Assembly: GCA_045597865.1 (NCBI GenBank)
Contig: JAZLKX010000052.1
Span: 202,470 to 266,469 of the forward strand
Origin: Bacilli bacterium
GTDB lineage: Bacteria; Bacillota_I; Bacilli_A; RFN20; CAG-826
DNA: 64,000 nucleotides
Direction: 5' to 3'
Below the pieces are notes generated by a model. The model saw only the letters and a list, made by a program, of their open reading frames with translations, was not told where the DNA came from and searched no databases. The translations under genes were made by a program, and so were the position numbers. Within the stretch, counting starts at the first letter, position 1, and each line of letters starts with the position of its first letter. Positions 1 through 64,000 of the stretch are shown piece after piece.

Positions 1-2
1 CG

Positions 3-215
3 TTTTATAGGTTGCTATTCCAAAATGAAAGTTCGGCTGAAGAAATCATTGAGGAAGTTTTTAGACGCGTTGAGGTTTGGTGCGGCGTTGAAATTGACCG
101 TGAGAACGCTTTGGTAGAAGTTGACTCAGCTAATCATTCTGTTGAATTAACGATACCTTACTATTATAACAACCGTTTAAGTAAACACATTTTTAGTAGA
201 GCTATTTCAGCATAA
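3..215 (+). CDS. 3' part of gp25-like baseplate wedge protein (probably starts upstream of window)
   Basis: Frame is open from the window edge; LFQN...EEVFRRVEVW...VEVDSANHSVELTIPY resembles the gp25/GPW C-terminal pattern. Confidence 0.5.
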   Translation, partial: FYRLLFQNESSAEEIIEEVFRRVEVWCGVEIDRENALVEVDSANHSVELTIPYYYNNRLSKHIFSRAISA

Positions 216-241
216 TAAATAATTCAAAAGGTTGATACATT

Positions 242-685
242 ATGCAGCAGTTTATGTCATTTAGTGATTATGTTCAGGCACAGATGAACCAAGCGTATAA
301 CCGCGAGGACATTCGTGAAACGCCTACAGTAAATCCAGAGACTGATAAACCGTCTGGTGTTATGGCAAAGCTGAACCCTAAGACATGGAACGCAAAAATC
401 ATTGGTGATGAAAAGTATCTATTCTTTAATAACCATCAGTTAAATGTATCAAAACTTAAAAACGAAATACAGCAACTATACAAAGCCAAAGGTTATGAAC
501 ACTATGGCTTTAGTAAGCTTGGCGAGAGTGAGCTTGTGAGATACAAGACACTTAGAGATATCCTAATGTCAGAATTCCTTCGTTACGATACGAACGATGA
601 GCTCGACCCTGCGGAAATAGCACAAATCATTTTTGACCACGAGGCTAAGGACTTTACTTGGCAGCCTGAGCCTTTAACGTTATAG
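242..685 (+). CDS. hypothetical protein, 147 aa
   Basis: ORF with upstream AATAAATA late-like box and AAGG RBS. Confidence 0.7.
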   Translation: MQQFMSFSDYVQAQMNQAYNREDIRETPTVNPETDKPSGVMAKLNPKTWNAKIIGDEKYLFFNNHQLNVSKLKNEIQQLYKAKGYEHYGFSKLGESELVRYKTLRDILMSEFLRYDTNDELDPAEIAQIIFDHEAKDFTWQPEPLTL

Positions 686-697
686 GAATTTTTTCTC

Positions 698-1114
698 ATG
701 ACAAGCACAACAAATAAGTTACTTGAAGTCAGACTAAAAGTTGATGCGTGGATAATTGAAGAAACGCTTACACGCATGGGCATACCTGACATCAAGAATA
801 AAGTTTTATACCAGTCCTGCCATTTGTTAAAACAATTTGGTACATATTACATTGCACATTTTAAGCAGCTTTTTGTTCTTAGCCGTGGCAAAGATGGTTA
901 TCCAGGTTTCGGCAATGTTTCTCTTGAAGACATTGAGCGTCGTAATTCTATTGCATTCTGTTTGTTGAAATGGAACATGATTGAGATCGTTGAACCAGAA
1001 GAAATAGAAGAACATTCAACACGCATCTTTGTTTTGCCACATGCTGAAAAACATAACTGGCAGCTAATCAAGAAGTTTAATGTCAAAAATTTAGATAGTG
1101 AGTATATTCAATGA
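698..1114 (+). CDS. regA: RegA translational repressor
   Basis: ETLTRMGI..KNKVLYQSCHLL..YYIAHFK..EDIERRNSIA..W.MIEIV closely matches T4 RegA. Confidence 0.93.
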   Translation: MTSTTNKLLEVRLKVDAWIIEETLTRMGIPDIKNKVLYQSCHLLKQFGTYYIAHFKQLFVLSRGKDGYPGFGNVSLEDIERRNSIAFCLLKWNMIEIVEPEEIEEHSTRIFVLPHAEKHNWQLIKKFNVKNLDSEYIQ

Positions 1115-2190
1115 TTAAGAAAAGAATGCTTAATGAAGCTGAATTTAGCGATGGTTTTAAACTCTCCGATGATGAGAAAACAATCATTGGATTTAATGAT
1201 CAGACCGCTGCTGATGAATTTGGCAACAAGTTCAAAAAAGATGAGAACGGCAAATGGAAGTTTGAAGGTAAAAAACACAGCTATGCAGTTTCCGATGATA
1301 TGCAAGATAAAATTGCACAACTTGTTAATAAATGGAAAAAGAATAATAAAAGCAGCAGTAATAACAATGAATACAATACCCCAAGTATATGGGAAAACAT
1401 TGGTAAGTCACTATGCTTCTTAGTTATTCATAACTTAACTGATGGTAAGATGAAAGGGTTTGAAGCTAGCGGTGGCGATAAAAACATCAGCGGTGAAAAA
1501 TTTGCTGAGAGCGTTAAACCTGAGGATATGCTTGACCGCTTCAAAAACGCATTTAAAAACATTGATGAAATTGACGATAATTTCCTTAAGAAGAATAACA
1601 TCTTCCAAATTATGGATAACTTCGCGGCGCGTGCAGCATATCAGGAAGCAAAAAATGAAGGCAAACTAAATCAGGACCAACTTGACAAATACGGCACTGA
1701 AGAAGATGGCAAATTTAAATACAACATTGATTTTATTAAGTCAAACACAGCAACCAAATCTTATTACACAAAAATCTTTAATGAATTTCAGGACGCATTA
1801 GATGAAGGTGTAAAGGCTGGTAAAGCTGAAGTTGATAAGTTAAAATCTGGTGAAGGCGGTAAAGTAAAGGACCCGCTAACTGGTCAAACTGTTAGTGTTG
1901 ATAAAGACAGTTTTAAAAAACAACTTGCAAAAGGCGCATTAAATAAAGCAGGCGAAATTGCTGGAGATTTACTTGGCATTAATGATGGCAAAGATATTTT
2001 CAGCATGGCCATTAGAGGCGTTATCGGAATGATTAAAGATAACGGCGGCATTCGCAAAGTTTTAAAAATGGGTAAACAAATTGCTTGGAAAAAGAATGTA
2101 AAACTAAAAAACAAAGATGTTAAAAAACATGTTGATGAACTAAACAAAGACATTGAAAAACGAGCTAAGAATAAGGAAATTCCAGAGTAA
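1111..2190 (+). CDS. hypothetical protein, possible internal head protein
   Basis: 359-aa K/D/E-rich ORF; N-terminal MLNEA resembles an I/L-x-E prohead-protease site. Confidence 0.6.
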   Translation: MIKKRMLNEAEFSDGFKLSDDEKTIIGFNDQTAADEFGNKFKKDENGKWKFEGKKHSYAVSDDMQDKIAQLVNKWKKNNKSSSNNNEYNTPSIWENIGKSLCFLVIHNLTDGKMKGFEASGGDKNISGEKFAESVKPEDMLDRFKNAFKNIDEIDDNFLKKNNIFQIMDNFAARAAYQEAKNEGKLNQDQLDKYGTEEDGKFKYNIDFIKSNTATKSYYTKIFNEFQDALDEGVKAGKAEVDKLKSGEGGKVKDPLTGQTVSVDKDSFKKQLAKGALNKAGEIAGDLLGINDGKDIFSMAIRGVIGMIKDNGGIRKVLKMGKQIAWKKNVKLKNKDVKKHVDELNKDIEKRAKNKEIPE

Positions 2191-2201
2191 GAGGTTAACA
2201 C

Positions 2202-3767
2202 ATGGCTGATAAAAAACAAGATCAGTTTGCTGAAATCAATAAAAAGGTTAAAGACCAGGTTGCAGAATGTTTTAATCTAATCTGGGGTAAGCATATTGCT
2301 AATTTTGGCCTAGCAGATGCGCCAATTGGCGATAGAGCTTCAACTGAAGGTGAAGAAATTTTTCTTACTAATGAGGATGATGAACAAAAAACTGTTTTTA
2401 TGCTTTGTCCATCAAATATAGATAAAGGAACATCTTTTGTAAATCACAATAAGAAACTTTTATCAGAAGCTATTGGCATATATTTGGATTTTTACAACAA
2501 GTCATTAAAACGGTCAAAAACTTGGAGATCACAAAAGGCATTTGAAGGTGCTAAGGGCGATTATCTACTTAAAGGCGAATCATTAAAGCTAAAAGACAAA
2601 GTTGAATTTGAAAACCCTGAGGACGAAAAAACTGCATTGGCTAAAGCTAGCGAAATTGAAAAACTTTTTGGCATAATCAATAATTACCAACTTAATAGAA
2701 TCGCTGAATGTTCAAATGAAAAAGCCGCAGCTGAATTAACAAAATTCAAACAAGAACTTGATGGCATTAAAATTGAAAATTTTGAAAACCCTATTCCTGT
2801 TAAAATAGTTGGCGAAGAAAATAAAGACGATGAACAGGAAATACCGCAGGAAGTTGAAAAAGATGCTGGCAATGCACTAAAGAGTACAATGGCTATGCCT
2901 CAGCATGTTGCTGATGAAGACTATGATAAGAAACTTGAGGCAACAAAGAAACAAATTGAAGAAGGCCGTAAAGCATTAGAAGACTGGATGAAAAATGACG
3001 AAGAAGCTGCTAACATTATCATGAAGGCAATTAAGCCTATTGAAAAATACAAGCAGCAAATGCTTCCACAGGTTTGGCTATTTGCTCATGTGAATAAACT
3101 AAAGGCTATGTTTGAATCATTGTTGGAATACAATGAAATGTATAACTTGTTGCTTGAAGCTGGTGAAGAAACCAGTGAAGACGGTACAGGCGATTCATCA
3201 GAACAACCTAGTGGTGCTGAACCTGGTGGTAATGATGCTGCTGAAAACGATGCTGCTGCCAAGGGCAATGATGACCAAGCAAATAAAGAAAAAGAAGAAT
3301 GGAAGAAAAAAGCGGGTGAACTGCTTAAAGGCATTGACGAATTATTAAAGAAAGAAAAACCGTCAGAATTTGCTTCTGCTTATGAATCTTGGGGTAAGGC
3401 AGTTACTGACTTATTCAATAACATGGCCGCAAACGATAAGTTGAAAGAAAAATTGGCTGAAATCAAGGATGAAGACCCATACGTCAAACTTTGTACTGTA
3501 GGTCATATTGTTACTGCTAAAGAAAAGGAAGGTGAAGGCGATATGGATCCTAAGGAAGCTGAAGCAAAAATCAAAGACGCATTGAAAGGTAAGAACCCTG
3601 ATGATTTGACTGATGATGAAAAAGGTGCTATGCTTACTGGACTGCAAGGACAAGGCGTTCCAGAAGATATCATTAAAAAGACACTAAATATGGCTGAAGC
3701 TTTCACAAATAAAAACTTCTTAACATCACTACGTAGTTTCCTAAAAGAATCAGTTAAGTTAGTATAA
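2202..3767 (+). CDS. hypothetical acidic coiled-coil protein, possible internal head protein
   Basis: 521 aa, GAGG RBS, LLLEA and FLKES motifs next to acidic linkers. Confidence 0.6.
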   Translation: MADKKQDQFAEINKKVKDQVAECFNLIWGKHIANFGLADAPIGDRASTEGEEIFLTNEDDEQKTVFMLCPSNIDKGTSFVNHNKKLLSEAIGIYLDFYNKSLKRSKTWRSQKAFEGAKGDYLLKGESLKLKDKVEFENPEDEKTALAKASEIEKLFGIINNYQLNRIAECSNEKAAAELTKFKQELDGIKIENFENPIPVKIVGEENKDDEQEIPQEVEKDAGNALKSTMAMPQHVADEDYDKKLEATKKQIEEGRKALEDWMKNDEEAANIIMKAIKPIEKYKQQMLPQVWLFAHVNKLKAMFESLLEYNEMYNLLLEAGEETSEDGTGDSSEQPSGAEPGGNDAAENDAAAKGNDDQANKEKEEWKKKAGELLKGIDELLKKEKPSEFASAYESWGKAVTDLFNNMAANDKLKEKLAEIKDEDPYVKLCTVGHIVTAKEKEGEGDMDPKEAEAKIKDALKGKNPDDLTDDEKGAMLTGLQGQGVPEDIIKKTLNMAEAFTNKNFLTSLRSFLKESVKLV

Positions 3768-3770
3768 ATA
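3763..3770 (+). promoter_or_regulatory. T4-type late promoter TATAAATA (representative copy)
   Basis: Exact TATAAATA upstream of genes also at 4139, 6048, 6908, 9838, 12959, 18419, 28264, 40471, 43640 (+) and 49828-49835 (-); one-mismatch variants near 215, 8567, 10611, 14487, 17499, 24281, 31988. Confidence 0.85.
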
Positions 3771-3822
3771 AGTATAGCGTGGAAATAAAACTCCACGCTA
3801 TCTTTATGATGAAAGGTGGTTT

Positions 3823-4131
3823 ATGACTGACAGTGAAATTGATGAATGTTTGTCTGAAATAAAGGCTATCCTAGAAGATGTTTCAATTTTAAAAAGAAAC
3901 AACATTTCATATGAACAGGTATGCAGCGTTCCGCAATTCTCAAATATGATATTGTTGTTTAATTACTGGGGTTTATATGAATCTGACCCCGAACTAATTA
4001 AGTTAGCTATGTATTATGCAACTAATGACAACTGGGATTACATTAACGAGAAAATTTCAGATATATGGCTTAAAAAAGCTAACCTTGAAATTGAGCAAAT
4101 TATTAAGGAAATTGAAAATTCTTCGGACTGA
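3823..4131 (+). CDS. hypothetical protein, 102 aa
   Basis: ORF with AAGGTGG RBS. Confidence 0.65.
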   Translation: MTDSEIDECLSEIKAILEDVSILKRNNISYEQVCSVPQFSNMILLFNYWGLYESDPELIKLAMYYATNDNWDYINEKISDIWLKKANLEIEQIIKEIENSSD

Positions 4132-4167
4132 TGACCTTTATAAATACAATATAGAGGTAAAGACGGT

Positions 4168-5217
4168 ATGATTTACGAAAACAACCCAAGTAGACCAGGA
4201 TACGTTCCTTTTCCGGAACCGCATCATGTTCGCCAGCCATATCCGTACCCAGTTCCGCCTCGTCACATGAGTGACCTAGAACCGGCTTTTGTTGTACGCC
4301 CTGGCGAAGAATGCTGCCCAGGCCCGCAGCCTGAATGTGAATGTGTAACATCAGGCGATGTTATGCGTTGGAACCATGCCGCCGATATTACTGAAAGTTT
4401 GACTGAAGAACAGCTCTCTGGGCTATCTTCAATTCCTGATGTTTCTGAACTCGTTGCATCTGCTTCAGCCTGGAATAGCAATTACGATACTGTTTCTGCT
4501 AATTCAGCTGATTGGGAAGAAATTCGTAAGCTATCAAGTTTCTCAGCCGATACGCTAAATAAGTTTGATGAAATTGATAGTGCATTTACTGCTGTAAATG
4601 AAAACATCAATGCCGTTGAACAGAAGATTCCTGACTATCATTTTGATACGTCCGGATATTATCCGTCAATGTCAGGCGATGGCACTGTCGGCGCGCCATT
4701 CGGCGTAAATGGATGGCAATCATACGCTAATGTAAGAACTGAACTAAATACAATTTACAGTCACATTATAGAAATACCGCCGTCTGATTGTTTACCGCTT
4801 AGCTGGATTTTTGACGGCACAAAAGCTTATGTTGACAACATCAACGTTAGATTCTCAGCCGTTGATGAACATGATAATAAACAGGATATGGAAATTGCAC
4901 ATTTGTGGCATGAATTGTCAAGTGCTCAATTATATTCACAATCCGCGTTAAATGAAGTTAAAACTTACCTACCAGGGCACGGCATTACAATTCTGCCGTA
5001 TGCACAGGGTGAAACTAATGAATATGTTGTTTCTATCAATACGCATGATCTTGATTATGTTATTCATGACCAAGTTAAAGAAATCGCAAAAGAAACAACT
5101 AACAGTATACTTAATGGTAAACGTTATGTAGAGTTTGTAAATATGGGAACATATCCAAAAACCACCGGTGATCTTGTTAATGCTACTGCTCATAAAACAA
5201 TTTATGTAGCGGTATAG
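4168..5217 (+). CDS. putative virion fibre/whisker-like protein
   Basis: Late promoter and GAGG RBS; Pro-rich N-terminus, WNSNYDTVSANSADW-type segment, SGDGTVGAPFGV and PGHGITI fibre-like motifs. Confidence 0.45.
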   Translation: MIYENNPSRPGYVPFPEPHHVRQPYPYPVPPRHMSDLEPAFVVRPGEECCPGPQPECECVTSGDVMRWNHAADITESLTEEQLSGLSSIPDVSELVASASAWNSNYDTVSANSADWEEIRKLSSFSADTLNKFDEIDSAFTAVNENINAVEQKIPDYHFDTSGYYPSMSGDGTVGAPFGVNGWQSYANVRTELNTIYSHIIEIPPSDCLPLSWIFDGTKAYVDNINVRFSAVDEHDNKQDMEIAHLWHELSSAQLYSQSALNEVKTYLPGHGITILPYAQGETNEYVVSINTHDLDYVIHDQVKEIAKETTNSILNGKRYVEFVNMGTYPKTTGDLVNATAHKTIYVAV

Positions 5218-5225
5218 GAAATATC

Positions 5226-5636
5226 ATGGAACAAGTTCTAACAATCCTTTTGTCTAGCGGAAACGTCGTTGGCATTGTCGCCTTCGTTGTTTGCTATCTT
5301 ATCATTTACTTTCAGCGCAAGAACACTGGAGAAAAGCGAAATAAAGTTGAAGAAGAATTACGTCTTCAAATTAAATTAGCAAAAGAAAAAGCAGAAGCCG
5401 CTGAACTAGCAGCCCAACAGAAAATTGAAGACGCTGTTGAGGATATGCAAGCTGAAATAAATACATTAAAGACAGAGAGGCTTCTGATGGCAAAAGACAT
5501 TGAAGTTCTTAAGAACGATGTTGGTGGCGTTAAAGAAGATGTTAAGGAAATCAAGTTAACATTGAGCAATATCGCCGTTTCAATAGCCGAACTTGCTGCA
5601 GCTGCTAAAGTTAGAAACGAAGAAAAACAAGGGTAA
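5226..5636 (+). CDS. single-TM coiled-coil protein, holin-like
   Basis: N-terminal hydrophobic helix (VVGIVAFVVCYLIIYF), basic residues, then heptad coiled coil. Confidence 0.45.
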   Translation: MEQVLTILLSSGNVVGIVAFVVCYLIIYFQRKNTGEKRNKVEEELRLQIKLAKEKAEAAELAAQQKIEDAVEDMQAEINTLKTERLLMAKDIEVLKNDVGGVKEDVKEIKLTLSNIAVSIAELAAAAKVRNEEKQG

Positions 5637-5638
5637 GT

Positions 5639-6052
5639 ATGGACAAAACTTTTACTCAATTTTTAGCTGAAAGTAAGGTGTTTACATCAAAGGAAGATAA
5701 CCCTTTGATTTACACACTAATCATACCAAAGCTAGTTCAGTATGATGGTTGTAAAGACACCGTAAAGGATGATAAGGCGCTTTTTGAACTCGTCAATAAA
5801 GTTGAAAAACTGATGAGTAAACTAGACGTTAAACAGCTTAAAAAGTTATATAATCCTGTAGTAATGTTTAATGTGTTTGAACAGGAAAGCACGAAGAAAG
5901 CAACAAAAGAATTTGTGCTTCAATACTTTACTGAGTTTGAACAGCAAATTGCTGGCGAAGAAGTTACTTTTGAAGGTGCATATAAAATACATTCCACATT
6001 TAAGCAGTTAAAGGATAGCGAAGAATTTAAAGCATATCTGCAGTCCTTATAA
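5639..6052 (+). CDS. hypothetical protein (possible head-targeted)
   Basis: MDKTFTQFLAES resembles the T4 capsid-targeting sequence MKTYQEFIAE. Confidence 0.6.
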   Translation: MDKTFTQFLAESKVFTSKEDNPLIYTLIIPKLVQYDGCKDTVKDDKALFELVNKVEKLMSKLDVKQLKKLYNPVVMFNVFEQESTKKATKEFVLQYFTEFEQQIAGEEVTFEGAYKIHSTFKQLKDSEEFKAYLQSL

Positions 6053-6084
6053 ATAAAATATAAAAGGTTTTAGGAGATCTAAAA

Positions 6085-6846
6085 ATGGCAAAGAAACAAC
6101 AGAAGGCTACTCGCCGTAAGACAAATTTGTATGAAGGATTCCTTGATGGTGCTGATGATGAAGTAAAGACACCAGAGGAAGCTCCTGTTGAAACATCTGA
6201 AGAAGGTGCAGAAGGCGCTGAAGAAAGCGACATCGCTGAAGAACCTATAAGCGATGATGAACTCGACGGCAATGGCGACGGCGAAGCTGATGACGCTGCA
6301 TCTGATGAAGAAGCCGGCGTTGAACCTGAAGGTTCTGAAGCTGAAGACAATTTACAAGATACATTGCAGACACTTATCACTGCAGTTCAGGGTTTGACTG
6401 ACCAAATCGCAAAACAGAATGGTGAAGGTGGTGATGAATCTACAGGCGATGATGATTCCGCTAGCGAAGAAACCGCTGATGAAGAAACTGCTGAACCTGA
6501 AGAAGACGATTCTGATTTTGAAGGTGATGAAGAATCATCTGAAGAAAGCTCTGATGAAGAATCATCTGAAGAATCAGGCGATGAAGAAAGTTCTGATGAA
6601 GAAAGTTCCGACGACGAAAGCACAAACGAAATGTTGAAACCTTTCTATAAGCGCGGCAAAATGCTTCATGAAGATTCTTCTTCCTTACTAGGTAAGCTTG
6701 CTCATTATCGCTTTGACAAGCTTGAGCCGATTTTCATGGCTATCGTTGAGTCAAAGATTCGCCGTCGCATTGAAGGCGCTAAGACTCAATTCCGTCAGGA
6801 AGCTATTGCTGCTCGCTTGAACGGCATCTCTTCCGACGAAGAATAA
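6085..6846 (+). CDS. very acidic low-complexity protein, probable prohead core/internal protein
   Basis: Late promoter, AGGAG RBS, D/E/S repeats (DEESSEES), LYE/LHE motifs. Confidence 0.6.
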   Translation: MAKKQQKATRRKTNLYEGFLDGADDEVKTPEEAPVETSEEGAEGAEESDIAEEPISDDELDGNGDGEADDAASDEEAGVEPEGSEAEDNLQDTLQTLITAVQGLTDQIAKQNGEGGDESTGDDDSASEETADEETAEPEEDDSDFEGDEESSEESSDEESSEESGDEESSDEESSDDESTNEMLKPFYKRGKMLHEDSSSLLGKLAHYRFDKLEPIFMAIVESKIRRRIEGAKTQFRQEAIAARLNGISSDEE

Positions 6847-6871
6847 TCGTTAAACATTTCTAAAACCTATT

Positions 6872-6903
6872 AAACGGTGGTCGGTTTCCGGCTGCCGTTT
6901 TTT
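6872..6903 (+). terminator. intrinsic terminator
   Basis: AAACGGTGGTCGG-TTT-CCGGCTGCCGTTT hairpin followed by T run. Confidence 0.7.
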
Positions 6904-6919
6904 CATATATAAATACTAT

Positions 6920-7525
6920 ATGAAACAGTTTGATAAATTATGTGATACATTCAATATAGATGGCGTAAGCGAAAGCGTCATTAATGCTGCAATAGCACCT
7001 CCGGCACCAGTTGTAGTTCCTGATGAAGACGAGGACGAAACTGATGAATCTGCTGAGACACCTGAACCACAGCCGCAGCTGACATATAAAGGTCAAAAAT
7101 ATACACTTGACTCATTCCGCTATATGAAGTCTTTGCTACAACAAAAGATTCAAACGGATAGTGATGTTTTGGCTACAATGCAACAGATGTGTAAGGTTGG
7201 TGCTAACGCTCGTCTATTTGAAGTATATGCAACTTTATCAAATACTGTTGCTGCGCAGATTAAACAGCTGCAAGATATGGAAAAGGTGATGACTGATTAT
7301 CAGGTCACTGAAGAACGCGAAAAAATGCAGCGCGAAAATATGGCTCAAAAGGAACGCCTTTTACAGATTAAAGCTGAAGCTGGTTCTGGTGGCAATACTT
7401 ATAACATTCAGAATAACACAAACCTTTGCTTAACCTCAACAGAACTAGAAGCAATGCTTGAAAAGGCAGACACAGATCGGCAAATAAATACTGCACAGAT
7501 TTCAACGGATTTTGATTTGGAATAA
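6920..7525 (+). CDS. gp16: terminase small subunit (gp16-like)
   Basis: ARLFEVYATL...YNIQNNTNLCLTSTELEAML parallels T4 gp16 PRHMEVFATL...MNIQNATVFMGSPTELM. Confidence 0.75.
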   Translation: MKQFDKLCDTFNIDGVSESVINAAIAPPAPVVVPDEDEDETDESAETPEPQPQLTYKGQKYTLDSFRYMKSLLQQKIQTDSDVLATMQQMCKVGANARLFEVYATLSNTVAAQIKQLQDMEKVMTDYQVTEEREKMQRENMAQKERLLQIKAEAGSGGNTYNIQNNTNLCLTSTELEAMLEKADTDRQINTAQISTDFDLE

Positions 7526-8567
7526 GATGGTTAAGTATTCAACTTTTTATAGGATTCAAGAACGCGATAAGTTCTTCAACGGCTTTTGTAAGCGATACAT
7601 AAAGACGAATGACGAGTCTTTACGCGAAAGCATGGAAGACACTGCTTTTGAGCTTATGGAAGTCATTGTAAAGATGCTTCTTGATGATAACCTTGAAGAT
7701 TTAGTTTATATCTTGTCAAAGCAAAATGCTAAACACGCTCGAGTTTTCTTTGACTATTTCACTGGCCTAAAAACAAAACATATGAAAAAGGCCGATATCG
7801 TTTCGAGTGTGAATGAATTTTTTGACCAAAAGGAGAAAGACATGAAAGACATTGCGGCTTACCTTAAGGAAACAGTCAAGCCTGTAAAGCTTGAACTAAA
7901 GTATAAGCCATTTAAGTTAAATGAAGCTGACGATGATGGCGACGATATGGGTGGTGACGACGCAGGTGGCGATGATCCGTTTGGTGATGACGCTGGTGGC
8001 GATGATCCATTCGGAGACGATGCTGGCGGTGATGATCCGTTTGGCGATGGCGGCGATAGCGCTGGTGGAGATGGCGATAGCGACGGTGACGGCGATGAAG
8101 AAAAGGACGGTGACGAAGAAGAAACTGAAGAAGATGAATACGATATTGAAGGTCACGAAGACGATCCTGAATTTAAGGGCGTTCAGAAAACAGGCGATGT
8201 CGTAAAGCCGGCAGCTGCTGCAGCTTGCGTTGTTAGCATTGATGAAGTGATGGTTGCTTTGAATGCGATGATTAACTCATTGCCTGATAATCAGCTTGCT
8301 GAAATTGAAGCAGTTAAGAAAGCCGTTACTTTGATTTTCAATGGTAAGATTCTTAAGCCTGAAGATGTTACATTCCAGAATCCGAAAAACGCTGCCTTCT
8401 TAATCAAAAAGCTCAGCGATAACTTGAATGAAAAAACTCGCCATTATTTGGTCCGCAAAATCAAGGAGCCTTTGATTAAGCTCCGTGACCAGAACAAGGA
8501 AGAACTGGCTGCTATGAAGAACGATACTCAGAATATCAGATCTACCTTGTCCAAAATGGACATGTAA
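7512..8567 (+). CDS. hypothetical protein with acidic GGDDPFGDDA repeats; start uncertain (7527 or 7842 also plausible)
   Basis: 351-aa ORF; LKE and LNE motifs; in-frame AGGAG+ATG at 7842. Confidence 0.65.
   Translation: MIWNKMVKYSTFYRIQERDKFFNGFCKRYIKTNDESLRESMEDTAFELMEVIVKMLLDDNLEDLVYILSKQNAKHARVFFDYFTGLKTKHMKKADIVSSVNEFFDQKEKDMKDIAAYLKETVKPVKLELKYKPFKLNEADDDGDDMGGDDAGGDDPFGDDAGGDDPFGDDAGGDDPFGDGGDSAGGDGDSDGDGDEEKDGDEEETEEDEYDIEGHEDDPEFKGVQKTGDVVKPAAAAACVVSIDEVMVALNAMINSLPDNQLAEIEAVKKAVTLIFNGKILKPEDVTFQNPKNAAFLIKKLSDNLNEKTRHYLVRKIKEPLIKLRDQNKEELAAMKNDTQNIRSTLSKMDM
7962..8050 (+). repeat. 30-bp tandem coding repeat x3 (AGGDDPFGDD)
   Basis: Three near-identical 30-nt units with synonymous differences. 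Confidence 0.9.
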
Positions 8568-8603
8568 TAAATAGATTAGTTTAAAATTTGAGGTGAATTT
8601 ATT

Positions 8604-9791
8604 ATGTTAAATGCAACGACGAATGATGGTAAAAATTTAGCGCTAATCCTATACGGCGACACAAGCGGCTGCTCACACTACAGGCTCCGCTGGAATGCTT
8701 TGTACTATGCCGGACATGAACATCTTGGCTTTGTACCTTTGCTTATGCCATTTCCAATCTTTGATGGTAATTACCTAGCTCGTGCAAAGGCCATCATTAT
8801 GCAGCGTCCTGTATCGCAACAGCATATTGAAATTGTAAAGCGATACAAAGCACTTCAGCCGAAGTTTGGTTATAAACTTGTATTTGAAGTAGATGACCAG
8901 GTGTTCAAAATTGATGGCCAATGCGTTCCGCCGTATAATACAGCATCCTTACATTTTGATGGTGAAGACACAACGAATGCATGTCGCGAAGTATTACCCT
9001 TGTTTGATGAAATCGTTGTTTCAACTGATTACTTAAAGCAAAAGATGGAAGAAATCTTTGACGTACATAATGTAACTGTTATTCGTAATGTTGTGCCACG
9101 CTTCCTCTGGTCTTATCCACGCAAGCAGGAAATTACTGAAGACATCAAGAAACCAACTGTAGTGTATTCTGGTTCGCCTTGTCATTATCGCAATCCTGTT
9201 CCTAAGCGTGATCCGTCGCCACAAGAGCCAAACGGTTTCCCAGGTATTTCTCCATTGAAAGGCGATATGGATAATGCTTGGTGTGATTGGGTGATTAAGA
9301 ATGTTCGCGAAGATAAAATTAACTTTGTTGTAATGGGTGCATTGCCTTGGTTCTGGGAGTGCATTAAGGACAAGATTAGGTTTATCCCGTGGGTTGACTG
9401 CAATAGCTTCCCAAGACAGGTAATGGAAACCGGCGCTGACTTTAGTTTCGCACCGCTTGTAAACAATACATTCAATAAGTGTAAGTCAAGTCTTCGCTTT
9501 ACTGAATCTTGTGCCGCAGGACAGGTATTCTTAGGAACCGTATTCACGGCTGATAAGGATAGTCCTTACGAAGAAATTCATGAACTGGGTAAAGTTCCTG
9601 ATAATGCAACAGTTGAACAGATTGATGAAAAGTTCTGGAATCTCTGTAAAAAGGAAAACTATAATAAGGTACTTAACTGGCAGTATGATTTCATCAATAA
9701 TGCAGGCTATTGGCTTGAAAGCGATAAGCATGCAAATCAGTGGCTATCAATGATTGACAGTGGCGCGGTTTGCAAGACACCGTTTATCTAA
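8604..9791 (+). CDS. glycosyltransferase, GT-B fold
   Basis: GCSHYRL, FEVDD, DEIVVST..L, VIRNVVP, APLVNNTFNKCKS.LRF.E motifs of phage GT-B enzymes. Confidence 0.75.
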   Translation: MLNATTNDGKNLALILYGDTSGCSHYRLRWNALYYAGHEHLGFVPLLMPFPIFDGNYLARAKAIIMQRPVSQQHIEIVKRYKALQPKFGYKLVFEVDDQVFKIDGQCVPPYNTASLHFDGEDTTNACREVLPLFDEIVVSTDYLKQKMEEIFDVHNVTVIRNVVPRFLWSYPRKQEITEDIKKPTVVYSGSPCHYRNPVPKRDPSPQEPNGFPGISPLKGDMDNAWCDWVIKNVREDKINFVVMGALPWFWECIKDKIRFIPWVDCNSFPRQVMETGADFSFAPLVNNTFNKCKSSLRFTESCAAGQVFLGTVFTADKDSPYEEIHELGKVPDNATVEQIDEKFWNLCKKENYNKVLNWQYDFINNAGYWLESDKHANQWLSMIDSGAVCKTPFI

Positions 9792-9809
9792 TCAGTTAGA
9801 TTCATTTAT

Positions 9810-9835
9810 GAGGGGACTTAGGCCCCCTCTTTTTG
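9810..9835 (+). terminator. intrinsic terminator
   Basis: GAGGGG...CCCCTC hairpin followed by TTTTT. Confidence 0.75.
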
Positions 9836-9866
9836 TGTATAAATACAAAAAGGAGAATGGTATCTA

Positions 9867-10619
9867 ATGGATTGGTCGGAATATCTAAATCAACAACTGA
9901 CTGAAACCCTTAAAAAGAAAGTAGTCATTCGTAATTCAAAGAAGGTCTATAAATGGGTTAGCTCAGACCCTGATAAGTATGATGTCGTTCGTGATGAAAA
10001 TGGCAACTTTCACGAAGTACCGCGTGATAAAGCATTGGACAAGAAAAAGTCGTTAATCGCAAAAGTGGTTCAAAAAACATCAAAGAGCAAAGGTAAAGCA
10101 AAACGTGCAGCATCATTCAAAGCTCGTGAACGCATGAATCTTGAATATGATAAAGAGCTACCTGATATTGTTCGCTCAAGAGGTCCTGGTGGGCACACAC
10201 CAGGCGGACCAATGAAAGAGTCAACACTTAATGAAGCACCGCATTCATACTTATACAGCGATGATGCAGGCGACCATATCTGGGACTTTTATGCTGAGAT
10301 TAGAAACGACTGCAGTTGGCTTCTTGACGTAGTTTCAATTTATCAAGAACGTAAGTTATTGACTCAGGACGGTGGTGCTCAAGAAAACGAAGAGCTACTT
10401 GATATTCCTGAAGAAGCGCTTCCTGAGATTACTGACAACCTAATGTATAACATTGAGTTCTTACTTATTGCTGCTAAAGATTTTGTAAGAGCTCCAATGG
10501 ATATTAAAAACAAGTTCAAAAATGGCATTCCTGTTAAACTTTTTGATGCGTTAAAACCTTACATTGATAAAATGCAACGCAAAACTCCGCTGTCCGACTA
10601 TCAGGACGACAATAAATAA
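9867..10619 (+). CDS. prohead core protein, gp68-like N-terminal half
   Basis: LTE then basic KKKVVIRN...KAKRAASFKARERMNL; second TLNEA site; lies just before portal. Confidence 0.45.
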   Translation: MDWSEYLNQQLTETLKKKVVIRNSKKVYKWVSSDPDKYDVVRDENGNFHEVPRDKALDKKKSLIAKVVQKTSKSKGKAKRAASFKARERMNLEYDKELPDIVRSRGPGGHTPGGPMKESTLNEAPHSYLYSDDAGDHIWDFYAEIRNDCSWLLDVVSIYQERKLLTQDGGAQENEELLDIPEEALPEITDNLMYNIEFLLIAAKDFVRAPMDIKNKFKNGIPVKLFDALKPYIDKMQRKTPLSDYQDDNK

Positions 10620-10639
10620 ACTAGCAGTGAGGATATAAA

Positions 10640-12247
10640 ATGGATTTTCAATTATGGAACCCGTTCTCTAGCCGATTCTTGCAGGTGATACCTGATAAAG
10701 CACAGACTAGAGAAAAAGAAACAAAGCTAAATTCATACGGTGTTGGCGAAGATACACTTGACTTGGGTAAGCTCATTCGCGGCTATTCAAATTCAAGCAC
10801 AGTAACCACATACCCATTTGAACAGAATAACATCGTCTTTGATACTTTGTTCACAACAAAGCGTCAGCGTGTGAACTGGTACCGCACAATGTCAAACTAT
10901 TCATTCGTCAAGAAACTTATCAATATCATTTGTAATGAATGTGTTGCTAAGGGCGTAAATGGTGAAATGGCAAGGCTAGAAATTGACCCTGCATATCGTG
11001 ACCAGTTTACTGACTATGAATACAATTCGTTGGTCAAGGAATTTAACTACATCATTAACGCTGTGCTTCAAAAGAATAAGCTCAAAAAGCTTTTCCGTAA
11101 GTGGCTTATTGACGGTGAATTATTCCTTGAAGTTTGCTTGAATGATGAAGGCGACTGTATCGCCGGTGTTAAGGCATTGCCTCCGTACTGCACACTTTGT
11201 GTTTACAATGAAGGCATTTTGACTGGCTTTGTTCAGGACCCATCTTTGATTAGTCCAGAACATTCAAAGAATGAAATCAAAACATTTACACGAAACCAAA
11301 TCGCTTATTCAAACTACGGCGTTTACGGCAATAATCTCAATGATGTTAAAGGTCACCTTGAGGCTGCTATTCGTCCAGTGAATATGCTTCGTGCTTTGCA
11401 GGACGCACAGAACGTTTATTTCATGACTCGTGCACCAGAAAAGAGAATTTGGAAAATCAATGCTGGCGGTAAGCCGGCAGCCCAGCAACAGGAATACTTA
11501 CAACAGTGCATCTATCAGTACCGTCAAGATCTTCGTTTAGATCCTCACTCCGGTCTTGTAAACGGTGCGCAGAATACACAAGCATTGACTCAAGACTTCT
11601 GGTTTACAACTGACCGTAATGGTCAGGGTTCAACTGTTGAAACATTCCAGGGTGGACAAACACTTCAGGGTTTGACTGAATCTATTCAGAGCTATCGTGA
11701 AGAAGTCGCTGATGCTATGGAAGTTCCGGGTACCCGTTGGAAGGGTGAACCTGGTTCATCACAGTATGTTCAGGGTGTTGAAGGCTTGAGCATTGATGAA
11801 AGCTCATTCCAGTTACGCTGTGATGAATGGGCTAGCGATTTTGCTGAAATCATTAAGCAGCTTCTTATCGTTCAGCTACAGGTTGCTGGCTACGATGAAA
11901 AGTATTTGGACAATAAGATTTACAACATCTCATTGATTCCTGCTACTGATACAACAAAATATCGTGAAATGGCTCTCGCAGAAAAACGCGCTGCTGTTCT
12001 TGGTTCTGTTGCTACTATGATGCCTACCAGAGCTAATATCAAGGACGATGGCGATGAAGCTCCTCCGATGTTTGCTACCAACTTCGTATTGGGAGAAATG
12101 TGTGGTTATTCAACTGAACAGTTAATGAAGAACCGTCAGTCTCTTGAAAACGAAATCGCTGAAATGAGAATTAAGGCTGAAGCTGCTAAGGAAGAAGGCG
12201 GTGATGATGAAGACGGCGACAGCGATGATGGTGACATGGACTTCTAA
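10640..12247 (+). CDS. gp20: portal vertex protein
   Basis: FRKWLIDGELF, GHLEAAIRPVNMLRALQDA..YFMTRAPEKRIW, QDFWF...GSTVETFQGGQ are T4 gp20 motifs. Confidence 0.95.
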   Translation: MDFQLWNPFSSRFLQVIPDKAQTREKETKLNSYGVGEDTLDLGKLIRGYSNSSTVTTYPFEQNNIVFDTLFTTKRQRVNWYRTMSNYSFVKKLINIICNECVAKGVNGEMARLEIDPAYRDQFTDYEYNSLVKEFNYIINAVLQKNKLKKLFRKWLIDGELFLEVCLNDEGDCIAGVKALPPYCTLCVYNEGILTGFVQDPSLISPEHSKNEIKTFTRNQIAYSNYGVYGNNLNDVKGHLEAAIRPVNMLRALQDAQNVYFMTRAPEKRIWKINAGGKPAAQQQEYLQQCIYQYRQDLRLDPHSGLVNGAQNTQALTQDFWFTTDRNGQGSTVETFQGGQTLQGLTESIQSYREEVADAMEVPGTRWKGEPGSSQYVQGVEGLSIDESSFQLRCDEWASDFAEIIKQLLIVQLQVAGYDEKYLDNKIYNISLIPATDTTKYREMALAEKRAAVLGSVATMMPTRANIKDDGDEAPPMFATNFVLGEMCGYSTEQLMKNRQSLENEIAEMRIKAEAAKEEGGDDEDGDSDDGDMDF

Positions 12248-12954
12248 TGAATTATAATGGCCAAAAGGCAATTATTAGTTTGACTTCGTGGGCTGGGCGA
12301 ATTGGTGATACTGCACCAGTTGCCCTCCACAATATCATTACTATGTGCCCTGATTTTCATATCGTATTGGTTTTAAGTGAAGACGAATTTCCAAACAAAG
12401 AAGCTGGCCTTCCACCGATGATACAACAATTAGCTGAAACTCGTATTGAAATTTTATGGGTTAAGAAAAACTACAAAACATTAAAGAAAGTTTTATTCAC
12501 AATGGCTAAGTATCGTGATGTGCCAATAATTTCAGCTGATGATGACCGTGTATATCGCTGTAATTTTGCGCAGATCCTGTATGACGAATGGAAAGCAAGC
12601 GGAAACAAGATTGTCACTATGGATGTAGCTGATTTTCGTAATGGAAATTATACTGCTGGGTGGGGTACTTTGTATGCGCCAAATTGTTTTGAAGACATTG
12701 ATGGAATCATCGCGGAAATAAATAAACCTGAGAATAAAATTTACTATGATGACGATGATGCTTATATGGAAGTATTGCGGTGCAGACATGTGATTTTTCC
12801 TAAACATGCAACTATAGAAGGTCCTTCAAATGAACAGTTAGCAACCATGAAAGATCAGTTTAAGATTTATACGAATGCAGAATTACATGGTAAAATAAGA
12901 ATGAAACAGGGTAAAGACACAGATGGTTTCATCTTTACTTACTTAGGACTATAA
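12247..12954 (+). CDS. glycosyltransferase, GT-A fold
   Basis: IISLTSW..RI, LVLSEDEFP, IISADDDRVY (DxD); translationally coupled to portal (TAATG). Confidence 0.7.
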   Translation: MNYNGQKAIISLTSWAGRIGDTAPVALHNIITMCPDFHIVLVLSEDEFPNKEAGLPPMIQQLAETRIEILWVKKNYKTLKKVLFTMAKYRDVPIISADDDRVYRCNFAQILYDEWKASGNKIVTMDVADFRNGNYTAGWGTLYAPNCFEDIDGIIAEINKPENKIYYDDDDAYMEVLRCRHVIFPKHATIEGPSNEQLATMKDQFKIYTNAELHGKIRMKQGKDTDGFIFTYLGL

Positions 12955-12990
12955 ACATTATAAATAAAATATAGAAAGGAGATTTTAATC

Positions 12991-13572
12991 ATGGCCGAAA
13001 ACAATATGAGCGTTTTTACTACTAATATCAAGAACTTAGAAGACCTTGCTAAACAGTATCTATTTCAGGTAAATTTCAAGTTTGATAATAAAGCACTAGC
13101 TGACATGCTTGGCACTGAAGATTTGATGCTTCGTGCTAAGACTGCATCTATGCCTGCTAAATCATTCGGTGAATTAACCACTGAATATATGGGCTCAAAG
13201 CTTGTTTACCCTGGTAAGGCAACTGTAGATGGTGACCTTTCCATTACATTTGATGAATTCCAGGATATGACAATTTCTAAGACATTCCATCGCTGGCAGA
13301 ACTTAATGTTTAACCATGCCATTGATGATGACATTGATGCACAAGGCACCACAGGTGGCGCATATTCAAATATGCTTAAGGATTATACTGCAACTATCAC
13401 CGTTGACTTGTATGATTCTACTTTGACTACAAAGCTACCAATTTCCTATGAATTCAAGTTTGCATGGCCTAAGGAATTTGCATCCGCTGAATTGAATATG
13501 GAAGGTGACGGCAAGATTCAGCGTTCTGTCACATTTAAGTATTCTACTTATAAAGTAATTTCAAACCGTTAA
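12991..13572 (+). CDS. gp19: tail tube protein
   Basis: AKTASMP..FGE....YMG.KLVYPGK, ITFDE, FKFAWPK....ELN, VTFKY match gp19 family. Confidence 0.88.
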   Translation: MAENNMSVFTTNIKNLEDLAKQYLFQVNFKFDNKALADMLGTEDLMLRAKTASMPAKSFGELTTEYMGSKLVYPGKATVDGDLSITFDEFQDMTISKTFHRWQNLMFNHAIDDDIDAQGTTGGAYSNMLKDYTATITVDLYDSTLTTKLPISYEFKFAWPKEFASAELNMEGDGKIQRSVTFKYSTYKVISNR

Positions 13573-13582
13573 GAGGTAAACA

Positions 13583-13930
13583 ATGGATTTAGCACAGTAC
13601 GCCATCAGCGAGTTGGAAAGCACTCGCCCCGTAAATGAATCTACATCGGTCTACGGTAAGACTGATGTATTCAAGGGTGATAAGTACTGCGGTCCTCACC
13701 ATCACGATTACGTTTTGTGGGCACCCCAGATTGGTTGGGGCAAGACCGGTGACGCATTAGACGATCCTGAAAAAGGCAAGATCTGTGCTGGAACCCATGA
13801 ACATATGATTGTTGATGGTAAGGTACTTGAAGCATTTGGGCATACTCATAAGCTTCTTGCAGGTACTAATGTTCTAGATACAAACCCTGCTCCAATGCAG
13901 GCAACAAAGGTAGTGGAGGTTGATGACTAA
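13583..13930 (+). CDS. small His-rich (HxH x3) putative metal-binding protein
   Basis: GPHHHDY, GTHEHMI, GHTHKL; N-terminal ELES/VNES motifs. Confidence 0.6.
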   Translation: MDLAQYAISELESTRPVNESTSVYGKTDVFKGDKYCGPHHHDYVLWAPQIGWGKTGDALDDPEKGKICAGTHEHMIVDGKVLEAFGHTHKLLAGTNVLDTNPAPMQATKVVEVDD

Positions 13931-14403
13931 TGGAAAACGAAGTTCAAATTGAAGTTCAGACAACTGCTCAGAAAGAACAGGTTCCAACCGACTTCCTTTC
14001 ATTCCTTGCCAGCACAACAGACAATGAATGTTCAAAACTTTACACCTTTGCAGTTGATGCACTAACCTTTTCAAATAAGGTAAACATTTATCATTGGACT
14101 TGTAAGTCCGGTTTCCAGCATACACACTTTGAAGAAGTTTACGAAATCATCAGAAAGTTTGCTGACAGGCTCGTTGAAACGGTCATGTCAATGGGTTACG
14201 AATTTAAGATCGAGTCAAAGAACTATCTGATTAACGGTGAACTATTTGATTTTGAAGGTGCTATGCTAAAGCTTCAGGCATTCCGAGATGAGCTAGAAGC
14301 GAAAAAGAAACAGTACTCTACTAAGATTTCTTTGGATAATCTCTTTGGCGATACCATTGAGGCGTTGGATAAAGAAATCGGGCTCTTAAAGAATTTTACC
14401 TAA
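13930..14403 (+). CDS. ferritin/Dps-like four-helix protein
   Basis: IYHW...GFQHTHFEEVYE......DRLVE matches the Dps ferroxidase-type HW/H/D..E pattern. Confidence 0.7.
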   Translation: MENEVQIEVQTTAQKEQVPTDFLSFLASTTDNECSKLYTFAVDALTFSNKVNIYHWTCKSGFQHTHFEEVYEIIRKFADRLVETVMSMGYEFKIESKNYLINGELFDFEGAMLKLQAFRDELEAKKKQYSTKISLDNLFGDTIEALDKEIGLLKNFT

Positions 14404-14419
14404 GGGTTTAAAACATACT

Positions 14420-14449
14420 GCCGTGGACTGAAACATGTCCACGGTTTTT
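14420..14449 (+). terminator. intrinsic terminator
   Basis: CCGTGGAC-N8-GTCCACGG followed by TTTTT. Confidence 0.75.
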
Positions 14450-14550
14450 CAGACTTATAAACCTAGGATATTGGGTTTGAAAACCTAATAAATAATTTAA
14501 GAGTATGGAAATAACACATCTCGGTGTATAAAACAAATTGGAGGATTAAC

Positions 14551-15513
14551 ATGGATAAGATTATTGAAAAACTTGCTGGTGTCCTTTCCGCAGAAGACTT
14601 GAATGAAGTCAAGGCTGCATTTGAGGCTGCTGTCACTGAACGCTTGCAAGCTAAACTTGATGAAGAAACTTCAAATCTTGCCAAGAAAGCTGAAGAATTC
14701 TGCCAGTTGAGAATCAAGGAAGCAGTTGAAAAGAAGACTGCTGAATTGGAAAACCTAGCTAATAAGTATTGTGAAGAACGCTGTGCCAAGATTACTGAAA
14801 AGGCACAGGCTCGCCTTGATGCTCAAACCAAGCAGTTGGAAGAAGCAGCTCAGCAATACATTTACATGTTCTTTGAAGAAAAGTATCAGGAACGTTGCGG
14901 CCAGGATCTCAAGGAGCTCGAAGAAAGCTTGATTGGTACCCTTGACAATTATCTTGAGTATACTATCTCCGAAAAGATTAGTCCTGCACTTATTAAGCAA
15001 ACTGCTATCAACGAAACATACGAGCCGATCATCAAGGTCATTCAGAACGCTTTTGAAGACAAGTTTGTGCCGCTTGACACAACTGGTACTCGCAAGATTC
15101 AGGAATGCAAGGTTGAAAACGCTCAGTTGAGAAAGGATCTTGCTACTCAGTGCAATGAAGTTCATCGCTTGAATGAAATGGTGGACAAGGCTAATAAGCG
15201 TGCCCTTATTGCTGAAAAGACAGCTGGTCTAGCACCCTCACAGGTTGCTAGAGTCAAGAACATGTTTGAAAGCAAGAGCTATGCTGCTACAAAGAAGGAA
15301 ATTGATTCCTATGTTGAAGTAATGAATGAACGTGCCCCTCTTATGAAGAGACCGGCTCAGCGCCTTCAGGAAAACACAACATTGAAAACAAAATCCTTGA
15401 ATGTAGAAGATACCACGGAAGATATCATTACTGAAAAATATCAGCCAAAGAAGAAAATGTCACAGACGGATTCCTTCTTGCTCCAGGCTGCTCACTTTTC
15501 AAGAGAAAAATAA
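14551..15513 (+). CDS. gp22: prohead core scaffold protein
   Basis: Coiled coil, FEAAV, LDNYLEY; directly upstream of capsid gene; GGAGG RBS favours ATG 14551. Confidence 0.85.
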   Translation: MDKIIEKLAGVLSAEDLNEVKAAFEAAVTERLQAKLDEETSNLAKKAEEFCQLRIKEAVEKKTAELENLANKYCEERCAKITEKAQARLDAQTKQLEEAAQQYIYMFFEEKYQERCGQDLKELEESLIGTLDNYLEYTISEKISPALIKQTAINETYEPIIKVIQNAFEDKFVPLDTTGTRKIQECKVENAQLRKDLATQCNEVHRLNEMVDKANKRALIAEKTAGLAPSQVARVKNMFESKSYAATKKEIDSYVEVMNERAPLMKRPAQRLQENTTLKTKSLNVEDTTEDIITEKYQPKKKMSQTDSFLLQAAHFSREK

Positions 15514-15540
15514 AAAGTCAAATAATAAATAAAATAAAAT

Positions 15541-15560
15541 GACAAACTAAATAGTTTGTC
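15541..15560 (+). promoter_or_regulatory. 5' leader hairpin of capsid mRNA
   Basis: GACAAACTA-AA-TAGTTTGTC inverted repeat just downstream of an AATAAATA box. Confidence 0.5.
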
Positions 15561-15595
15561 TCAGTGATTTAATTCAAAACTCATCGGAGGATTAA

Positions 15596-16879
15596 ATGAG
15601 AGGAATCAGACAAGAAATCGTTGAGCGCTGGACAAAGGAAGTTCCGGAAGGAATTTCTGTCGCCGACATTCAGAATCGCTATATCCGCGAAAACGTCGCT
15701 CAGTTGATGGAAAACCAGCAGAATGACGCAATGCATTCTACATTGAACGAAGACTTTGGTATTGGCGTGGGCGCTCCGCTCGGTGCTGACCAGGGTATCC
15801 CACACGGTGGTGACGCTAAGGCAGTTTTTGCTCCAGTTTCACTTGCACTCGTTCGCCGTGTGTTCCCGCAGTTGTTCGCAAACGTTCTCGTTGGCGTTCA
15901 GGCAATGCAGGGTCCTGTAGGTCTTGCTTACGCTATGCGTACTGTCTATAAGGACGAACTTGACCAGGGTAAGGTTGTTGAAGCTGCATGGAAGGACGTT
16001 CCAGAATACTCTGGCTTCACAGGTTCTACTGCAAATACTTCTGGCAAGATTGATGCTGGTACTGCAGTTGAAACTCAGGCTGCTGAAGGTTGGTCTATCA
16101 ATGATCATGACAAGCAGGGTAAGATCCCTGAATTGGCTATCATGTTCAGCCGTCAGGCTATCGTAGCTGGCACTCGTAAGATTGCTTCTAGCTTCAGCCT
16201 TGAATCTATTGATGACATCAAGAAGATGCAGGGTGTTGACATGGTTAACGACATGGTTAACGTTCTTCAGTACGAATTGACTGCTGAAATTGACCGTGAA
16301 ACAATCGCTCGTTGTAAGGCTCTTACCAAGCTTAAGACAATCCGTCCTGCTGCTGAAGCTGCTACTGACGGTTGGTCTGGACGTTGGTCTCAGGAACGTT
16401 TGAGCAACATTGTTACTCACATTATCGCTGCTTCTAACGATATTGCTATCGCAACTCGTAAGGCACCTGGTAACATTGCTGTTGTTTCTCCTGCTGTCGC
16501 AACTGCTCTTCAGTCTGCAACACAGTTCTTCAACAAGATCACACACGAAGTAACAGGTTCTACTGCAACAGTTGAAGTTGGTACTTTGAACGGTGGTCAG
16601 ATTAAGGTTTACCGCGATGCTTACGCTGTAAATAAGGGCGTTGATAACGAAGAAGTTCTCATCGCTTATAAGGGCGCATCTAACGATGACGCTGGCGTAA
16701 TCTTCTGTCCGTACGTTACTGGCGTGGTTAACCAGGCTATTGACCCGAACACATTCAGCCCTCGTATCGGTATCATGACTCGCTATGCATTTGCTAACAA
16801 CATGCTCGGCGCAGATAACTACTACCGTACATTGAAGTTCGAAGGTCTTGCTGGTAAGATTGCTGGTGATACATACTAA
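15596..16879 (+). CDS. gp23: major capsid protein
   Basis: LMENQ, LVRRVFPQL.A..LVGVQAM.GPVGL, EIDRE, G.IFCPYV, F.PRIGIMTRY; strong codon bias. Confidence 0.97.
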   Translation: MRGIRQEIVERWTKEVPEGISVADIQNRYIRENVAQLMENQQNDAMHSTLNEDFGIGVGAPLGADQGIPHGGDAKAVFAPVSLALVRRVFPQLFANVLVGVQAMQGPVGLAYAMRTVYKDELDQGKVVEAAWKDVPEYSGFTGSTANTSGKIDAGTAVETQAAEGWSINDHDKQGKIPELAIMFSRQAIVAGTRKIASSFSLESIDDIKKMQGVDMVNDMVNVLQYELTAEIDRETIARCKALTKLKTIRPAAEAATDGWSGRWSQERLSNIVTHIIAASNDIAIATRKAPGNIAVVSPAVATALQSATQFFNKITHEVTGSTATVEVGTLNGGQIKVYRDAYAVNKGVDNEEVLIAYKGASNDDAGVIFCPYVTGVVNQAIDPNTFSPRIGIMTRYAFANNMLGADNYYRTLKFEGLAGKIAGDTY

Positions 16880-16931
16880 TCGGTAGTCGGTAAATTAACA
16901 AGAAACATTTTTTCATAGGAGAAATAAAAAT

Positions 16932-17441
16932 ATGAAACCTACAGTTCAAGCTCCTGACTTCTACAAGATTGGTAATGACTACGCTCAGGCACCGCTTTCT
17001 AGTTTCTTTGATACATCAGTATTGCCTGCTGACGAAATTGAAAAGAAGGCATTGGCAATTCTTGGTTATAAGGCAGTTCCCGCAGAAGTTACAGATGAAA
17101 CTCAGGCTGGTTATGATAAGTGGATGACATGGTCAGCACTTACTGCACAGCTTGCTGAAACACCTGCATTCTATCAGGATGGCATCTATACCAAGCTCGC
17201 TGCTGATCTCGCAGCTGGCGAATACAGCGCTGCTCCGTTCAAGAATCCGGAAGGCTTTAACAAGCGCCGCGTATACGAAGATGACAAGACTGTTCTTCTT
17301 AACGTTGGTGAAACCTACGGTAAGGACGGCGAAAACGTTAAGGTTACTGAAGACAAGGAACAGCCTGCATACGACTCTAAGCAGTACGGTGCAGCTGATA
17401 TCGTTGCCGAAGAACAGTACGTTGAAGGTGACGAAGCCTAA
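16932..17441 (+). CDS. highly expressed protein co-transcribed with capsid, possible decoration protein
   Basis: Same codon bias as gp23, AGGAG RBS, lies between capsid gene and strong terminator. Confidence 0.55.
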   Translation: MKPTVQAPDFYKIGNDYAQAPLSSFFDTSVLPADEIEKKALAILGYKAVPAEVTDETQAGYDKWMTWSALTAQLAETPAFYQDGIYTKLAADLAAGEYSAAPFKNPEGFNKRRVYEDDKTVLLNVGETYGKDGENVKVTEDKEQPAYDSKQYGAADIVAEEQYVEGDEA

Positions 17442-17462
17442 TCTGAAAGTCAGATAAAAATT

Positions 17463-17493
17463 AAAAAGCTACCCTTTCGGGGGTAGCTTTTTT
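17463..17493 (+). terminator. intrinsic terminator
   Basis: AAAAAGCTACCC-TTTCG-GGGTAGCTTTTTT. Confidence 0.85.
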
Positions 17494-17541
17494 CGTCTAA
17501 TAAATACAACAAAAATTAAACCATTCGTGAGGTGATTTATT

Positions 17542-18369
17542 ATGGAATCTAAAAAGATTATTCGTAATGTCAATGTCGGCGGCGAACTTGGTTCCGCTGC
17601 TGAAGATGCAATGACACAGGCAGGTGTTGGCGTATCGCAAATGCCTGAAGATGCCGTTATTATTAACAATTCTATGCTGCCATCAAAAGGTGTATGCTAT
17701 GGCGGAAAACAGCTTTATATTACGCCGTTGACTTCCAAGAACTTAAAGGACCTCAATACAATGACTGAAGAAACAGCAAACGCAACGCTTAATAATGTTC
17801 TTGCTGAACGAATTGGCGGTATTGACCATCGTGATATTCTTCAGGGTGATAAGATCTGGCTTATCTTCTACCTTCGTGCAGTTACATACGATGATTTCCC
17901 AATCTTTATGAAGTACAACTGTCCAGACTGCAAACGCGCTGATGTTTATAAAATGCGCATGGCTGACTTGAATGTCAATTATGTTAAGGAAGATTTTGAC
18001 TTCAAGCTAAAGCTACCTAAGTCAAATGATTTGCTTACTTTGCGTTTCCCAACATTGGGACATGAAGCAAAGGGCGAAAAGCTCAAGAATGATACCAACA
18101 TCATTGAAGCAGTTGACCCTGAACTTGTTGACGTATCTTTGTATATTGCTGAAGTAAATGGCGAAAGCTTGACTACATACGAAGCATATAACTACACAAA
18201 GAACATGAAGGCATTGGACTTCGCAGCATTCACAAACAATATGATTGACAACAACATTGGTCTAAACCCAATCGTTGAAATCCCTTGTGCATGTGGCATA
18301 GTTGTATCTAAGAGAATTGGATTTACACCTGATTTCTTCATGCCTAAGTTTGATAAGTATCAGGCTTAA
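17542..18369 (+). CDS. baseplate hub assembly protein, gp26-like
   Basis: LPSKG..Y, GDKIWLIFYLR..TY, CPDC, LPKS...LTLRFPT, C.CG...FTPDFF. Confidence 0.7.
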   Translation: MESKKIIRNVNVGGELGSAAEDAMTQAGVGVSQMPEDAVIINNSMLPSKGVCYGGKQLYITPLTSKNLKDLNTMTEETANATLNNVLAERIGGIDHRDILQGDKIWLIFYLRAVTYDDFPIFMKYNCPDCKRADVYKMRMADLNVNYVKEDFDFKLKLPKSNDLLTLRFPTLGHEAKGEKLKNDTNIIEAVDPELVDVSLYIAEVNGESLTTYEAYNYTKNMKALDFAAFTNNMIDNNIGLNPIVEIPCACGIVVSKRIGFTPDFFMPKFDKYQA

Positions 18370-18387
18370 TTGATTTACCATCTAGCT

Positions 18388-18415
18388 TGGGTGACTATTT
18401 TAGTCACCCATTTTT
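18388..18415 (+). terminator. intrinsic terminator
   Basis: TGGGTGACTA/TAGTCACCCA hairpin followed by TTTTT. Confidence 0.8.
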
Positions 18416-18449
18416 CTTTATAAATAATATAAAGAAAGAAGGTACATAA

Positions 18450-21179
18450 ATGGCAAGCAATACAGACTATACCCGTTTTACCTATCAGGAGCTATTGGAG
18501 GATTTCCAAAACCGTTTAGCTTCTGATGAACGTTTTAAGAATTTATCAGCTGCATCTATTTATCAGATGTTCATGGAATTGCTGACTGGTACAATGGACC
18601 AGACTAACTTCATGATTCAAAGAACTGCTGAAGAAGCTTTTATTGATACTGCACGTTTAGACAGTTCAGTTATTAAGTACGCAAAGAACCTTGGCTATTC
18701 ACCGCGACGTCCTGCACCAGCTCAGACTGAATTGGTAATTAAGATTAAAGGACCACTTCCAAAATCGCTGCGTCCAAAGGCAACTATATATTTCTCACAA
18801 GAAGAAGTTGACTTAACGTATAATGATAACAAGTTCATGCTAAGTACTGACTATTCCTATACATTTGATGAAGCTGATATTCGTGACGGTCAGTCAGCTA
18901 CTTGGTCCAAAACACTTGTGTTTGCCAGAAATTCCTCGTCAATGCGTTATTATGAATTGGGAGGTATTAAACTGTATTCATCAGCTGACGCCGTACCTTT
19001 AAAAGCATTTCAGGGTGAATTAAAAGTTGAAGTAATCAAAGGTACAGCCAATGTAAGAAAACTAGGGAAAAACTACCAGTATTATGATGTTGATGACCTT
19101 GAATGGTCAAACTGGTATGGACGCCGCGACCCCAATGCGTACTCCCGTGGAAGGTATTATAAGACGGCTGGATACACCAAGATTGGTATCGGTAAAACAC
19201 AAAGCGAAGCTTTCAAAGAAGACAACCTCTTTGATATTGAAGACTGTTCAATTTACTTAAATGAAGGCGTTTTTGAATTTGAAGATTCCGATGAAAATGA
19301 TCCACTTCGTGTATGTCAGGTTACAACTAACCAAGACAAGACCGTTCGTATTCAGTTCGGCGATGGTGTCATTGTAAGAAACGGTATGATCCGTGATACT
19401 GAAAACATTTACATTCAGTATCTGAAGACTAAAGGTTCCGACGCAAATGCGTTGGGTACTAAAGGCAGTACCTTTACTACTACATGTAAGTTCTATGCTA
19501 CGCAGGCAGGCGGTACAGTTGATGTTACCAATAACATCCAGATTCAGTTGAACTCAGATATTCTTGATGGTACTGATTTTGAAACCGCACAGTCAATTAA
19601 GAACAATGCTCCTAGGTATTATGCTGCCGCTGGCCGTTTGGTTACAAAGAGCGATTTCATTTCATACTTCAATGCTATGACCGCCCCTGTCAAGGTTGCT
19701 AATGCAAATGCTTGGGGACAGGATGAAATTGAAGAATTATATGAAGGCGGCACAATTACTTATAAGTACCTACAGAACTTGATTATGTACTGTATTGCCG
19801 CAAGTACATATAACATCAATGGTAAAGTGAATAGCGTAAGAAATGTTCTTGATGAAGATGATGATGCCTTTGGCGCATTTACGGTATTTGGATCTGGCAC
19901 ATCATACCTACAGCATTTAACAGATTACATCAAAATGCTATTGAGTTTCAACTCATTCAACTCACAGCAATACATGCGTAACCCGTCAAAACAATGGCAG
20001 AAAAATATCAAGAAAATTCGTCAGCAACTAAATGACAGAATGATTATGAATAGCCGCCTATACGCTATGCCGCCATTCGTACAATACTTTGATGTATGCG
20101 GTTCAGTAGAAATTGAGTCGCTTGCTAAACTTCAGGATTATAAGCTAAAGGTTGAAAATGACATTTATGAATGGCTGAATGATCATAGTGCATTCAACAC
20201 GCCAATCTATAAAGCTGACATTCTAAAGTTCTTTGCTAATCGCCCAGAAACAAAAGCAATTAACCTTGACATTAAGGTATCAGAATGGATAAAGGGAACT
20301 GAAAACTGTCTGTCATACAACATCAGCGATAAATCATTTAACCAGATTTATTCAATGAATCGCAACTTACCCGGGGCTCCTTCATATACAAATGAAGGCG
20401 ACCATATCAACTATAACGTAATCACATTACCAAGGACTGATGCAAATGGTAATCGTTTAACTGCTGACAGTTTACGAAACAAAAACATTCGTATAAAGCT
20501 ATATGGCTATAACTCCGCCGACCGTGAAACAAAGTTCAGAAATGAATTCCAGTTTACTCCGTACGAAGTAACTGAAACATCGCAGAACATTGTGATTAGC
20601 ATGTATGGTTACCAATCACGTTCGAAATATGATGTGATTAACCAACAGGCAATGATTTATGTTTACGTAGTTTCATCTGGTGACTTTGCATCTACAACAA
20701 ACTTCTCAACAGCAAACGCACAATCTTACGGTCTTACTCAGGCTCAGGTAGCTGCGGTTGAAAATGATCTTAAGCGTTGGATTCAAAACGCTACAGTTGT
20801 TCGTGAAGCTGACCGTGCTATTCCATTGCCGTATTATGTTGAAACGATGGACGAGATTACTCGTCAAGAAACAATCTTGCGTGTTGGCGCTGTACAGAAT
20901 CAGCTTGAAACTGAATTGACTGAAAAATCATTCTGGCAGTATATGGTGCCACAGATAATTTCAAAATACTACTATTCATCATTTACTGATATGAATGATG
21001 AAGACGTGAATGGCACTTTATGGAATAACATCAATAACCTTGTGGTGGATATATATAAACTGATGAAGGCAACATTCTGTGATTCAGTTCTTGATGATAA
21101 CAATAACATCGTGAACTTCTCAATGGATAATGAATTGCCCGTCGTTCGTTTGAACATCACCTATAAGTATAGGAGCTAA
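18450..21179 (+). CDS. gp6: baseplate wedge subunit
   Basis: EAFIDTARLDSSVIKYAKNLGYSP, IQFGDG, YLKTKG..AN, SIKNNAP.YYAA.GRLVT.SDF, AWG. Confidence 0.9.
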   Translation: MASNTDYTRFTYQELLEDFQNRLASDERFKNLSAASIYQMFMELLTGTMDQTNFMIQRTAEEAFIDTARLDSSVIKYAKNLGYSPRRPAPAQTELVIKIKGPLPKSLRPKATIYFSQEEVDLTYNDNKFMLSTDYSYTFDEADIRDGQSATWSKTLVFARNSSSMRYYELGGIKLYSSADAVPLKAFQGELKVEVIKGTANVRKLGKNYQYYDVDDLEWSNWYGRRDPNAYSRGRYYKTAGYTKIGIGKTQSEAFKEDNLFDIEDCSIYLNEGVFEFEDSDENDPLRVCQVTTNQDKTVRIQFGDGVIVRNGMIRDTENIYIQYLKTKGSDANALGTKGSTFTTTCKFYATQAGGTVDVTNNIQIQLNSDILDGTDFETAQSIKNNAPRYYAAAGRLVTKSDFISYFNAMTAPVKVANANAWGQDEIEELYEGGTITYKYLQNLIMYCIAASTYNINGKVNSVRNVLDEDDDAFGAFTVFGSGTSYLQHLTDYIKMLLSFNSFNSQQYMRNPSKQWQKNIKKIRQQLNDRMIMNSRLYAMPPFVQYFDVCGSVEIESLAKLQDYKLKVENDIYEWLNDHSAFNTPIYKADILKFFANRPETKAINLDIKVSEWIKGTENCLSYNISDKSFNQIYSMNRNLPGAPSYTNEGDHINYNVITLPRTDANGNRLTADSLRNKNIRIKLYGYNSADRETKFRNEFQFTPYEVTETSQNIVISMYGYQSRSKYDVINQQAMIYVYVVSSGDFASTTNFSTANAQSYGLTQAQVAAVENDLKRWIQNATVVREADRAIPLPYYVETMDEITRQETILRVGAVQNQLETELTEKSFWQYMVPQIISKYYYSSFTDMNDEDVNGTLWNNINNLVVDIYKLMKATFCDSVLDDNNNIVNFSMDNELPVVRLNITYKYRS

Positions 21180-21182
21180 TTT

Positions 21183-23024
21183 ATGTCAATGTATGTTGAC
21201 ACAAAATACCAAAACTTTTTAGCAACGATTACGGTTAAGAGTGACTCAATAGACGCCATTGATTTATATAATCCAGCGTTTCATATTGACTTTACTAATC
21301 AGTTTGATGCTGCTGCGAATGCAATTAAAATTGCTGAGCTGATTGATGAAAGAGCTGGCTATGAAAAGATAAATGCAGCTGCTATTGCCGAAGCTGAAAA
21401 TGTATTGGATGATTTACACAAGAAGCTACGTTATGTAAGCACAGCTGCGGAAAAAGATGAACTGCAAAATGAATGTAAGAAACAAACTGTTATAATCAAT
21501 TCATTAACACAAGAAATATGGCAATGTGAGCACGGTAAGTATAACAAGTGCGACAAATGTAATGGCGCTGGTTTTGAGGCTGATGGCGTTATTTGTTCAA
21601 AGTGTAATGGCAAATGCCTTGACATGTCCGAAAAGATAAGTAACGGCATTGAAGATTACCTGAACATAGCCAACTCACCAATGTTATCAATCGGTAACGA
21701 CAACGCAGTGAAGCCTGATGTTTACTGCAATGCTGATGATGAAACTTTAATTCGTAACGGTATGCAGTACTGGATAAATGAAGACAAGAAATCAATGACA
21801 TTCCGTTTTATTCCACAACTTAAAGTTATTAGCGAAACACAAGTAACGCCTACACCAACCAATACATTTTTAATTGGGTCCACACTGACCGATATTGACT
21901 TGAATGATGATTGGAGAAATCCTAATTGGCAAACGATTGAGGAATATGTCAAATGGCGCTATGAGGAATTCGCCGACGGTTCTTATCCTACATACACAGG
22001 TTGTACTGAGAATATAGCAGATCCAGAAATTGAACACACCAAGAATGAAGCAGACCTCATCACTGTGTTACATACCATGCATAATGCGCGGTATCGTGAT
22101 TGGCGTTTTATTTTTATAAACGAATGCTATTATGATAATACTGGCGCTATTAAGGTATGGAGAAAATGGGGACTTGAAGAAGGTGATAATTATGATGATA
22201 TTAGAAAAATTGAACCACCTGAAATCATTGACCCGCCAATTACAACCGGCTCTCAGCTAGGCGCATCTGAAACCATTGCTACTGAACCAAATCCGTTACC
22301 ATTTCAATCGGTAGTTTGTGTTGTTGCTTTTGACTATAATAATGTTGCTCGTTTTGAAGTATCTTTGCTACCACGGCTTATCTCAGGCGATATTGAAAAA
22401 CAGGATCCATTAGATCCTGACCCAATTTTAGGTCAGGGTACATGGAACACAACTGCTTATAATGTACACACAAAAGAAACTGACATTATTGCTCACCCAT
22501 TGCCTAACTCAGCCTGCGATCCTGCCCGTCCGGAAATAGTACCTGACGGAGACAAGATTCATCCTAACTTAGTTAAAGGTAATGTTGGCGAAATCCCTAG
22601 AACTGATTATGAATGGAACAGCCCTATTGACCGTGACCATTTGTACATCAATAATACCGACGGCACTATACCTGAGCAAGTTGTGCCATTGTATGTATGC
22701 AAAACAAGTGCATTCATTTCACAGCAACTAATGGATGAAGGATATAAGTTTGATTGGACAAAATTCAAATCAGATCTTTATGATGTAGCAGTTGGATCTG
22801 CCGTAGAAATTCCATACACAATAAACGGCAGCACAGATTTTGCTTCGCTTGAACCGCAGGAGATTACTGCGATGCTGGTTGAAACATATCAGGGTGATGA
22901 TGAGGAACTACTTGAACTAAATAAAGCTAAATTCAATATGTATGAAATAGTTCAAATGCTTGAAACATCAAGCAAAGATGCAACTGTTTCAAAGAACCAA
23001 TTAAGATGTAGGGTTGCTATCTAA
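21183..23024 (+). CDS. putative baseplate-associated protein with one CxxCxGxG pair
   Basis: Follows gp6; CDKCNGAG...CSKCNGKC. Confidence 0.55.
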   Translation: MSMYVDTKYQNFLATITVKSDSIDAIDLYNPAFHIDFTNQFDAAANAIKIAELIDERAGYEKINAAAIAEAENVLDDLHKKLRYVSTAAEKDELQNECKKQTVIINSLTQEIWQCEHGKYNKCDKCNGAGFEADGVICSKCNGKCLDMSEKISNGIEDYLNIANSPMLSIGNDNAVKPDVYCNADDETLIRNGMQYWINEDKKSMTFRFIPQLKVISETQVTPTPTNTFLIGSTLTDIDLNDDWRNPNWQTIEEYVKWRYEEFADGSYPTYTGCTENIADPEIEHTKNEADLITVLHTMHNARYRDWRFIFINECYYDNTGAIKVWRKWGLEEGDNYDDIRKIEPPEIIDPPITTGSQLGASETIATEPNPLPFQSVVCVVAFDYNNVARFEVSLLPRLISGDIEKQDPLDPDPILGQGTWNTTAYNVHTKETDIIAHPLPNSACDPARPEIVPDGDKIHPNLVKGNVGEIPRTDYEWNSPIDRDHLYINNTDGTIPEQVVPLYVCKTSAFISQQLMDEGYKFDWTKFKSDLYDVAVGSAVEIPYTINGSTDFASLEPQEITAMLVETYQGDDEELLELNKAKFNMYEIVQMLETSSKDATVSKNQLRCRVAI

Positions 23025-23575
23025 TGCCAGGTATTACAAGTCAAATAAATGATTTTAATAAGAACAAGTTCATGGTACGTTTTAGCAACGTACCTAACAT
23101 GACGGGTTATGACAAGATTGATGTTCATGTGCTGAACAATTATGTACAGGCATTTAACATTCCAGACATTTCTGTTCCAATGCTTACATCAGTATTTGGC
23201 CATGAACGCCAGCTACACCCTAACACAATTGGTTCTCGTGATTTGCAGACTATCAATATGGAGTTCAAGATTGATGAACATATGTTTAACTTCTGGCTCA
23301 TGTATTCATGGCTGTATAACATGAGACACGGGCAAACCTGTGGTAAGAAAAACCTTAAAGGTGAAGAGCTTGTTAGAATGGACTGTATTGACTGTATTGA
23401 GCTCTGCTTGCTTGATAACGATAACCACCTAATTTCAAAACTGCGCTTTCATCACTGCATCATTAACAACATCAGCGCTTTGGATCTTTCATTCAAGAGT
23501 TCTGACTTAGGTACAATGGTAGTAACATTTGAAGTTGAAGACATGTCATTCCATGTTGAAACTGACGAGGAATAA
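23024..23575 (+). CDS. gp3: tail completion/tube terminator protein, gp3-like
   Basis: NKF...F, VQAFNIPDIS, FKIDE.MFNFWLMYSWL, LLDNDN, VTFE. Confidence 0.75.
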   Translation: MPGITSQINDFNKNKFMVRFSNVPNMTGYDKIDVHVLNNYVQAFNIPDISVPMLTSVFGHERQLHPNTIGSRDLQTINMEFKIDEHMFNFWLMYSWLYNMRHGQTCGKKNLKGEELVRMDCIDCIELCLLDNDNHLISKLRFHHCIINNISALDLSFKSSDLGTMVVTFEVEDMSFHVETDEE

Positions 23576-24285
23576 TGGAATTATCTAATCCAAATCATTG
23601 TGGCATCTGCGGGATTGTTTTTAACAACTCCCGCTCTTTGCTAATGCATGTAACACAAAAACATAACATGGACGCTAAGTTCTACTATGATAAAGTAAAG
23701 AAAGAAAAGAACGAAGGCATCTGTCCTTGTTGCGGTAATCAAACTGCATACATTGATTTTACTCGTGGCTATTCAAGATTCTGTTCAACAAAGTGTTCCG
23801 TTGCTTGGCAGAAATCTCATGCAGAAAAATCAGAAATCATTTGTAAAGAATGCGGCGAAAAATTTGAGGCTGACTCTAAGAACGCCGTTGCTATGGCATT
23901 TGCTCGCCACTTACGCAATGACCATCAAATGACACCTAAGGACTATTATGATAAGTATATGAAACTGGAAGGCGAAGGTGTTTGCCCTGAATGTGGCAAA
24001 GAAACTGCATTCCTTAAAATGTCGCAAGGTTATGCTAAGTTTTGCTCTCGTGAATGCACTCGTGCTGCCACACAACGAGAAAAAGCTGCTAACCGCGAAG
24101 AATTCAAACAGTTCAAAGAAGAACAGGCTCAGATTATCATAACTGAAGAAATGCGTCAGGAAGAATGGAAAAAAGAATGTGCTCGACGTTTAGCAGAGTT
24201 TGAAGCGCCGGAAAGGTGTACATTCAATAGAACTGATTTTGGGATCATTGGTTCATTTGGAACTATAACTGAGTGGCTCCAATAA
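23575..24285 (+). CDS. tandem zinc-finger protein
   Basis: Duplicated unit CxxC..H...H-M..K.YYDK....EG.CP.CG..TA......GY..FCS..C. Confidence 0.7.
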   Translation: MELSNPNHCGICGIVFNNSRSLLMHVTQKHNMDAKFYYDKVKKEKNEGICPCCGNQTAYIDFTRGYSRFCSTKCSVAWQKSHAEKSEIICKECGEKFEADSKNAVAMAFARHLRNDHQMTPKDYYDKYMKLEGEGVCPECGKETAFLKMSQGYAKFCSRECTRAATQREKAANREEFKQFKEEQAQIIITEEMRQEEWKKECARRLAEFEAPERCTFNRTDFGIIGSFGTITEWLQ

Positions 24286-24305
24286 ATATATTAGAGGTAA
24301 AGTAA

Positions 24306-26357
24306 ATGCCAGATATCAAAGACACCATGAATGCTAAGGCTGCTGCTGAATCTTTAGCTGCCCAGCAGGGCGCTGCTAAGTCAGCTGCTGAACAGGCTCA
24401 AGCTGCTAAAGACCAACTTAAAACACTGGCTGACCAGAATAAAATTCACATGGATATAGGTGAAGCAGCGGAAAGTTCAGAAAGTTCTTTAAAAGAACTT
24501 GTTGGCTTAGTTAAGACGCTGTTAGATAAATCTACTGAACAGACGGCAGCTTTAGGCCAACTATCAGCCGCTAAGCAAGCTTCTAATATGGCTAAACCTG
24601 GTGCTGGTGATAATGGCATCAAAACACAGGAAGTACATTTTAAAACTGTTGGTACTTTGCTGAAAATGATTGTTAAAGCAAAGTTGAAAGAAGCTATTGC
24701 TAATACAAGAAAGGGCAAGCTATTTGGCAAGGTTAGTAAAGCATTGACTAAGCAAGGACAAAAAGCAACAAAAACTATTGATGCAAAAAGCATGAAACAG
24801 GAAGGCAAAGGCGACGGTAAGCTACAGGCGCCACAACTGGATAATAAGATGCTTGCTTCATCATTGATGCAAGGCGTTGTTACTGCGCTCAATCCTATTG
24901 CTTTGGTAACTGCATTCCTTACTAAAGTATTGCCGCTAATAATCATTTTAGGTATTTTGTTATACGGCTTTATCACAGGCTTCTTAGGCGGCGATGTGTA
25001 TGATGTTATCGCTGTGATGGTTGGCATTATCATTGCAGCCATTATTGCGTACGTTGCGTGGATGATGATTAAAGAAGCTATCGTAATTGGTATTAAGATA
25101 GCGTGTGAAATTTTGAAAGTTGTTATTGAAGCTGCCGCTGACTGGTTTGCTGTTGGTATCATTGTAGCAATGGTTGCTGTGATTGGCATTGCATTCCTCG
25201 CAGCTGCTGCATTGATTATCATTCTTTTGGCCGGTGCGTTGCTTTTAATTGCCGTTGCATTTGCATTCGTTTTTAAGATGATCATTGAACAGATCATCAA
25301 ACTGGTTAAGGTATTATACGACCTATTCATGAACTTCATTGATAAGATTATTAACTGTATCTTAATTGTTATTGATAAGGTCGCGGACGTATTTAGCAGA
25401 GTAGGCGATAAATTCTTTGACATCATTGATAAGATTTTTGATTTGATTATGGCACCGGCTAACATGATTATGAACTTATTCCAGTCAGTCGGCGATACAG
25501 TATCAAATATCGTTGATAAAATTGTCGGTTTATTTAGCGGTGTTGCTGGAAAACTTTTAAACAAAATTCTTGGTATTTTTAGCAGTGACGCTGCGGCTGA
25601 AGAAGAAGCTGCCGCTAAACCAATTATCGTTAATTCATTAAATGCAGCCTTATGGAATGATCAGAAACTTGGTGAACGAATGGAATCAGCATGGCGTGAA
25701 GGTATTAACACCTTTATAGTGACTGTAACTGCGGCTGTCATGACCACTTTGGCGACAGCATTTGAGACAATGATTGCTACAGCTACAACATTACTCACTG
25801 CTATGCTTACATCAATTGTTGCATTATTTGCTTCATATATGCAAACCCTTGGTGTAGCACTAACACAGCTTACGATGTTATTTGGCGCAGCCTTTACTGG
25901 CATAACAACAATTACTATGACATTCATTGGCTTGCTAATGACTATGCCGCTGCTTGGCATGCTATTTGGTTTGGTTGGTAAAAATTCATTTAAAGATGCT
26001 ATTGAACCATTGCTACACGTAACTGAACAAATTGCGGATCTGCTTCATCATTTAGTAGCAAACAGCATTAGCCGTAAGTCTAGCATGGTTAAAACAACAG
26101 CAATAAACAATTCATCAGTTGATGGTTCAGAAACCTACAACACAACAAATGTTGATAACACAGCATATCCATCAGACGGCGGCAGAACATTTAGTGAAGC
26201 TAATGAGGTTGGCGCTGCTAACAATCAGGCGGTTCATAATGGTGCTGATGCTCCAATTACACAAGGCTTCTTAGCAGAACAAATCAAGATCTTAACAAAT
26301 GCACTAGCTGAACTTGGTGAATCACTCGGTGAAACTGTTGAACAAGGATGGTTTTAA
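24306..26357 (+). CDS. tape-measure-like protein with long hydrophobic core
   Basis: Ala/Ile-rich helical 683 aa with TM-like segments and IDKI/FDII-type repeats in the tail module. Confidence 0.6.
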   Translation: MPDIKDTMNAKAAAESLAAQQGAAKSAAEQAQAAKDQLKTLADQNKIHMDIGEAAESSESSLKELVGLVKTLLDKSTEQTAALGQLSAAKQASNMAKPGAGDNGIKTQEVHFKTVGTLLKMIVKAKLKEAIANTRKGKLFGKVSKALTKQGQKATKTIDAKSMKQEGKGDGKLQAPQLDNKMLASSLMQGVVTALNPIALVTAFLTKVLPLIIILGILLYGFITGFLGGDVYDVIAVMVGIIIAAIIAYVAWMMIKEAIVIGIKIACEILKVVIEAAADWFAVGIIVAMVAVIGIAFLAAAALIIILLAGALLLIAVAFAFVFKMIIEQIIKLVKVLYDLFMNFIDKIINCILIVIDKVADVFSRVGDKFFDIIDKIFDLIMAPANMIMNLFQSVGDTVSNIVDKIVGLFSGVAGKLLNKILGIFSSDAAAEEEAAAKPIIVNSLNAALWNDQKLGERMESAWREGINTFIVTVTAAVMTTLATAFETMIATATTLLTAMLTSIVALFASYMQTLGVALTQLTMLFGAAFTGITTITMTFIGLLMTMPLLGMLFGLVGKNSFKDAIEPLLHVTEQIADLLHHLVANSISRKSSMVKTTAINNSSVDGSETYNTTNVDNTAYPSDGGRTFSEANEVGAANNQAVHNGADAPITQGFLAEQIKILTNALAELGESLGETVEQGWF

Positions 26358-26359
26358 TA

Positions 26360-27286
26360 ATGGCGCTAACAGTACAACGCGGCAATAGAGTCGGACAATT
26401 TAATAGAAAAGACGCTAGTCCAGTCCAGCGTTCATCTATGGTTTATCTAAAAGTCTTTAATACCGGGTTTCTTGGCACAACCGATTATCAGTGGCTGCCT
26501 GATTGGGCTAGACTTGGCTTTTGGGTTATAAATCTTGAGCCGTTCACCGTTTCAGCTAGCACATCATGGAAAAATAATGCAGGTGCTACTATTGCTGGAA
26601 AAATCAATGACTTAATGGATTCAACTGTGCTCAAAATACTTCAAGGACAAAATGCGTTTCAGTCAGTCGCAACCGATAGCTGGACACAACAGGTCGTTGA
26701 AAAAGGCAGTCCATTAAGTTGTAACCTCAAGTTTAGAATTTATTATAACAAAGACAATAACTTCAATGAACAGGCAAATCCAACTTACAAAGGTTTAATC
26801 AAATTTTTTACAGCAGTATCAGCACCACCTAGGCAGTATTCATTGTGGGAAGGTATTACTGGCCAGATTGGCGCAGCTTTACGAAATGCTAAACAGATGG
26901 ACAGCGACATCAAGACTGCATCTGAATATAAAACTGCAGAAGGCAAAACACGCACCGACTATGGTAAAGCAATAAAATACACGCTTGCGTCAATACCGCA
27001 AAACGGCGGCTTTGATGAACCCGGTGACACTGGACACGGCGCAGTTCGCGGACAATTTACATTTAACATTAGCACTGAAAAAATGGGCTGTAATTCGCTT
27101 GACTGGATTCTTAAGAGTTTTTCATGGACACCGTCTCAACAGATGGTAATAGAAAAAGGTAAACCAAATCCATTGTGGGTTGATTTTGAATGTGCATTTG
27201 AAACAAACATTTGCCCGTCAAATGCTTATGTTTCAAAATTCATGCTTAAAAGAAATTCTGTGAAAGTAAAACCGAAAAATGGCTAA
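26360..27286 (+). CDS. baseplate-tube junction protein, gp48-like (tentative); start 26348 or 26360
   Basis: Follows TMP-like gene; LKFRIY..PP..SWTPS..VDF; paralog of 27283-28230. Confidence 0.45.
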   Translation: MALTVQRGNRVGQFNRKDASPVQRSSMVYLKVFNTGFLGTTDYQWLPDWARLGFWVINLEPFTVSASTSWKNNAGATIAGKINDLMDSTVLKILQGQNAFQSVATDSWTQQVVEKGSPLSCNLKFRIYYNKDNNFNEQANPTYKGLIKFFTAVSAPPRQYSLWEGITGQIGAALRNAKQMDSDIKTASEYKTAEGKTRTDYGKAIKYTLASIPQNGGFDEPGDTGHGAVRGQFTFNISTEKMGCNSLDWILKSFSWTPSQQMVIEKGKPNPLWVDFECAFETNICPSNAYVSKFMLKRNSVKVKPKNG

Positions 27287-28230
27287 GATATAATTTTAAG
27301 CCATGATTTTGCAGATAGTACTTGGTCCATAGTACAACTTATCGTGAAATCATAATAGTAATGATCATTCATATCAGTGTTCCATTCACGCGACGGCGTA
27401 ACCGACCAAGAATCAATATATACAGTAAGTGGTGAATTATAAATGAATGGATAAATTTTTAGCTGAAACAGATTAGCACCAAAGATTTTATATTGATTTG
27501 CTGCGTGTGCTCTGTCATTACCAGGTCCTGAAGTATTATATTTTCTGATAGCCTGTTCAATTTCCTTCATACCATCATTTGCTTCAGCATCATTCGTGAA
27601 AGTCGCTGGCGCACCTGTGCTCCCACTGTTTATTCCAATTTGTGAACTGGCTGCACGGCTACGTAAGTCTCCTGAAGATATTGCCGCAGGTTCACTTTCT
27701 TCACCTTGTTTTTTATCGTCTTTTTCTTTTCCTAAAGCACTAAAGAATGCTTCAGCACTAGCCATTGCATCAGCGATTTGGTCAAGAAATTTTCCAACTG
27801 AAAATCCACAATTTGAATTTGGCGGGGTTGTCAATGCTAGAAATAATTTCCATTCGCCCGCGTTTCTTAGAGAATGCGGGCCTATTTTTTGCCCTGGATA
27901 GCATCTGAATTTCAAATCAAATTTTGGCGGTGCATAACCTTTATATATGCGTGCGGTCATTGCATCCATAGCTTGCATTTTGCCGCCAGGTCCGTCTGGC
28001 TGATTGGCAGCGATAAACTGCAAAATGTCATTATTCAATAAGTCTTCGAGTTTTTCGCCAATTTCAGCTGCAGGTGAATTTTGCCAGTCAGTACTCATGC
28101 CCACAGGCGGCAGCTCTGATAAGACGCCGTCAAAATACATAACTGTACCATTTACATTGGTGCTTAGTACGAAATAGTTATTGCCGTATGTTTGCCATTT
28201 AGCATCTGAATTGATATTAGCGTCACTCAT
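27283..28230 (-). CDS. paralog of 26360-27286, convergently oriented
   Basis: Shared W.N...A.I..K..DL, LKFR.Y, T.PP, SW..TPS, DF motifs; AGGAAG RBS and GATAAATA box on - strand. Confidence 0.65.
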   Translation of the reverse strand: MSDANINSDAKWQTYGNNYFVLSTNVNGTVMYFDGVLSELPPVGMSTDWQNSPAAEIGEKLEDLLNNDILQFIAANQPDGPGGKMQAMDAMTARIYKGYAPPKFDLKFRCYPGQKIGPHSLRNAGEWKLFLALTTPPNSNCGFSVGKFLDQIADAMASAEAFFSALGKEKDDKKQGEESEPAAISSGDLRSRAASSQIGINSGSTGAPATFTNDAEANDGMKEIEQAIRKYNTSGPGNDRAHAANQYKIFGANLFQLKIYPFIYNSPLTVYIDSWSVTPSREWNTDMNDHYYYDFTISCTMDQVLSAKSWLKIIS

Positions 28231-28288
28231 ATAAACTTCCTTTTTGTATTTATCTAAGGTAGGTATAAATATAAAAAGAGAAAAAGTT

Positions 28289-29089
28289 ATGTTTAGTTAT
28301 TCTGAGATTTTCAATATACAAAAGACAACATTGCCTATCAATGCGAAAGAGCTTTCAGGCATTCTTTCACAAAAATCATTCATGGGCTTTGTTCAGTGTC
28401 CGTATAACCGTTTAATTGATACGCTTGAAGATATCTGTAAAGCTGATACTTACAAGGTATCTATCAACCCAAATGCTATGTATCAGAATGGCGCGAATCC
28501 GTTTCATCAAGCAGACTGCGTTATTCAGGTTGAAGGCTTGAGAAGCTTTGATGAATTTGTGAATAAAGTTGTTAGCACTGAAGATGCTAAAGAATGGACT
28601 GACTTCATGACCTATTCTGAAACATTCAAGGACGAAGTTCGTGTATTAAAGACGCAGGTCATCCATAAGTACCTTTGGAATGTACAGAACATCAATAATT
28701 GGTTTGAGACAACCGGAACTGCATTGCCAACAACTCGTCGTAATGAGCTGATTTCGTCATGGGAAGAGTTTAAGAAATCAGTGCTGTTAAGCACCGATCT
28801 GTACGGTTTCATTGATGCATGCGACGAAGGATCATTGCAGCAAGCAGTCAAATCGCTTAATAAGAACATCATCGCGAAACTGCAAAAGTATCGCCCTGAA
28901 CTTGATAGACATGTTCAGAATAATACAAAACGCGAAACTGACATAACTGTTAAGAACCCGATTGTGAATCGTATTTTCATTGTCTCTAACTATGCTAATC
29001 AATGTCAAAAAGATTGGCCGGCTATTAAGTTTACCAGGCTTGACCGTCGCAGTATGGACGCTATTAGCTTGTGGCAGGGAGTTAAGTAA
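28289..29089 (+). CDS. hypothetical late protein
   Basis: ATG 28289 lies just downstream of TATAAATA 28264; coupled to next gene. Confidence 0.65.
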   Translation: MFSYSEIFNIQKTTLPINAKELSGILSQKSFMGFVQCPYNRLIDTLEDICKADTYKVSINPNAMYQNGANPFHQADCVIQVEGLRSFDEFVNKVVSTEDAKEWTDFMTYSETFKDEVRVLKTQVIHKYLWNVQNINNWFETTGTALPTTRRNELISSWEEFKKSVLLSTDLYGFIDACDEGSLQQAVKSLNKNIIAKLQKYRPELDRHVQNNTKRETDITVKNPIVNRIFIVSNYANQCQKDWPAIKFTRLDRRSMDAISLWQGVK

Positions 29090-31992
29090 TGATTAAGAAT
29101 AGTGAATTTGACTTTTCATATGACTATCTTAGATTTGACACAACTTGGTTATTTGAATGGGATGTCCAGAATATCACTGACAATACCATTAAGTTTTATC
29201 CGTTCTCGGAACAGGGTAATAGCCGTACTTGGAAATTTAACGGTGATAACACAGCAACCGTAAAACAGCATAATGAATTTGTTTGGGATCCGACAAATCC
29301 TGTTTTGGAATATGATGCTAATAATGTTGATTCATGGGACGCTGCGCATCCGTTTAACACCACACGTTATCTTACCCCGGGTTCTTCATTCATTACATTA
29401 ACTAACACCATTGAAACCGTTGTCATTGATAACATTCCGCCGGCATTTGTATCAGACCGTGGCACAGAATATGTATGGATCTCAAATATAGCAGGCGGTA
29501 AAGCCAGCGAGCTACGTGAATACCGTTATTGTGAATACGTATTCAAAGACGAAGCTGGACTAGACTATAAACAGTTTGGCATTTTTATTGGCGAGCCGCC
29601 AGCCGCCGACAAAATTGAGGCGGCTCTAAAACAGGATTCACCACCAAAATCGGATGATCCTATTTGGAAGAAGGGCGGCGATTTTGCTAATCTTGTTTAT
29701 TTCTACAGCCGCCGTTATGACATGGCTTTAATTAACACAAACCTCATTGAAGAAGGCTCATTAAAGATTTCATCTGATGGTTTTCACACATACAAAATCG
29801 CATTTAATCTATGCTGTGCTACCGATGAAGGAAACGATGAAAATCTAAATTTGCTAAATGATGAAGGTTTGCGTATTCGTGTTTATGACATTGCTGGTAA
29901 CCATAATACATATTCATTTGGTCTGTTTGGAACTGATAAAGTTAAAATGACAAGTGAAGAATGGGAAGCTTGGCATAAAGCACATCCGAATTCTATCATT
30001 CGTACATGGATCTTAATTGATTCTATCAGCGACATTTCTGAACTTGATAAATGTGTAATTAAGTTCTATGACATTGAACCGCGAAACATGATTGTCAGCG
30101 AAAATGAACGCGGCTCCGTTTGGGTATCAATTTATAATCCTAACCGTGAATTTTGGGTTCTTGATACAGTTGGCCAATTAAAGCTGCATACATCAATAGG
30201 TAACATCGACGGCAGTACTATTGATAAAACAAAGATGAAGACTGAAGGTATCATTAAGTTTAAGGTTATTAACATTGAACAGTATGGTGCCGTTGAAGTT
30301 GAAGCGTGGGTCAAAACCGGTAATAAGTTATTTGATGATATGCTCATTACATCTACTTACGCTGAAGCAAGTCTTTCGCCGTGGATTGTTCAGGACGCTG
30401 ATGGGCGTAAGTATGATATTAAGAAATATGTTCCAAACTATTTAAAGTCAACAGACTATTATCAGTTCATCGAGTTCTTTGAACTTTATCTTAATACTTT
30501 ATACACAAACTTAACTAAAGGAACCAATATCTCAATTCTTGAAAAGATTGCTAAGATTAACGACTTTAATGATATTGACCGTATTGAACATGCTCTTGTA
30601 TGGCATTATGCAAAAGCATTTGGTTCTGAGTATGACATTGACTTACAGACGATGCTTGACTTAAATGTTGGTTTCTATAATGAAGGTTTCCTCAATAGCC
30701 GTAAAGAAGACGATGTTATTGATATTCTGAAATACGCATTAAAGAACCTGCCGCTCTACAACCAAGTTAAGGGTTCAGAAAAAGGTATTGTCATGGCATT
30801 GAAAATGTTCTCATTCTCATGCCGTGTAATCAATTTGTGGGCTAAACTTAAACCTGAAGTTGAAGAAAATCCTGACTTTATGGAACAAGACCGTATGTTT
30901 GATTTTTCATCATACTTCTTGACATCTAGATTTAACATTGAGCTAAATTCATTAACGGTTGATTTTCCGACCTTCAATGATAACATCTTTGCATTCATTA
31001 AATTTGTTAAGAGCATTAAACCAATTACACGCATACTTAACCTGATTAAGTATACTATCATTTTTGAATACGATTACTACTGGCTCGTGAACGATTACAT
31101 TCATGATGATATGGATGGACACCGCGAGGGCTGTTATCGTTATGCCATTCAGTGGAATGAAGACGATATTGCTGAAATGATTGAACGTTCAAAAGTTAAC
31201 TGGCATGTGATGCACGCTGATCGTATCTGGATAAACTATAACTGTGCTAACTGTATCACAACGCCTATGGAACGAGACGATGCTACTGGTGAATTGTTGC
31301 CAGCGGCACCTGATGACAGTGACATGGCCGATCCGCCTGATATGGTTTCGCTTTATAATTTGTTTGCATCATACATTGCTAACTCCAATGGAAAAATGGA
31401 ATTTAAGTACTCCGACCCTAGCTTAACTATTAAAGAAAAGGTTAGAAGCTATACAAAAGCTGGTGTTTCTGCTGAAACCTATGAAGAATTTTGGCATATA
31501 GATGGTTCGCCTGTTCGCATAACATATCATAAAGATAACTATGACGGTAGCCATGAAACTCGTATCGTTGAAAGTAAGGAAAAATCAAATGCATTGACTT
31601 TCAAGAAACGTTTCAGCCTTGACCAGGTTGACTGTGAAATGCTAGATACAGGTTTTTACATTTACCCCAAGACTGGTGAATTAGCTACATACTTAGCTGA
31701 ATTTGTAAAGCCTACTTATTACGCTGATGAAATTATAAAATCATTTGTTAAACAGCTAAGTACATGGACAGCTGAAACTAGGTATCGGCCGCTTAATAAA
31801 TGGAATATCACAAAAGTGGAATTACAAGACGAAGCCGGTGACTATCATACTGTGATAGATGTATTAGCAGTTGGTGGTCCGACTAAAGTTGTTATGACGG
31901 AGCACAACATTGAGTCTAATCCAACAATGCAAATGATTATTGACCATGTGCCTGGAACTGAAATTTTCCGAGCAGTTCCTATTGATGGATAA
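29089..31992 (+). CDS. baseplate wedge protein, gp7/tail protein I-like domain
   Basis: VPNYL...FIEFFELYL, DIDRI, LYNQVKGSEKGI...LK.F, IKPI. Confidence 0.6.
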   Translation: MIKNSEFDFSYDYLRFDTTWLFEWDVQNITDNTIKFYPFSEQGNSRTWKFNGDNTATVKQHNEFVWDPTNPVLEYDANNVDSWDAAHPFNTTRYLTPGSSFITLTNTIETVVIDNIPPAFVSDRGTEYVWISNIAGGKASELREYRYCEYVFKDEAGLDYKQFGIFIGEPPAADKIEAALKQDSPPKSDDPIWKKGGDFANLVYFYSRRYDMALINTNLIEEGSLKISSDGFHTYKIAFNLCCATDEGNDENLNLLNDEGLRIRVYDIAGNHNTYSFGLFGTDKVKMTSEEWEAWHKAHPNSIIRTWILIDSISDISELDKCVIKFYDIEPRNMIVSENERGSVWVSIYNPNREFWVLDTVGQLKLHTSIGNIDGSTIDKTKMKTEGIIKFKVINIEQYGAVEVEAWVKTGNKLFDDMLITSTYAEASLSPWIVQDADGRKYDIKKYVPNYLKSTDYYQFIEFFELYLNTLYTNLTKGTNISILEKIAKINDFNDIDRIEHALVWHYAKAFGSEYDIDLQTMLDLNVGFYNEGFLNSRKEDDVIDILKYALKNLPLYNQVKGSEKGIVMALKMFSFSCRVINLWAKLKPEVEENPDFMEQDRMFDFSSYFLTSRFNIELNSLTVDFPTFNDNIFAFIKFVKSIKPITRILNLIKYTIIFEYDYYWLVNDYIHDDMDGHREGCYRYAIQWNEDDIAEMIERSKVNWHVMHADRIWINYNCANCITTPMERDDATGELLPAAPDDSDMADPPDMVSLYNLFASYIANSNGKMEFKYSDPSLTIKEKVRSYTKAGVSAETYEEFWHIDGSPVRITYHKDNYDGSHETRIVESKEKSNALTFKKRFSLDQVDCEMLDTGFYIYPKTGELATYLAEFVKPTYYADEIIKSFVKQLSTWTAETRYRPLNKWNITKVELQDEAGDYHTVIDVLAVGGPTKVVMTEHNIESNPTMQMIIDHVPGTEIFRAVPIDG

Positions 31993-32012
31993 ATACAAAA
32001 AGGAATTTTTAT

Positions 32013-34562
32013 ATGGCCGCTTATAAAGAAAACCAAAAAGAGTGCGTGATTACCCGTCACGGACAAGCAAACATCTACAAGCAGGGTAATGGTTTTAAAT
32101 ATGCAATTATTGGTTATGCACTTATCAAAGATACTGGTAAGTGGCTGTATAATCAGTGCATGACTGCAGTTGGCGAAATTACTGCTGAAGAACTAATGGG
32201 TATTAACCCTGAAACACATGAACGTTATATTAACCCGCAGACCGGCCTGCCATATACTCAGGAAGAAGCTGAAATAGCTGCTGCTAAAGATGACGAATTT
32301 GATTTTAACCCGCTTCGTGAATTAACGCTCGATGACATCAAGAAACACTGTAACATTATTTTTAGAGATGTTACTTATTCTTATGATGAAAACTTGTTTA
32401 GAGCCAATCTACAACAATATCAAACGGCACTTAATAATCCTGAGAAATATCTGTTCCCCGTAAATTTCAGCTACAATTATGATGAAGCTGATTTAGTTGA
32501 TCTTGACGGTGACGGTAAAGCGAATGAATATCAGAATGATGCTGAAAACACATACATTTCGTATGACGTTATTTTGGACCGTAAGTTAGTGAATGTCATC
32601 AATGTTACAGGCGACCAGACATTTGATGGTATCATTTATTTAGCTCGTCCATACATGAATGAACCTCAGGATGATGGCCTTGATATTATTGACCCACAGG
32701 TACCTATCCTATTCGCAATTCAGTATTTTGCAGTTGACAAGCTAATGATTCTTAAAGATCAGAATGAACGCCTTGTTATGAACGTTGAAATGCATGTTGG
32801 ATATGCAAGATATGAACAGGATGATGCCGGCAATTCAAAGTCAACTGATAACGTTGTGACTATCAATGGAAAGATGCCTGCACCATACAATGAGAACGGC
32901 TGGGTACAAGGCATTCATTTAGCAAATGATGGTTCATCTAATACAATCGTTAAAGATGCTGAAGGCTATGAAACAACCAATAACCTATTCATTTCAACTT
33001 TAGGAAGCGAAGAGACACAGTCATTTGATACATTTGCTAAACTAAATATCATGTCACAAGCAAAAGGCAGTGTAAGTGAGTCAACGCCGCAGTTAATGTT
33101 CTCGCTTGTGAATGATAACTATAATAAGACATGGAATGGTCAGCGCCTTGCATTCAATTACGCATCAGGCACAGCTGGTTCATTATTCCGCATTCATGAA
33201 ATCAAGGGTATCGCAAAGAATCGTATTAACTTTGAACTTCTTGGTGTGAATAACATGTACCGCAATGTTAAGGGTGCATGGGGTAACTCATTTATCTATT
33301 CACAGAACAACGAAATCCCGCAGTCTGCGTACAACAACTTCTTCATGAATTCTGATGGAAACGTAATGTATTCTCATCAGACCAATAACATGTCATTTAT
33401 TGATTCTCACTACAATATAGTACAGTCCGGTCATGAAGCTTCTGGACGTTGGCCTGGTGTAAATAACATGACATTCTTTGGTACAAGCAATGCAGTGGTT
33501 ACACCATTCTATTCAATTAAGTACTATAAAGGACGTAAAGGATATAAAGGCACTAAGGGAAGTAAGGGACGTGAGGTGATGATTCCTTATTCAGTCGGTG
33601 GTTATCTTTCCAACCACTTGTTGCTTGATTCTGACTACACATTCCTGAATGGTCATAACAACAGCGACTTCCATGCAACATACATTGCATCACCATCGGC
33701 AAAACACGTCTTTACTGAGTATTCACAACACGACCTAGAATTAGGCAATATGCTTGGTTACACAAACAATAACAGCGGTAACCTAATCGCAATTGGCCGT
33801 GGTTTGAATTATACACACGGTAATGGCGATAAGATTATTTTAGGTCACTTTAATGAAAATGATGTTGACCCAGATAACGTTCTTATCGTTGGTGATGGAT
33901 TCTTGTCACCTGAATACTTCGCAGATATTAGCGGCATGTTCAATGAAGCAAACAACAATAACCGCTTCTATGATGCATTCACTGGACGAGGTGATATGGT
34001 TAAATGGTATCGCCATAACTTGCTAACAGTTAACCGTAATGGTTGGATTGGTATATCCGATTATACTCACCCAGAAAACTCAGCAAGATACGGCTTTAGC
34101 GGTATCACCGCTTACAACGATGGCGCTACATATAATATTCCGTTCTCATCGGTATATGCTAAACTGAATGTTTATGACTCAATGAAGGAGTTCCAGGATA
34201 TCATTGATGGTTACACAACTAAAGTTCGTTCAATCGTTAACACAATGCCAACAAACAAGAGCATTGTAATTTCTGGCGAAACTGACCTTGAAAAATACTT
34301 CGGTAAATCTATATCGGAAATTCACTCTAACTCAATTATCAACGTAACGTATCAGACTACCGCTACACGCACCGATAACGATTTCGTAACACGCATTAAA
34401 GCGCCGTACATGTACATCGGCACAGATCCTGATGATAACAATAAGGTTCGTCTAATGAAATCATATGACTTTGTTAAGATCTCGGCCTACAACTCTCAAC
34501 AGTATTTGTATTTGCGTGATACTGAGAATAACCTTACTGGTTTCTTTAAGATAAATAATTAA
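32013..34562 (+). CDS. putative tail fibre (paralog 1)
   Basis: Asn/Gly beta-rich repeats; IILGHFN..VLIVGDG..NLLTVNRNG fibre head/neck-type motif; GxK repeat. Confidence 0.6.
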   Translation: MAAYKENQKECVITRHGQANIYKQGNGFKYAIIGYALIKDTGKWLYNQCMTAVGEITAEELMGINPETHERYINPQTGLPYTQEEAEIAAAKDDEFDFNPLRELTLDDIKKHCNIIFRDVTYSYDENLFRANLQQYQTALNNPEKYLFPVNFSYNYDEADLVDLDGDGKANEYQNDAENTYISYDVILDRKLVNVINVTGDQTFDGIIYLARPYMNEPQDDGLDIIDPQVPILFAIQYFAVDKLMILKDQNERLVMNVEMHVGYARYEQDDAGNSKSTDNVVTINGKMPAPYNENGWVQGIHLANDGSSNTIVKDAEGYETTNNLFISTLGSEETQSFDTFAKLNIMSQAKGSVSESTPQLMFSLVNDNYNKTWNGQRLAFNYASGTAGSLFRIHEIKGIAKNRINFELLGVNNMYRNVKGAWGNSFIYSQNNEIPQSAYNNFFMNSDGNVMYSHQTNNMSFIDSHYNIVQSGHEASGRWPGVNNMTFFGTSNAVVTPFYSIKYYKGRKGYKGTKGSKGREVMIPYSVGGYLSNHLLLDSDYTFLNGHNNSDFHATYIASPSAKHVFTEYSQHDLELGNMLGYTNNNSGNLIAIGRGLNYTHGNGDKIILGHFNENDVDPDNVLIVGDGFLSPEYFADISGMFNEANNNNRFYDAFTGRGDMVKWYRHNLLTVNRNGWIGISDYTHPENSARYGFSGITAYNDGATYNIPFSSVYAKLNVYDSMKEFQDIIDGYTTKVRSIVNTMPTNKSIVISGETDLEKYFGKSISEIHSNSIINVTYQTTATRTDNDFVTRIKAPYMYIGTDPDDNNKVRLMKSYDFVKISAYNSQQYLYLRDTENNLTGFFKINN

Positions 34563-34567
34563 AGAGA

Positions 34568-37500
34568 TTGGAAAATATGAAGATTATTTTAACAGAAGAT
34601 TTTAAGAATAGTACAATTCTCGCGGAGAAAGGCATTCGTTGCATTCTTCGCGGTTTTGCATTAGTAAATGATAGCCGACATTGGCTGCAAAAACTATATA
34701 ACAGCGATTCATATAATTTTGAATCTATTACGCTGGAAGATCTTCAGGAACACACAACATTGGTAACTGATGAAGACAAGCATGATCCTGATATCTTAAA
34801 TAACTTGTTTGACATCACATATGAACCCTGTCTTGAACTTACAACGCCAGAGGACATGGAATGTCCTATGTGTAAAGGTACTGGCGAAGTTGATGGCCAC
34901 GTATGTCCTAAATGTGAAGGTAAGAAAACTGTAAAAAGACAGAATGAAAAAGGAACCGTTCTTGGTGGTGAAAAGTTTGGCACTTATAAGATTCGTATTA
35001 ACTCAATGCGAAACAATAAGTCAGAAAACGGCATTCAAGGCACATATCAGGCAATCGTTCTAATCGGTGAAAAATATACAGAAGATACAGTACACGTAAT
35101 TACTACAAACAAATCTTACATTGGTATCATTCTGTACTTTGATAATGCAGATGCAACTGTAGCACAGGCTGCTGGTGTTCACGAGTCTGAAGACGGGTTA
35201 GTAATTGGACCTGATTCTGCATTTACGATTAACTTCCAATTTTCATTATCTCAGATTCACATGGTTGATGATGAAACTGGTCCAACTATTGAACCAGAAT
35301 ACAATCTTATCATGAAGCATTCCTTCCAGAAGGACCAGACAACCACGCAGTTGAACATCCCTGGTATTTTCCTTGTGCCTTCAGGAAAAGAATACACAAA
35401 CCGCGTAGACCTTGAAGATGGTCGTAAGATTGAACATCTTCAGATTGGTTATCTTGATAAGACATTCAACCTCATTCCAGATACTTATAAAAACAATAAC
35501 ATTTTCAATGTAACGCCGCGCTTTAACATTTTTGATGAACATAATGATAAGTTTGTTAAACCGCAGGTTATGCTATCATACGGCGTTAAACCCAATAAAA
35601 GTGATTTGTTTTCAAATCAGGCGGTCGCCATTGAATATGATAAGAAATGGTTCTCGATGAACGAAAAGGCTCCGACCGGCAATTCTCGTTTTGATTTGTT
35701 CGGCGGCGCCACCAAAAAAGAAAATTCATCATATAATGATGCTGACTTCTATAACACAACCGGTTATCTCCGTCTTGTGTCTGACCGCGGTTATCATTAC
35801 TCAGGCAATAATCTGACTGAGGTTTTGTCAAATGCAAACAGCGCAGGTATTTATGATGGCGCGCTGTATGTGTCAGATAATAACTGCATTGGTGCTTTAA
35901 ATTCATCAGCTATAAAAACATTAGATTTACATGCTATTGATACTGAAGGTATTACTGCCGACGGTATTAGTGGTGGCATGCTTATTGATAGCAACCGTTC
36001 AACTTTCGGTAATCTTTCCGGTCTTACTGCTATTGGAACTCATAAAGCTTCTGCTTTTAATGAAAAATATGTTAGCAGCAATACATATAAGGATTCAGAA
36101 AATGATCCTTACTTCTGTAAGGCATGTAATGGCAAAGGCAAAATGATAAAAGCATGGGTCATCACGCATATTCGTTTTAACATAGATGACCCAATTGAAT
36201 ACTACACAAAGGATAATAAATGGCTAGAAACTTTAGCCTATGAACCTGAAGTTAGAAAATTTGATACTAAAGAACATGCTGATGTTTTTATAAGTTTAAA
36301 CTTTAGAGATGATGGCCGTGTTTATGCCGTTGAAGCTGATATGAATGGCATTACTTGTGAAACTTGTAATGGCGATGGACGCGTTGGTGCATACACATGG
36401 CCTGGCCGTTCAATGTTCTATGGTTTGAATACATCGTCAGTTGACTTCTGTGGTTACAACAATACATTCATTGGACATAAAGGTTTGTTATCAAACTATG
36501 GTCATGACGCTATCATCTTCGGTAAACATAATGCATGTGGTAACCGCGAATATGATATGTGTATTAAATGTTCAGGCGAAGGCCGTTTAACATGTGAAAC
36601 CTGTAATGGTGCTGGTAAAATCATTGGCCATCCTTTGGTTGAATGTTCGTGCTGCAATGGATTTGGCTATGTCAATTATAGCGCTTCATACTGTACATTA
36701 TGTAATGGCGAAGGTTATGTAAACGGTGAACTGTGCTACATGTGCAACAATACACGGTATGATTTGCCGGGTATTAATGAATCGTCATGCTCAGCGTTTA
36801 TATCTGGATATGATGCCATTTATGATTGCCCAGTATGTTTAACAAAAACACAGATTCTTGATGAAAACACACTTCAACCAGTTGACTGTCCTGACTGTGA
36901 TGGCTGCGGACGTGAGCCGTGCGTTATCTGTGCCGGCGCAGGATTTATTGAAGGCTATGAACATCCTCTCGCTACTTCTGCATGTCCAACGTGTTCTAAT
37001 ACATTGATAAAATGTGACTGGTGTAATGGCCAAGGCTATTATGGTAAATACATTAAATGCGAAACCTGTGATGGCACTGGCGTATTCAACGGCGAAAAAT
37101 GCCCAGCATGCGACGGTCACGGATTCCTTAACGATATCTGTAAGTATTGTAATGGCGACAAACAAGTATGTAAAACATGTGAAGGTTACGGCGATGTGAC
37201 CTGTGATGTTTGTGAAGGAACATCAATAATTGACTGCCCTGAATGTAACTCACCTAGTTTGGTTAAATGCGATCTTTGTGAAGGTGAAGGTTATGTAGAT
37301 GGCGAAACCTGTGCTCAATATGTTGGCGAATATAACGCAAAAACTTATGCCGACTGGGCTAAGACTATTGAAACTGAATCCGATGCTAATTGTCCGTTCT
37401 GTAATGGAACCGGCCTTGAACCGGCACATGCAATGATAAGATATTCATTAGCCGATAGTCGAGATCTTCCTTTATCAGATGAATACTATGCCTATCCAGA

Positions 37501-40438
37501 ACCATCAGAAAAAACTACTAAGTACATCATTGTTGCTGCTGATTTTATCAATGGTGCAGATATAAGTGCCAATGCGCGTGTAATGACTGACGCGTATGAA
37601 ATGTACAGCTATACCATTAAAGAAAATGTCGTTGGTCCTGATGGTGAAACTACTACTGTTTATAACACTGTTGAAAAGGAACGCCAACTATTTGAAACTA
37701 TTGCTGTTGCTGATAGCGACGAAGCATGGCTTCGCCCAGTTAATGACATCTGGCAAATGAATAGCAAGTTACTTAAAGATACTGTTAAATATGGTGCTTC
37801 TCCAAAGGTATTTAATTCGGTTGCTGAAATTAATGAATTTATCAATGAACATGCCGATCGCGTGTTCAGCTGGCAGCTAGGCGGATATATAGACGGCTGG
37901 GAAAATTATGGTATACCTGATTGGGAACTCATTGACGGCGTGAACCTCGATGAAACAACTACACCAGCCGATTATTATTTTGAACCATATTTCGGCGAAT
38001 ATAGAACTTTGCTGTTTGTATTATCCTATGATTCATGTGTACCCGAATATAACTGTACTCATTATGATTCTTTATATGATAATTTGATTTACTCAAACAA
38101 CTGGTTTATGACACTAAAGAAACCGTTTAACGGCTATAATGAAGAAGTTAACCCCAGCCAGTATCATAAAAGCTACATTACTTTTAAAACTGAAGCAGAA
38201 GCTGAGGCTGCATTGCTATCAATTACAACTGAATGTAACAACCAGCGCATCGAGCCAAGCTACTTTGTTGAGAATGCTTCTGACAACGAGGTTATAGGTC
38301 ATGTATGTACGCATTGTCATGGCACAAAACGTGCAAACAAATTTAAGTATAAGTGTCCAAAATGTAGCGACATTTCTGAATATAGAAATACGCCGTTAAT
38401 CGTTAAAACCATAACACCGGATGAAGGTGATGTAGATCCATGGACACCGGAATATCCAGTACTGTTTAAGAACTTCTATACAGAATCAGCAGGATTTGGC
38501 AACATAAATCCTAACATTAACTTATTAGGAAGACACGCATGCGAACTTTGTGATGGCCTTGGATATGTTAGCCGTGAGCAACGTGTTGAATACCTTGGTG
38601 AACAATTTGAAACTCAATATGAAACGATTTTGCATGATCCGCATGCATGGTACAATTACATTGACAAGAAATATGACTATGGAAAATCTACAGTCGGCGC
38701 TGAACGCGGCATTCCGCAAATGCTTTTCATTGGTACAGAACCTACTTCCGGAAATCGTGCATATCTTGAAAACTGGATTTCGCCAAAATTGCATCCGATG
38801 ATGGGTTTATCTTCTATGTGCCCATGTTGTAGTGACATGTTTAATAAGTTCTTAACACCGCAAATCTTTAACTGCGGTGAGGAAGACATTTACGGCTACT
38901 CAACATACAAGAACAAGAACGTCCATGATCGGATCTGGCCTAGCGTTGGTTCAGAAAAAACAGACTTCCTGCTGGAAATGGGCGCTGGCTCACTTTGCAC
39001 AACATGTAACTTTAATAATCGTTCACGTTTACAAACTATCAAATGTTTTGCTTGTCATGGTCGCGGCGTTACGGTTGACTCAGGCAGAATCTGTGAGAAT
39101 TGTCGTGGTACTGGTAAACTGGACAACGCTGTATGCAACCGTTGTAATGGTACTGGTCTGAATCCAAATGTTACTTGTTCCACTTGCGGCGGTAAAACAA
39201 CAATAGAAATGGAAATTAACTTAGGTTCAATAGACTGTCCTAACTGCATCGGCGGTAGTGTAACATGCGAAGACTGTAACGGTATTAAACATTGGTACTG
39301 TACTACATGCGGCGGCGACGGCGAAGTTGAGTTCCAACCAACTATTGCGTATGAAGACGGTAAAGTCGTTGCTGTTGGCGATGGCTACTTCTACAAGAAC
39401 ATGATGCTTGACCAAACTACATTTGATATGTATCGCGATTACATCAACATTCGTCCGGATGATAACTGTGACTTGAATGTTGGACAATACTTAAAGAAGA
39501 TGAATCTGTTCTCAGTTGAAAATAACGGAAAATTGCTTGTGCATAACAACAACTATGACCAAATTCCTGACCCACATGTTACTCATAACATCGCAAGTAA
39601 CTTCTTCGCGGTTCGTAGCTGGGCTAAGTACAATGAACTACAAGAACGCTTTGCTAATCTGCAAAACGGCTGTTATGCTCCTGATGCAATTTACTTCACC
39701 AAGCGTACTGCACATAATGAAGAATGGAAACTTCGTATTCGTGAACTTGACTACCTATTGAACGATTCTTACATTAAGACCAACGCATCAATGCTAAAGA
39801 CTGCCGCGCTTAACCAAGCCATCTACGACTTCCATCGTAAGAATACAACATTCTTGCTAAGACTTGGACCTATCATTTACTATTCATGGAAGGGTCGTAA
39901 AGGTATTAAGGGCGGCAAGGGTCTTAAGGGTCTTAAAGGCCTCAAGGGTATGAAAGGCTTTAAGGGTATGAAGGGCGTTGGCCGTATCATCAACAACACA
40001 TTCGTTGCCTTCAAGGGTCAAACTCTTGGCATTAAGGGTGCAGGTGCTGGTATGAAGGGTCTTAAGGGTCTTAAAGGTACTAAGGGATATGAAAACCTTG
40101 AATTGCATATTACTGGAATTAGAACTAAGTTCTACATCGCCGACATTCTAGCAGCAGTAAAACAAGAATTTGGCCGTAGCATTTCTAATACAGGTAACCT
40201 TGGTAAGAACTCGGAAACTTATACATTCTATTGCCTGAATGGCGACCCGTCTGAAAACCTTTACTTCAAGGGTGTTCGCCTTCGTAAGATGGCAAACGGC
40301 AACTATCAGACACTTAACTCAGTAAAGGGTGTCAAGCCTGCTCAGGTTCAAAGAATCGTTTATAAAGACAACGGGTATAACGGTGAATACGGTGTTATGA
40401 ACTTTGACTATGCATACGATAACCGATTCCTAGCTTAA
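34568..40438 (+). CDS. giant putative tail fibre (paralog 2) with ~34 CxxC(xGxG) DnaJ-type zinc motifs and GxK repeats
   Basis: Shares G.ALxxD..WL, PQ.M.S, IIFGKHN, VGDG, NLF.V..NG and YY..KGRKG with 32013-34562; Cys motifs counted by hand. Confidence 0.7.
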   Translation: MENMKIILTEDFKNSTILAEKGIRCILRGFALVNDSRHWLQKLYNSDSYNFESITLEDLQEHTTLVTDEDKHDPDILNNLFDITYEPCLELTTPEDMECPMCKGTGEVDGHVCPKCEGKKTVKRQNEKGTVLGGEKFGTYKIRINSMRNNKSENGIQGTYQAIVLIGEKYTEDTVHVITTNKSYIGIILYFDNADATVAQAAGVHESEDGLVIGPDSAFTINFQFSLSQIHMVDDETGPTIEPEYNLIMKHSFQKDQTTTQLNIPGIFLVPSGKEYTNRVDLEDGRKIEHLQIGYLDKTFNLIPDTYKNNNIFNVTPRFNIFDEHNDKFVKPQVMLSYGVKPNKSDLFSNQAVAIEYDKKWFSMNEKAPTGNSRFDLFGGATKKENSSYNDADFYNTTGYLRLVSDRGYHYSGNNLTEVLSNANSAGIYDGALYVSDNNCIGALNSSAIKTLDLHAIDTEGITADGISGGMLIDSNRSTFGNLSGLTAIGTHKASAFNEKYVSSNTYKDSENDPYFCKACNGKGKMIKAWVITHIRFNIDDPIEYYTKDNKWLETLAYEPEVRKFDTKEHADVFISLNFRDDGRVYAVEADMNGITCETCNGDGRVGAYTWPGRSMFYGLNTSSVDFCGYNNTFIGHKGLLSNYGHDAIIFGKHNACGNREYDMCIKCSGEGRLTCETCNGAGKIIGHPLVECSCCNGFGYVNYSASYCTLCNGEGYVNGELCYMCNNTRYDLPGINESSCSAFISGYDAIYDCPVCLTKTQILDENTLQPVDCPDCDGCGREPCVICAGAGFIEGYEHPLATSACPTCSNTLIKCDWCNGQGYYGKYIKCETCDGTGVFNGEKCPACDGHGFLNDICKYCNGDKQVCKTCEGYGDVTCDVCEGTSIIDCPECNSPSLVKCDLCEGEGYVDGETCAQYVGEYNAKTYADWAKTIETESDANCPFCNGTGLEPAHAMIRYSLADSRDLPLSDEYYAYPEPSEKTTKYIIVAADFINGADISANARVMTDAYEMYSYTIKENVVGPDGETTTVYNTVEKERQLFETIAVADSDEAWLRPVNDIWQMNSKLLKDTVKYGASPKVFNSVAEINEFINEHADRVFSWQLGGYIDGWENYGIPDWELIDGVNLDETTTPADYYFEPYFGEYRTLLFVLSYDSCVPEYNCTHYDSLYDNLIYSNNWFMTLKKPFNGYNEEVNPSQYHKSYITFKTEAEAEAALLSITTECNNQRIEPSYFVENASDNEVIGHVCTHCHGTKRANKFKYKCPKCSDISEYRNTPLIVKTITPDEGDVDPWTPEYPVLFKNFYTESAGFGNINPNINLLGRHACELCDGLGYVSREQRVEYLGEQFETQYETILHDPHAWYNYIDKKYDYGKSTVGAERGIPQMLFIGTEPTSGNRAYLENWISPKLHPMMGLSSMCPCCSDMFNKFLTPQIFNCGEEDIYGYSTYKNKNVHDRIWPSVGSEKTDFLLEMGAGSLCTTCNFNNRSRLQTIKCFACHGRGVTVDSGRICENCRGTGKLDNAVCNRCNGTGLNPNVTCSTCGGKTTIEMEINLGSIDCPNCIGGSVTCEDCNGIKHWYCTTCGGDGEVEFQPTIAYEDGKVVAVGDGYFYKNMMLDQTTFDMYRDYINIRPDDNCDLNVGQYLKKMNLFSVENNGKLLVHNNNYDQIPDPHVTHNIASNFFAVRSWAKYNELQERFANLQNGCYAPDAIYFTKRTAHNEEWKLRIRELDYLLNDSYIKTNASMLKTAALNQAIYDFHRKNTTFLLRLGPIIYYSWKGRKGIKGGKGLKGLKGLKGMKGFKGMKGVGRIINNTFVAFKGQTLGIKGAGAGMKGLKGLKGTKGYENLELHITGIRTKFYIADILAAVKQEFGRSISNTGNLGKNSETYTFYCLNGDPSENLYFKGVRLRKMANGNYQTLNSVKGVKPAQVQRIVYKDNGYNGEYGVMNFDYAYDNRFLA
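39890..40090 (+). repeat. 9-bp periodic coding repeat (Lys-Gly-X)n
   Basis: KGRKGIKGGKGLKGLKGLKGMKGFKGMKG and MKGLKGLKGTKG; shorter copy at 33528-33573. Confidence 0.9.
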
Positions 40439-40484
40439 GCAAAAATAAATTCCAATCTCAATCTCTGCCGTATAAATATCATAT

Positions 40485-41471
40485 ATGGCAGAGATTTTTA
40501 CGAAAAATTCAAGTGGCGAAGTTCAGAAGTTAGGCGATGTCAGCAATGATCAGCTCGCCCGTATTAAGAACGATGCCAACATAAGTGACATTAAGGGATA
40601 CCTTAGTGAGTTTTGGACTGATAAGAAAAAAGGTAAGTTAAGCGACATGGATGAACGCCACGGCGCTATCCTCGTAAAAGATCTTAAGGCAGATCCTGCT
40701 GACTTCTTTAATCAGCTCAAGAAGAATACATTCACCTTCCAAGACTTCGGTCCTTATTCATGGAAGGCGTTTCTTAAACACGCTAAGATTGACCAAATGG
40801 TGTCTGACAAGTATCTAGATGACGCTTTAGCAATTCGTTCAGGAAAACGTCCTGAAATTGGTAAAGGTGAGTTCTTGTTTGTCGCTTCGTTCAGCAACAT
40901 TAACTTTGCATCTGAATCTGGTGATTTAGTTGACAATGATGGCAACCGTATTGAGGTCAAAGGTACACATGCTAATCTTGGCAGTGATGGTTCTCAATAT
41001 GAACAGTTCAGTTCAAAGATCATGACTTCCATTTATAGCGCATTTGGTACAAACGGACCTGCAAGAACCGAAGACGAAATGGACGACAATAAAAAGCGTT
41101 CACAGGATCTTACTTTAGCGGTAATTGATGATTTACAGGATAAGATTGTCAAGAACCCGCAAAAAGCAAAGCATGTTATGAAAATGCTACAAAATCGTTC
41201 TAACCATAGCGAGGGTCTCGCTAACAAGATGGTCGAGTTGTTCAACAGCAAACATAATTTAAAGCTTGTAATAGCGGCTAGTCATCTTTTAACCTACTGT
41301 CAATTTCAGAAGGCCAATTACATTTTAGCTTTGAATGATAATGTTTACTGGGGGTTCACCGCACCTAAAAATCTAGAAGATGCTTATGAGATAATGACAC
41401 ATTTCAATGTCAATGCGTGGGTGACTGGTAACCGTGGCATTTCCATAACAGTAAACAATGGTAAATCATAA
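40485..41471 (+). CDS. hypothetical protein with PD-(D/E)xK-like motif
   Basis: IGKGE...GDL.......IEVKG; own late promoter. Confidence 0.5.
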   Translation: MAEIFTKNSSGEVQKLGDVSNDQLARIKNDANISDIKGYLSEFWTDKKKGKLSDMDERHGAILVKDLKADPADFFNQLKKNTFTFQDFGPYSWKAFLKHAKIDQMVSDKYLDDALAIRSGKRPEIGKGEFLFVASFSNINFASESGDLVDNDGNRIEVKGTHANLGSDGSQYEQFSSKIMTSIYSAFGTNGPARTEDEMDDNKKRSQDLTLAVIDDLQDKIVKNPQKAKHVMKMLQNRSNHSEGLANKMVELFNSKHNLKLVIAASHLLTYCQFQKANYILALNDNVYWGFTAPKNLEDAYEIMTHFNVNAWVTGNRGISITVNNGKS

Positions 41472-42883
41472 TGGCAGAGCCGAAAGAATCAGCAAATAAA
41501 ACAATCATTGGTAGTGGCACCGTTGGCGGTTCATATGTAAATTTGCAAGTATGGATTGGTGACCCGCTTGAACCCACAAAAGGTATGACTATACCTACTG
41601 AAAGTATTGATAGTTTTTCTGTGAAAGAAAACCTCTTTACGCTTTTGCCAACGCTTGAGATGCATATTCAAGACAAAGGCAAATTCTTTATGAACCATGC
41701 ATTGTGCATCGGCGATATGATTAACATTGAAATGGCACCTTCGCCTGTTACTAAAGACGCCGATCCTGATGAGCAAGAGGTTGACCCTTACTTGATATGC
41801 AGTTTCATTATTCAGACTGTATCATGTGTACCTGATAATGAAAACAATGCGTTCACTTATATCATAATGGGTATCTATGCTGCGCAGCCTTTGATTAACG
41901 AAATTTCGTTTTATCCAACAAAGGGACCGCTTGGTGTTTCAGCGATGTATGAAAAGGTTGAAAGTGATAAAGTCATTGACATAATGGCAACTGAAGCTGG
42001 TCTTGGCCTTGTATGTGATTGTGAACCAAACGACAAGTCATATTGGTTGAACGCTAATGAAACGCGTGGTGCATTTATTGAACGCATCATTGACCATGCT
42101 TGGGTTGGTGAGGGTAATGCTCCTGTAATTTTCACCGATGTAACTGGAACAATGCACTATACATCAATCAAGAACTTGTGTGAAAACTTATCAGGTATTA
42201 CATTTGCTGATTTTGCGTCTAACACAAGTGGCAGCACACCTAAGAAATCGCCGACGATTCTATTTAGTCAAGCTAGATGTTTGAATGCAGGTGGTCCTAT
42301 TTTCAATCGCGGTGGCTATTCTTTAAAGTATTCATTAACGAATCCTTATAACAAGTTAGGCATTGATGAAAAAGAAATGCCGCGCTGGGGTGTTAATGGT
42401 ATTGCCGGTGTCGTTAATGCAGGCATAGGATCTGATACATACGGCGTTAAAGACCGCGGCGAAGGCTGGCGTGAAAAAGTATACACGCAGAATAAAAAGT
42501 TCCTAGCTGGTGTAAGCAATAAACAAGCGTCTGAAATGGATAACATCACGATTCATCAAGATGGTGGTATGTGGTTTGATGAACTGCATATACATTATAA
42601 TATTGCACCTAAGCATAATGAAATGGTTAGACGATCATTCTTTAGCAATTTTATAAATGTAACCGTTGATACTTCAAGACAAGGTTCATTGTATGATAAG
42701 TCTGCCTATCGTCCTGAATTAGGTAACATCATTGATGTTGACTTCTCATCGTCCATAAATAACAAAATAGACGGAATCCATTCAGGACCATATTGTGTAG
42801 CTGAAATCGTTCATAAGTATCGTAAGAAAAAACCATATACACAAAGCATTACCTTTGTGAATGATGGTTACTTCGGTAAATAA
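41471..42883 (+). CDS. baseplate hub protein, gp27-like
   Basis: Directly upstream of spike; I.D.G, LG.IIDV...SGPYCVAEIVH C-terminal motif. Confidence 0.6.
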   Translation: MAEPKESANKTIIGSGTVGGSYVNLQVWIGDPLEPTKGMTIPTESIDSFSVKENLFTLLPTLEMHIQDKGKFFMNHALCIGDMINIEMAPSPVTKDADPDEQEVDPYLICSFIIQTVSCVPDNENNAFTYIIMGIYAAQPLINEISFYPTKGPLGVSAMYEKVESDKVIDIMATEAGLGLVCDCEPNDKSYWLNANETRGAFIERIIDHAWVGEGNAPVIFTDVTGTMHYTSIKNLCENLSGITFADFASNTSGSTPKKSPTILFSQARCLNAGGPIFNRGGYSLKYSLTNPYNKLGIDEKEMPRWGVNGIAGVVNAGIGSDTYGVKDRGEGWREKVYTQNKKFLAGVSNKQASEMDNITIHQDGGMWFDELHIHYNIAPKHNEMVRRSFFSNFINVTVDTSRQGSLYDKSAYRPELGNIIDVDFSSSINNKIDGIHSGPYCVAEIVHKYRKKKPYTQSITFVNDGYFGK

Positions 42884-42897
42884 TGTGAGGTGTTAAA

Positions 42898-43644
42898 ATG
42901 ACTGATGTAGACCAGTATAAAGCAATTCTTGACGGTGACCCCAAACCAATCGTTGATGATCTTGTTAACCATCAAAAGACTGCACCTGAGCTTACTCGCT
43001 GGACTGGTAAGGTCGTGAATAATGATGACCCTGAAAAGCTAGGCCGTTGTCAAATTAAAGTTATTGGTTTTTACGATTCTATTCCAAATGAAATGCTGCC
43101 TTGGGCTTGCCCTGATATTCAGTACATGGGTAGCAAGTGTGGCGGACAGATTATTCCTGAACTTGATACGATGGTTAGAGGTTACTTTGACAAAGGTGAT
43201 GTCCAGCGTCCATTCTTTGACTCAATTGCGTTCAATGCCTATAATTCTGAATCTGAATATACTGATAGGAAAAACAGCTCAGATTATCCGCATAAGATGG
43301 TTCTGCTTGAAACTGATGGCGGTGACTTCTTAACCTTAAATCGTAAAGACGGCACGCTTGTATTTACTCATAGAACGGGTACCATGTTTATGATTGATGA
43401 CAAAGGAAATGTTACATTTCAGAATGGTACAAGCGACAGTCCTAAAATGAATATACAAGTCAATGGTGACTGCAACATTAATGTATCAGGAAACCTTAGT
43501 GCTTATGCAGGTGGAAGTATCACCGCCGATGCAAAAGGCATGATTGATGTTGGCTCAGCACAGGCAAAACAGTTTGTTTGTAACACGCCGAACTGCTTCA
43601 TCTGTGGTGCTTTACATTCAACACAGCAGCAAGTAAGGGTATAA
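42898..43644 (+). CDS. gp5: baseplate central spike, gp5-like (OB fold + short beta-helix, no lysozyme domain)
   Basis: GKVVNNDDPEKLGRCQIKV.G, LPWA.P, YPH, HRTGT; C-terminal CFICGALH. Confidence 0.85.
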   Translation: MTDVDQYKAILDGDPKPIVDDLVNHQKTAPELTRWTGKVVNNDDPEKLGRCQIKVIGFYDSIPNEMLPWACPDIQYMGSKCGGQIIPELDTMVRGYFDKGDVQRPFFDSIAFNAYNSESEYTDRKNSSDYPHKMVLLETDGGDFLTLNRKDGTLVFTHRTGTMFMIDDKGNVTFQNGTSDSPKMNIQVNGDCNINVSGNLSAYAGGSITADAKGMIDVGSAQAKQFVCNTPNCFICGALHSTQQQVRV

Positions 43645-43653
43645 ATATTTTAT

Positions 43654-44262
43654 ATGGCTGGTAAAGTAAGTATAAAAAATTGGTTTGAACAAAAATCAGT
43701 AAAGCTATCTGATTCATTCCTTGTCGAGTTTGACGGCAATGAATCTTTTAGATGCGCAGGTTTTAGCATTCCAAAAGTTGCTGAATGGAATGAAGAAGTT
43801 CATAAGTTTGGCAATACAGCCCATAAGATTCTTATACCTAAGATTGACATATTGCAAGAATTAACGGTTGAACTGTTTGAAGGCTATACCAAAAAGACAA
43901 CCGGTGGGGAAACATTAAAGACTGCATGCCAGAGTTTTTTCTGGAAAATCGCTACTGGCGGTTTTACAAATGGGCGAGGCTATGTTAACTACAGCGATTA
44001 TGATGCAACAGGTTATAATAAACTAAAAGGTCAATATCAATTCAGCAAGCCAGATTTTGAAAAAGTGACGATTTACATCTTAAACAACAGTTTAAACAAA
44101 GTTGTTTATAAGTATGAATTCTATGACTTGTTCTTAACCAAATACACGCCGTATGAGCTTTCATATAGTGATGAAGCTATTACTAAGTGGTCGCTATCTT
44201 TCGTCTTTAGTAAGTTTATCAAATCGGTACCTGATGACCCTGATGATGGAGTTGTTAAATGA
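43654..44262 (+). CDS. tube-fold protein (gp54/gp19-like)
   Basis: FSIPK, LTVELFE, YEFYDLFLTKYTPYELSY....KWSLSFVF. Confidence 0.6.
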   Translation: MAGKVSIKNWFEQKSVKLSDSFLVEFDGNESFRCAGFSIPKVAEWNEEVHKFGNTAHKILIPKIDILQELTVELFEGYTKKTTGGETLKTACQSFFWKIATGGFTNGRGYVNYSDYDATGYNKLKGQYQFSKPDFEKVTIYILNNSLNKVVYKYEFYDLFLTKYTPYELSYSDEAITKWSLSFVFSKFIKSVPDDPDDGVVK

Positions 44263-45737
44263 TATCTTGTGGACAATTCTTTCGCTTTAGACCTCACCTA
44301 CCGTTTCGTTTCGTAGTTGACTTTTTTACTGACAAATATGTTAACTCACATAATTTAGGTTATTTCGTTTCTAGCATTAAAGTAAATGCGCCAGAGGTTG
44401 ATACAACAACCGGCGCGTTTTATTTTGGTGATGGTTATCGTACTATACCATTAGTTGACCCATCAGCAAAAACTATTAACATTACTTTTGAAGAAACTGA
44501 TGATATGCGGGTGACTAAATTTTTTGATGGTGTAATTGCTCAGCAACGCTTTGGCTTGCCTTATGTAATACAGATTGGCGTTACCGAATTTGAAGAACGA
44601 ATGAATGTTCCAGTTAGAGCTATGCTCTATTCATGCGTACTTGCTAATTATGAAGAAGGCGCATTCTCACGAATGGGCGGCGTTTCTATCGTTACTATAT
44701 CAGCGACGTTTAATGTAATGAGTGAAAAGCCATGGGAAGCAAATACAAAGATCAGTGCTGGTAAGCAAACACAAGATATTGGTATACCTGATAATGTGTT
44801 TTCTAAATTACAATCAGAAGCATCTAGTGTTGTTTCTTCACCGGCTATTGCTGTGCTAGATGAATGGAATGCAAAGTTTAATGAGGACTTAGTAGAAGGT
44901 AAACAACGCGAAGAACGAGAAAAGGCTGAAAGACGAGAACGCCGTGGAGGCGGTGGTGGAAACGGTAGCGGATTTGGTGGTAGCCATGCACCTCCAGGAA
45001 AACAACTTGCTGCAACCGGTGGTGTTGGCGAAAAAGGAGTTACTCACGCTGCTCTTATGGAAGCTGCTAAAGCTGAGTTTACTGGTACTAATGGCGCAAA
45101 CAGAACAGAAGGCCGAGTTGATATGGTTTACTTTAATTCATTAGATGGCGGTACACAAAAGCTTAACTTTGGTATGGGTAACACACAAAAATATCTTGAA
45201 AACCTTGGTCTTAAGAACTCAAAGTTTACTATTGAAGCAACCATTGACGGCAAGAAGGTTTCTTTAACTGGTACTATGCAAGAATTGACCGAAAAGGTAA
45301 AAGTGTATGGACATGCAAACAGTTCAGCAACAGCTTGGAAAATGGATAAAGCAACAACTGATATGGTGACTGCTAAATCAATGGGTAACATTGCTACTAA
45401 GATGGAAAAAGCATACAACAAAGAAATCCTGGCGGCGATGGATAAAACAACGCTTGGCGGTCTTGCACATATTGAATATGGTTCAGGCGGTGCTTCAGCA
45501 ACGCTTGGACGATATATGAATAATCATAAGGATGAAGTTATTGCTGAACTTAAGAAAAATAATGGTATGCTTTCTGATGACTTTGTCAATAAAATGATGG
45601 CTGACAAATCAGTTAAAAGCGTGATGTATAGAGAATATACAATTAAGCAAGGTGAACATGCAGGCGACCGTATGGCAGTTGATAGACGAGGACGACTAAC
45701 CGGTAAATCTGGTCACTCGCTGCGTAAAATCAATTAA
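44259..45737 (+). CDS. tube-fold N-domain fused via Gly-rich linker to putative GH24 lysozyme-like domain
   Basis: ITFEETDD...ISATF; EGRVDMVYFN......NFGMG resembles T4 lysozyme EGLRLKIYKD..TIGIG. Confidence 0.45.
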   Translation: MISCGQFFRFRPHLPFRFVVDFFTDKYVNSHNLGYFVSSIKVNAPEVDTTTGAFYFGDGYRTIPLVDPSAKTINITFEETDDMRVTKFFDGVIAQQRFGLPYVIQIGVTEFEERMNVPVRAMLYSCVLANYEEGAFSRMGGVSIVTISATFNVMSEKPWEANTKISAGKQTQDIGIPDNVFSKLQSEASSVVSSPAIAVLDEWNAKFNEDLVEGKQREEREKAERRERRGGGGGNGSGFGGSHAPPGKQLAATGGVGEKGVTHAALMEAAKAEFTGTNGANRTEGRVDMVYFNSLDGGTQKLNFGMGNTQKYLENLGLKNSKFTIEATIDGKKVSLTGTMQELTEKVKVYGHANSSATAWKMDKATTDMVTAKSMGNIATKMEKAYNKEILAAMDKTTLGGLAHIEYGSGGASATLGRYMNNHKDEVIAELKKNNGMLSDDFVNKMMADKSVKSVMYREYTIKQGEHAGDRMAVDRRGRLTGKSGHSLRKIN

Positions 45738-45741
45738 GACT

Positions 45742-45771
45742 AAAAAGGCTAGGGTTTTGCCCTAGCCTTTT
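45742..45771. terminator. bidirectional terminator
   Basis: AAAAAGGCTAGGG-TTTTG-CCCTAGCCTTTT between convergent genes. Confidence 0.85.
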
Positions 45772-45777
45772 GAATTT

Positions 45778-46281
45778 TTAAACTGCGGGTTTGGTAATGA
45801 TGCCAACAATGCTTGGCGGAATACCATCAGGAATATCCTTAATGTCCATACCGATGATCTTTATCTTTACCTTTTGTTTCAAGAAGTTGTAATTGTTTTC
45901 GTCCTTCTTCATCATTCGTTCATTAAGCTCAGTAAACTGCTTATCTAACTCATCTGATGCTTTTTGATATTCAACCGCCATTTCAGTAATCTTAGGCTGA
46001 TCATTTTCATCAAACTTTGGATTGCCTTGTTCATCACGGTCAATGTACTGCATAACGATCTTTTTCATACGCTGACAGTAATCAATATACTGAGCATCAT
46101 TTTGTTCGTTATACAGGCCTTCTTCAATCTGACTGTATGGTTGGCCTAGCATAATAACATTATTATAGACTAACAAAGCAAATTCGGCAGTAAACTTCTC
46201 GCTTTCCAGATTATCCCTGAAATACTTATAAGCCTTTTGAATTTCAAAAAGACCAATTTCAATTTGTTTTTCCTGTAGCAT
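45778..46281 (-). CDS. hypothetical protein, 167 aa
   Basis: ORF with AGGAG RBS. Confidence 0.7.
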   Translation of the reverse strand: MLQEKQIEIGLFEIQKAYKYFRDNLESEKFTAEFALLVYNNVIMLGQPYSQIEEGLYNEQNDAQYIDYCQRMKKIVMQYIDRDEQGNPKFDENDQPKITEMAVEYQKASDELDKQFTELNERMMKKDENNYNFLKQKVKIKIIGMDIKDIPDGIPPSIVGIITKPAV

Positions 46282-46305
46282 AAAACTCCTAAATGTATAA
46301 GTTAT

Positions 46306-46908
46306 TTATTCAAGGAATCTGGAGATTCCTGATAGACCGTCTGTAGGATCGTCAATCGTATTGATGTTGTCAAAGTAGTCAAGGCCGCTAACCATTCGTT
46401 TTTCATTTTCACGGATTTGGTTCAAACTCAAGATGATACTGTTTGTAGCAAGCTGGGTAACAAAAGCAAAAGCACTCGTGCCACGAGATTCATCATAACG
46501 GTTAATGTAATTCAAAATACAGATAAGAGCGTCCTGAATAATATCATCAAGATCTTCTGGATTGCGTAATGATGTTCTTAGCTTGAATGAATTGATACGG
46601 CCATTGATAATCAATAGGAAGTATTCGCACATTTCATTCTTAATCTTTTCAAACTCAAGATCAAACTTTCGGCGTTCTTCCGGAGTAAATTCAGCGTATC
46701 GTTTTTGTAGAGCTTCAATGGTCTTAACTTTATTGACAATGAACTCTTTACCTAGCTTAAACTTTTCATCAGTTACCTTTTGGTTTAAATGCTTGTTGCT
46801 CAAGCGCTGCAAGTACGCTGCGCACCAGTCACCTTTATCGTTTATGTTAAGGTTATTGTATAGATTTATAACCTCCCTAAGTCTAGCATTATTTACATAA
46901 TCAGCCAT
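46306..46908 (-). CDS. gp55: late sigma factor, gp55-like
   Basis: YVNNARL, DDIIQDAL...LNYINRYD...SAFAFVTQLATNS parallels gp55; extended -10 TGTTATATT upstream (46939-46947, -). Confidence 0.78.
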   Translation of the reverse strand: MADYVNNARLREVINLYNNLNINDKGDWCAAYLQRLSNKHLNQKVTDEKFKLGKEFIVNKVKTIEALQKRYAEFTPEERRKFDLEFEKIKNEMCEYFLLIINGRINSFKLRTSLRNPEDLDDIIQDALICILNYINRYDESRGTSAFAFVTQLATNSIILSLNQIRENEKRMVSGLDYFDNINTIDDPTDGLSGISRFLE

Positions 46909-46946
46909 GATATATTTCTCCTAATTTTTCCTGTTTAAAATATAAC

Positions 46947-46974
46947 AAAAAATGGGATCTTGTACAGATCCCAT
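46947..46974 (-). terminator. intrinsic terminator
   Basis: ATGGGATCT-TGTAC-AGATCCCAT with T run on - strand. Confidence 0.7.
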
Positions 46975-46998
46975 GATTTTTTTCCGAAGTACTTAATG

Positions 46999-47895
46999 CT
47001 AATGTCCGTGGTATTTAGCCGAGTACTTGGACTGCATAGCAGCGGACTGAGCCTTGGCTTTTGCCTCTTGTTTCTGCATTTCCTCGTTTTCTTCCTTAAC
47101 CATGGCGTTAGTGACATCCTGAATCATTTCAAGTTCAGGCCATGACGTATCGTCTGGAATATAGCAGCCAACATACTTCGTTACACGCAGTATTACGTTG
47201 ATAATGTTACGAATGTTCATTTGACCAAAAAGACCATCATCAGTAATGACAAGTAACATATGATTATTGCGGCCACAGTTTTTACATGGGAAATCAAATT
47301 CCAAATTGAAACCAGCTTTATACTGACTGCAAATCGCCGATAAGTAAGCATAATCATAAGCATTTAGGTTCAATACATATTCAATTGGATTTTCCACGCG
47401 TAGCATACGGGCAATGAACTCAATCTCCTTGTCTTCATATACAAGGTCCAGATCTTTAACTGTTGCCATTTTTAAAGTTAGCACCTGTCTGCTTTTGGGT
47501 AGGAACACATCAGTTGGCGGCGCTGATAGCTGCAACACTGGAATATCGTCTAATAACAGTTTCTGCGTAAAAGTAGACCCACAGTTCTGACACTTGATGT
47601 TGAATGTATATCCATTTTCTTTCATAAATGAGTTTGCGCGTAGCCAGAATGCCAAGTATAGTCTATCGCATAATAACAAATCTTCAATTGGAAATGTCAT
47701 ATAGAAGCAACGGTCAATAATTTCATTGATAACTGCAGTCGCTGTATATTCATTCAATAGCGCCAGAAACTTAACATCCTGAACAGTTAGAAAGCGCCCC
47801 TTGATTACTGTGCCCTCAGGATATAGCAAGCCACGGCTTGGCAGATCATTCAGGTCAACCTTTAGATAATTGTATTTACTATCTTGCGTTAGCAA
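46999..47895 (-). CDS. second gp26-like baseplate hub assembly protein
   Basis: LPSRGLLYP, DRLYLAFWLRANS, CQNCG, LPKS, CKNCG; paralog of 17542-18369. Confidence 0.7.
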   Translation of the reverse strand: MLTQDSKYNYLKVDLNDLPSRGLLYPEGTVIKGRFLTVQDVKFLALLNEYTATAVINEIIDRCFYMTFPIEDLLLCDRLYLAFWLRANSFMKENGYTFNIKCQNCGSTFTQKLLLDDIPVLQLSAPPTDVFLPKSRQVLTLKMATVKDLDLVYEDKEIEFIARMLRVENPIEYVLNLNAYDYAYLSAICSQYKAGFNLEFDFPCKNCGRNNHMLLVITDDGLFGQMNIRNIINVILRVTKYVGCYIPDDTSWPELEMIQDVTNAMVKEENEEMQKQEAKAKAQSAAMQSKYSAKYHGH

Positions 47896-48541
47896 AGTTC
47901 ACTCCTATTGTCCCGACAAAAACACCGCCCGGACAGGCTACTGGTGTAACTGGAATTGGGTCACCTATTGCTGGTGTTGGCACAGGCGGTATTGACTTTA
48001 CTGCGTTCAACAATAAAGTGCTTTCTTGTTCTAGGAAGGATTCAGGCGTGATAGTGGCGGTTTCAGGGTCTTCTTTCATAGGCGCGCCCATTGCCTTGGC
48101 CCACGCAACTAATGCTCTTCCAGCCAGCTTAAAATGCGACGTAACCAAGGCTGGAATCCCCTGCCCACCAATCAATGCAGGAACAGCAATTACTTTACTA
48201 AAGTTCATCGCTATCTTCGTCCCCACCAAGTCAAACAAGTTCTCGAAGCTCTTTTCAGCGTCACCGCACCACATAGCACCCTTTACTTCCATCAAAGTAA
48301 AACGAAGCATCTTAGGTACGAAGTAGCCAGCCATCGGCACAGTATATGGAATAGTGACGCCTACGGGCGTAATGCAGTTTCCATTGACATCTAAGCACGG
48401 CTGCATAAGTGCAGTCTCCAGTTCCATCATCCATTCATTCAGCGCTTCCGTCGTAGCCTTCAAGTACCATTCATTATCATCTGAAATACTTTTCGGTGGA
48501 TTCAGATGTCTTTTCATATGATCGGCAAATGCCATATTCAC
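47879..48541 (-). CDS. hypothetical protein, 220 aa
   Basis: GAGG RBS; continues the - strand operon. Confidence 0.65.
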   Translation of the reverse strand: MNMAFADHMKRHLNPPKSISDDNEWYLKATTEALNEWMMELETALMQPCLDVNGNCITPVGVTIPYTVPMAGYFVPKMLRFTLMEVKGAMWCGDAEKSFENLFDLVGTKIAMNFSKVIAVPALIGGQGIPALVTSHFKLAGRALVAWAKAMGAPMKEDPETATITPESFLEQESTLLLNAVKSIPPVPTPAIGDPIPVTPVACPGGVFVGTIGVNFANAR

Positions 48542-48567
48542 CTCACTTCAAACAAATGTATATATTG

Positions 48568-49671
48568 CTAGTTCAGTCCAGCCCAGAAGTTCTGGTCCGT
48601 AATACCCATGCCAAACGGACTGTTACCACCAAAGTCAGCGTACATCGGCGGCGGCAAAGCGTCATCGTATCTTTTCGCCTCAACGACCTTCAAGCCATCA
48701 AGATCAACCTCCGGCTGAGTAAGACAGTAAGCAGCCCAGTACAAAGCACTAACAAGGTCGTCATGCTTACCTGCGGCGCCTTTGAATACCATCGGCGATA
48801 CTTCTTCAAATCTAGAAAGCTCGTCAATAGTATCGCTGTCAACCAATGTCAAGTGCCCCTTCTCAATCATTGTTTTCAAAATTTTACACGCATCAATTTT
48901 CGTATTTCTATCAGCTCGTGTACCCAAGTTCCCGTGTCTATCCGTACTTACCATATTTCCATCGCCAATGTCGTAGTACAAAGCATCAGCGACACTTCTA
49001 CCAATATCATTATTCTCAATGACATACAGCGCGTTATTGTACCATTCACTAATGCTATGAACAACTTCAGCAAAGTCCTCCGCTCGTATCGTATTTCTAC
49101 GATATACAGCAACTTGCTGATACTTATCCCTTCCAAATACTCGTATCACCTGAACAACAGAATAGTCACCTGCATTACCCATAGCGCTATCCACTCCCAT
49201 CACATACATCGCATTCTCGACAGGCTCCTCGTAGATATTCATATCATAACCATACTTGTACCCCACAGGATCCCTACTCGTCAATCCATCAATAATGTCA
49301 CCATCTATCAAAGTATCACTAGAACCAGCAAACTTACAGTTGTGCGAACTTACTTTATCAGTCAGATACTCCAGTCCTTCTACGTCTACCGGGGTATATA
49401 CCACATTTTCCCCTATATCAAACAATTCTCGTACAATAAAATTCCCACTCTCGTTATACAGTTTATCCCCTATATCTAAATCTTTCAATTCTTTCCATAT
49501 AACGCTTTTTATCCCATTGACCATTATCTCAATCTTTACTCTATGATCTTCACTCCCCTCCAATTCAAATGTATTATTGAAATCATCAGTATATAGCATT
49601 CTAATACATTTTGCTTGTTTTGTAGAAAATCCATTGAATTTTCTGAACCCTTTCGCAGTCAAAATCTCCAT
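48568..49671 (-). CDS. gp17: terminase large subunit, C-terminal (nuclease) half, preceded by a split-intein C-fragment
   Basis: After HN: CKFAGSSDTLI, IYEEP, YVMGVDSA.G..GDYS, YNNA...IENND.G, G.HDDLV are gp17 RNase H-like domain motifs; ATPase half absent. Confidence 0.92.
   Translation of the reverse strand: MEILTAKGFRKFNGFSTKQAKCIRMLYTDDFNNTFELEGSEDHRVKIEIMVNGIKSVIWKELKDLDIGDKLYNESGNFIVRELFDIGENVVYTPVDVEGLEYLTDKVSSHNCKFAGSSDTLIDGDIIDGLTSRDPVGYKYGYDMNIYEEPVENAMYVMGVDSAMGNAGDYSVVQVIRVFGRDKYQQVAVYRRNTIRAEDFAEVVHSISEWYNNALYVIENNDIGRSVADALYYDIGDGNMVSTDRHGNLGTRADRNTKIDACKILKTMIEKGHLTLVDSDTIDELSRFEEVSPMVFKGAAGKHDDLVSALYWAAYCLTQPEVDLDGLKVVEAKRYDDALPPPMYADFGGNSPFGMGITDQNFWAGLN
49339..49671 (-). 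mobile_element. atypically split intein, long C-fragment (111 aa)
   Basis: ILT..GF..F.G, block B SEDH, KDLDIGDKL, block F VYTPVDVE, block G SHN/C; no block A Cys1. Confidence 0.88.
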
Positions 49672-50110
49672 ATCTTATATTTTCCTTATATAAAAACAAA
49701 AAACACAATAGTCTATTGAACTATCGTTTCTCCGTTTTCTCACTTGTTCAATAAACCGTTACCTAGCTGTGCATTACTTGTACACACCTCGTACACATTG
49801 GGTTTGCTAAATGTACAACTATCTTTGTATTTATACCTATATACCACCTATGAAATGAATGAGCTATCTATCTGCTGCTTCTTAAACTATAGGGGTAATA
49901 AAGACTGCTGTATGTGCTTTTGAAACGCAGGGGTACTAAAGAGCTGCATTGCTTGCTTGGGTATCTATACGGCAACCGCAAAACATAATTTAGCTCCGAT
50001 GATGTCCTCGGAAGAGATCGGAAGCAGCACCGCGGAAAAAAATTCTTGTCAAGGGTAGACTGACGAAAAATATGAAAAAATGTCTTAAAATGCCGGTGAC
50101 GCCGTAAACT

Positions 50111-50199
50111 ATGAAAAAATATGAAATTTTTCCCTATATACCATTGCCAGACCGGCTGGAAATTGTTGTATTATAACTGTTGAAACAATAGAGGTTACT
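50111..50199 (+). promoter_or_regulatory. early promoter repeat, first of 11 complete copies
   Basis: A/T tracts-CC(A/C)TTG(A/C)CA-17 bp-TATATT-TTACTCGTAAAAC-GAGG; -35 boxes at 50144, 50655, 52172, 53205, 54755, 57636, 59072, 60087, 60791, 63468, 63877 and a truncated copy at 63994. Confidence 0.88.
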
Positions 50200-50448
50200 A
50201 TGATATTTGAAATCAACTTCACCAATGAAATTTCCTTTGAAAAGGGCTGGACTGAACTTGAAATGCTTTGCTCTCAGTTGATGGGCGACATGAAGCTCGC
50301 CAAGGGCGTTGCGCATTTCGCTATTGTTGAACTGGAAGAAATTGACGACACTGTCGCTTTGATGAAGACTTTGAAGGAAATGGCAAATAAGAATATTCAC
50401 TGGCAGTTGACCGCTAACTGGTGGAATAACACTGACGAGGAGGGCTAG
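50200..50448 (+). CDS. early hypothetical protein
   Basis: Directly behind promoter repeat, GAGG RBS. Confidence 0.75.
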   Translation: MIFEINFTNEISFEKGWTELEMLCSQLMGDMKLAKGVAHFAIVELEEIDDTVALMKTLKEMANKNIHWQLTANWWNNTDEEG

Positions 50449-50713
50449 AACTATGTTTCTTTTCGTAATATCCGTTGGTTGGATTTGTATGGGTCTTTTT
50501 GCTTTAAGTTGTCCAAATCCTACTTTACAAAAAATGACAGTCTAATTTGCTTGCTATTCTATTGATTGAATGTGGATGTATTGGTGCCGGTATTGCTCTG
50601 TTCAATCTAGTCCAATAGTTTATGGAAAAATATGAAATTTTTCCCTATATACCATTTACAAGATCGGCAAAAGATGTTATATTTGAATTGTTGAAATAAT
50701 TGAGGTACTGAAC

Positions 50714-50878
50714 ATGACTGTTAAGGAATTGCTTGAAAAACTGAAGAATGCGCCTGAAGACGCTGAGGTCACGATTGGATATGCTCATTTAGGTTATAGA
50801 ACCACTAAGGATGTTGAGGATGTTGCCTTTTATGAACGTCACAACGTTGTTAATCTTATGACAAAGGGTTACAAGTAG
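50714..50878 (+). CDS. small early protein, 54 aa (not in ORF track)
   Basis: MTVKELLEKLKNAPEDAEV.. common phage small-protein start; promoter and GAGG RBS. Confidence 0.75.
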   Translation: MTVKELLEKLKNAPEDAEVTIGYAHLGYRTTKDVEDVAFYERHNVVNLMTKGYK

Positions 50879-50914
50879 GAGTTTTGAACTTATCAAAGAA
50901 CTGGAAGCTCGAAA

Positions 50915-51133
50915 ATGAAAAACTCAAAATCTGAATATGCATATTATTACGTCGCGTATACTGTCAACGAATATGGTAAGTTAGCCATCGTGCCTAAGTA
51001 TTTTCATACAGTTGATGCCGCTAAAGAAGAAATGAAATTGCACAGTAATTTCTATGAAGAAAAGGGAACAGGCTTTATCTATGGGGTTAAGTTTACGGTT
51101 CCTGTAGAAACTGTTTGTGTGTTTCAAAAATAA
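50915..51133 (+). CDS. hypothetical protein, 72 aa
   Basis: ORF in early operon. Confidence 0.6.
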   Translation: MKNSKSEYAYYYVAYTVNEYGKLAIVPKYFHTVDAAKEEMKLHSNFYEEKGTGFIYGVKFTVPVETVCVFQK

Positions 51134-51144
51134 GACATAAAACT

Positions 51145-51483
51145 ATGAAGAACAACAAGAAAGATAGGTTTGAACATCATTTGATGGAATATAACCGTAA
51201 GAAAATGCAACTACATCAGCGTTATCAAGCCGATGAAATTACTACTGAAGAATGGCTCGTTCTTTTAAAAGAATTACAGAATGAATACGGCGTTAATAGT
51301 ACAGGTAAAGACTATGTGAATTTCTGTAAGTGGTTACGTCTGATCGGCCATAGTAATCATGGAAAGTGTAATATCAAGAACGATCGCAATCGTCGAGTTG
51401 TTGGCTACAAGAAAATGGTCAAAAACAAAAAGCAGAAAGATTTTGACAAGGTTGAAAAGAAACTCCAGGAAGAAGAGGACTAG
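51145..51483 (+). CDS. basic hypothetical protein
   Basis: ATG 51145 avoids overlap with the previous gene. Confidence 0.6.
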   Translation: MKNNKKDRFEHHLMEYNRKKMQLHQRYQADEITTEEWLVLLKELQNEYGVNSTGKDYVNFCKWLRLIGHSNHGKCNIKNDRNRRVVGYKKMVKNKKQKDFDKVEKKLQEEED

Positions 51484-51488
51484 AACTT

Positions 51489-51863
51489 ATGGCTGCAAAT
51501 AATCCTACATATTTAAACAAAATTCAAAATGGTACTGTAAATCTTATTCAGCAACAAGGAATTTCATATATCATTTATTCTTTCAAAACAGCTGATCCCT
51601 CCGAAGATTGGCCGTATCGCTGGAATAAACGTAATAAGAATTTTGACTGGTGCGAAATGTCTTTGACTTATAATCAAGTAAATAAAGATATGGCTGCAGC
51701 TTTGGCTCAAGATCCAGATTGTCAGATAATTGCATTTGACCCGTATTACTATCTTGTTGTACGTGATAAGATTGAAACAGACTGCTACAATGCAAATAAT
51801 CCTGGAGCAAACCAATCTTACATGTATCGTGAAAATAACGATCCCAATTTTAACTATATGTAA
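51489..51863 (+). CDS. hypothetical protein, 124 aa
   Basis: GAGGA RBS. Confidence 0.65.
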   Translation: MAANNPTYLNKIQNGTVNLIQQQGISYIIYSFKTADPSEDWPYRWNKRNKNFDWCEMSLTYNQVNKDMAAALAQDPDCQIIAFDPYYYLVVRDKIETDCYNANNPGANQSYMYRENNDPNFNYM

Positions 51864-51877
51864 AAGGATTAGAACGT

Positions 51878-52135
51878 ATGACTACGCATGAAGAACATCT
51901 AATAGAGCTCTTTGAGAAGTCTGAAAAGGAATCTATTCCTGGAACAGCGTATTTTGAAGCATTGACTGACTTTGCTGAAATCTGTTTCAATACAGCAAAA
52001 GCTGAAGGTAAAGAACTTACCATTGCAGATATTCATTCATATATCCACGCAGCGTACCGTGTAGGTTTTGAGCGCGGATATAAGGCTGGACGCGAATACG
52101 AGCAGGAACTGAAGAAACTTGATGCTGAAGACTAA
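51878..52135 (+). CDS. hypothetical protein, 85 aa
   Basis: AAGGA RBS; AYRVGFERGYKAG motif. Confidence 0.65.
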   Translation: MTTHEEHLIELFEKSEKESIPGTAYFEALTDFAEICFNTAKAEGKELTIADIHSYIHAAYRVGFERGYKAGREYEQELKKLDAED

Positions 52136-52238
52136 AAAAAATGAACTTTTTCATTTTTTCCTTATATACCATTGACAAGTTCTTTTGAAATAGTTATATT
52201 TTACTCGTAAAACAAAATAAACAACAACTGAGGATTTT

Positions 52239-52583
52239 ATGGGTACCTGCAACTTCGCCCGTCACATTGTACGCCGCCAGAATAGCCGTGGCGCCACTGT
52301 CTATGCCCATTGGTACAACTTTCTGCGTTATATCGCTGATCATCCGAACTGCACGCGTAAGAGCTGCAGTGACGCTTGTAAACCGGTTAGCTGGTACGAT
52401 CAGTGGGCCACCAACACCTGGAGCGAAATGGTAAAGCAGGGGTTCATTAAGAAAGAACGCTGTGGCCGCAACTTCACGTACAGTATCACTCGCGAAGGCT
52501 TGACGCTGCTTGATGAATGTGGTATGAAGGATTATGACAGACAGCACCCTAAGACAGGTGAAATCGTATATGCTCTTTTGTAA
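52239..52583 (+). CDS. putative winged-helix DNA-binding protein
   Basis: SEMVKQGFIKKER....TYSITREG wing pattern; first gene behind promoter. Confidence 0.55.
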   Translation: MGTCNFARHIVRRQNSRGATVYAHWYNFLRYIADHPNCTRKSCSDACKPVSWYDQWATNTWSEMVKQGFIKKERCGRNFTYSITREGLTLLDECGMKDYDRQHPKTGEIVYALL

Positions 52584-53127
52584 AGAAAAATCCATTGACG
52601 AGGTACTTATGGAATTTGCACGAATGAAGCGTGCTATTGATATTGCTCAGGCCGTAGCGACACAGTTCAACTGGGAACCGGTTATCTCATACTCCAGTGA
52701 TAGCAACAGCGTAAAACAGGTGATTTTGTTCAACCTCAATGGTTGTCCAGAAATCAAGGAATTGCTGACAGAAGCTCGTAGCCTGGCTAGCGGCATGAAC
52801 ACTGAACGTAAAGTCAATGGCAATTATACCGTGCTTTCAATTTGTCCTGATGACGGCGACTTCAAGATCTCTGAGCTGATCGTAACGAAAGACGCTGCTG
52901 TGAAGATGTTCATTGAAAAGTCGCTGGGCCTTGACCCGGGTGATGTGCTGTGTGACTCTAAGTGGTCAAAATGGACTCAAAAGACTGACGCTGAAATTAT
53001 TGAATATATGAAGCAGCAGATCGGTAATTTACGCGATATCTTCCAGATTGCGAACAAGGTCGCTAAAAAGGTCCGTAAGGAAATTGACATCCAGTTTGAA
53101 AGTTTCGCCGGCTGGAAGGCAAAATAG
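52534..53127 (+). CDS. hypothetical protein (start uncertain)
   Basis: 197-aa ORF with early-type codon usage. Confidence 0.65.
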   Translation: MTDSTLRQVKSYMLFCKEKSIDEVLMEFARMKRAIDIAQAVATQFNWEPVISYSSDSNSVKQVILFNLNGCPEIKELLTEARSLASGMNTERKVNGNYTVLSICPDDGDFKISELIVTKDAAVKMFIEKSLGLDPGDVLCDSKWSKWTQKTDAEIIEYMKQQIGNLRDIFQIANKVAKKVRKEIDIQFESFAGWKAK

Positions 53128-53313
53128 GCAACTGCTTAAATTTCATTAAAACAGGCAAATATGAAAAAATATGAAAAAAATTTCAGTTTTTTCACAATAT
53201 ACCATTGCCAAGCTTTGAAATAGTTGTTATATTTTACTCGTAAAACAAAAACAACGCCGCGCTGCGGCAAGCTGGCGCCCCTTGCGCCACCCACTTAACT
53301 GAGGTAATCCGAT

Positions 53314-54540
53314 ATGAATATCGCTGATACTGTTGAAATGCTCAAGGACTTCCCCGCTGAACTCACCCCGATGATCCGTGGCGTACACGGCACTGGTAAG
53401 ACTGAAGTTATCCGTATGATCTCCAAGGATATCTGGGGCATGCGCTGCGTTGAATTGCAGGGCTCCCAGCTCTCCGACGTAGGTGACCTGATTGGCCTCC
53501 AGAAGATTATTGAATTTGAGGAAGAAGAAGAAGTCGTCGGCGAAGACGGCAAGGTGACCAAGGTCACTGTTAAGCGCCAGGAAACCCGCTGGATTCCGCC
53601 TTACTGGTTCCCGAAGGACGGCAAGGCTATCACCCTGTTCCTGGACGAATTGAACCGTGCTGCACCTCCTATCAAGCGTGCTATGATGCAGATCGGTAAC
53701 GACCACAAGATCTTGAACTTCACCCTTCCGGAAGGCAGCCGCGTCATTGTCGCCTGCAACCCGGACAATGAAGGTGACTACGATGTTGAAGAATTTGACG
53801 ACGCTGAAAACGACCGTTACTGGCACATGGAGTTCACCCCGTCTTTTGAGGAATGGGAAACTCACATGCGTAAGCTCGGTGCACTGGATTGGATCGTCAC
53901 CTACTTCGCAAAGCACCCCGATGACCTGGACCCGTATGCAGCCAACAAGGAGAACAAGATCCGCGGTGGCGCCAGCAACGCCTCCGGTATCATTGAACCG
54001 GCTAAGCAGAGCCGCCGTTCTGCAACTCGCTTTGACAAAGTTGTGAGGGCCAAGCTTGAGGCTAACCCGAGCGCCTTTGAAGGCACCCATGGTCTGGCAA
54101 TGCTCCAGATGCTCGCTGCTGGTTACTTCGGCAGCGCCATTGCCAAGAAGATCAAGGACTGGTACATTGAAAACGGCCAGGGTCTGAAGCCGAGCGACTT
54201 CATCATCGGCAGTTGGAAGAAGAACAAGGGTGAAATTGAGAAGATGGCCAAGTCCGTTCTCAATACCCTGCAGTTCGGTAAGGGTATCTGCGCCGAGCTC
54301 GACCGCCTTGAGAAGGCAGGTAAATTCGTCAAGGGTGGCCAGGCCACTGACCTGGCAAAGACCTGCGCCGAAAACTGGGAAAAGTTCCTCACCACTATTC
54401 CGGTGGAAACTGCTGCCCGTATTCACGGCACCGCGGTCCAGGCTGCCCGCAACAACAAGGAGAACTGGGTTCCGGTTATCTCCCACGTGAATACCAAGGT
54501 CCGCGACCTGTACCTTGACCTCGCTGACATGGACGTGTAA
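53314..54540 (+). CDS. MoxR-like AAA+ ATPase
   Basis: Walker A GVHGTGKT, DLIGL, PPYWFP, Walker B LFLDELNRA, ACNP, DR. Confidence 0.9.
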   Translation: MNIADTVEMLKDFPAELTPMIRGVHGTGKTEVIRMISKDIWGMRCVELQGSQLSDVGDLIGLQKIIEFEEEEEVVGEDGKVTKVTVKRQETRWIPPYWFPKDGKAITLFLDELNRAAPPIKRAMMQIGNDHKILNFTLPEGSRVIVACNPDNEGDYDVEEFDDAENDRYWHMEFTPSFEEWETHMRKLGALDWIVTYFAKHPDDLDPYAANKENKIRGGASNASGIIEPAKQSRRSATRFDKVVRAKLEANPSAFEGTHGLAMLQMLAAGYFGSAIAKKIKDWYIENGQGLKPSDFIIGSWKKNKGEIEKMAKSVLNTLQFGKGICAELDRLEKAGKFVKGGQATDLAKTCAENWEKFLTTIPVETAARIHGTAVQAARNNKENWVPVISHVNTKVRDLYLDLADMDV

Positions 54541-54581
54541 AAGCGTCCAGCGGGGTTTCCCCTTTAATCAATACCTCAGTT

Positions 54582-54612
54582 GGGGGCGCCGGTAAAACGG
54601 CGTCCCTTTTTG
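54582..54612 (+). terminator. intrinsic terminator
   Basis: GGGGCGCCG-GTAAAA-CGGCGTCCC followed by TTTTT. Confidence 0.8.
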
Positions 54613-54631
54613 TGTAATTAGCAGCAGATTT

Positions 54632-54716
54632 ATTACAGTTTTTTACATTAAACCTCTGTGGTTGTGTTGTTCTAACTGGCGCTGTATAATTGCCTGAATG
54701 GCGCCGGTATTACAGT
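54632..54716 (+). repeat. 85-bp ATTACAGT-bounded element (also 58942-59026 and 63338-63422)
   Basis: ATTACAGT pairs 77 bp apart in all three copies, enclosing TTGTGT-17-TATAAT. Confidence 0.8.
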
Positions 54717-54812
54717 TTTTTGAAAAAAATTTCATATTTTTTTTGATAAATCCATTGAAGACGGCTCAAATAGTTATTATATTTTACTCGTAAAATTGAA
54801 ATAGAGGTTTTT

Positions 54813-56405
54813 ATGGCAACTACTCCTGCAACTGAACTTACCTACGGCGAAGCCCTCAACCGTGCACAGGCTCTCATTGGCGAGGCCGTCAAGATTCTCG
54901 CGGTTGAACCGGCAGCCATGCAATTCTTCTCTATCCTTGAATTGCAGCCTATCAATAACCAGGAAGTTCAGATGCGGCTGAACACCCGTGACGGCGGTTC
55001 AACTGTTTACCTTGAATATAACCCCATCTGGATGTGCCGCATTGACGACCCCTCTATCTTGGCTTATTTCTTCTATTCCGAAGTGATTCGTATCGCTTTG
55101 CATCACTGCACCACTCGCCGCGCTTTGCCGGCTCAGTCGCAGTACCTCGCTTCAAACCTCCTGTGCTTTGAAGATCAGCGTTTGCTCTCCAAGTGGCGCA
55201 CTGAAGTGAAGAACATCCTGTCAACTATTCCTACCCATCAGCAGATCCAGCCGGTCCTCGGACCTCTCGGATTTGTCAAGGACAAGGACTGGTTCCTTGA
55301 ACGCCTCAAGGCCTACATCGAGAAGGCCATGAACATGAACAAGGAACAGAAGCTCCAGGAAGAAATGAAGCAGGCTGCTCAAAAGCGCAAGAACAAGGCC
55401 GGCCAGAAGCCTGACGACAAGGAAGGCAAGGGCGGTCAGGGCAAGGGTGACAAGCCTGAAGATGGTCAGCAGGGTGAAGATCAGCAAGGCGGTGGCCAGG
55501 GTGATAAGGACCAGCAGGATCAGCAGAATCAGCAGGGACAAGGTCAGGGCCAGGGCGACGGCCAGGGAGATCAGCAGGGTAACGGCAACGGCCAAGGTGA
55601 CGCTGATGACGGTGAATCCGATCCTGATGTACGAGGCAACAATACCGGCAACGGAAATGCCTCTGACTGCGCCAAGGCATGTCAGGAATACTTTGACAGC
55701 AGCGAAAGCCACGCTCGTACCCAGACTGCAAACTGGGGTGAAAATACAATGGTTGATGAAGAAGTTCAGTCCATTGCCCAGCATATCGCAAAGAACCCTG
55801 AAATGTGGGGTAACATGCCTGGCAAGCTCCAGGAACTGATCATCGCTTGCAACAAGTCCAAGTTTGACCCGACGAAGATCGTTAAGCACTTCAAGCAGGA
55901 AGTTCAGTCTGAGCTGTTTGAACAGAGCCGTTCCAAGGCCAATCGTCGTAACGAAGATCTGTCTGGCTGGCGCCACAAGATGAAGGCATCTATGGGTTTC
56001 TTCACCGACGTGTCAGGTTCTATGAGCGATGATGATGTAGCCATGGGGCAGGCATTCATGACCAACTTCATCAAGCATACCGAACTGTATTACGCTGACT
56101 GGGACGCATCCTGCGGTGAAATCCGTCGCATCAAGCGTGACCCGCTAAAGAAGGGTCAGATGGAAGTTCTCGGCCGTGGCGGTACCGATCCGCAGTGCAT
56201 CCTTGACAAGCTCAAGGAAGAAAAGATGAAGCTCGGTGGCATCGTGGTGTTCACTGACTGTTACTTCAGTTGGCCGCGTCCGGCTAGCAAGTGGGTCAAC
56301 AAGATCTTCATCATCAGCACCGCTGACGGTGGCCAGCCTCCTGAATGGTGCCGCTTCTTCCTGAACATCAAGGACATTCGTGAATGGTATGACCGTCAGC
56401 ACTAA
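54813..56405 (+). CDS. DUF2201-type metallopeptidase-like/VWA protein, MoxR partner
   Basis: YNP.W, Q/G/D-rich linker, MIDAS DVSGS, GRGGTD, VFTD. Confidence 0.85.
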   Translation: MATTPATELTYGEALNRAQALIGEAVKILAVEPAAMQFFSILELQPINNQEVQMRLNTRDGGSTVYLEYNPIWMCRIDDPSILAYFFYSEVIRIALHHCTTRRALPAQSQYLASNLLCFEDQRLLSKWRTEVKNILSTIPTHQQIQPVLGPLGFVKDKDWFLERLKAYIEKAMNMNKEQKLQEEMKQAAQKRKNKAGQKPDDKEGKGGQGKGDKPEDGQQGEDQQGGGQGDKDQQDQQNQQGQGQGQGDGQGDQQGNGNGQGDADDGESDPDVRGNNTGNGNASDCAKACQEYFDSSESHARTQTANWGENTMVDEEVQSIAQHIAKNPEMWGNMPGKLQELIIACNKSKFDPTKIVKHFKQEVQSELFEQSRSKANRRNEDLSGWRHKMKASMGFFTDVSGSMSDDDVAMGQAFMTNFIKHTELYYADWDASCGEIRRIKRDPLKKGQMEVLGRGGTDPQCILDKLKEEKMKLGGIVVFTDCYFSWPRPASKWVNKIFIISTADGGQPPEWCRFFLNIKDIREWYDRQH

Positions 56406-56418
56406 GGAGGTGTTCATT

Positions 56419-57123
56419 ATGAACATGCATGATGTTCTTAAAGAAGTTAGCGACAACTGTGGCATTGAGCTCAAGCCAGTGCCATATAATGTTGTCCAGC
56501 CAGGCGTCGACTGTATTAGCGCAGTGCAGTGGGGTGCACCGTTCAGGCGAAGTACAGAAAAAAGCTATTATGATAACTTGCTGTGCGTACCATTGACGCA
56601 GTTCATGACCACCGATGAGATTAACAGTCTCAGCGGGCTGTTGCCAAAGATCAGCAATGACGGCACAAAAAACGCTGATGATCTGTGGGAAGTAAAGGAT
56701 GGTGTCTTCTACATGAAAGAATGGGGCCACCCATGGTTACTTACGGCCTTTGCTGATCCTAATACAGAGAACAACAAGCATTTCCTTGAAAAGCTCATGT
56801 ATTATAGTAGCAAGCGCAACTTCCCGGATGTGCGCTATACGCTGACTGGCCAGAAGTGTGATCTTAGCAAGCTTGAGATCAAAGCCGGTATGCACATGGG
56901 CTTTTACAAAAGCGCACGTCTATTCAAGGAAATGGAATATGTATCAGTGTATCATTCTCACAAGAACATGGTGACGAGTCTCACTAACACAGTAAAGAAC
57001 CTCAAGGAACTTTCTGGTTTACTTGTGCAGGATTACATTGATATGAATAATGCGTATGACCGAGCACACGCTCGCATTTCAATTATTCAAAAGAAATTCT
57101 CTATCCTTAAAGAATCTCGTTAA
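56419..57123 (+). CDS. hypothetical protein
   Basis: AAGGAGG RBS favours ATG 56419. Confidence 0.7.
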   Translation: MNMHDVLKEVSDNCGIELKPVPYNVVQPGVDCISAVQWGAPFRRSTEKSYYDNLLCVPLTQFMTTDEINSLSGLLPKISNDGTKNADDLWEVKDGVFYMKEWGHPWLLTAFADPNTENNKHFLEKLMYYSSKRNFPDVRYTLTGQKCDLSKLEIKAGMHMGFYKSARLFKEMEYVSVYHSHKNMVTSLTNTVKNLKELSGLLVQDYIDMNNAYDRAHARISIIQKKFSILKESR

Positions 57124-57164
57124 TTCTTTTTTATTTTTCTCGTATTATAATTCTTTGTTTGATA

Positions 57165-57465
57165 TCTTGAACCGGAGACAGTAAGCCCGGTTGAGCAAAC
57201 TGTCTCCGATTTAAAAGTGTCTTTGTTTTGACTCTTTCACCGTATGACGTGTAAGTGGATTTACATGAGAGCTTACGGGACGGTTGCCCTGTACTCCGGC
57301 TACATCTCTCAAGACCCGCGGCGGCTATATGATCAACCTGCCGGTTGATCTTCGTTGGAAATTCATTTGCAGCGTCAGTCTCCTTGCTGGCGCCATGACC
57401 GCCCTCTACCGATACTCACATTGGGTTGCTGTTCGCTCCGAGGAACGGGTTTACTGATTTTGTTT
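57165..57465 (-). ncRNA. candidate structured non-coding RNA (strand tentative)
   Basis: No ORF; many nested stems; extended -10 TGTTAAATT on - strand near 57468-57477. Confidence 0.5.
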
Positions 57466-57696
57466 CAAATTTAACAAAAGTAGTCCAGATTTGGGCTACA
57501 TCGGATATTTTTCCTTATATATAACGATTTTGGCCGGTTAGTTTTGATAATACCCCAGAAAGTCCGTAAATAACACAATTACAGACGATTATTACAGTTT
57601 TTTTTAAAAATTTCATATTTTTTCAAAAAAATCCATTGAAGATCGGCAATATAGTTGTTATATTTTACTCGTAAAACAAAATAACTGAGGTTAACA

Positions 57697-57876
57697 ATGA
57701 AATTCACTGAATGCACCGAACTCGCCCGCAAGCACAACGCTGCACTCCGCCGTAAGGCAAAGATCGCCGTTTGGGTTTACAACCTGAAGATGGTTGCCCT
57801 CGCTGTTGCCGGCGTCATTGTTCTGTACGGCATGTTGTGGCTCGGTGCTTTCCTTGATTATGTCGCAGGCGTTTAA
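57697..57876 (+). CDS. small membrane protein, 59 aa (not in ORF track)
   Basis: Promoter, AACTGAGG RBS; C-terminal hydrophobic helix. Confidence 0.75.
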   Translation: MKFTECTELARKHNAALRRKAKIAVWVYNLKMVALAVAGVIVLYGMLWLGAFLDYVAGV

Positions 57877-57885
57877 CTTGAGGTA

Positions 57886-58596
57886 TTGAAAATGGAGCTA
57901 TTGAAATTCCGTACTGGCGACTTTGAGTCGCTCAAGCTCAATGACGGTATTGCTGGCCGCCAGGAATGGTGGACAAAGATGATGCGTCACTTTGAAGAGG
58001 CCGACCTCTTTATTCTTCGTTTCAACGCCGACTTCGGCAATGATAAGATCGGCGGTGGCTACCACTGGGAAAAAGGCTGCAACTTCATTGAAATGCCAGC
58101 AATTCACGGCGAGTACACCTACGATGAAAACGGCTTGAAGTTCCCCTCGGATGAAGCTTTCGCTTGCTTCGTGCACGAGTGCCAGCACTTTATGCACTTG
58201 TATGTTGATGACGGCCGTTGTCAAGCCCCCGGCTATGAAGACTCTTACGAAGAAGATTACCCGTGCCGCCCAGACAATTTTCAAATGACACCTGATATTA
58301 TGCGCAAGTGTGAGTATGAAGCGTCTTACCGCGCAGTCTTTTACGGAAAGGTGTTCAAAATGTTCCCCGGGTCACGAGTGAACTTTGAAGTCCAGATGGG
58401 CAATATGTTTACCCGCGACATTCACTTGTCAGACTTTTGGCACAATGCACTTCAGGAACGCCTTGAGAAGGAACACATTGATCCCAGCAGCGACGAGTTC
58501 GGCCCATGGGTCAAAGCACATATCATTTCTAAGGTGAAGTCCATTTCATCTTGGTCAAACCCCAAACACGACTTTCCAGGTATTCTGGAAGATTAA
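57886..58596 (+). CDS. putative zincin metallopeptidase
   Basis: FVHECQHFMH (HExxH) with downstream CEYEA. Confidence 0.65.
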   Translation: MKMELLKFRTGDFESLKLNDGIAGRQEWWTKMMRHFEEADLFILRFNADFGNDKIGGGYHWEKGCNFIEMPAIHGEYTYDENGLKFPSDEAFACFVHECQHFMHLYVDDGRCQAPGYEDSYEEDYPCRPDNFQMTPDIMRKCEYEASYRAVFYGKVFKMFPGSRVNFEVQMGNMFTRDIHLSDFWHNALQERLEKEHIDPSSDEFGPWVKAHIISKVKSISSWSNPKHDFPGILED

Positions 58597-58606
58597 GGAG
58601 CTACCT

Positions 58607-58939
58607 ATGAATTACAAACGAATCGTCATGTTGTATGACAGCTATCTTGAAGCAACCCGTCGAGTCATCGCAGCTAACGTTGCTGCGTTGAAAGCCCGTG
58701 ACACCCAGGAAGCAGCTAAGCAGGCGTATTTGCTAGCGATGCTGAGGGTGATGTATTATGAACAGTTTGATACAAGCTACCAGCCGCACAGCGAAAATGC
58801 AGCCTTTATTGCCCATCAGATTGAGAACAGTTGGCAGCTTGTCGGCGTTGCTCGTGATAATTGCGACGAGGCCGGTTTTGACTGGCGAAGCTGCGAAGTG
58901 CCAGATTTGACTGCTTATATTAATGCAAAACCGCAGTAA
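58607..58939 (+). CDS. hypothetical protein, 110 aa
   Basis: AAGGAG RBS. Confidence 0.7.
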   Translation: MNYKRIVMLYDSYLEATRRVIAANVAALKARDTQEAAKQAYLLAMLRVMYYEQFDTSYQPHSENAAFIAHQIENSWQLVGVARDNCDEAGFDWRSCEVPDLTAYINAKPQ

Positions 58940-59132
58940 TTATTACAGTATTTTTCATTAAACATCTGTAATTGTGTTATAACCGGCGCCACTGTATAAT
59001 TATTCAAAATAGGAGGAAATTACAGTATTTTTCAGAAAAATGAAGTTTTTTCATATTTTTTGAAAAATCCATTGCCACGCTGCAGAATAGTTGTTATATT
59101 TTACTCGTAAAATTGAAACAACTGAGGTTACT

Positions 59133-59372
59133 ATGGAAAAGATTGTCAAACAGCTTGCTAAGGAAATCAATACCAAAGCTTTTTACAAAACTCACGTCAC
59201 CGTTGACGTCACCGTTCGCAAGGTTCGTCATGATGGCACTGTGCCTGTTGTTTTGAAACTCCGCAAGTACGGACAGGTCGCTTATGATCAGACTTGCAAC
59301 GGTTTCGCCGAAGCAATTCAAATTCTGAATACTTTGAAGTTCCAACTCGCTTACACCATTCTCGCAGCCTAA
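59133..59372 (+). CDS. early hypothetical protein
   Basis: AACTGAGG RBS fixes start at 59133. Confidence 0.72.
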   Translation: MEKIVKQLAKEINTKAFYKTHVTVDVTVRKVRHDGTVPVVLKLRKYGQVAYDQTCNGFAEAIQILNTLKFQLAYTILAA

Positions 59373-59383
59373 AGAGGTAAAAC

Positions 59384-59914
59384 ATGACTATTTTGAACAT
59401 CCACTGCCTTCGCCCTTTGATTCCGACCGGAACCGGCTCCTATTTCCGTAAGGCTGACATCTGCAAGGAATATGACCTGCCGTATGACTACAGCCGCGAC
59501 TACAACTGCACTCATGAACAGGTTGAATACAAGAAGGCAGTTTGGCTCCAGATGCTGGAAACTATTGAACGCCTCGGTGACAAGGCAACCGCCGCAAACA
59601 TCCGCGCTGAAATGGGTTGGGGTACAAACGCTAGCCGCAGCCACTGCGACTACTTCAGCACCCTTAAGTACCGCGGTGAAATTGACTGGAGCTACAAAAT
59701 GGTTGATGGCAAGAAGAAGCCGGTGTACTGCCTAACAAACATTGGCAAGAGTACCATCAGCTATGCTCACAACAAACTGTCAAAGGCTTTGACTGAGGCT
59801 GAAAAGCGCGGCACAAAGCGTTTGACCAAGGAAGAATTCGCCGGCATTTGCCGTCGCCGCGTGGTAGCCAATCAGAAGCGTGAAATCATCAAGGAGGCAA
59901 CCTGTGGCTTCTAA
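59384..59914 (+). CDS. putative winged-helix DNA-binding protein
   Basis: ATAANIRAEMG...YFSTLKYRGEIDW........VYCLTNIG. Confidence 0.55.
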   Translation: MTILNIHCLRPLIPTGTGSYFRKADICKEYDLPYDYSRDYNCTHEQVEYKKAVWLQMLETIERLGDKATAANIRAEMGWGTNASRSHCDYFSTLKYRGEIDWSYKMVDGKKKPVYCLTNIGKSTISYAHNKLSKALTEAEKRGTKRLTKEEFAGICRRRVVANQKREIIKEATCGF

Positions 59915-60050
59915 AGCTAAAGAAAGCGAGCGACAGCGCAACGAGCGCATCGCTAGCAGCAACAATGGCAATACCCTCAAGACAAGGGTCGTGTCTTCAA
60001 AGAAGAAGTACAAGCGAAACAAGAAAGTGAAAGATGAAGATCATGAATAA
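59904..60050 (+). CDS. small basic protein, 48 aa (not in ORF track)
   Basis: AAGGAGG RBS and GTG start; ..KTRVVSSKKKYKRNKK.. Confidence 0.65.
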   Translation: MASKAKESERQRNERIASSNNGNTLKTRVVSSKKKYKRNKKVKDEDHE

Positions 60051-60156
60051 ACTGACAAAAAATTGGTGATTTTTCCAATTTATCCCTTGACAAGATCGAG
60101 TTAAATTGTTATTATTTACTCGTAAATTGAAAATCCACCAACTACGAGGTTTTGAT

Positions 60157-60771
60157 ATGGCTACTCCGTTCCGCTTGCTTGACAAAGAAATTCAGCGCAA
60201 CTTCGCTAAGGACTTCCCCGGCTTTTCCGGCATGGTGTTCAACAAGCTGTTCAGCAAACACGTCTGCACAGGCAAGGATCTGAGAGTCAACGACCTCATG
60301 TACGATTGTTACTTTGTCAATTCTTTCAAGGGCATCAGCCGCGAAGACATGCCAGCAAAGGCTCAGGCGCTGCTTGACCTGTTCACTGCAGCTATCCGCA
60401 AGGGTGAGATTGAAGAGCGTAAGCGCCAGATCCGCAACGAAGCTGCCGGCCTGATTACGATTGAACAGGCAAAAGAACGTTTCTGGTTCCTCCAGATCGG
60501 ATACGCCTATAAGAAGATCAGCGTCAGAGCAAAGCAGGTGATTAACTGGGAAACCCGTGAATGCGCCCTTGACTGGAACCGCAACACAGTGTTCCTGAGC
60601 AGCTCGGACACTTCCATTGAAATCAGCAAGGAAGATGTATATGAACCCCAGCAGTTCATCACTGCCTACAAGAACCTTGTTGAAAAGAACCTCAAGTGGG
60701 CACAGGAACGCCTGGCCATCTTGGGACAGATGCAGGAAATGGGTGAACAGCTCGCTGAGGAAATTTTTTAA
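60157..60771 (+). CDS. early hypothetical protein
   Basis: GAGG RBS behind promoter repeat fixes start at 60157. Confidence 0.72.
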   Translation: MATPFRLLDKEIQRNFAKDFPGFSGMVFNKLFSKHVCTGKDLRVNDLMYDCYFVNSFKGISREDMPAKAQALLDLFTAAIRKGEIEERKRQIRNEAAGLITIEQAKERFWFLQIGYAYKKISVRAKQVINWETRECALDWNRNTVFLSSSDTSIEISKEDVYEPQQFITAYKNLVEKNLKWAQERLAILGQMQEMGEQLAEEIF

Positions 60772-60860
60772 ATTTTTTCAATGTTTACCCTTGACGGTAA
60801 ACTGAAAAATTGTTATTTTTAACTCGTTAAAACAAAACAACTCAACTGAGGCAAAAAACT

Positions 60861-61394
60861 ATGGTTATTGACAACATTCTCGCTGCAATTAAGGCTGCCA
60901 CTCTCAATGCTAACGGTGAAACTCGCGTACAGATTACTTCTACTGGCACTGGTTGCTCTCAGCTCCTCAAGGGTCGCAGTAAGAACTCCTTGAAAGAAAA
61001 GACCGGCCTTGATCTTAACACTGTGACCAAGACCTCGGTATTTGAAGCTCGCATCGGCAACATCAGCTACGCTGAAGTCAAGGCTGCCAACGGTTATGAA
61101 ACTCCGGTGCAGAAGAAGACCGGTGAATACTCTTACGTCCCGGGCTTTGAAGGCATCTTGGCAATGAACAACAAGACTGGCGAATATCAGCTCCGTTACT
61201 TTGTCAAGCCGCAGGAAGACAAGCACATCAGCACAAGCTATGTGACCGCCGACGGTGAAACTTTCAACCCGTACGACGAAAAGTACGCCGACTTCCGCAG
61301 GGAAAAGAAGGAGATCAGCGAAGAACACGTCAACGACATGGGCGTCCGTTACATCGGGATCGGCAAGATTGTTGAACTCAAAGTAATCGCCTAA
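60861..61394 (+). CDS. early hypothetical protein, 177 aa
   Basis: Promoter repeat and AACTGAGG RBS. Confidence 0.75.
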   Translation: MVIDNILAAIKAATLNANGETRVQITSTGTGCSQLLKGRSKNSLKEKTGLDLNTVTKTSVFEARIGNISYAEVKAANGYETPVQKKTGEYSYVPGFEGILAMNNKTGEYQLRYFVKPQEDKHISTSYVTADGETFNPYDEKYADFRREKKEISEEHVNDMGVRYIGIGKIVELKVIA

Positions 61395-61403
61395 GGAGGA
61401 ACT

Positions 61404-61583
61404 GTGAAGGTTTATGTTTTGACCCGTACTGACAACTTCGGTGAACCGCGCCGTATGATTGAAGGCGTTTTCAAAACTCGTGAACACGCGGAAGCTGAAA
61501 GGCAGAATTTGCTGAAGATGTACAATGCGCCGTCCAAGCTCTGTACTGATACGGAGATTGATGAACGCGAACTTGAGGACTAA
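61404..61583 (+). CDS. small protein, 59 aa (not in ORF track)
   Basis: AAGGAGG RBS and GTG; MKVYVL...IEGVFKTREHAE common phage small-protein pattern. Confidence 0.7.
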   Translation: MKVYVLTRTDNFGEPRRMIEGVFKTREHAEAERQNLLKMYNAPSKLCTDTEIDERELED

Positions 61584-61592
61584 TCCTCATTT

Positions 61593-61665
61593 GGTTCTGT
61601 AGCTCAGCTGGAAGAGCAGCGCACTTTTAATGCGCGGGTCGCGGGTTCGAATCCCACCAGAGCCA
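61593..61665 (+). tRNA. trnK: tRNA-Lys(UUU)
   Basis: GGTTCTG/CAGAGCC acceptor; GCGCA-CTTTTAA-TGCGC; TTCGAAT T-loop. Confidence 0.93.
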
Positions 61666-61844
61666 CGAAAAATCCTCACAGATCCGAAAGACTAGTGGAA
61701 CCGTCAATTCTGCTACTTGATTAGGAACCCTGCTGAGGCTATAGAGGCCAGTCTAACTCGAAGTATAATGTAAGACTGCGGACACAGAGGATTCCGGTGC
61801 AACTTCCTCTAGGTAAATATCACTGTTGCCTACTGCCGATATAA

Positions 61845-62477
61845 GTGGCTAAAAATGCGAAAGATTGGCAATGTCCATATTGTAATATAATTATTAAGTC
61901 AAGACGTAAATTACATGAACATTTAAAAAATTGTGATGAGAAGGAGAAATTACCAAAAGATTCTTTAGGAAGAGTTATAGTTCCTGGAATAGGCAAAAAG
62001 TCAGCAGAGACTTTTAGAAAGAAGGTTGAAGCTGGAGCCGCTGAATATAAAGGACATAAACATACTGAAGAAGCAAAAAAGAAAATATCTGAAAGTCGTT
62101 TGCTTGCTTTAAAAGAAGGGCGTGGTAATCATTGGATTTGTCCACATATTCATAGAAGTTATGCTGAACAGTATTTTTACGATGCTTTTACTAATAAAGG
62201 TATTTTATTTGAAAATAATGTTTGGTTGTGTAAACGTTACTGTGTAGATTTTTTATTTGGCAATTTTTATTTTGAAGTTGATGGCGAACAACATTTTACT
62301 GATGAAGCAATAAAACATGATAATGAACGTGAAAAGTTTTTACTTGAATACGGATATAAATGTATTGCCCGCTGTAGATGGAAAGATTTCAAACAATTAA
62401 GCTTTGAACAAAAAGAGAATTATATAAACGGACTGGTAGCCCAACTGGCAGAGGCAAACGGCTCAAACCCGTTCTAG
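61845..62477 (+). CDS. free-standing homing-type endonuclease: Zn finger + NUMOD3 + DUF559/Vsr-like nuclease
   Basis: CPYC..LHEHL..C; HTEEAKKKISES; SYAE, VDF, EVDGEQH, D.ER..FL...GY; AT-rich relative to neighbours. Confidence 0.8.
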   Translation: MAKNAKDWQCPYCNIIIKSRRKLHEHLKNCDEKEKLPKDSLGRVIVPGIGKKSAETFRKKVEAGAAEYKGHKHTEEAKKKISESRLLALKEGRGNHWICPHIHRSYAEQYFYDAFTNKGILFENNVWLCKRYCVDFLFGNFYFEVDGEQHFTDEAIKHDNEREKFLLEYGYKCIARCRWKDFKQLSFEQKENYINGLVAQLAEANGSNPF

Positions 62478-62503
62478 TGTGAGTTCAAATCTCACCCGGT
62501 CTA
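62430..62503 (+). tRNA. trnL: tRNA-Leu(CAA), short variable arm
   Basis: GGACTGG/CCGGTCT; AACGG-CTCAAAC-CCGTT. Confidence 0.85.
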
Positions 62504-62530
62504 TTACAAACTTTTAAAAAGAGGTAAAAC

Positions 62531-62701
62531 ATGGCTAAGAAGAACAAGAATACTCCTCGTGAAATGGAAACTCAGGAACAGAAGGAAGCTCGCTGGGCTA
62601 AGAACAACAAAATGGCCCGTTCGTTTGCTAAACAGGCTGGCTTGCTGAATAAGGCTATGACTGAACGAAAGGCCGCAAAGAAACCTAAGGAAGACTATTA
62701 A
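62531..62701 (+). CDS. small basic protein, 56 aa (not in ORF track)
   Basis: GAGG RBS; MAKKNKNTPRE... Confidence 0.65.
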   Translation: MAKKNKNTPREMETQEQKEARWAKNNKMARSFAKQAGLLNKAMTERKAAKKPKEDY

Positions 62702-62710
62702 CCCCAGTTT

Positions 62711-62795
62711 GCCTTAGTGCTGGAACTGGCATACAGATTGGACTTAAAATCCAAGGCCCGTAATGGGATTGAGGGTTCAAATCCCTCCTGAGGCA
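62711..62795 (+). tRNA. trnL: tRNA-Leu(UAA)
   Basis: GCCTTAG/CTGAGGC; TTGGA-CTTAAAA-TCCAA; long variable arm. Confidence 0.93.
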
Positions 62796-62810
62796 CTAAC
62801 CTTTAATTTT

Positions 62811-62884
62811 ACCCAGGTCCGTTAACTGGATGAAACGACGGGACTTCTAATCCCGACCTATGAGTTCGAGTCTCATCCTGGGTA
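62811..62884 (+). tRNA. trnR: tRNA-Arg(UCU)
   Basis: ACCCAGG/CCTGGGT; CGGGA-CTTCTAA-TCCCG. Confidence 0.88.
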
Positions 62885-62895
62885 TTATCTTAAAT

Positions 62896-62967
62896 TGACC
62901 TATGGTGTAACGGTTAGCACGCTGGACCTTGACTCCGGCAGTTCCTGTTCAAATCAGGATAGGTCAT
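62896..62967 (+). tRNA. trnQ: tRNA-Gln(UUG) with C33
   Basis: TGACCTA/TAGGTCA; CTGGA-CCTTGAC-TCCGG. Confidence 0.85.
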
Positions 62968-63028
62968 TAAAAGGTAATGAAGGTCCGATTCCTTCAAGCA
63001 GAGAGAACTGCGATAAAATAAAACTAAA

Positions 63029-63102
<74 letters not shown>

Positions 63103-63122
63103 TCAAATCTTTAGGAGTAATC

Positions 63123-63329
63123 ATGACCGAATTTGAACAAAAAGAAAAGCATTCAGTTGAGGACTATCTGAATTATCGCCTTGATGTTGCTCGAGCAGCT
63201 GGTGAAATCCCTATGGACAAGATCTTGGGGTTCAGCAGGGTTTATTTCTGCACAGACGGCAGAAAAGCTAAGCAATACGCCGCGACAAACAAAGCCCGGT
63301 TTGAAGCTGCCGAAAACGCTGAAAAATAA
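63123..63329 (+). CDS. hypothetical protein, 68 aa
   Basis: AGGAG RBS. Confidence 0.7.
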   Translation: MTEFEQKEKHSVEDYLNYRLDVARAAGEIPMDKILGFSRVYFCTDGRKAKQYAATNKARFEAAENAEK

Positions 63330-63528
63330 GCTGTTTTATTACAGTTTATAATGAAAAACATCTGTGGTTGTGTTGGGGATCAGTTATCCGTATAATTGCC
63401 AATATAACCGCAGAATTACAGTTTTATTACAGTTTTCAAAAAAATTCAGTTTTTTCTGTTTTATCCATTGCCAGAATAACAAATAGTTGTTATATTTTAC
63501 TACGTAAAACAAAACAACTGAGGTTATT

Positions 63529-63837
63529 ATGGCTACTGAAAACACTGAAAACACTGAAACTCGCGACGTTTGGTTTGTACTCTTCTCCGCCGGCGATGGC
63601 CGTTCCAAACACTATGGTTGGACTGCCTACTGGAAGGATGAAGTTGAAAACCGTGCAGCAGCTAAGCGTGGTGGTGACCGTTGCGCTCACAATCTGGGCG
63701 AAAACCGTTTTACAATGTACTACGGTATCGGCCGTACTTACGTGACCGACTCGCTTGACGCCTTCCTTAAGAAGTGCGAAAAGGCCGGCGTAAATCCGAA
63801 TCCTGACAGCCTTCGTGATTACGGCGTTGAACTTTAA
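63529..63837 (+). CDS. early hypothetical protein, 102 aa
   Basis: Promoter repeat and AACTGAGG RBS. Confidence 0.75.
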   Translation: MATENTENTETRDVWFVLFSAGDGRSKHYGWTAYWKDEVENRAAAKRGGDRCAHNLGENRFTMYYGIGRTYVTDSLDAFLKKCEKAGVNPNPDSLRDYGVEL

Positions 63838-64000
63838 CCGATCTTAAGCTTTTGGAAAAATAATTGATTTTTACCATTGACAAGATCGCCTGAAGTTGTT
63901 AAATTTAAACCGTTGAAAACAACAACCGCTTGATCTCCGATAAGGATCGCCGCCGGTTTGAAAAAAAAATGAAAAAAAATTTTCAAACCACCATTGACAA

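Follow-up and report, generated by a model that had tools for sequence, protein, structure and literature searches.

Genomic context and layout of the fibre-like gene

The window analysed here, a stretch of 64,000 nucleotides, contains a gene for a large fibre-like protein (database copy P0003, 1953 aa), which is surrounded by genes for a portal, a major head protein, a baseplate wedge, a tube and a hub. A shorter paralog, P0002, is encoded directly upstream. The features of the two genes are listed below; residue numbers of the fibre-like protein are counted from the TTG frame (34568).

32013–34562, plus strand: upstream 849-aa paralog P0002; its N-terminal ~390 aa are common with the fibre-like protein
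34577–40438, plus strand: fibre-like gene, 1953 aa from the ATG at 34577; the open frame also offers a TTG at 34568
34577–35707, plus strand: N-terminal region homologous to the paralog (hhalign probability 97%, E 9e-11)
34862–34930, plus strand: small insert 1, two CxxC motifs 10 residues apart, no cargo
36116–36379, plus strand: small insert 2, cargo of ~73 aa between CKACNGKG and CETCNGDG
36401–36553, plus strand: three ~16-aa "hhhG" repeats (FYGLN / FIGHK / IFGKHN), seen in the sequence
36554–39343, plus strand: large insert with motifs m1–m30, residues 663–1592 (930 residues, 30 CxxC)
39344–39877, plus strand: post-insert conserved module (YEDGKVVAVGDG ... KMNLFSVENNG ...), matched by phrog_8745 "tail fiber protein" (E 9.2e-6)
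39887–40087, plus strand: collagen-like (G-x-K)n repeats, seen in the sequence
40103–40435, plus strand: conserved C-terminal domain, 95% identity to P0004 and P0005

The identification of the product as a tail fibre is based on the gene neighbourhood and on weak PHROG matches. The match to phrog_8745 extends over 200 residues of the post-insert region; among the 12 PHROG matches of this region, 10 fall in the tail category and eight are described as tail fiber or collagen-like tail proteins, in families that have no curated threshold. The Gly-x-Lys triplets form two runs (residues 1774–1840); the Pfam Collagen profile (PF01391) scores 16 bits on the protein (E 0.01), below its cut-off of 27.2 bits, and has a precomputed match in 9 of the 23 listed homologs. 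The C-terminal domain had no family match in Pfam or PHROGs, and the N-terminal region had none there except for Anti-TRAP and DnaJ zinc-knuckle matches to small insert 1. The protein might thus be some other baseplate or internal virion component, or might not be found in virions, as no fibre family matched above curated thresholds and neither terminal domain has a known fold. We consider this unlikely, since the gene lies within the baseplate and tail module, the product combines collagen-like repeats with tail-fibre PHROG matches, and receptor-binding proteins typically show such a size and mosaic variability.

Cysteine motifs

The fibre-like protein contains 85 Cys residues and 35 overlapping (34 non-overlapping) C..C motifs, of which 30 non-overlapping ones lie in the insert; a recount thus agreed with the initial annotation, which had given 30 motifs for the insert and 34 for the whole protein. 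The strict form CxxCxGxG is present in 20 motifs. When the protein was shuffled (n = 2000), 3.7 ± 1.9 CxxC motifs were obtained, with a maximum of 11 against the real count of 34. The 13 other ORFs of the window have 0.9% Cys, with five C..C in 7502 residues.

The DnaJ_CXXCXGXG profile (PF00684) scored 58.7 bits on the whole protein (E 7e-16), passing its gathering score of 32.7, with the best stretch at residues 1477–1530 over profile positions 1–65; the homolog P0006 reached 72.3 bits. Apart from PF00684, the Pfam scan of the whole protein listed only a sub-threshold match to Anti-TRAP (PF15777), and no J domain or DnaJ C-terminal domain was revealed; the two Anti-TRAP scores obtained, 19.4 and 22.4 bits, miss the gathering score of 32 bits. 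Because of the identity of the motifs and their even numbers within the family (see below), we infer that they bind zinc.

The two small inserts had been described as each bracketed by one motif pair; their coordinates are correct, and orthologs without them confirm that they are inserts. Small insert 1 (residues 94–122) is absent from P0011–P0014 and P0055. It matched Anti-TRAP with E 0.0094 and E 1.3e-4, below the curated cut-offs, and is a putative single zinc knuckle hairpin of the Anti-TRAP type. Small insert 2 is absent from P0010, P0022 and P0055 and has a larger cargo instead in P0006–9.

A single insertion at one point

The motifs that flank the large insert lie where they had initially been placed: AIIFGKHN at residues 648–655 (36509–36532) and VVAVGDG at residues 1600–1606 (39365–39385); the latter contains a fourth "hhhG" repeat (VAVGDG), located after the insert. 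In P0002, the uninterrupted turn has IILGHFN (33834) and VLIVGDG (33879–33899) separated by 8 residues. The comparison of these two neighbours led to the original proposal that the insert leaves and re-enters its host at one point.

The proposal itself is borne out by an ortholog, P0055, in which 17 residues with no Cys motif take the place of the 930 of the fibre-like protein. The colinear matches of P0055 to the fibre-like protein cover residues 4–496 (E 2e-100), 612–662 (67% identity, E 4e-18) and 1593–1948 (E 3e-77). The second match joins the "hhhG" repeat segment (36401–36553) to P0055 452–502. The 930 residues are, therefore, one insertion at one point of the fibre-like protein.

The paralog contributes less. 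Its relationship to the fibre-like protein stands for the N-terminal ~390 residues, but BLASTP of the two neighbour proteins found almost nothing else: a KG-repeat match (E 0.019) and a 19-residue N-terminal match. The KG repeat precedes the module in the 849-aa protein and follows it in the fibre-like protein. As for the equivalence of the loops, direct hhalign comparison of the flanks alone gave E 0.07 and 0.01, and a single 73-column alignment (E ~1e-3) appeared once the insert columns had been removed. At the sequence level, the single-insertion case is carried by the ortholog series, and the argument from the 849-aa paralog is weak.

Motifs and cargo are gained or lost together

The insert is divided into the following parts:

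36560–36583, plus strand: m1, first motif of the DnaJ-CR-like base, proposed partner m30 (family and DnaJ comparison)
36593–36910, plus strand: branch A, m2–m7; P0053 has only m2 and m7, and P0052 adds m3 and m6
36920–36994, plus strand: m8–m9, proposed inner pair of the base (FIEGYEHP...SACPTC; family and DnaJ comparison)
37013–37291, plus strand: branch B outgoing arm, m10–m17; m11 and m12 are a dispensable side hairpin
37391–38317, plus strand: m18, 301-aa tip domain (residues 946–1246, 37403–38305) and m19; P0011 lacks all three
38354–38995, plus strand: returning arm, m20, m21 and m22, with 58-, 89- and 55-aa modules between motifs
38996–39199, plus strand: m23 and variable hairpin block m24–m27; homologs have 0, 2, 4 or 8 motifs in the block; location of the best PF00684 stretch
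39236–39322, plus strand: m28–m30, the same in every large-insert homolog; the insert is closed by m30

The number of motifs in the insert is even in all 24 family members (0, 4, 6, 8, 24, 26, 28, 30 or 34), a count that includes aligned degenerate motifs (m8 as DxxC, m15 as C..F/L). The bracketed indels among the homologs show the gain and loss of motifs in pairs that had been suggested as a check. Compared with P0050, P0053 adds m2 and m7, and P0052 further adds m3 and m6; exactly m11 and m12 are missing from P0010 to P0014, P0016 and P0018 (7 of the 20 large-insert homologs); P0011 lacks m18, m19 and the tip domain together; and P0006 differs from P0007 by three motifs, a 148-aa domain and three further motifs. 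Whole branches are thus present or absent, in agreement with the earlier idea of a branched insert. These data support a tree, consisting of a DnaJ-like base, two branches and side hairpins, instead of one 15-rung ladder.

The minimal four-motif insert of P0050 aligns over all four motifs with the zinc finger of DNAJA3 (2ctt, E 0.033), matches the cysteine-rich domain of E. coli DnaJ (1exk, E 4.7e-5) and spans positions 1–65 of 65 of PF00684 (E 0.0095). The motifs of DnaJ reportedly pair 1 with 4 and 2 with 3. The alignments favour the same nested pairing at the base of the insert, as initially supposed, with m1 probably paired with m30 and m8 with m9; in branch A, the nested pairs would be m2–m7, m3–m6 and m4–m5.

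We also considered whether the forms with 0, 4, 6 and 8 motifs are ancestral stages and rejected the idea. In a midpoint-rooted tree of the C-terminal region alone (333 columns, 30 rows, with long branches of P0055 and P0058), they fall inside large-insert clades, P0050/51 with P0020 at 96/99 and P0052–54 with P0012/14 at 82/88. Therefore, the series represents reduction or recombination and not stepwise growth; recombination may be behind the placement of the small forms in this tree.

The tip domain has 49% identity to P0004 and 32% to P0005, compared with 86–95% for the fibre core, and is the fastest-evolving part of the protein. Motif pairs bracket the cargo segments, and these vary more than any other part, which is consistent with the earlier suggestion that the insert displays extra domains. 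The tip domain had no usable match in the ESM Atlas and no family in Pfam or PHROGs; the isolated cargo pieces likewise had no family in Pfam or PHROGs and matched no known binding fold.

A lineage with a split gene

In one lineage, two genes take the place of one, with the break inside the insert. The N-half proteins (935–937 aa, 8 full-length members) have 17 CxxC each and align to P0022 1–850; the C-half proteins (1143–1170 aa) have 13 CxxC each and their own conserved N-terminus, and align to P0022 929–1978. In six of six cases, the C-half and the N-half occur on equally long contigs, and so the two probably share a contig. No DNA loci of the split form were found in viral contigs (searched with P0023) or metagenome contigs (with A3). 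Since the motif count of each half is odd and the sum is even, at least one clasp would have to form between two chains.

Structure predictions

Complex prediction of residues 1245–1600 against residues 810–945 with four Zn gave a score of 0.66 (runs 0.65, 0.66 and 0.71), and the best of three controls gave 0.00. Of 80 solved complexes, 58 attain the mark reached, as do 2 of 110 mismatched pairs; these counts are only rough here because the prediction used a custom alignment with a small molecule alongside and two halves of one chain, beyond the calibration. At least 79% of the contacts were in agreement between runs, with partner pLDDT of at least 80, and ~290 confident inter-arm contacts were obtained against 0 in the controls. 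The lowest-error predicted contacts join C1263/C1266 (m20) to C901/C904 (m17); m11, m12, m21 and m22 lie outside the confident interface, and the predicted contact 1555–890 could fit m16–m28 or neighbouring rungs. The outgoing arm is thus predicted to pack against the returning arm, with m17 beside m20 around the m18-domain-m19 unit, and the out-and-back course proposed at the outset is favoured by the model.

AlphaFold2 models of the whole insert (mean pLDDT 49.8, pTM 0.36) and of the 849-aa paralog (mean pLDDT 60.1, region of interest below 50) were poor, and neither had a Foldseek match in the PDB at E ≤ 0.001. The low-confidence insert model retrieved 6ekb, 2ctt and 1nlt at E ≥ 0.19. VIA-align wide gave a best Z of 4.5, to small alpha/beta folds over ~50 residues, which is not meaningful. 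For the paralog model, Foldseek listed only weak, non-significant beta-solenoid and tailspike rows; tentatively, the "hhhG" repeat segment may be a solenoid-like host of the insert.

According to a different reading, only adjacent motifs share a zinc; the insert would then be a floppy loop of separate knuckles and domains, fastened at its ends alone. An account of Anti-TRAP (PMC2896485) describes two adjacent CXXCXGXG motifs that can bind one zinc per 53-residue chain, and small insert 1, with two motifs and one putative zinc, looks exactly like this arrangement. Even motif numbers and two-motif losses fit such a string of knuckles as well, and AlphaFold2 gave no confident global fold. However, the complex prediction sets the Cys of m20 on those of m17 and not of m21, P0011 loses m18 and m19 along with the intervening domain, the three plus three motifs of P0006 are symmetric about a domain, and an end-tied loop would leave the split-gene form hanging on a single clasp. 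We therefore regard this arrangement as improbable.

Proposed architecture

Based on these results, we propose a zinc-clasped branched display tree in a phage fibre-like protein, a reading that we consider reasonably probable as a whole. The gene product would be a large fibre, probably a trimer, from the baseplate module of a T4-like jumbo phage, and its trimeric state, presence in the virion and receptor binding are presumed from the data above. Between the third and fourth "hhhG" repeats, the chain would leave the fibre and come back 930 residues later, and the excursion would form a tree of Zn(Cys)4 clasps with two CxxC(xGxG) knuckles per clasp. The base would be a module of four motifs (m1, m8, m9 and m30) similar to the DnaJ cysteine-rich domain, with a three-rung hairpin (m2–m7) off its first arm and a large branch (m10–m29) off its second. 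In the large branch, the outgoing arm would be packed on the returning arm, with m18 and m19 clasping the 301-aa tip domain and m17 and m20 forming the next rung; side hairpins (m11–m12, m24–m27) and modules of 55–90 aa would hang from the arms. Each clasp would tie both ends of whatever is beyond it, and therefore the host fold would be unaffected when domains are added, exchanged or lost, and the gene could even be cut in two. The result would be a thin, rigid, metal-stapled stalk that shows fast-evolving binding domains sideways, presumably for host recognition; such side display from the fibre is the likely function.

In a broader form, pairs of CxxC knuckles would serve as a general "insertion adaptor" that builds a nested branched display tree in one fibre turn, with branches that are swapped, pruned to a DnaJ-like stub, or encoded by two genes and reassembled between chains. 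This form would imply 17 clasps per chain, 15 of them in the insert, and we find the case for and against it evenly balanced.

The insert could instead be a built-in chaperone or assembly module of the DnaJ type, or a thiol-redox module, that aids folding of the fibre or virion. The motif family originates in a chaperone, and the DnaJ cysteine-rich domain contributes to substrate handling. This explanation is, in our view, very improbable: the J domain and the DnaJ C-terminal domain are missing in the Pfam scan, the cargo domains and not the motifs vary fastest, as expected of a host-facing surface, and the relatives P0055 and P0050 dispense almost wholly with the insert. Least probable, by a little, is that the cysteines form disulfides or bind iron and lend stability to an extracellular protein, much as in a knottin or rubredoxin: the protein probably ends outside the cell and Cys4 knuckles can bind Fe, as in rubredoxin, but the 20 full CxxCxGxG motifs have their matches in zinc-binding families (DnaJ, BSD2 and Anti-TRAP), the cytoplasm in which phage fibres fold is reducing, and the first Cys of m8 is replaced in 12 of the 24 family members by Asp (DxxC), which can be a metal ligand and not a disulfide partner.

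Relation to known systems and significance

The closest known system to the proposed zinc-clasped tree is the cysteine-rich domain of type I DnaJ/Hsp40 proteins (PF00684; 1exk, 2ctt, 1nlt), an out-and-back hairpin with two zinc sites that is itself inserted into a beta domain. It has the same CxxCxGxG motif, and the four-motif base aligns with it motif for motif. The insert differs from DnaJ in having 30 motifs instead of 4, with hairpins and whole domains nested in both arms, and the protein belongs to a phage structural module and lacks the J and DnaJ C-terminal domains. Anti-TRAP (PF15777; 2bx9, 3lcz) and BSD2 (PF25436; 6ekb) are likewise small zinc-binding CxxCxGxG proteins, but, unlike the clasps of the insert, they are free-standing regulators or chaperones. 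Bound metal as a structural element of virion fibres is known from T4, with zinc in gp12 and iron in gp37; the T4 fibres bind axial metals by His of three chains, whereas here putative Cys4 knuckles would lie in one chain, in a side excursion.

Long tandem CxxCxGxG arrays in uncharacterised proteins (for example P0060, P0061, P0073, P0092 and P0099) have the same motif with a similar spacing of 7–12 residues in dozens of copies. They differ in being plain arrays at a terminus, joined to hydrolase-like, helicase-like or Sel1-repeat regions, with no nested cargo-bearing insertions inside a fibre. Among 249 matches, only 11 had E ≤ 1e-10, and these comprised the fibre family and two other proteins, P0060 and P0061. 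A tblastn search of phage records retrieved two huge uncultured phages with ~200 residues of motif array at 31% identity; the one match inspected was a 469-aa ORF that is not a fibre homolog. Literature searches found no description of a virion fibre with such a zinc-clasped insert.

The host range of a phage depends mainly on its fibres, and the known fibres diversify by swaps of the C-terminal tip or by loop mutation. Here, the variable part would ride on a side stalk that can do almost without a hydrophobic core, spends only ~11 residues and half a zinc ion on each rung, and tolerates insertion, deletion and even gene fission. If the proposal is true, the stalk may serve as a compact modular scaffold in protein engineering and as a template for zinc-stapled display scaffolds, and annotators should be cautious, because a "DnaJ central domain" in a large phage genome can be a structural protein. 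It would also be a natural case of hierarchical domain insertion through metal clasps and a new structural principle for virion appendages, and these fibres would represent a previously undescribed way to build and evolve the receptor-binding organs of virions.

Cysteine Motifs of P0001

The long fiber-like protein carrying the cysteine-motif insert (P0001) and its shorter neighbor (P0002) are encoded by the following genes:

32013–34562, + strand, P0002, 849 aa
34568/34577–40438, + strand, P0001, 1956 aa from TTG or 1953 aa from ATG

P0001 contains 85 cysteines; its C..C motifs number 35 when overlaps are counted and 34 when they are not. Residues 663–1592, numbered from the TTG, hold 30 of these motifs, the strict form CxxCxGxG numbering 20. 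Shuffling of the protein 2000 times gave 3.7 ± 1.9 motifs with a maximum of 11; cysteine accounts for 0.9% of thirteen other ORFs of the window, and no other frame of the window was found to have more than four C..C motifs. The coordinates quoted in the initial annotation were all correct on re-check, and its observation of the cysteine motifs is confirmed.

Genomic Context and Probable Fiber Identity

The window is the final 64 kb of a 266-kb contig, which was binned in a 1.74-Mb assembly of 58 contigs. Its structural module is T4-like:

10640, portal
14524, scaffold
15596, major head protein
17542–18369, baseplate hub-like gene, phrog_150 match
18450, baseplate wedge
23024–23575, tail-tube-like gene, phrog_45 match
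42898, gp5-like OB hub
43654–44262, tail-tube-like gene, phrog_45 match
46999–47895, − strand, baseplate hub-like gene, phrog_150 match

The tail-tube-like and baseplate hub-like genes are each present twice in one window, which suggests that tail and baseplate components of this jumbo phage are duplicated. Within the module, an HNH/homing-endonuclease-like ORF (23575–24285, + strand, 236 aa, four C..C motifs) directly follows the first tail-tube-like gene. The ORF immediately upstream of both paralogs (29089–31992, + strand, 967 aa) has no Pfam or PHROG match and may represent an additional fiber or baseplate component. The G+C content is 45–51% at 52000–62000, versus 36–41% elsewhere in the window, and this region includes an ATPase-like gene (53314–54540) and an HNH-endonuclease-like gene (54813–56405, 530 aa). 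The GC skew is strongly negative at 48–50 kb, the location of a terminase-like gene on the − strand.

P0001 is best read as a putative fiber. The region after its insert matched phrog_8745, “tail fiber protein” (E = 9.2e-6, 200 residues); 10 of the 12 PHROG matches of this region fall in the tail category, and eight of these carry a description as a tail fiber or a collagen-like tail protein. In addition, P0001 has two collagen-like runs of Gly-x-Lys triplets, under the Pfam cut-off.

Insertion at a Single Site

The initial annotation regarded the two proteins as paralogs, with the insert interrupting a loop that is continuous in P0002. Homology between them was recovered only over about 390 residues at the N-terminus (97% probability in hhalign, E = 9e-11); the IILGHFN/VLIVGDG turn of P0002 aligned with the flanks in P0001 as a single piece only once the insert columns were removed, and then only at E ~1e-3. 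The decisive evidence for a single-point insertion comes instead from orthologs, P0055 foremost, found by searching with the C-terminal region of P0001. Three blocks of P0055 (838 aa) align colinearly with P0001: 1–426 with 4–496 (E = 2e-100), 452–502 with 612–662 (67% identity, E = 4e-18), and 520–834 with 1593–1948 (E = 3e-77). Where P0001 has the 930-residue insert, P0055 has 17 residues, which include no Cys motif, and both small inserts (34862–34930 and 36116–36379) are missing; the proposal of one insertion at one point is borne out by this colinearity. The host segment of P0001 consists of ~16-residue repeats (FYGLN / FIGHK / IFGKHN / insert / VAVGDG), and therefore the excursion exits between two consecutive repeats. 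Distant relatives (L005 2362–5619, P0056, and P0058; about 30% identity) have about 95 residues at the same site, with no Cys motif and an apparent additional “hhhG/N” repeat; this position seems to be generally prone to changes in length.

Putative Zinc Scaffold and Its Variation

Whole P0001 passes the Pfam DnaJ_CXXCXGXG profile (58.7 bits, cut-off 32.7), and no J domain was found in a Pfam scan of the whole protein. The minimal insert of the ortholog P0050 covers positions 1–65 of 65 of this profile (E = 0.0095), matches the E. coli DnaJ CR (1exk, E = 4.7e-5), and aligns with the DNAJA3 zinc finger (2ctt) across all four motifs (E = 0.033). In DnaJ, motifs 1+4 and 2+3 reportedly share two zincs. 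Because of homology to this arrangement, the insert motifs, numbered m1–m30 in order, would pair as m1–m30 and m8–m9, with branch A (m2–m7) extending from the first arm of the DnaJ-like base and branch B (m10–m29) from the second. Small insert 1 (34862–34930) resembles Anti-TRAP, in which, according to PMC2896485, one zinc is held by two adjacent motifs.

Alignment of the inserts of 24 family members revealed 0 motifs in P0055, 4 in P0050, 6 in P0053, 8 in P0052, and 24–34 in 20 large forms. The number is even in all 24 when two aligned degenerate motifs are counted (m8 as DxxC in 12 members, m15 as C..F/L in P0016 and P0018). P0050 retains m1, m8, m9, and m30; P0053 has m2 and m7 in addition, P0052 also m3 and m6, and the large forms m4 and m5, while m10–m29 all lie between m9 and m30. 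Exactly m11 and m12 are missing in 7 of the 20 large forms (P0010 to P0014, P0016, P0018), the m24–27 block comprises 0, 2, 4, or 8 motifs across homologs, P0006 and P0007 differ by a 148-aa domain with three motifs on either side, and P0011 is without m18, m19, and the 301-aa tip domain between them. These paired differences indicate that motifs are gained or lost in brackets around an enclosed segment. The 4–8-motif forms might be taken for ancestral stages, but a tree built from 333 columns of the C-terminal region (30 rows, midpoint rooted, long branches for P0055 and P0058) nests them within large-insert clades (96/99 and 82/88 support), and pruning or recombination is the better reading of their origin.

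Predicted Packing of the Arms

Since AlphaFold2 modeled the whole insert poorly (pLDDT 49.8, pTM 0.36), the returning arm (1245–1600) and the outgoing arm (810–945) were predicted as a two-chain complex with 4 Zn. This pair scored 0.66 (0.65, 0.66, and 0.71 in individual runs), and none of the three controls exceeded 0.00; the same mark is reached by 58/80 solved complexes and 2/110 mismatched pairs, counts that are only approximate for a prediction with a custom alignment and a ligand. With at least 79% of contacts agreeing between runs and a partner pLDDT of at least 80, the prediction supports binding of the two arms to each other. The lowest-error contacts place C1263/C1266 (m20) against C901/C904 (m17), so that m17–m20 would be nested around m18–domain–m19. 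The confident interface involves m10 and m13–m18 on one side and m19, m20, m23, m28, and m29 on the other, with m23 or m28 as candidate partners of m16; m11, m12, m21, and m22 lie outside it, which fits local hairpins. Sequence searches of the PDB found no solved complex similar to the arm pair; the model could be remembering local DnaJ-like geometry.

Natural Split of the Gene

In the P0021/P0022 lineage, the fiber gene was found in two pieces. The N-half is represented by eight full-length proteins (935–937 aa, 17 motifs each; 76% identity to P0022 1–850, followed by about 100 unique residues), and the C-half by six (1143–1170 aa, 13 motifs each) with their own conserved N-terminus in common and 61% identity to P0022 929–1978. 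In 6/6 cases C-half and N-half occur on identically sized contigs (7940, 10669, 23150, 35846, 58515, and 63129 bp). The C-halves are sister to unsplit P0022 (93/93), and therefore the split is a fission; the break falls within one of the cargo domains on the outgoing arm. The odd number of motifs per half and their even sum imply at least one putative inter-chain clasp, and the host repeat would be completed only through reassociation of both arms. P0048 (481 aa) begins exactly at m22 and P0049 (992 aa) at m1; both could reflect additional splitting of the gene, or a gene call made downstream of a frameshift.

Variability of the Cargo

Compared with its two closest homologs, P0001 has 86–95% identity in the fiber core and C-terminus, 66–80% in the putative zinc scaffold, and 49% and 32% in the tip domain; in more distant homologs the scaffold motifs are invariant and the cargo, i.e., the segments enclosed by motifs, is unalignable. 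Family and fold searches detected no family or fold for the cargo. A short pattern of the type F-x-[TS]-x-E-[ED]-A-x-x-[FWAL], in which a strand precedes a helix, recurs in the cargo of P0001 (e.g., residues ~570–580, ~1075–1090, ~1205–1220) and of homologs P0006–P0015. Many of the inserted modules that share it are not otherwise related, as would be expected if one small alpha/beta unit had been used to assemble the cargo. Fold matches were limited to weak ones with ClpS-, RRM-, and SPOR-like folds (Z ≤ 4.5).

Rarity of the Architecture

Against 1.84 billion representatives, the insert gave 249 matches at E ≤ 1e-3 and only 11 at E ≤ 1e-10, nine from the fiber family and two others (P0060, P0061); the remaining matches are to unrelated proteins with plain tandem arrays of CxxCxGxG. 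Very long arrays of this kind occur in the unrelated metagenomic proteins P0060, P0061, P0073, P0092, and P0099: P0060 has roughly 40 copies with a period of about 11 residues after a hydrolase-like DUF7379 region, and in the others the array is joined to a helicase-like or Sel1-repeat region. The structure and role of such proteins appear uncharacterised. A 469-aa ORF of a 635-kb uncultured phage (LR745206.1; L010 4966–6375) ends in a CxxC array with 31% identity to P0001 766–926, and a comparable stretch occurs in another huge phage, LR756504.1.

Full-text literature searches found no published description of a zinc-motif phage tail fiber of such kind; PMC12619734 and PMC5313236 deal with DnaJ genes of the chaperone kind and with a small early protein. 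Overall, our analysis supports the main points of the zinc-zipped hairpin proposed initially, with the correction that the scaffold would have the form of a tree and not of a ladder. Both building blocks, the phage fiber and the zinc hairpin of DnaJ type, are already known, and what is new is their variant here. The architecture of P0001 is unusual enough to warrant experimental work.
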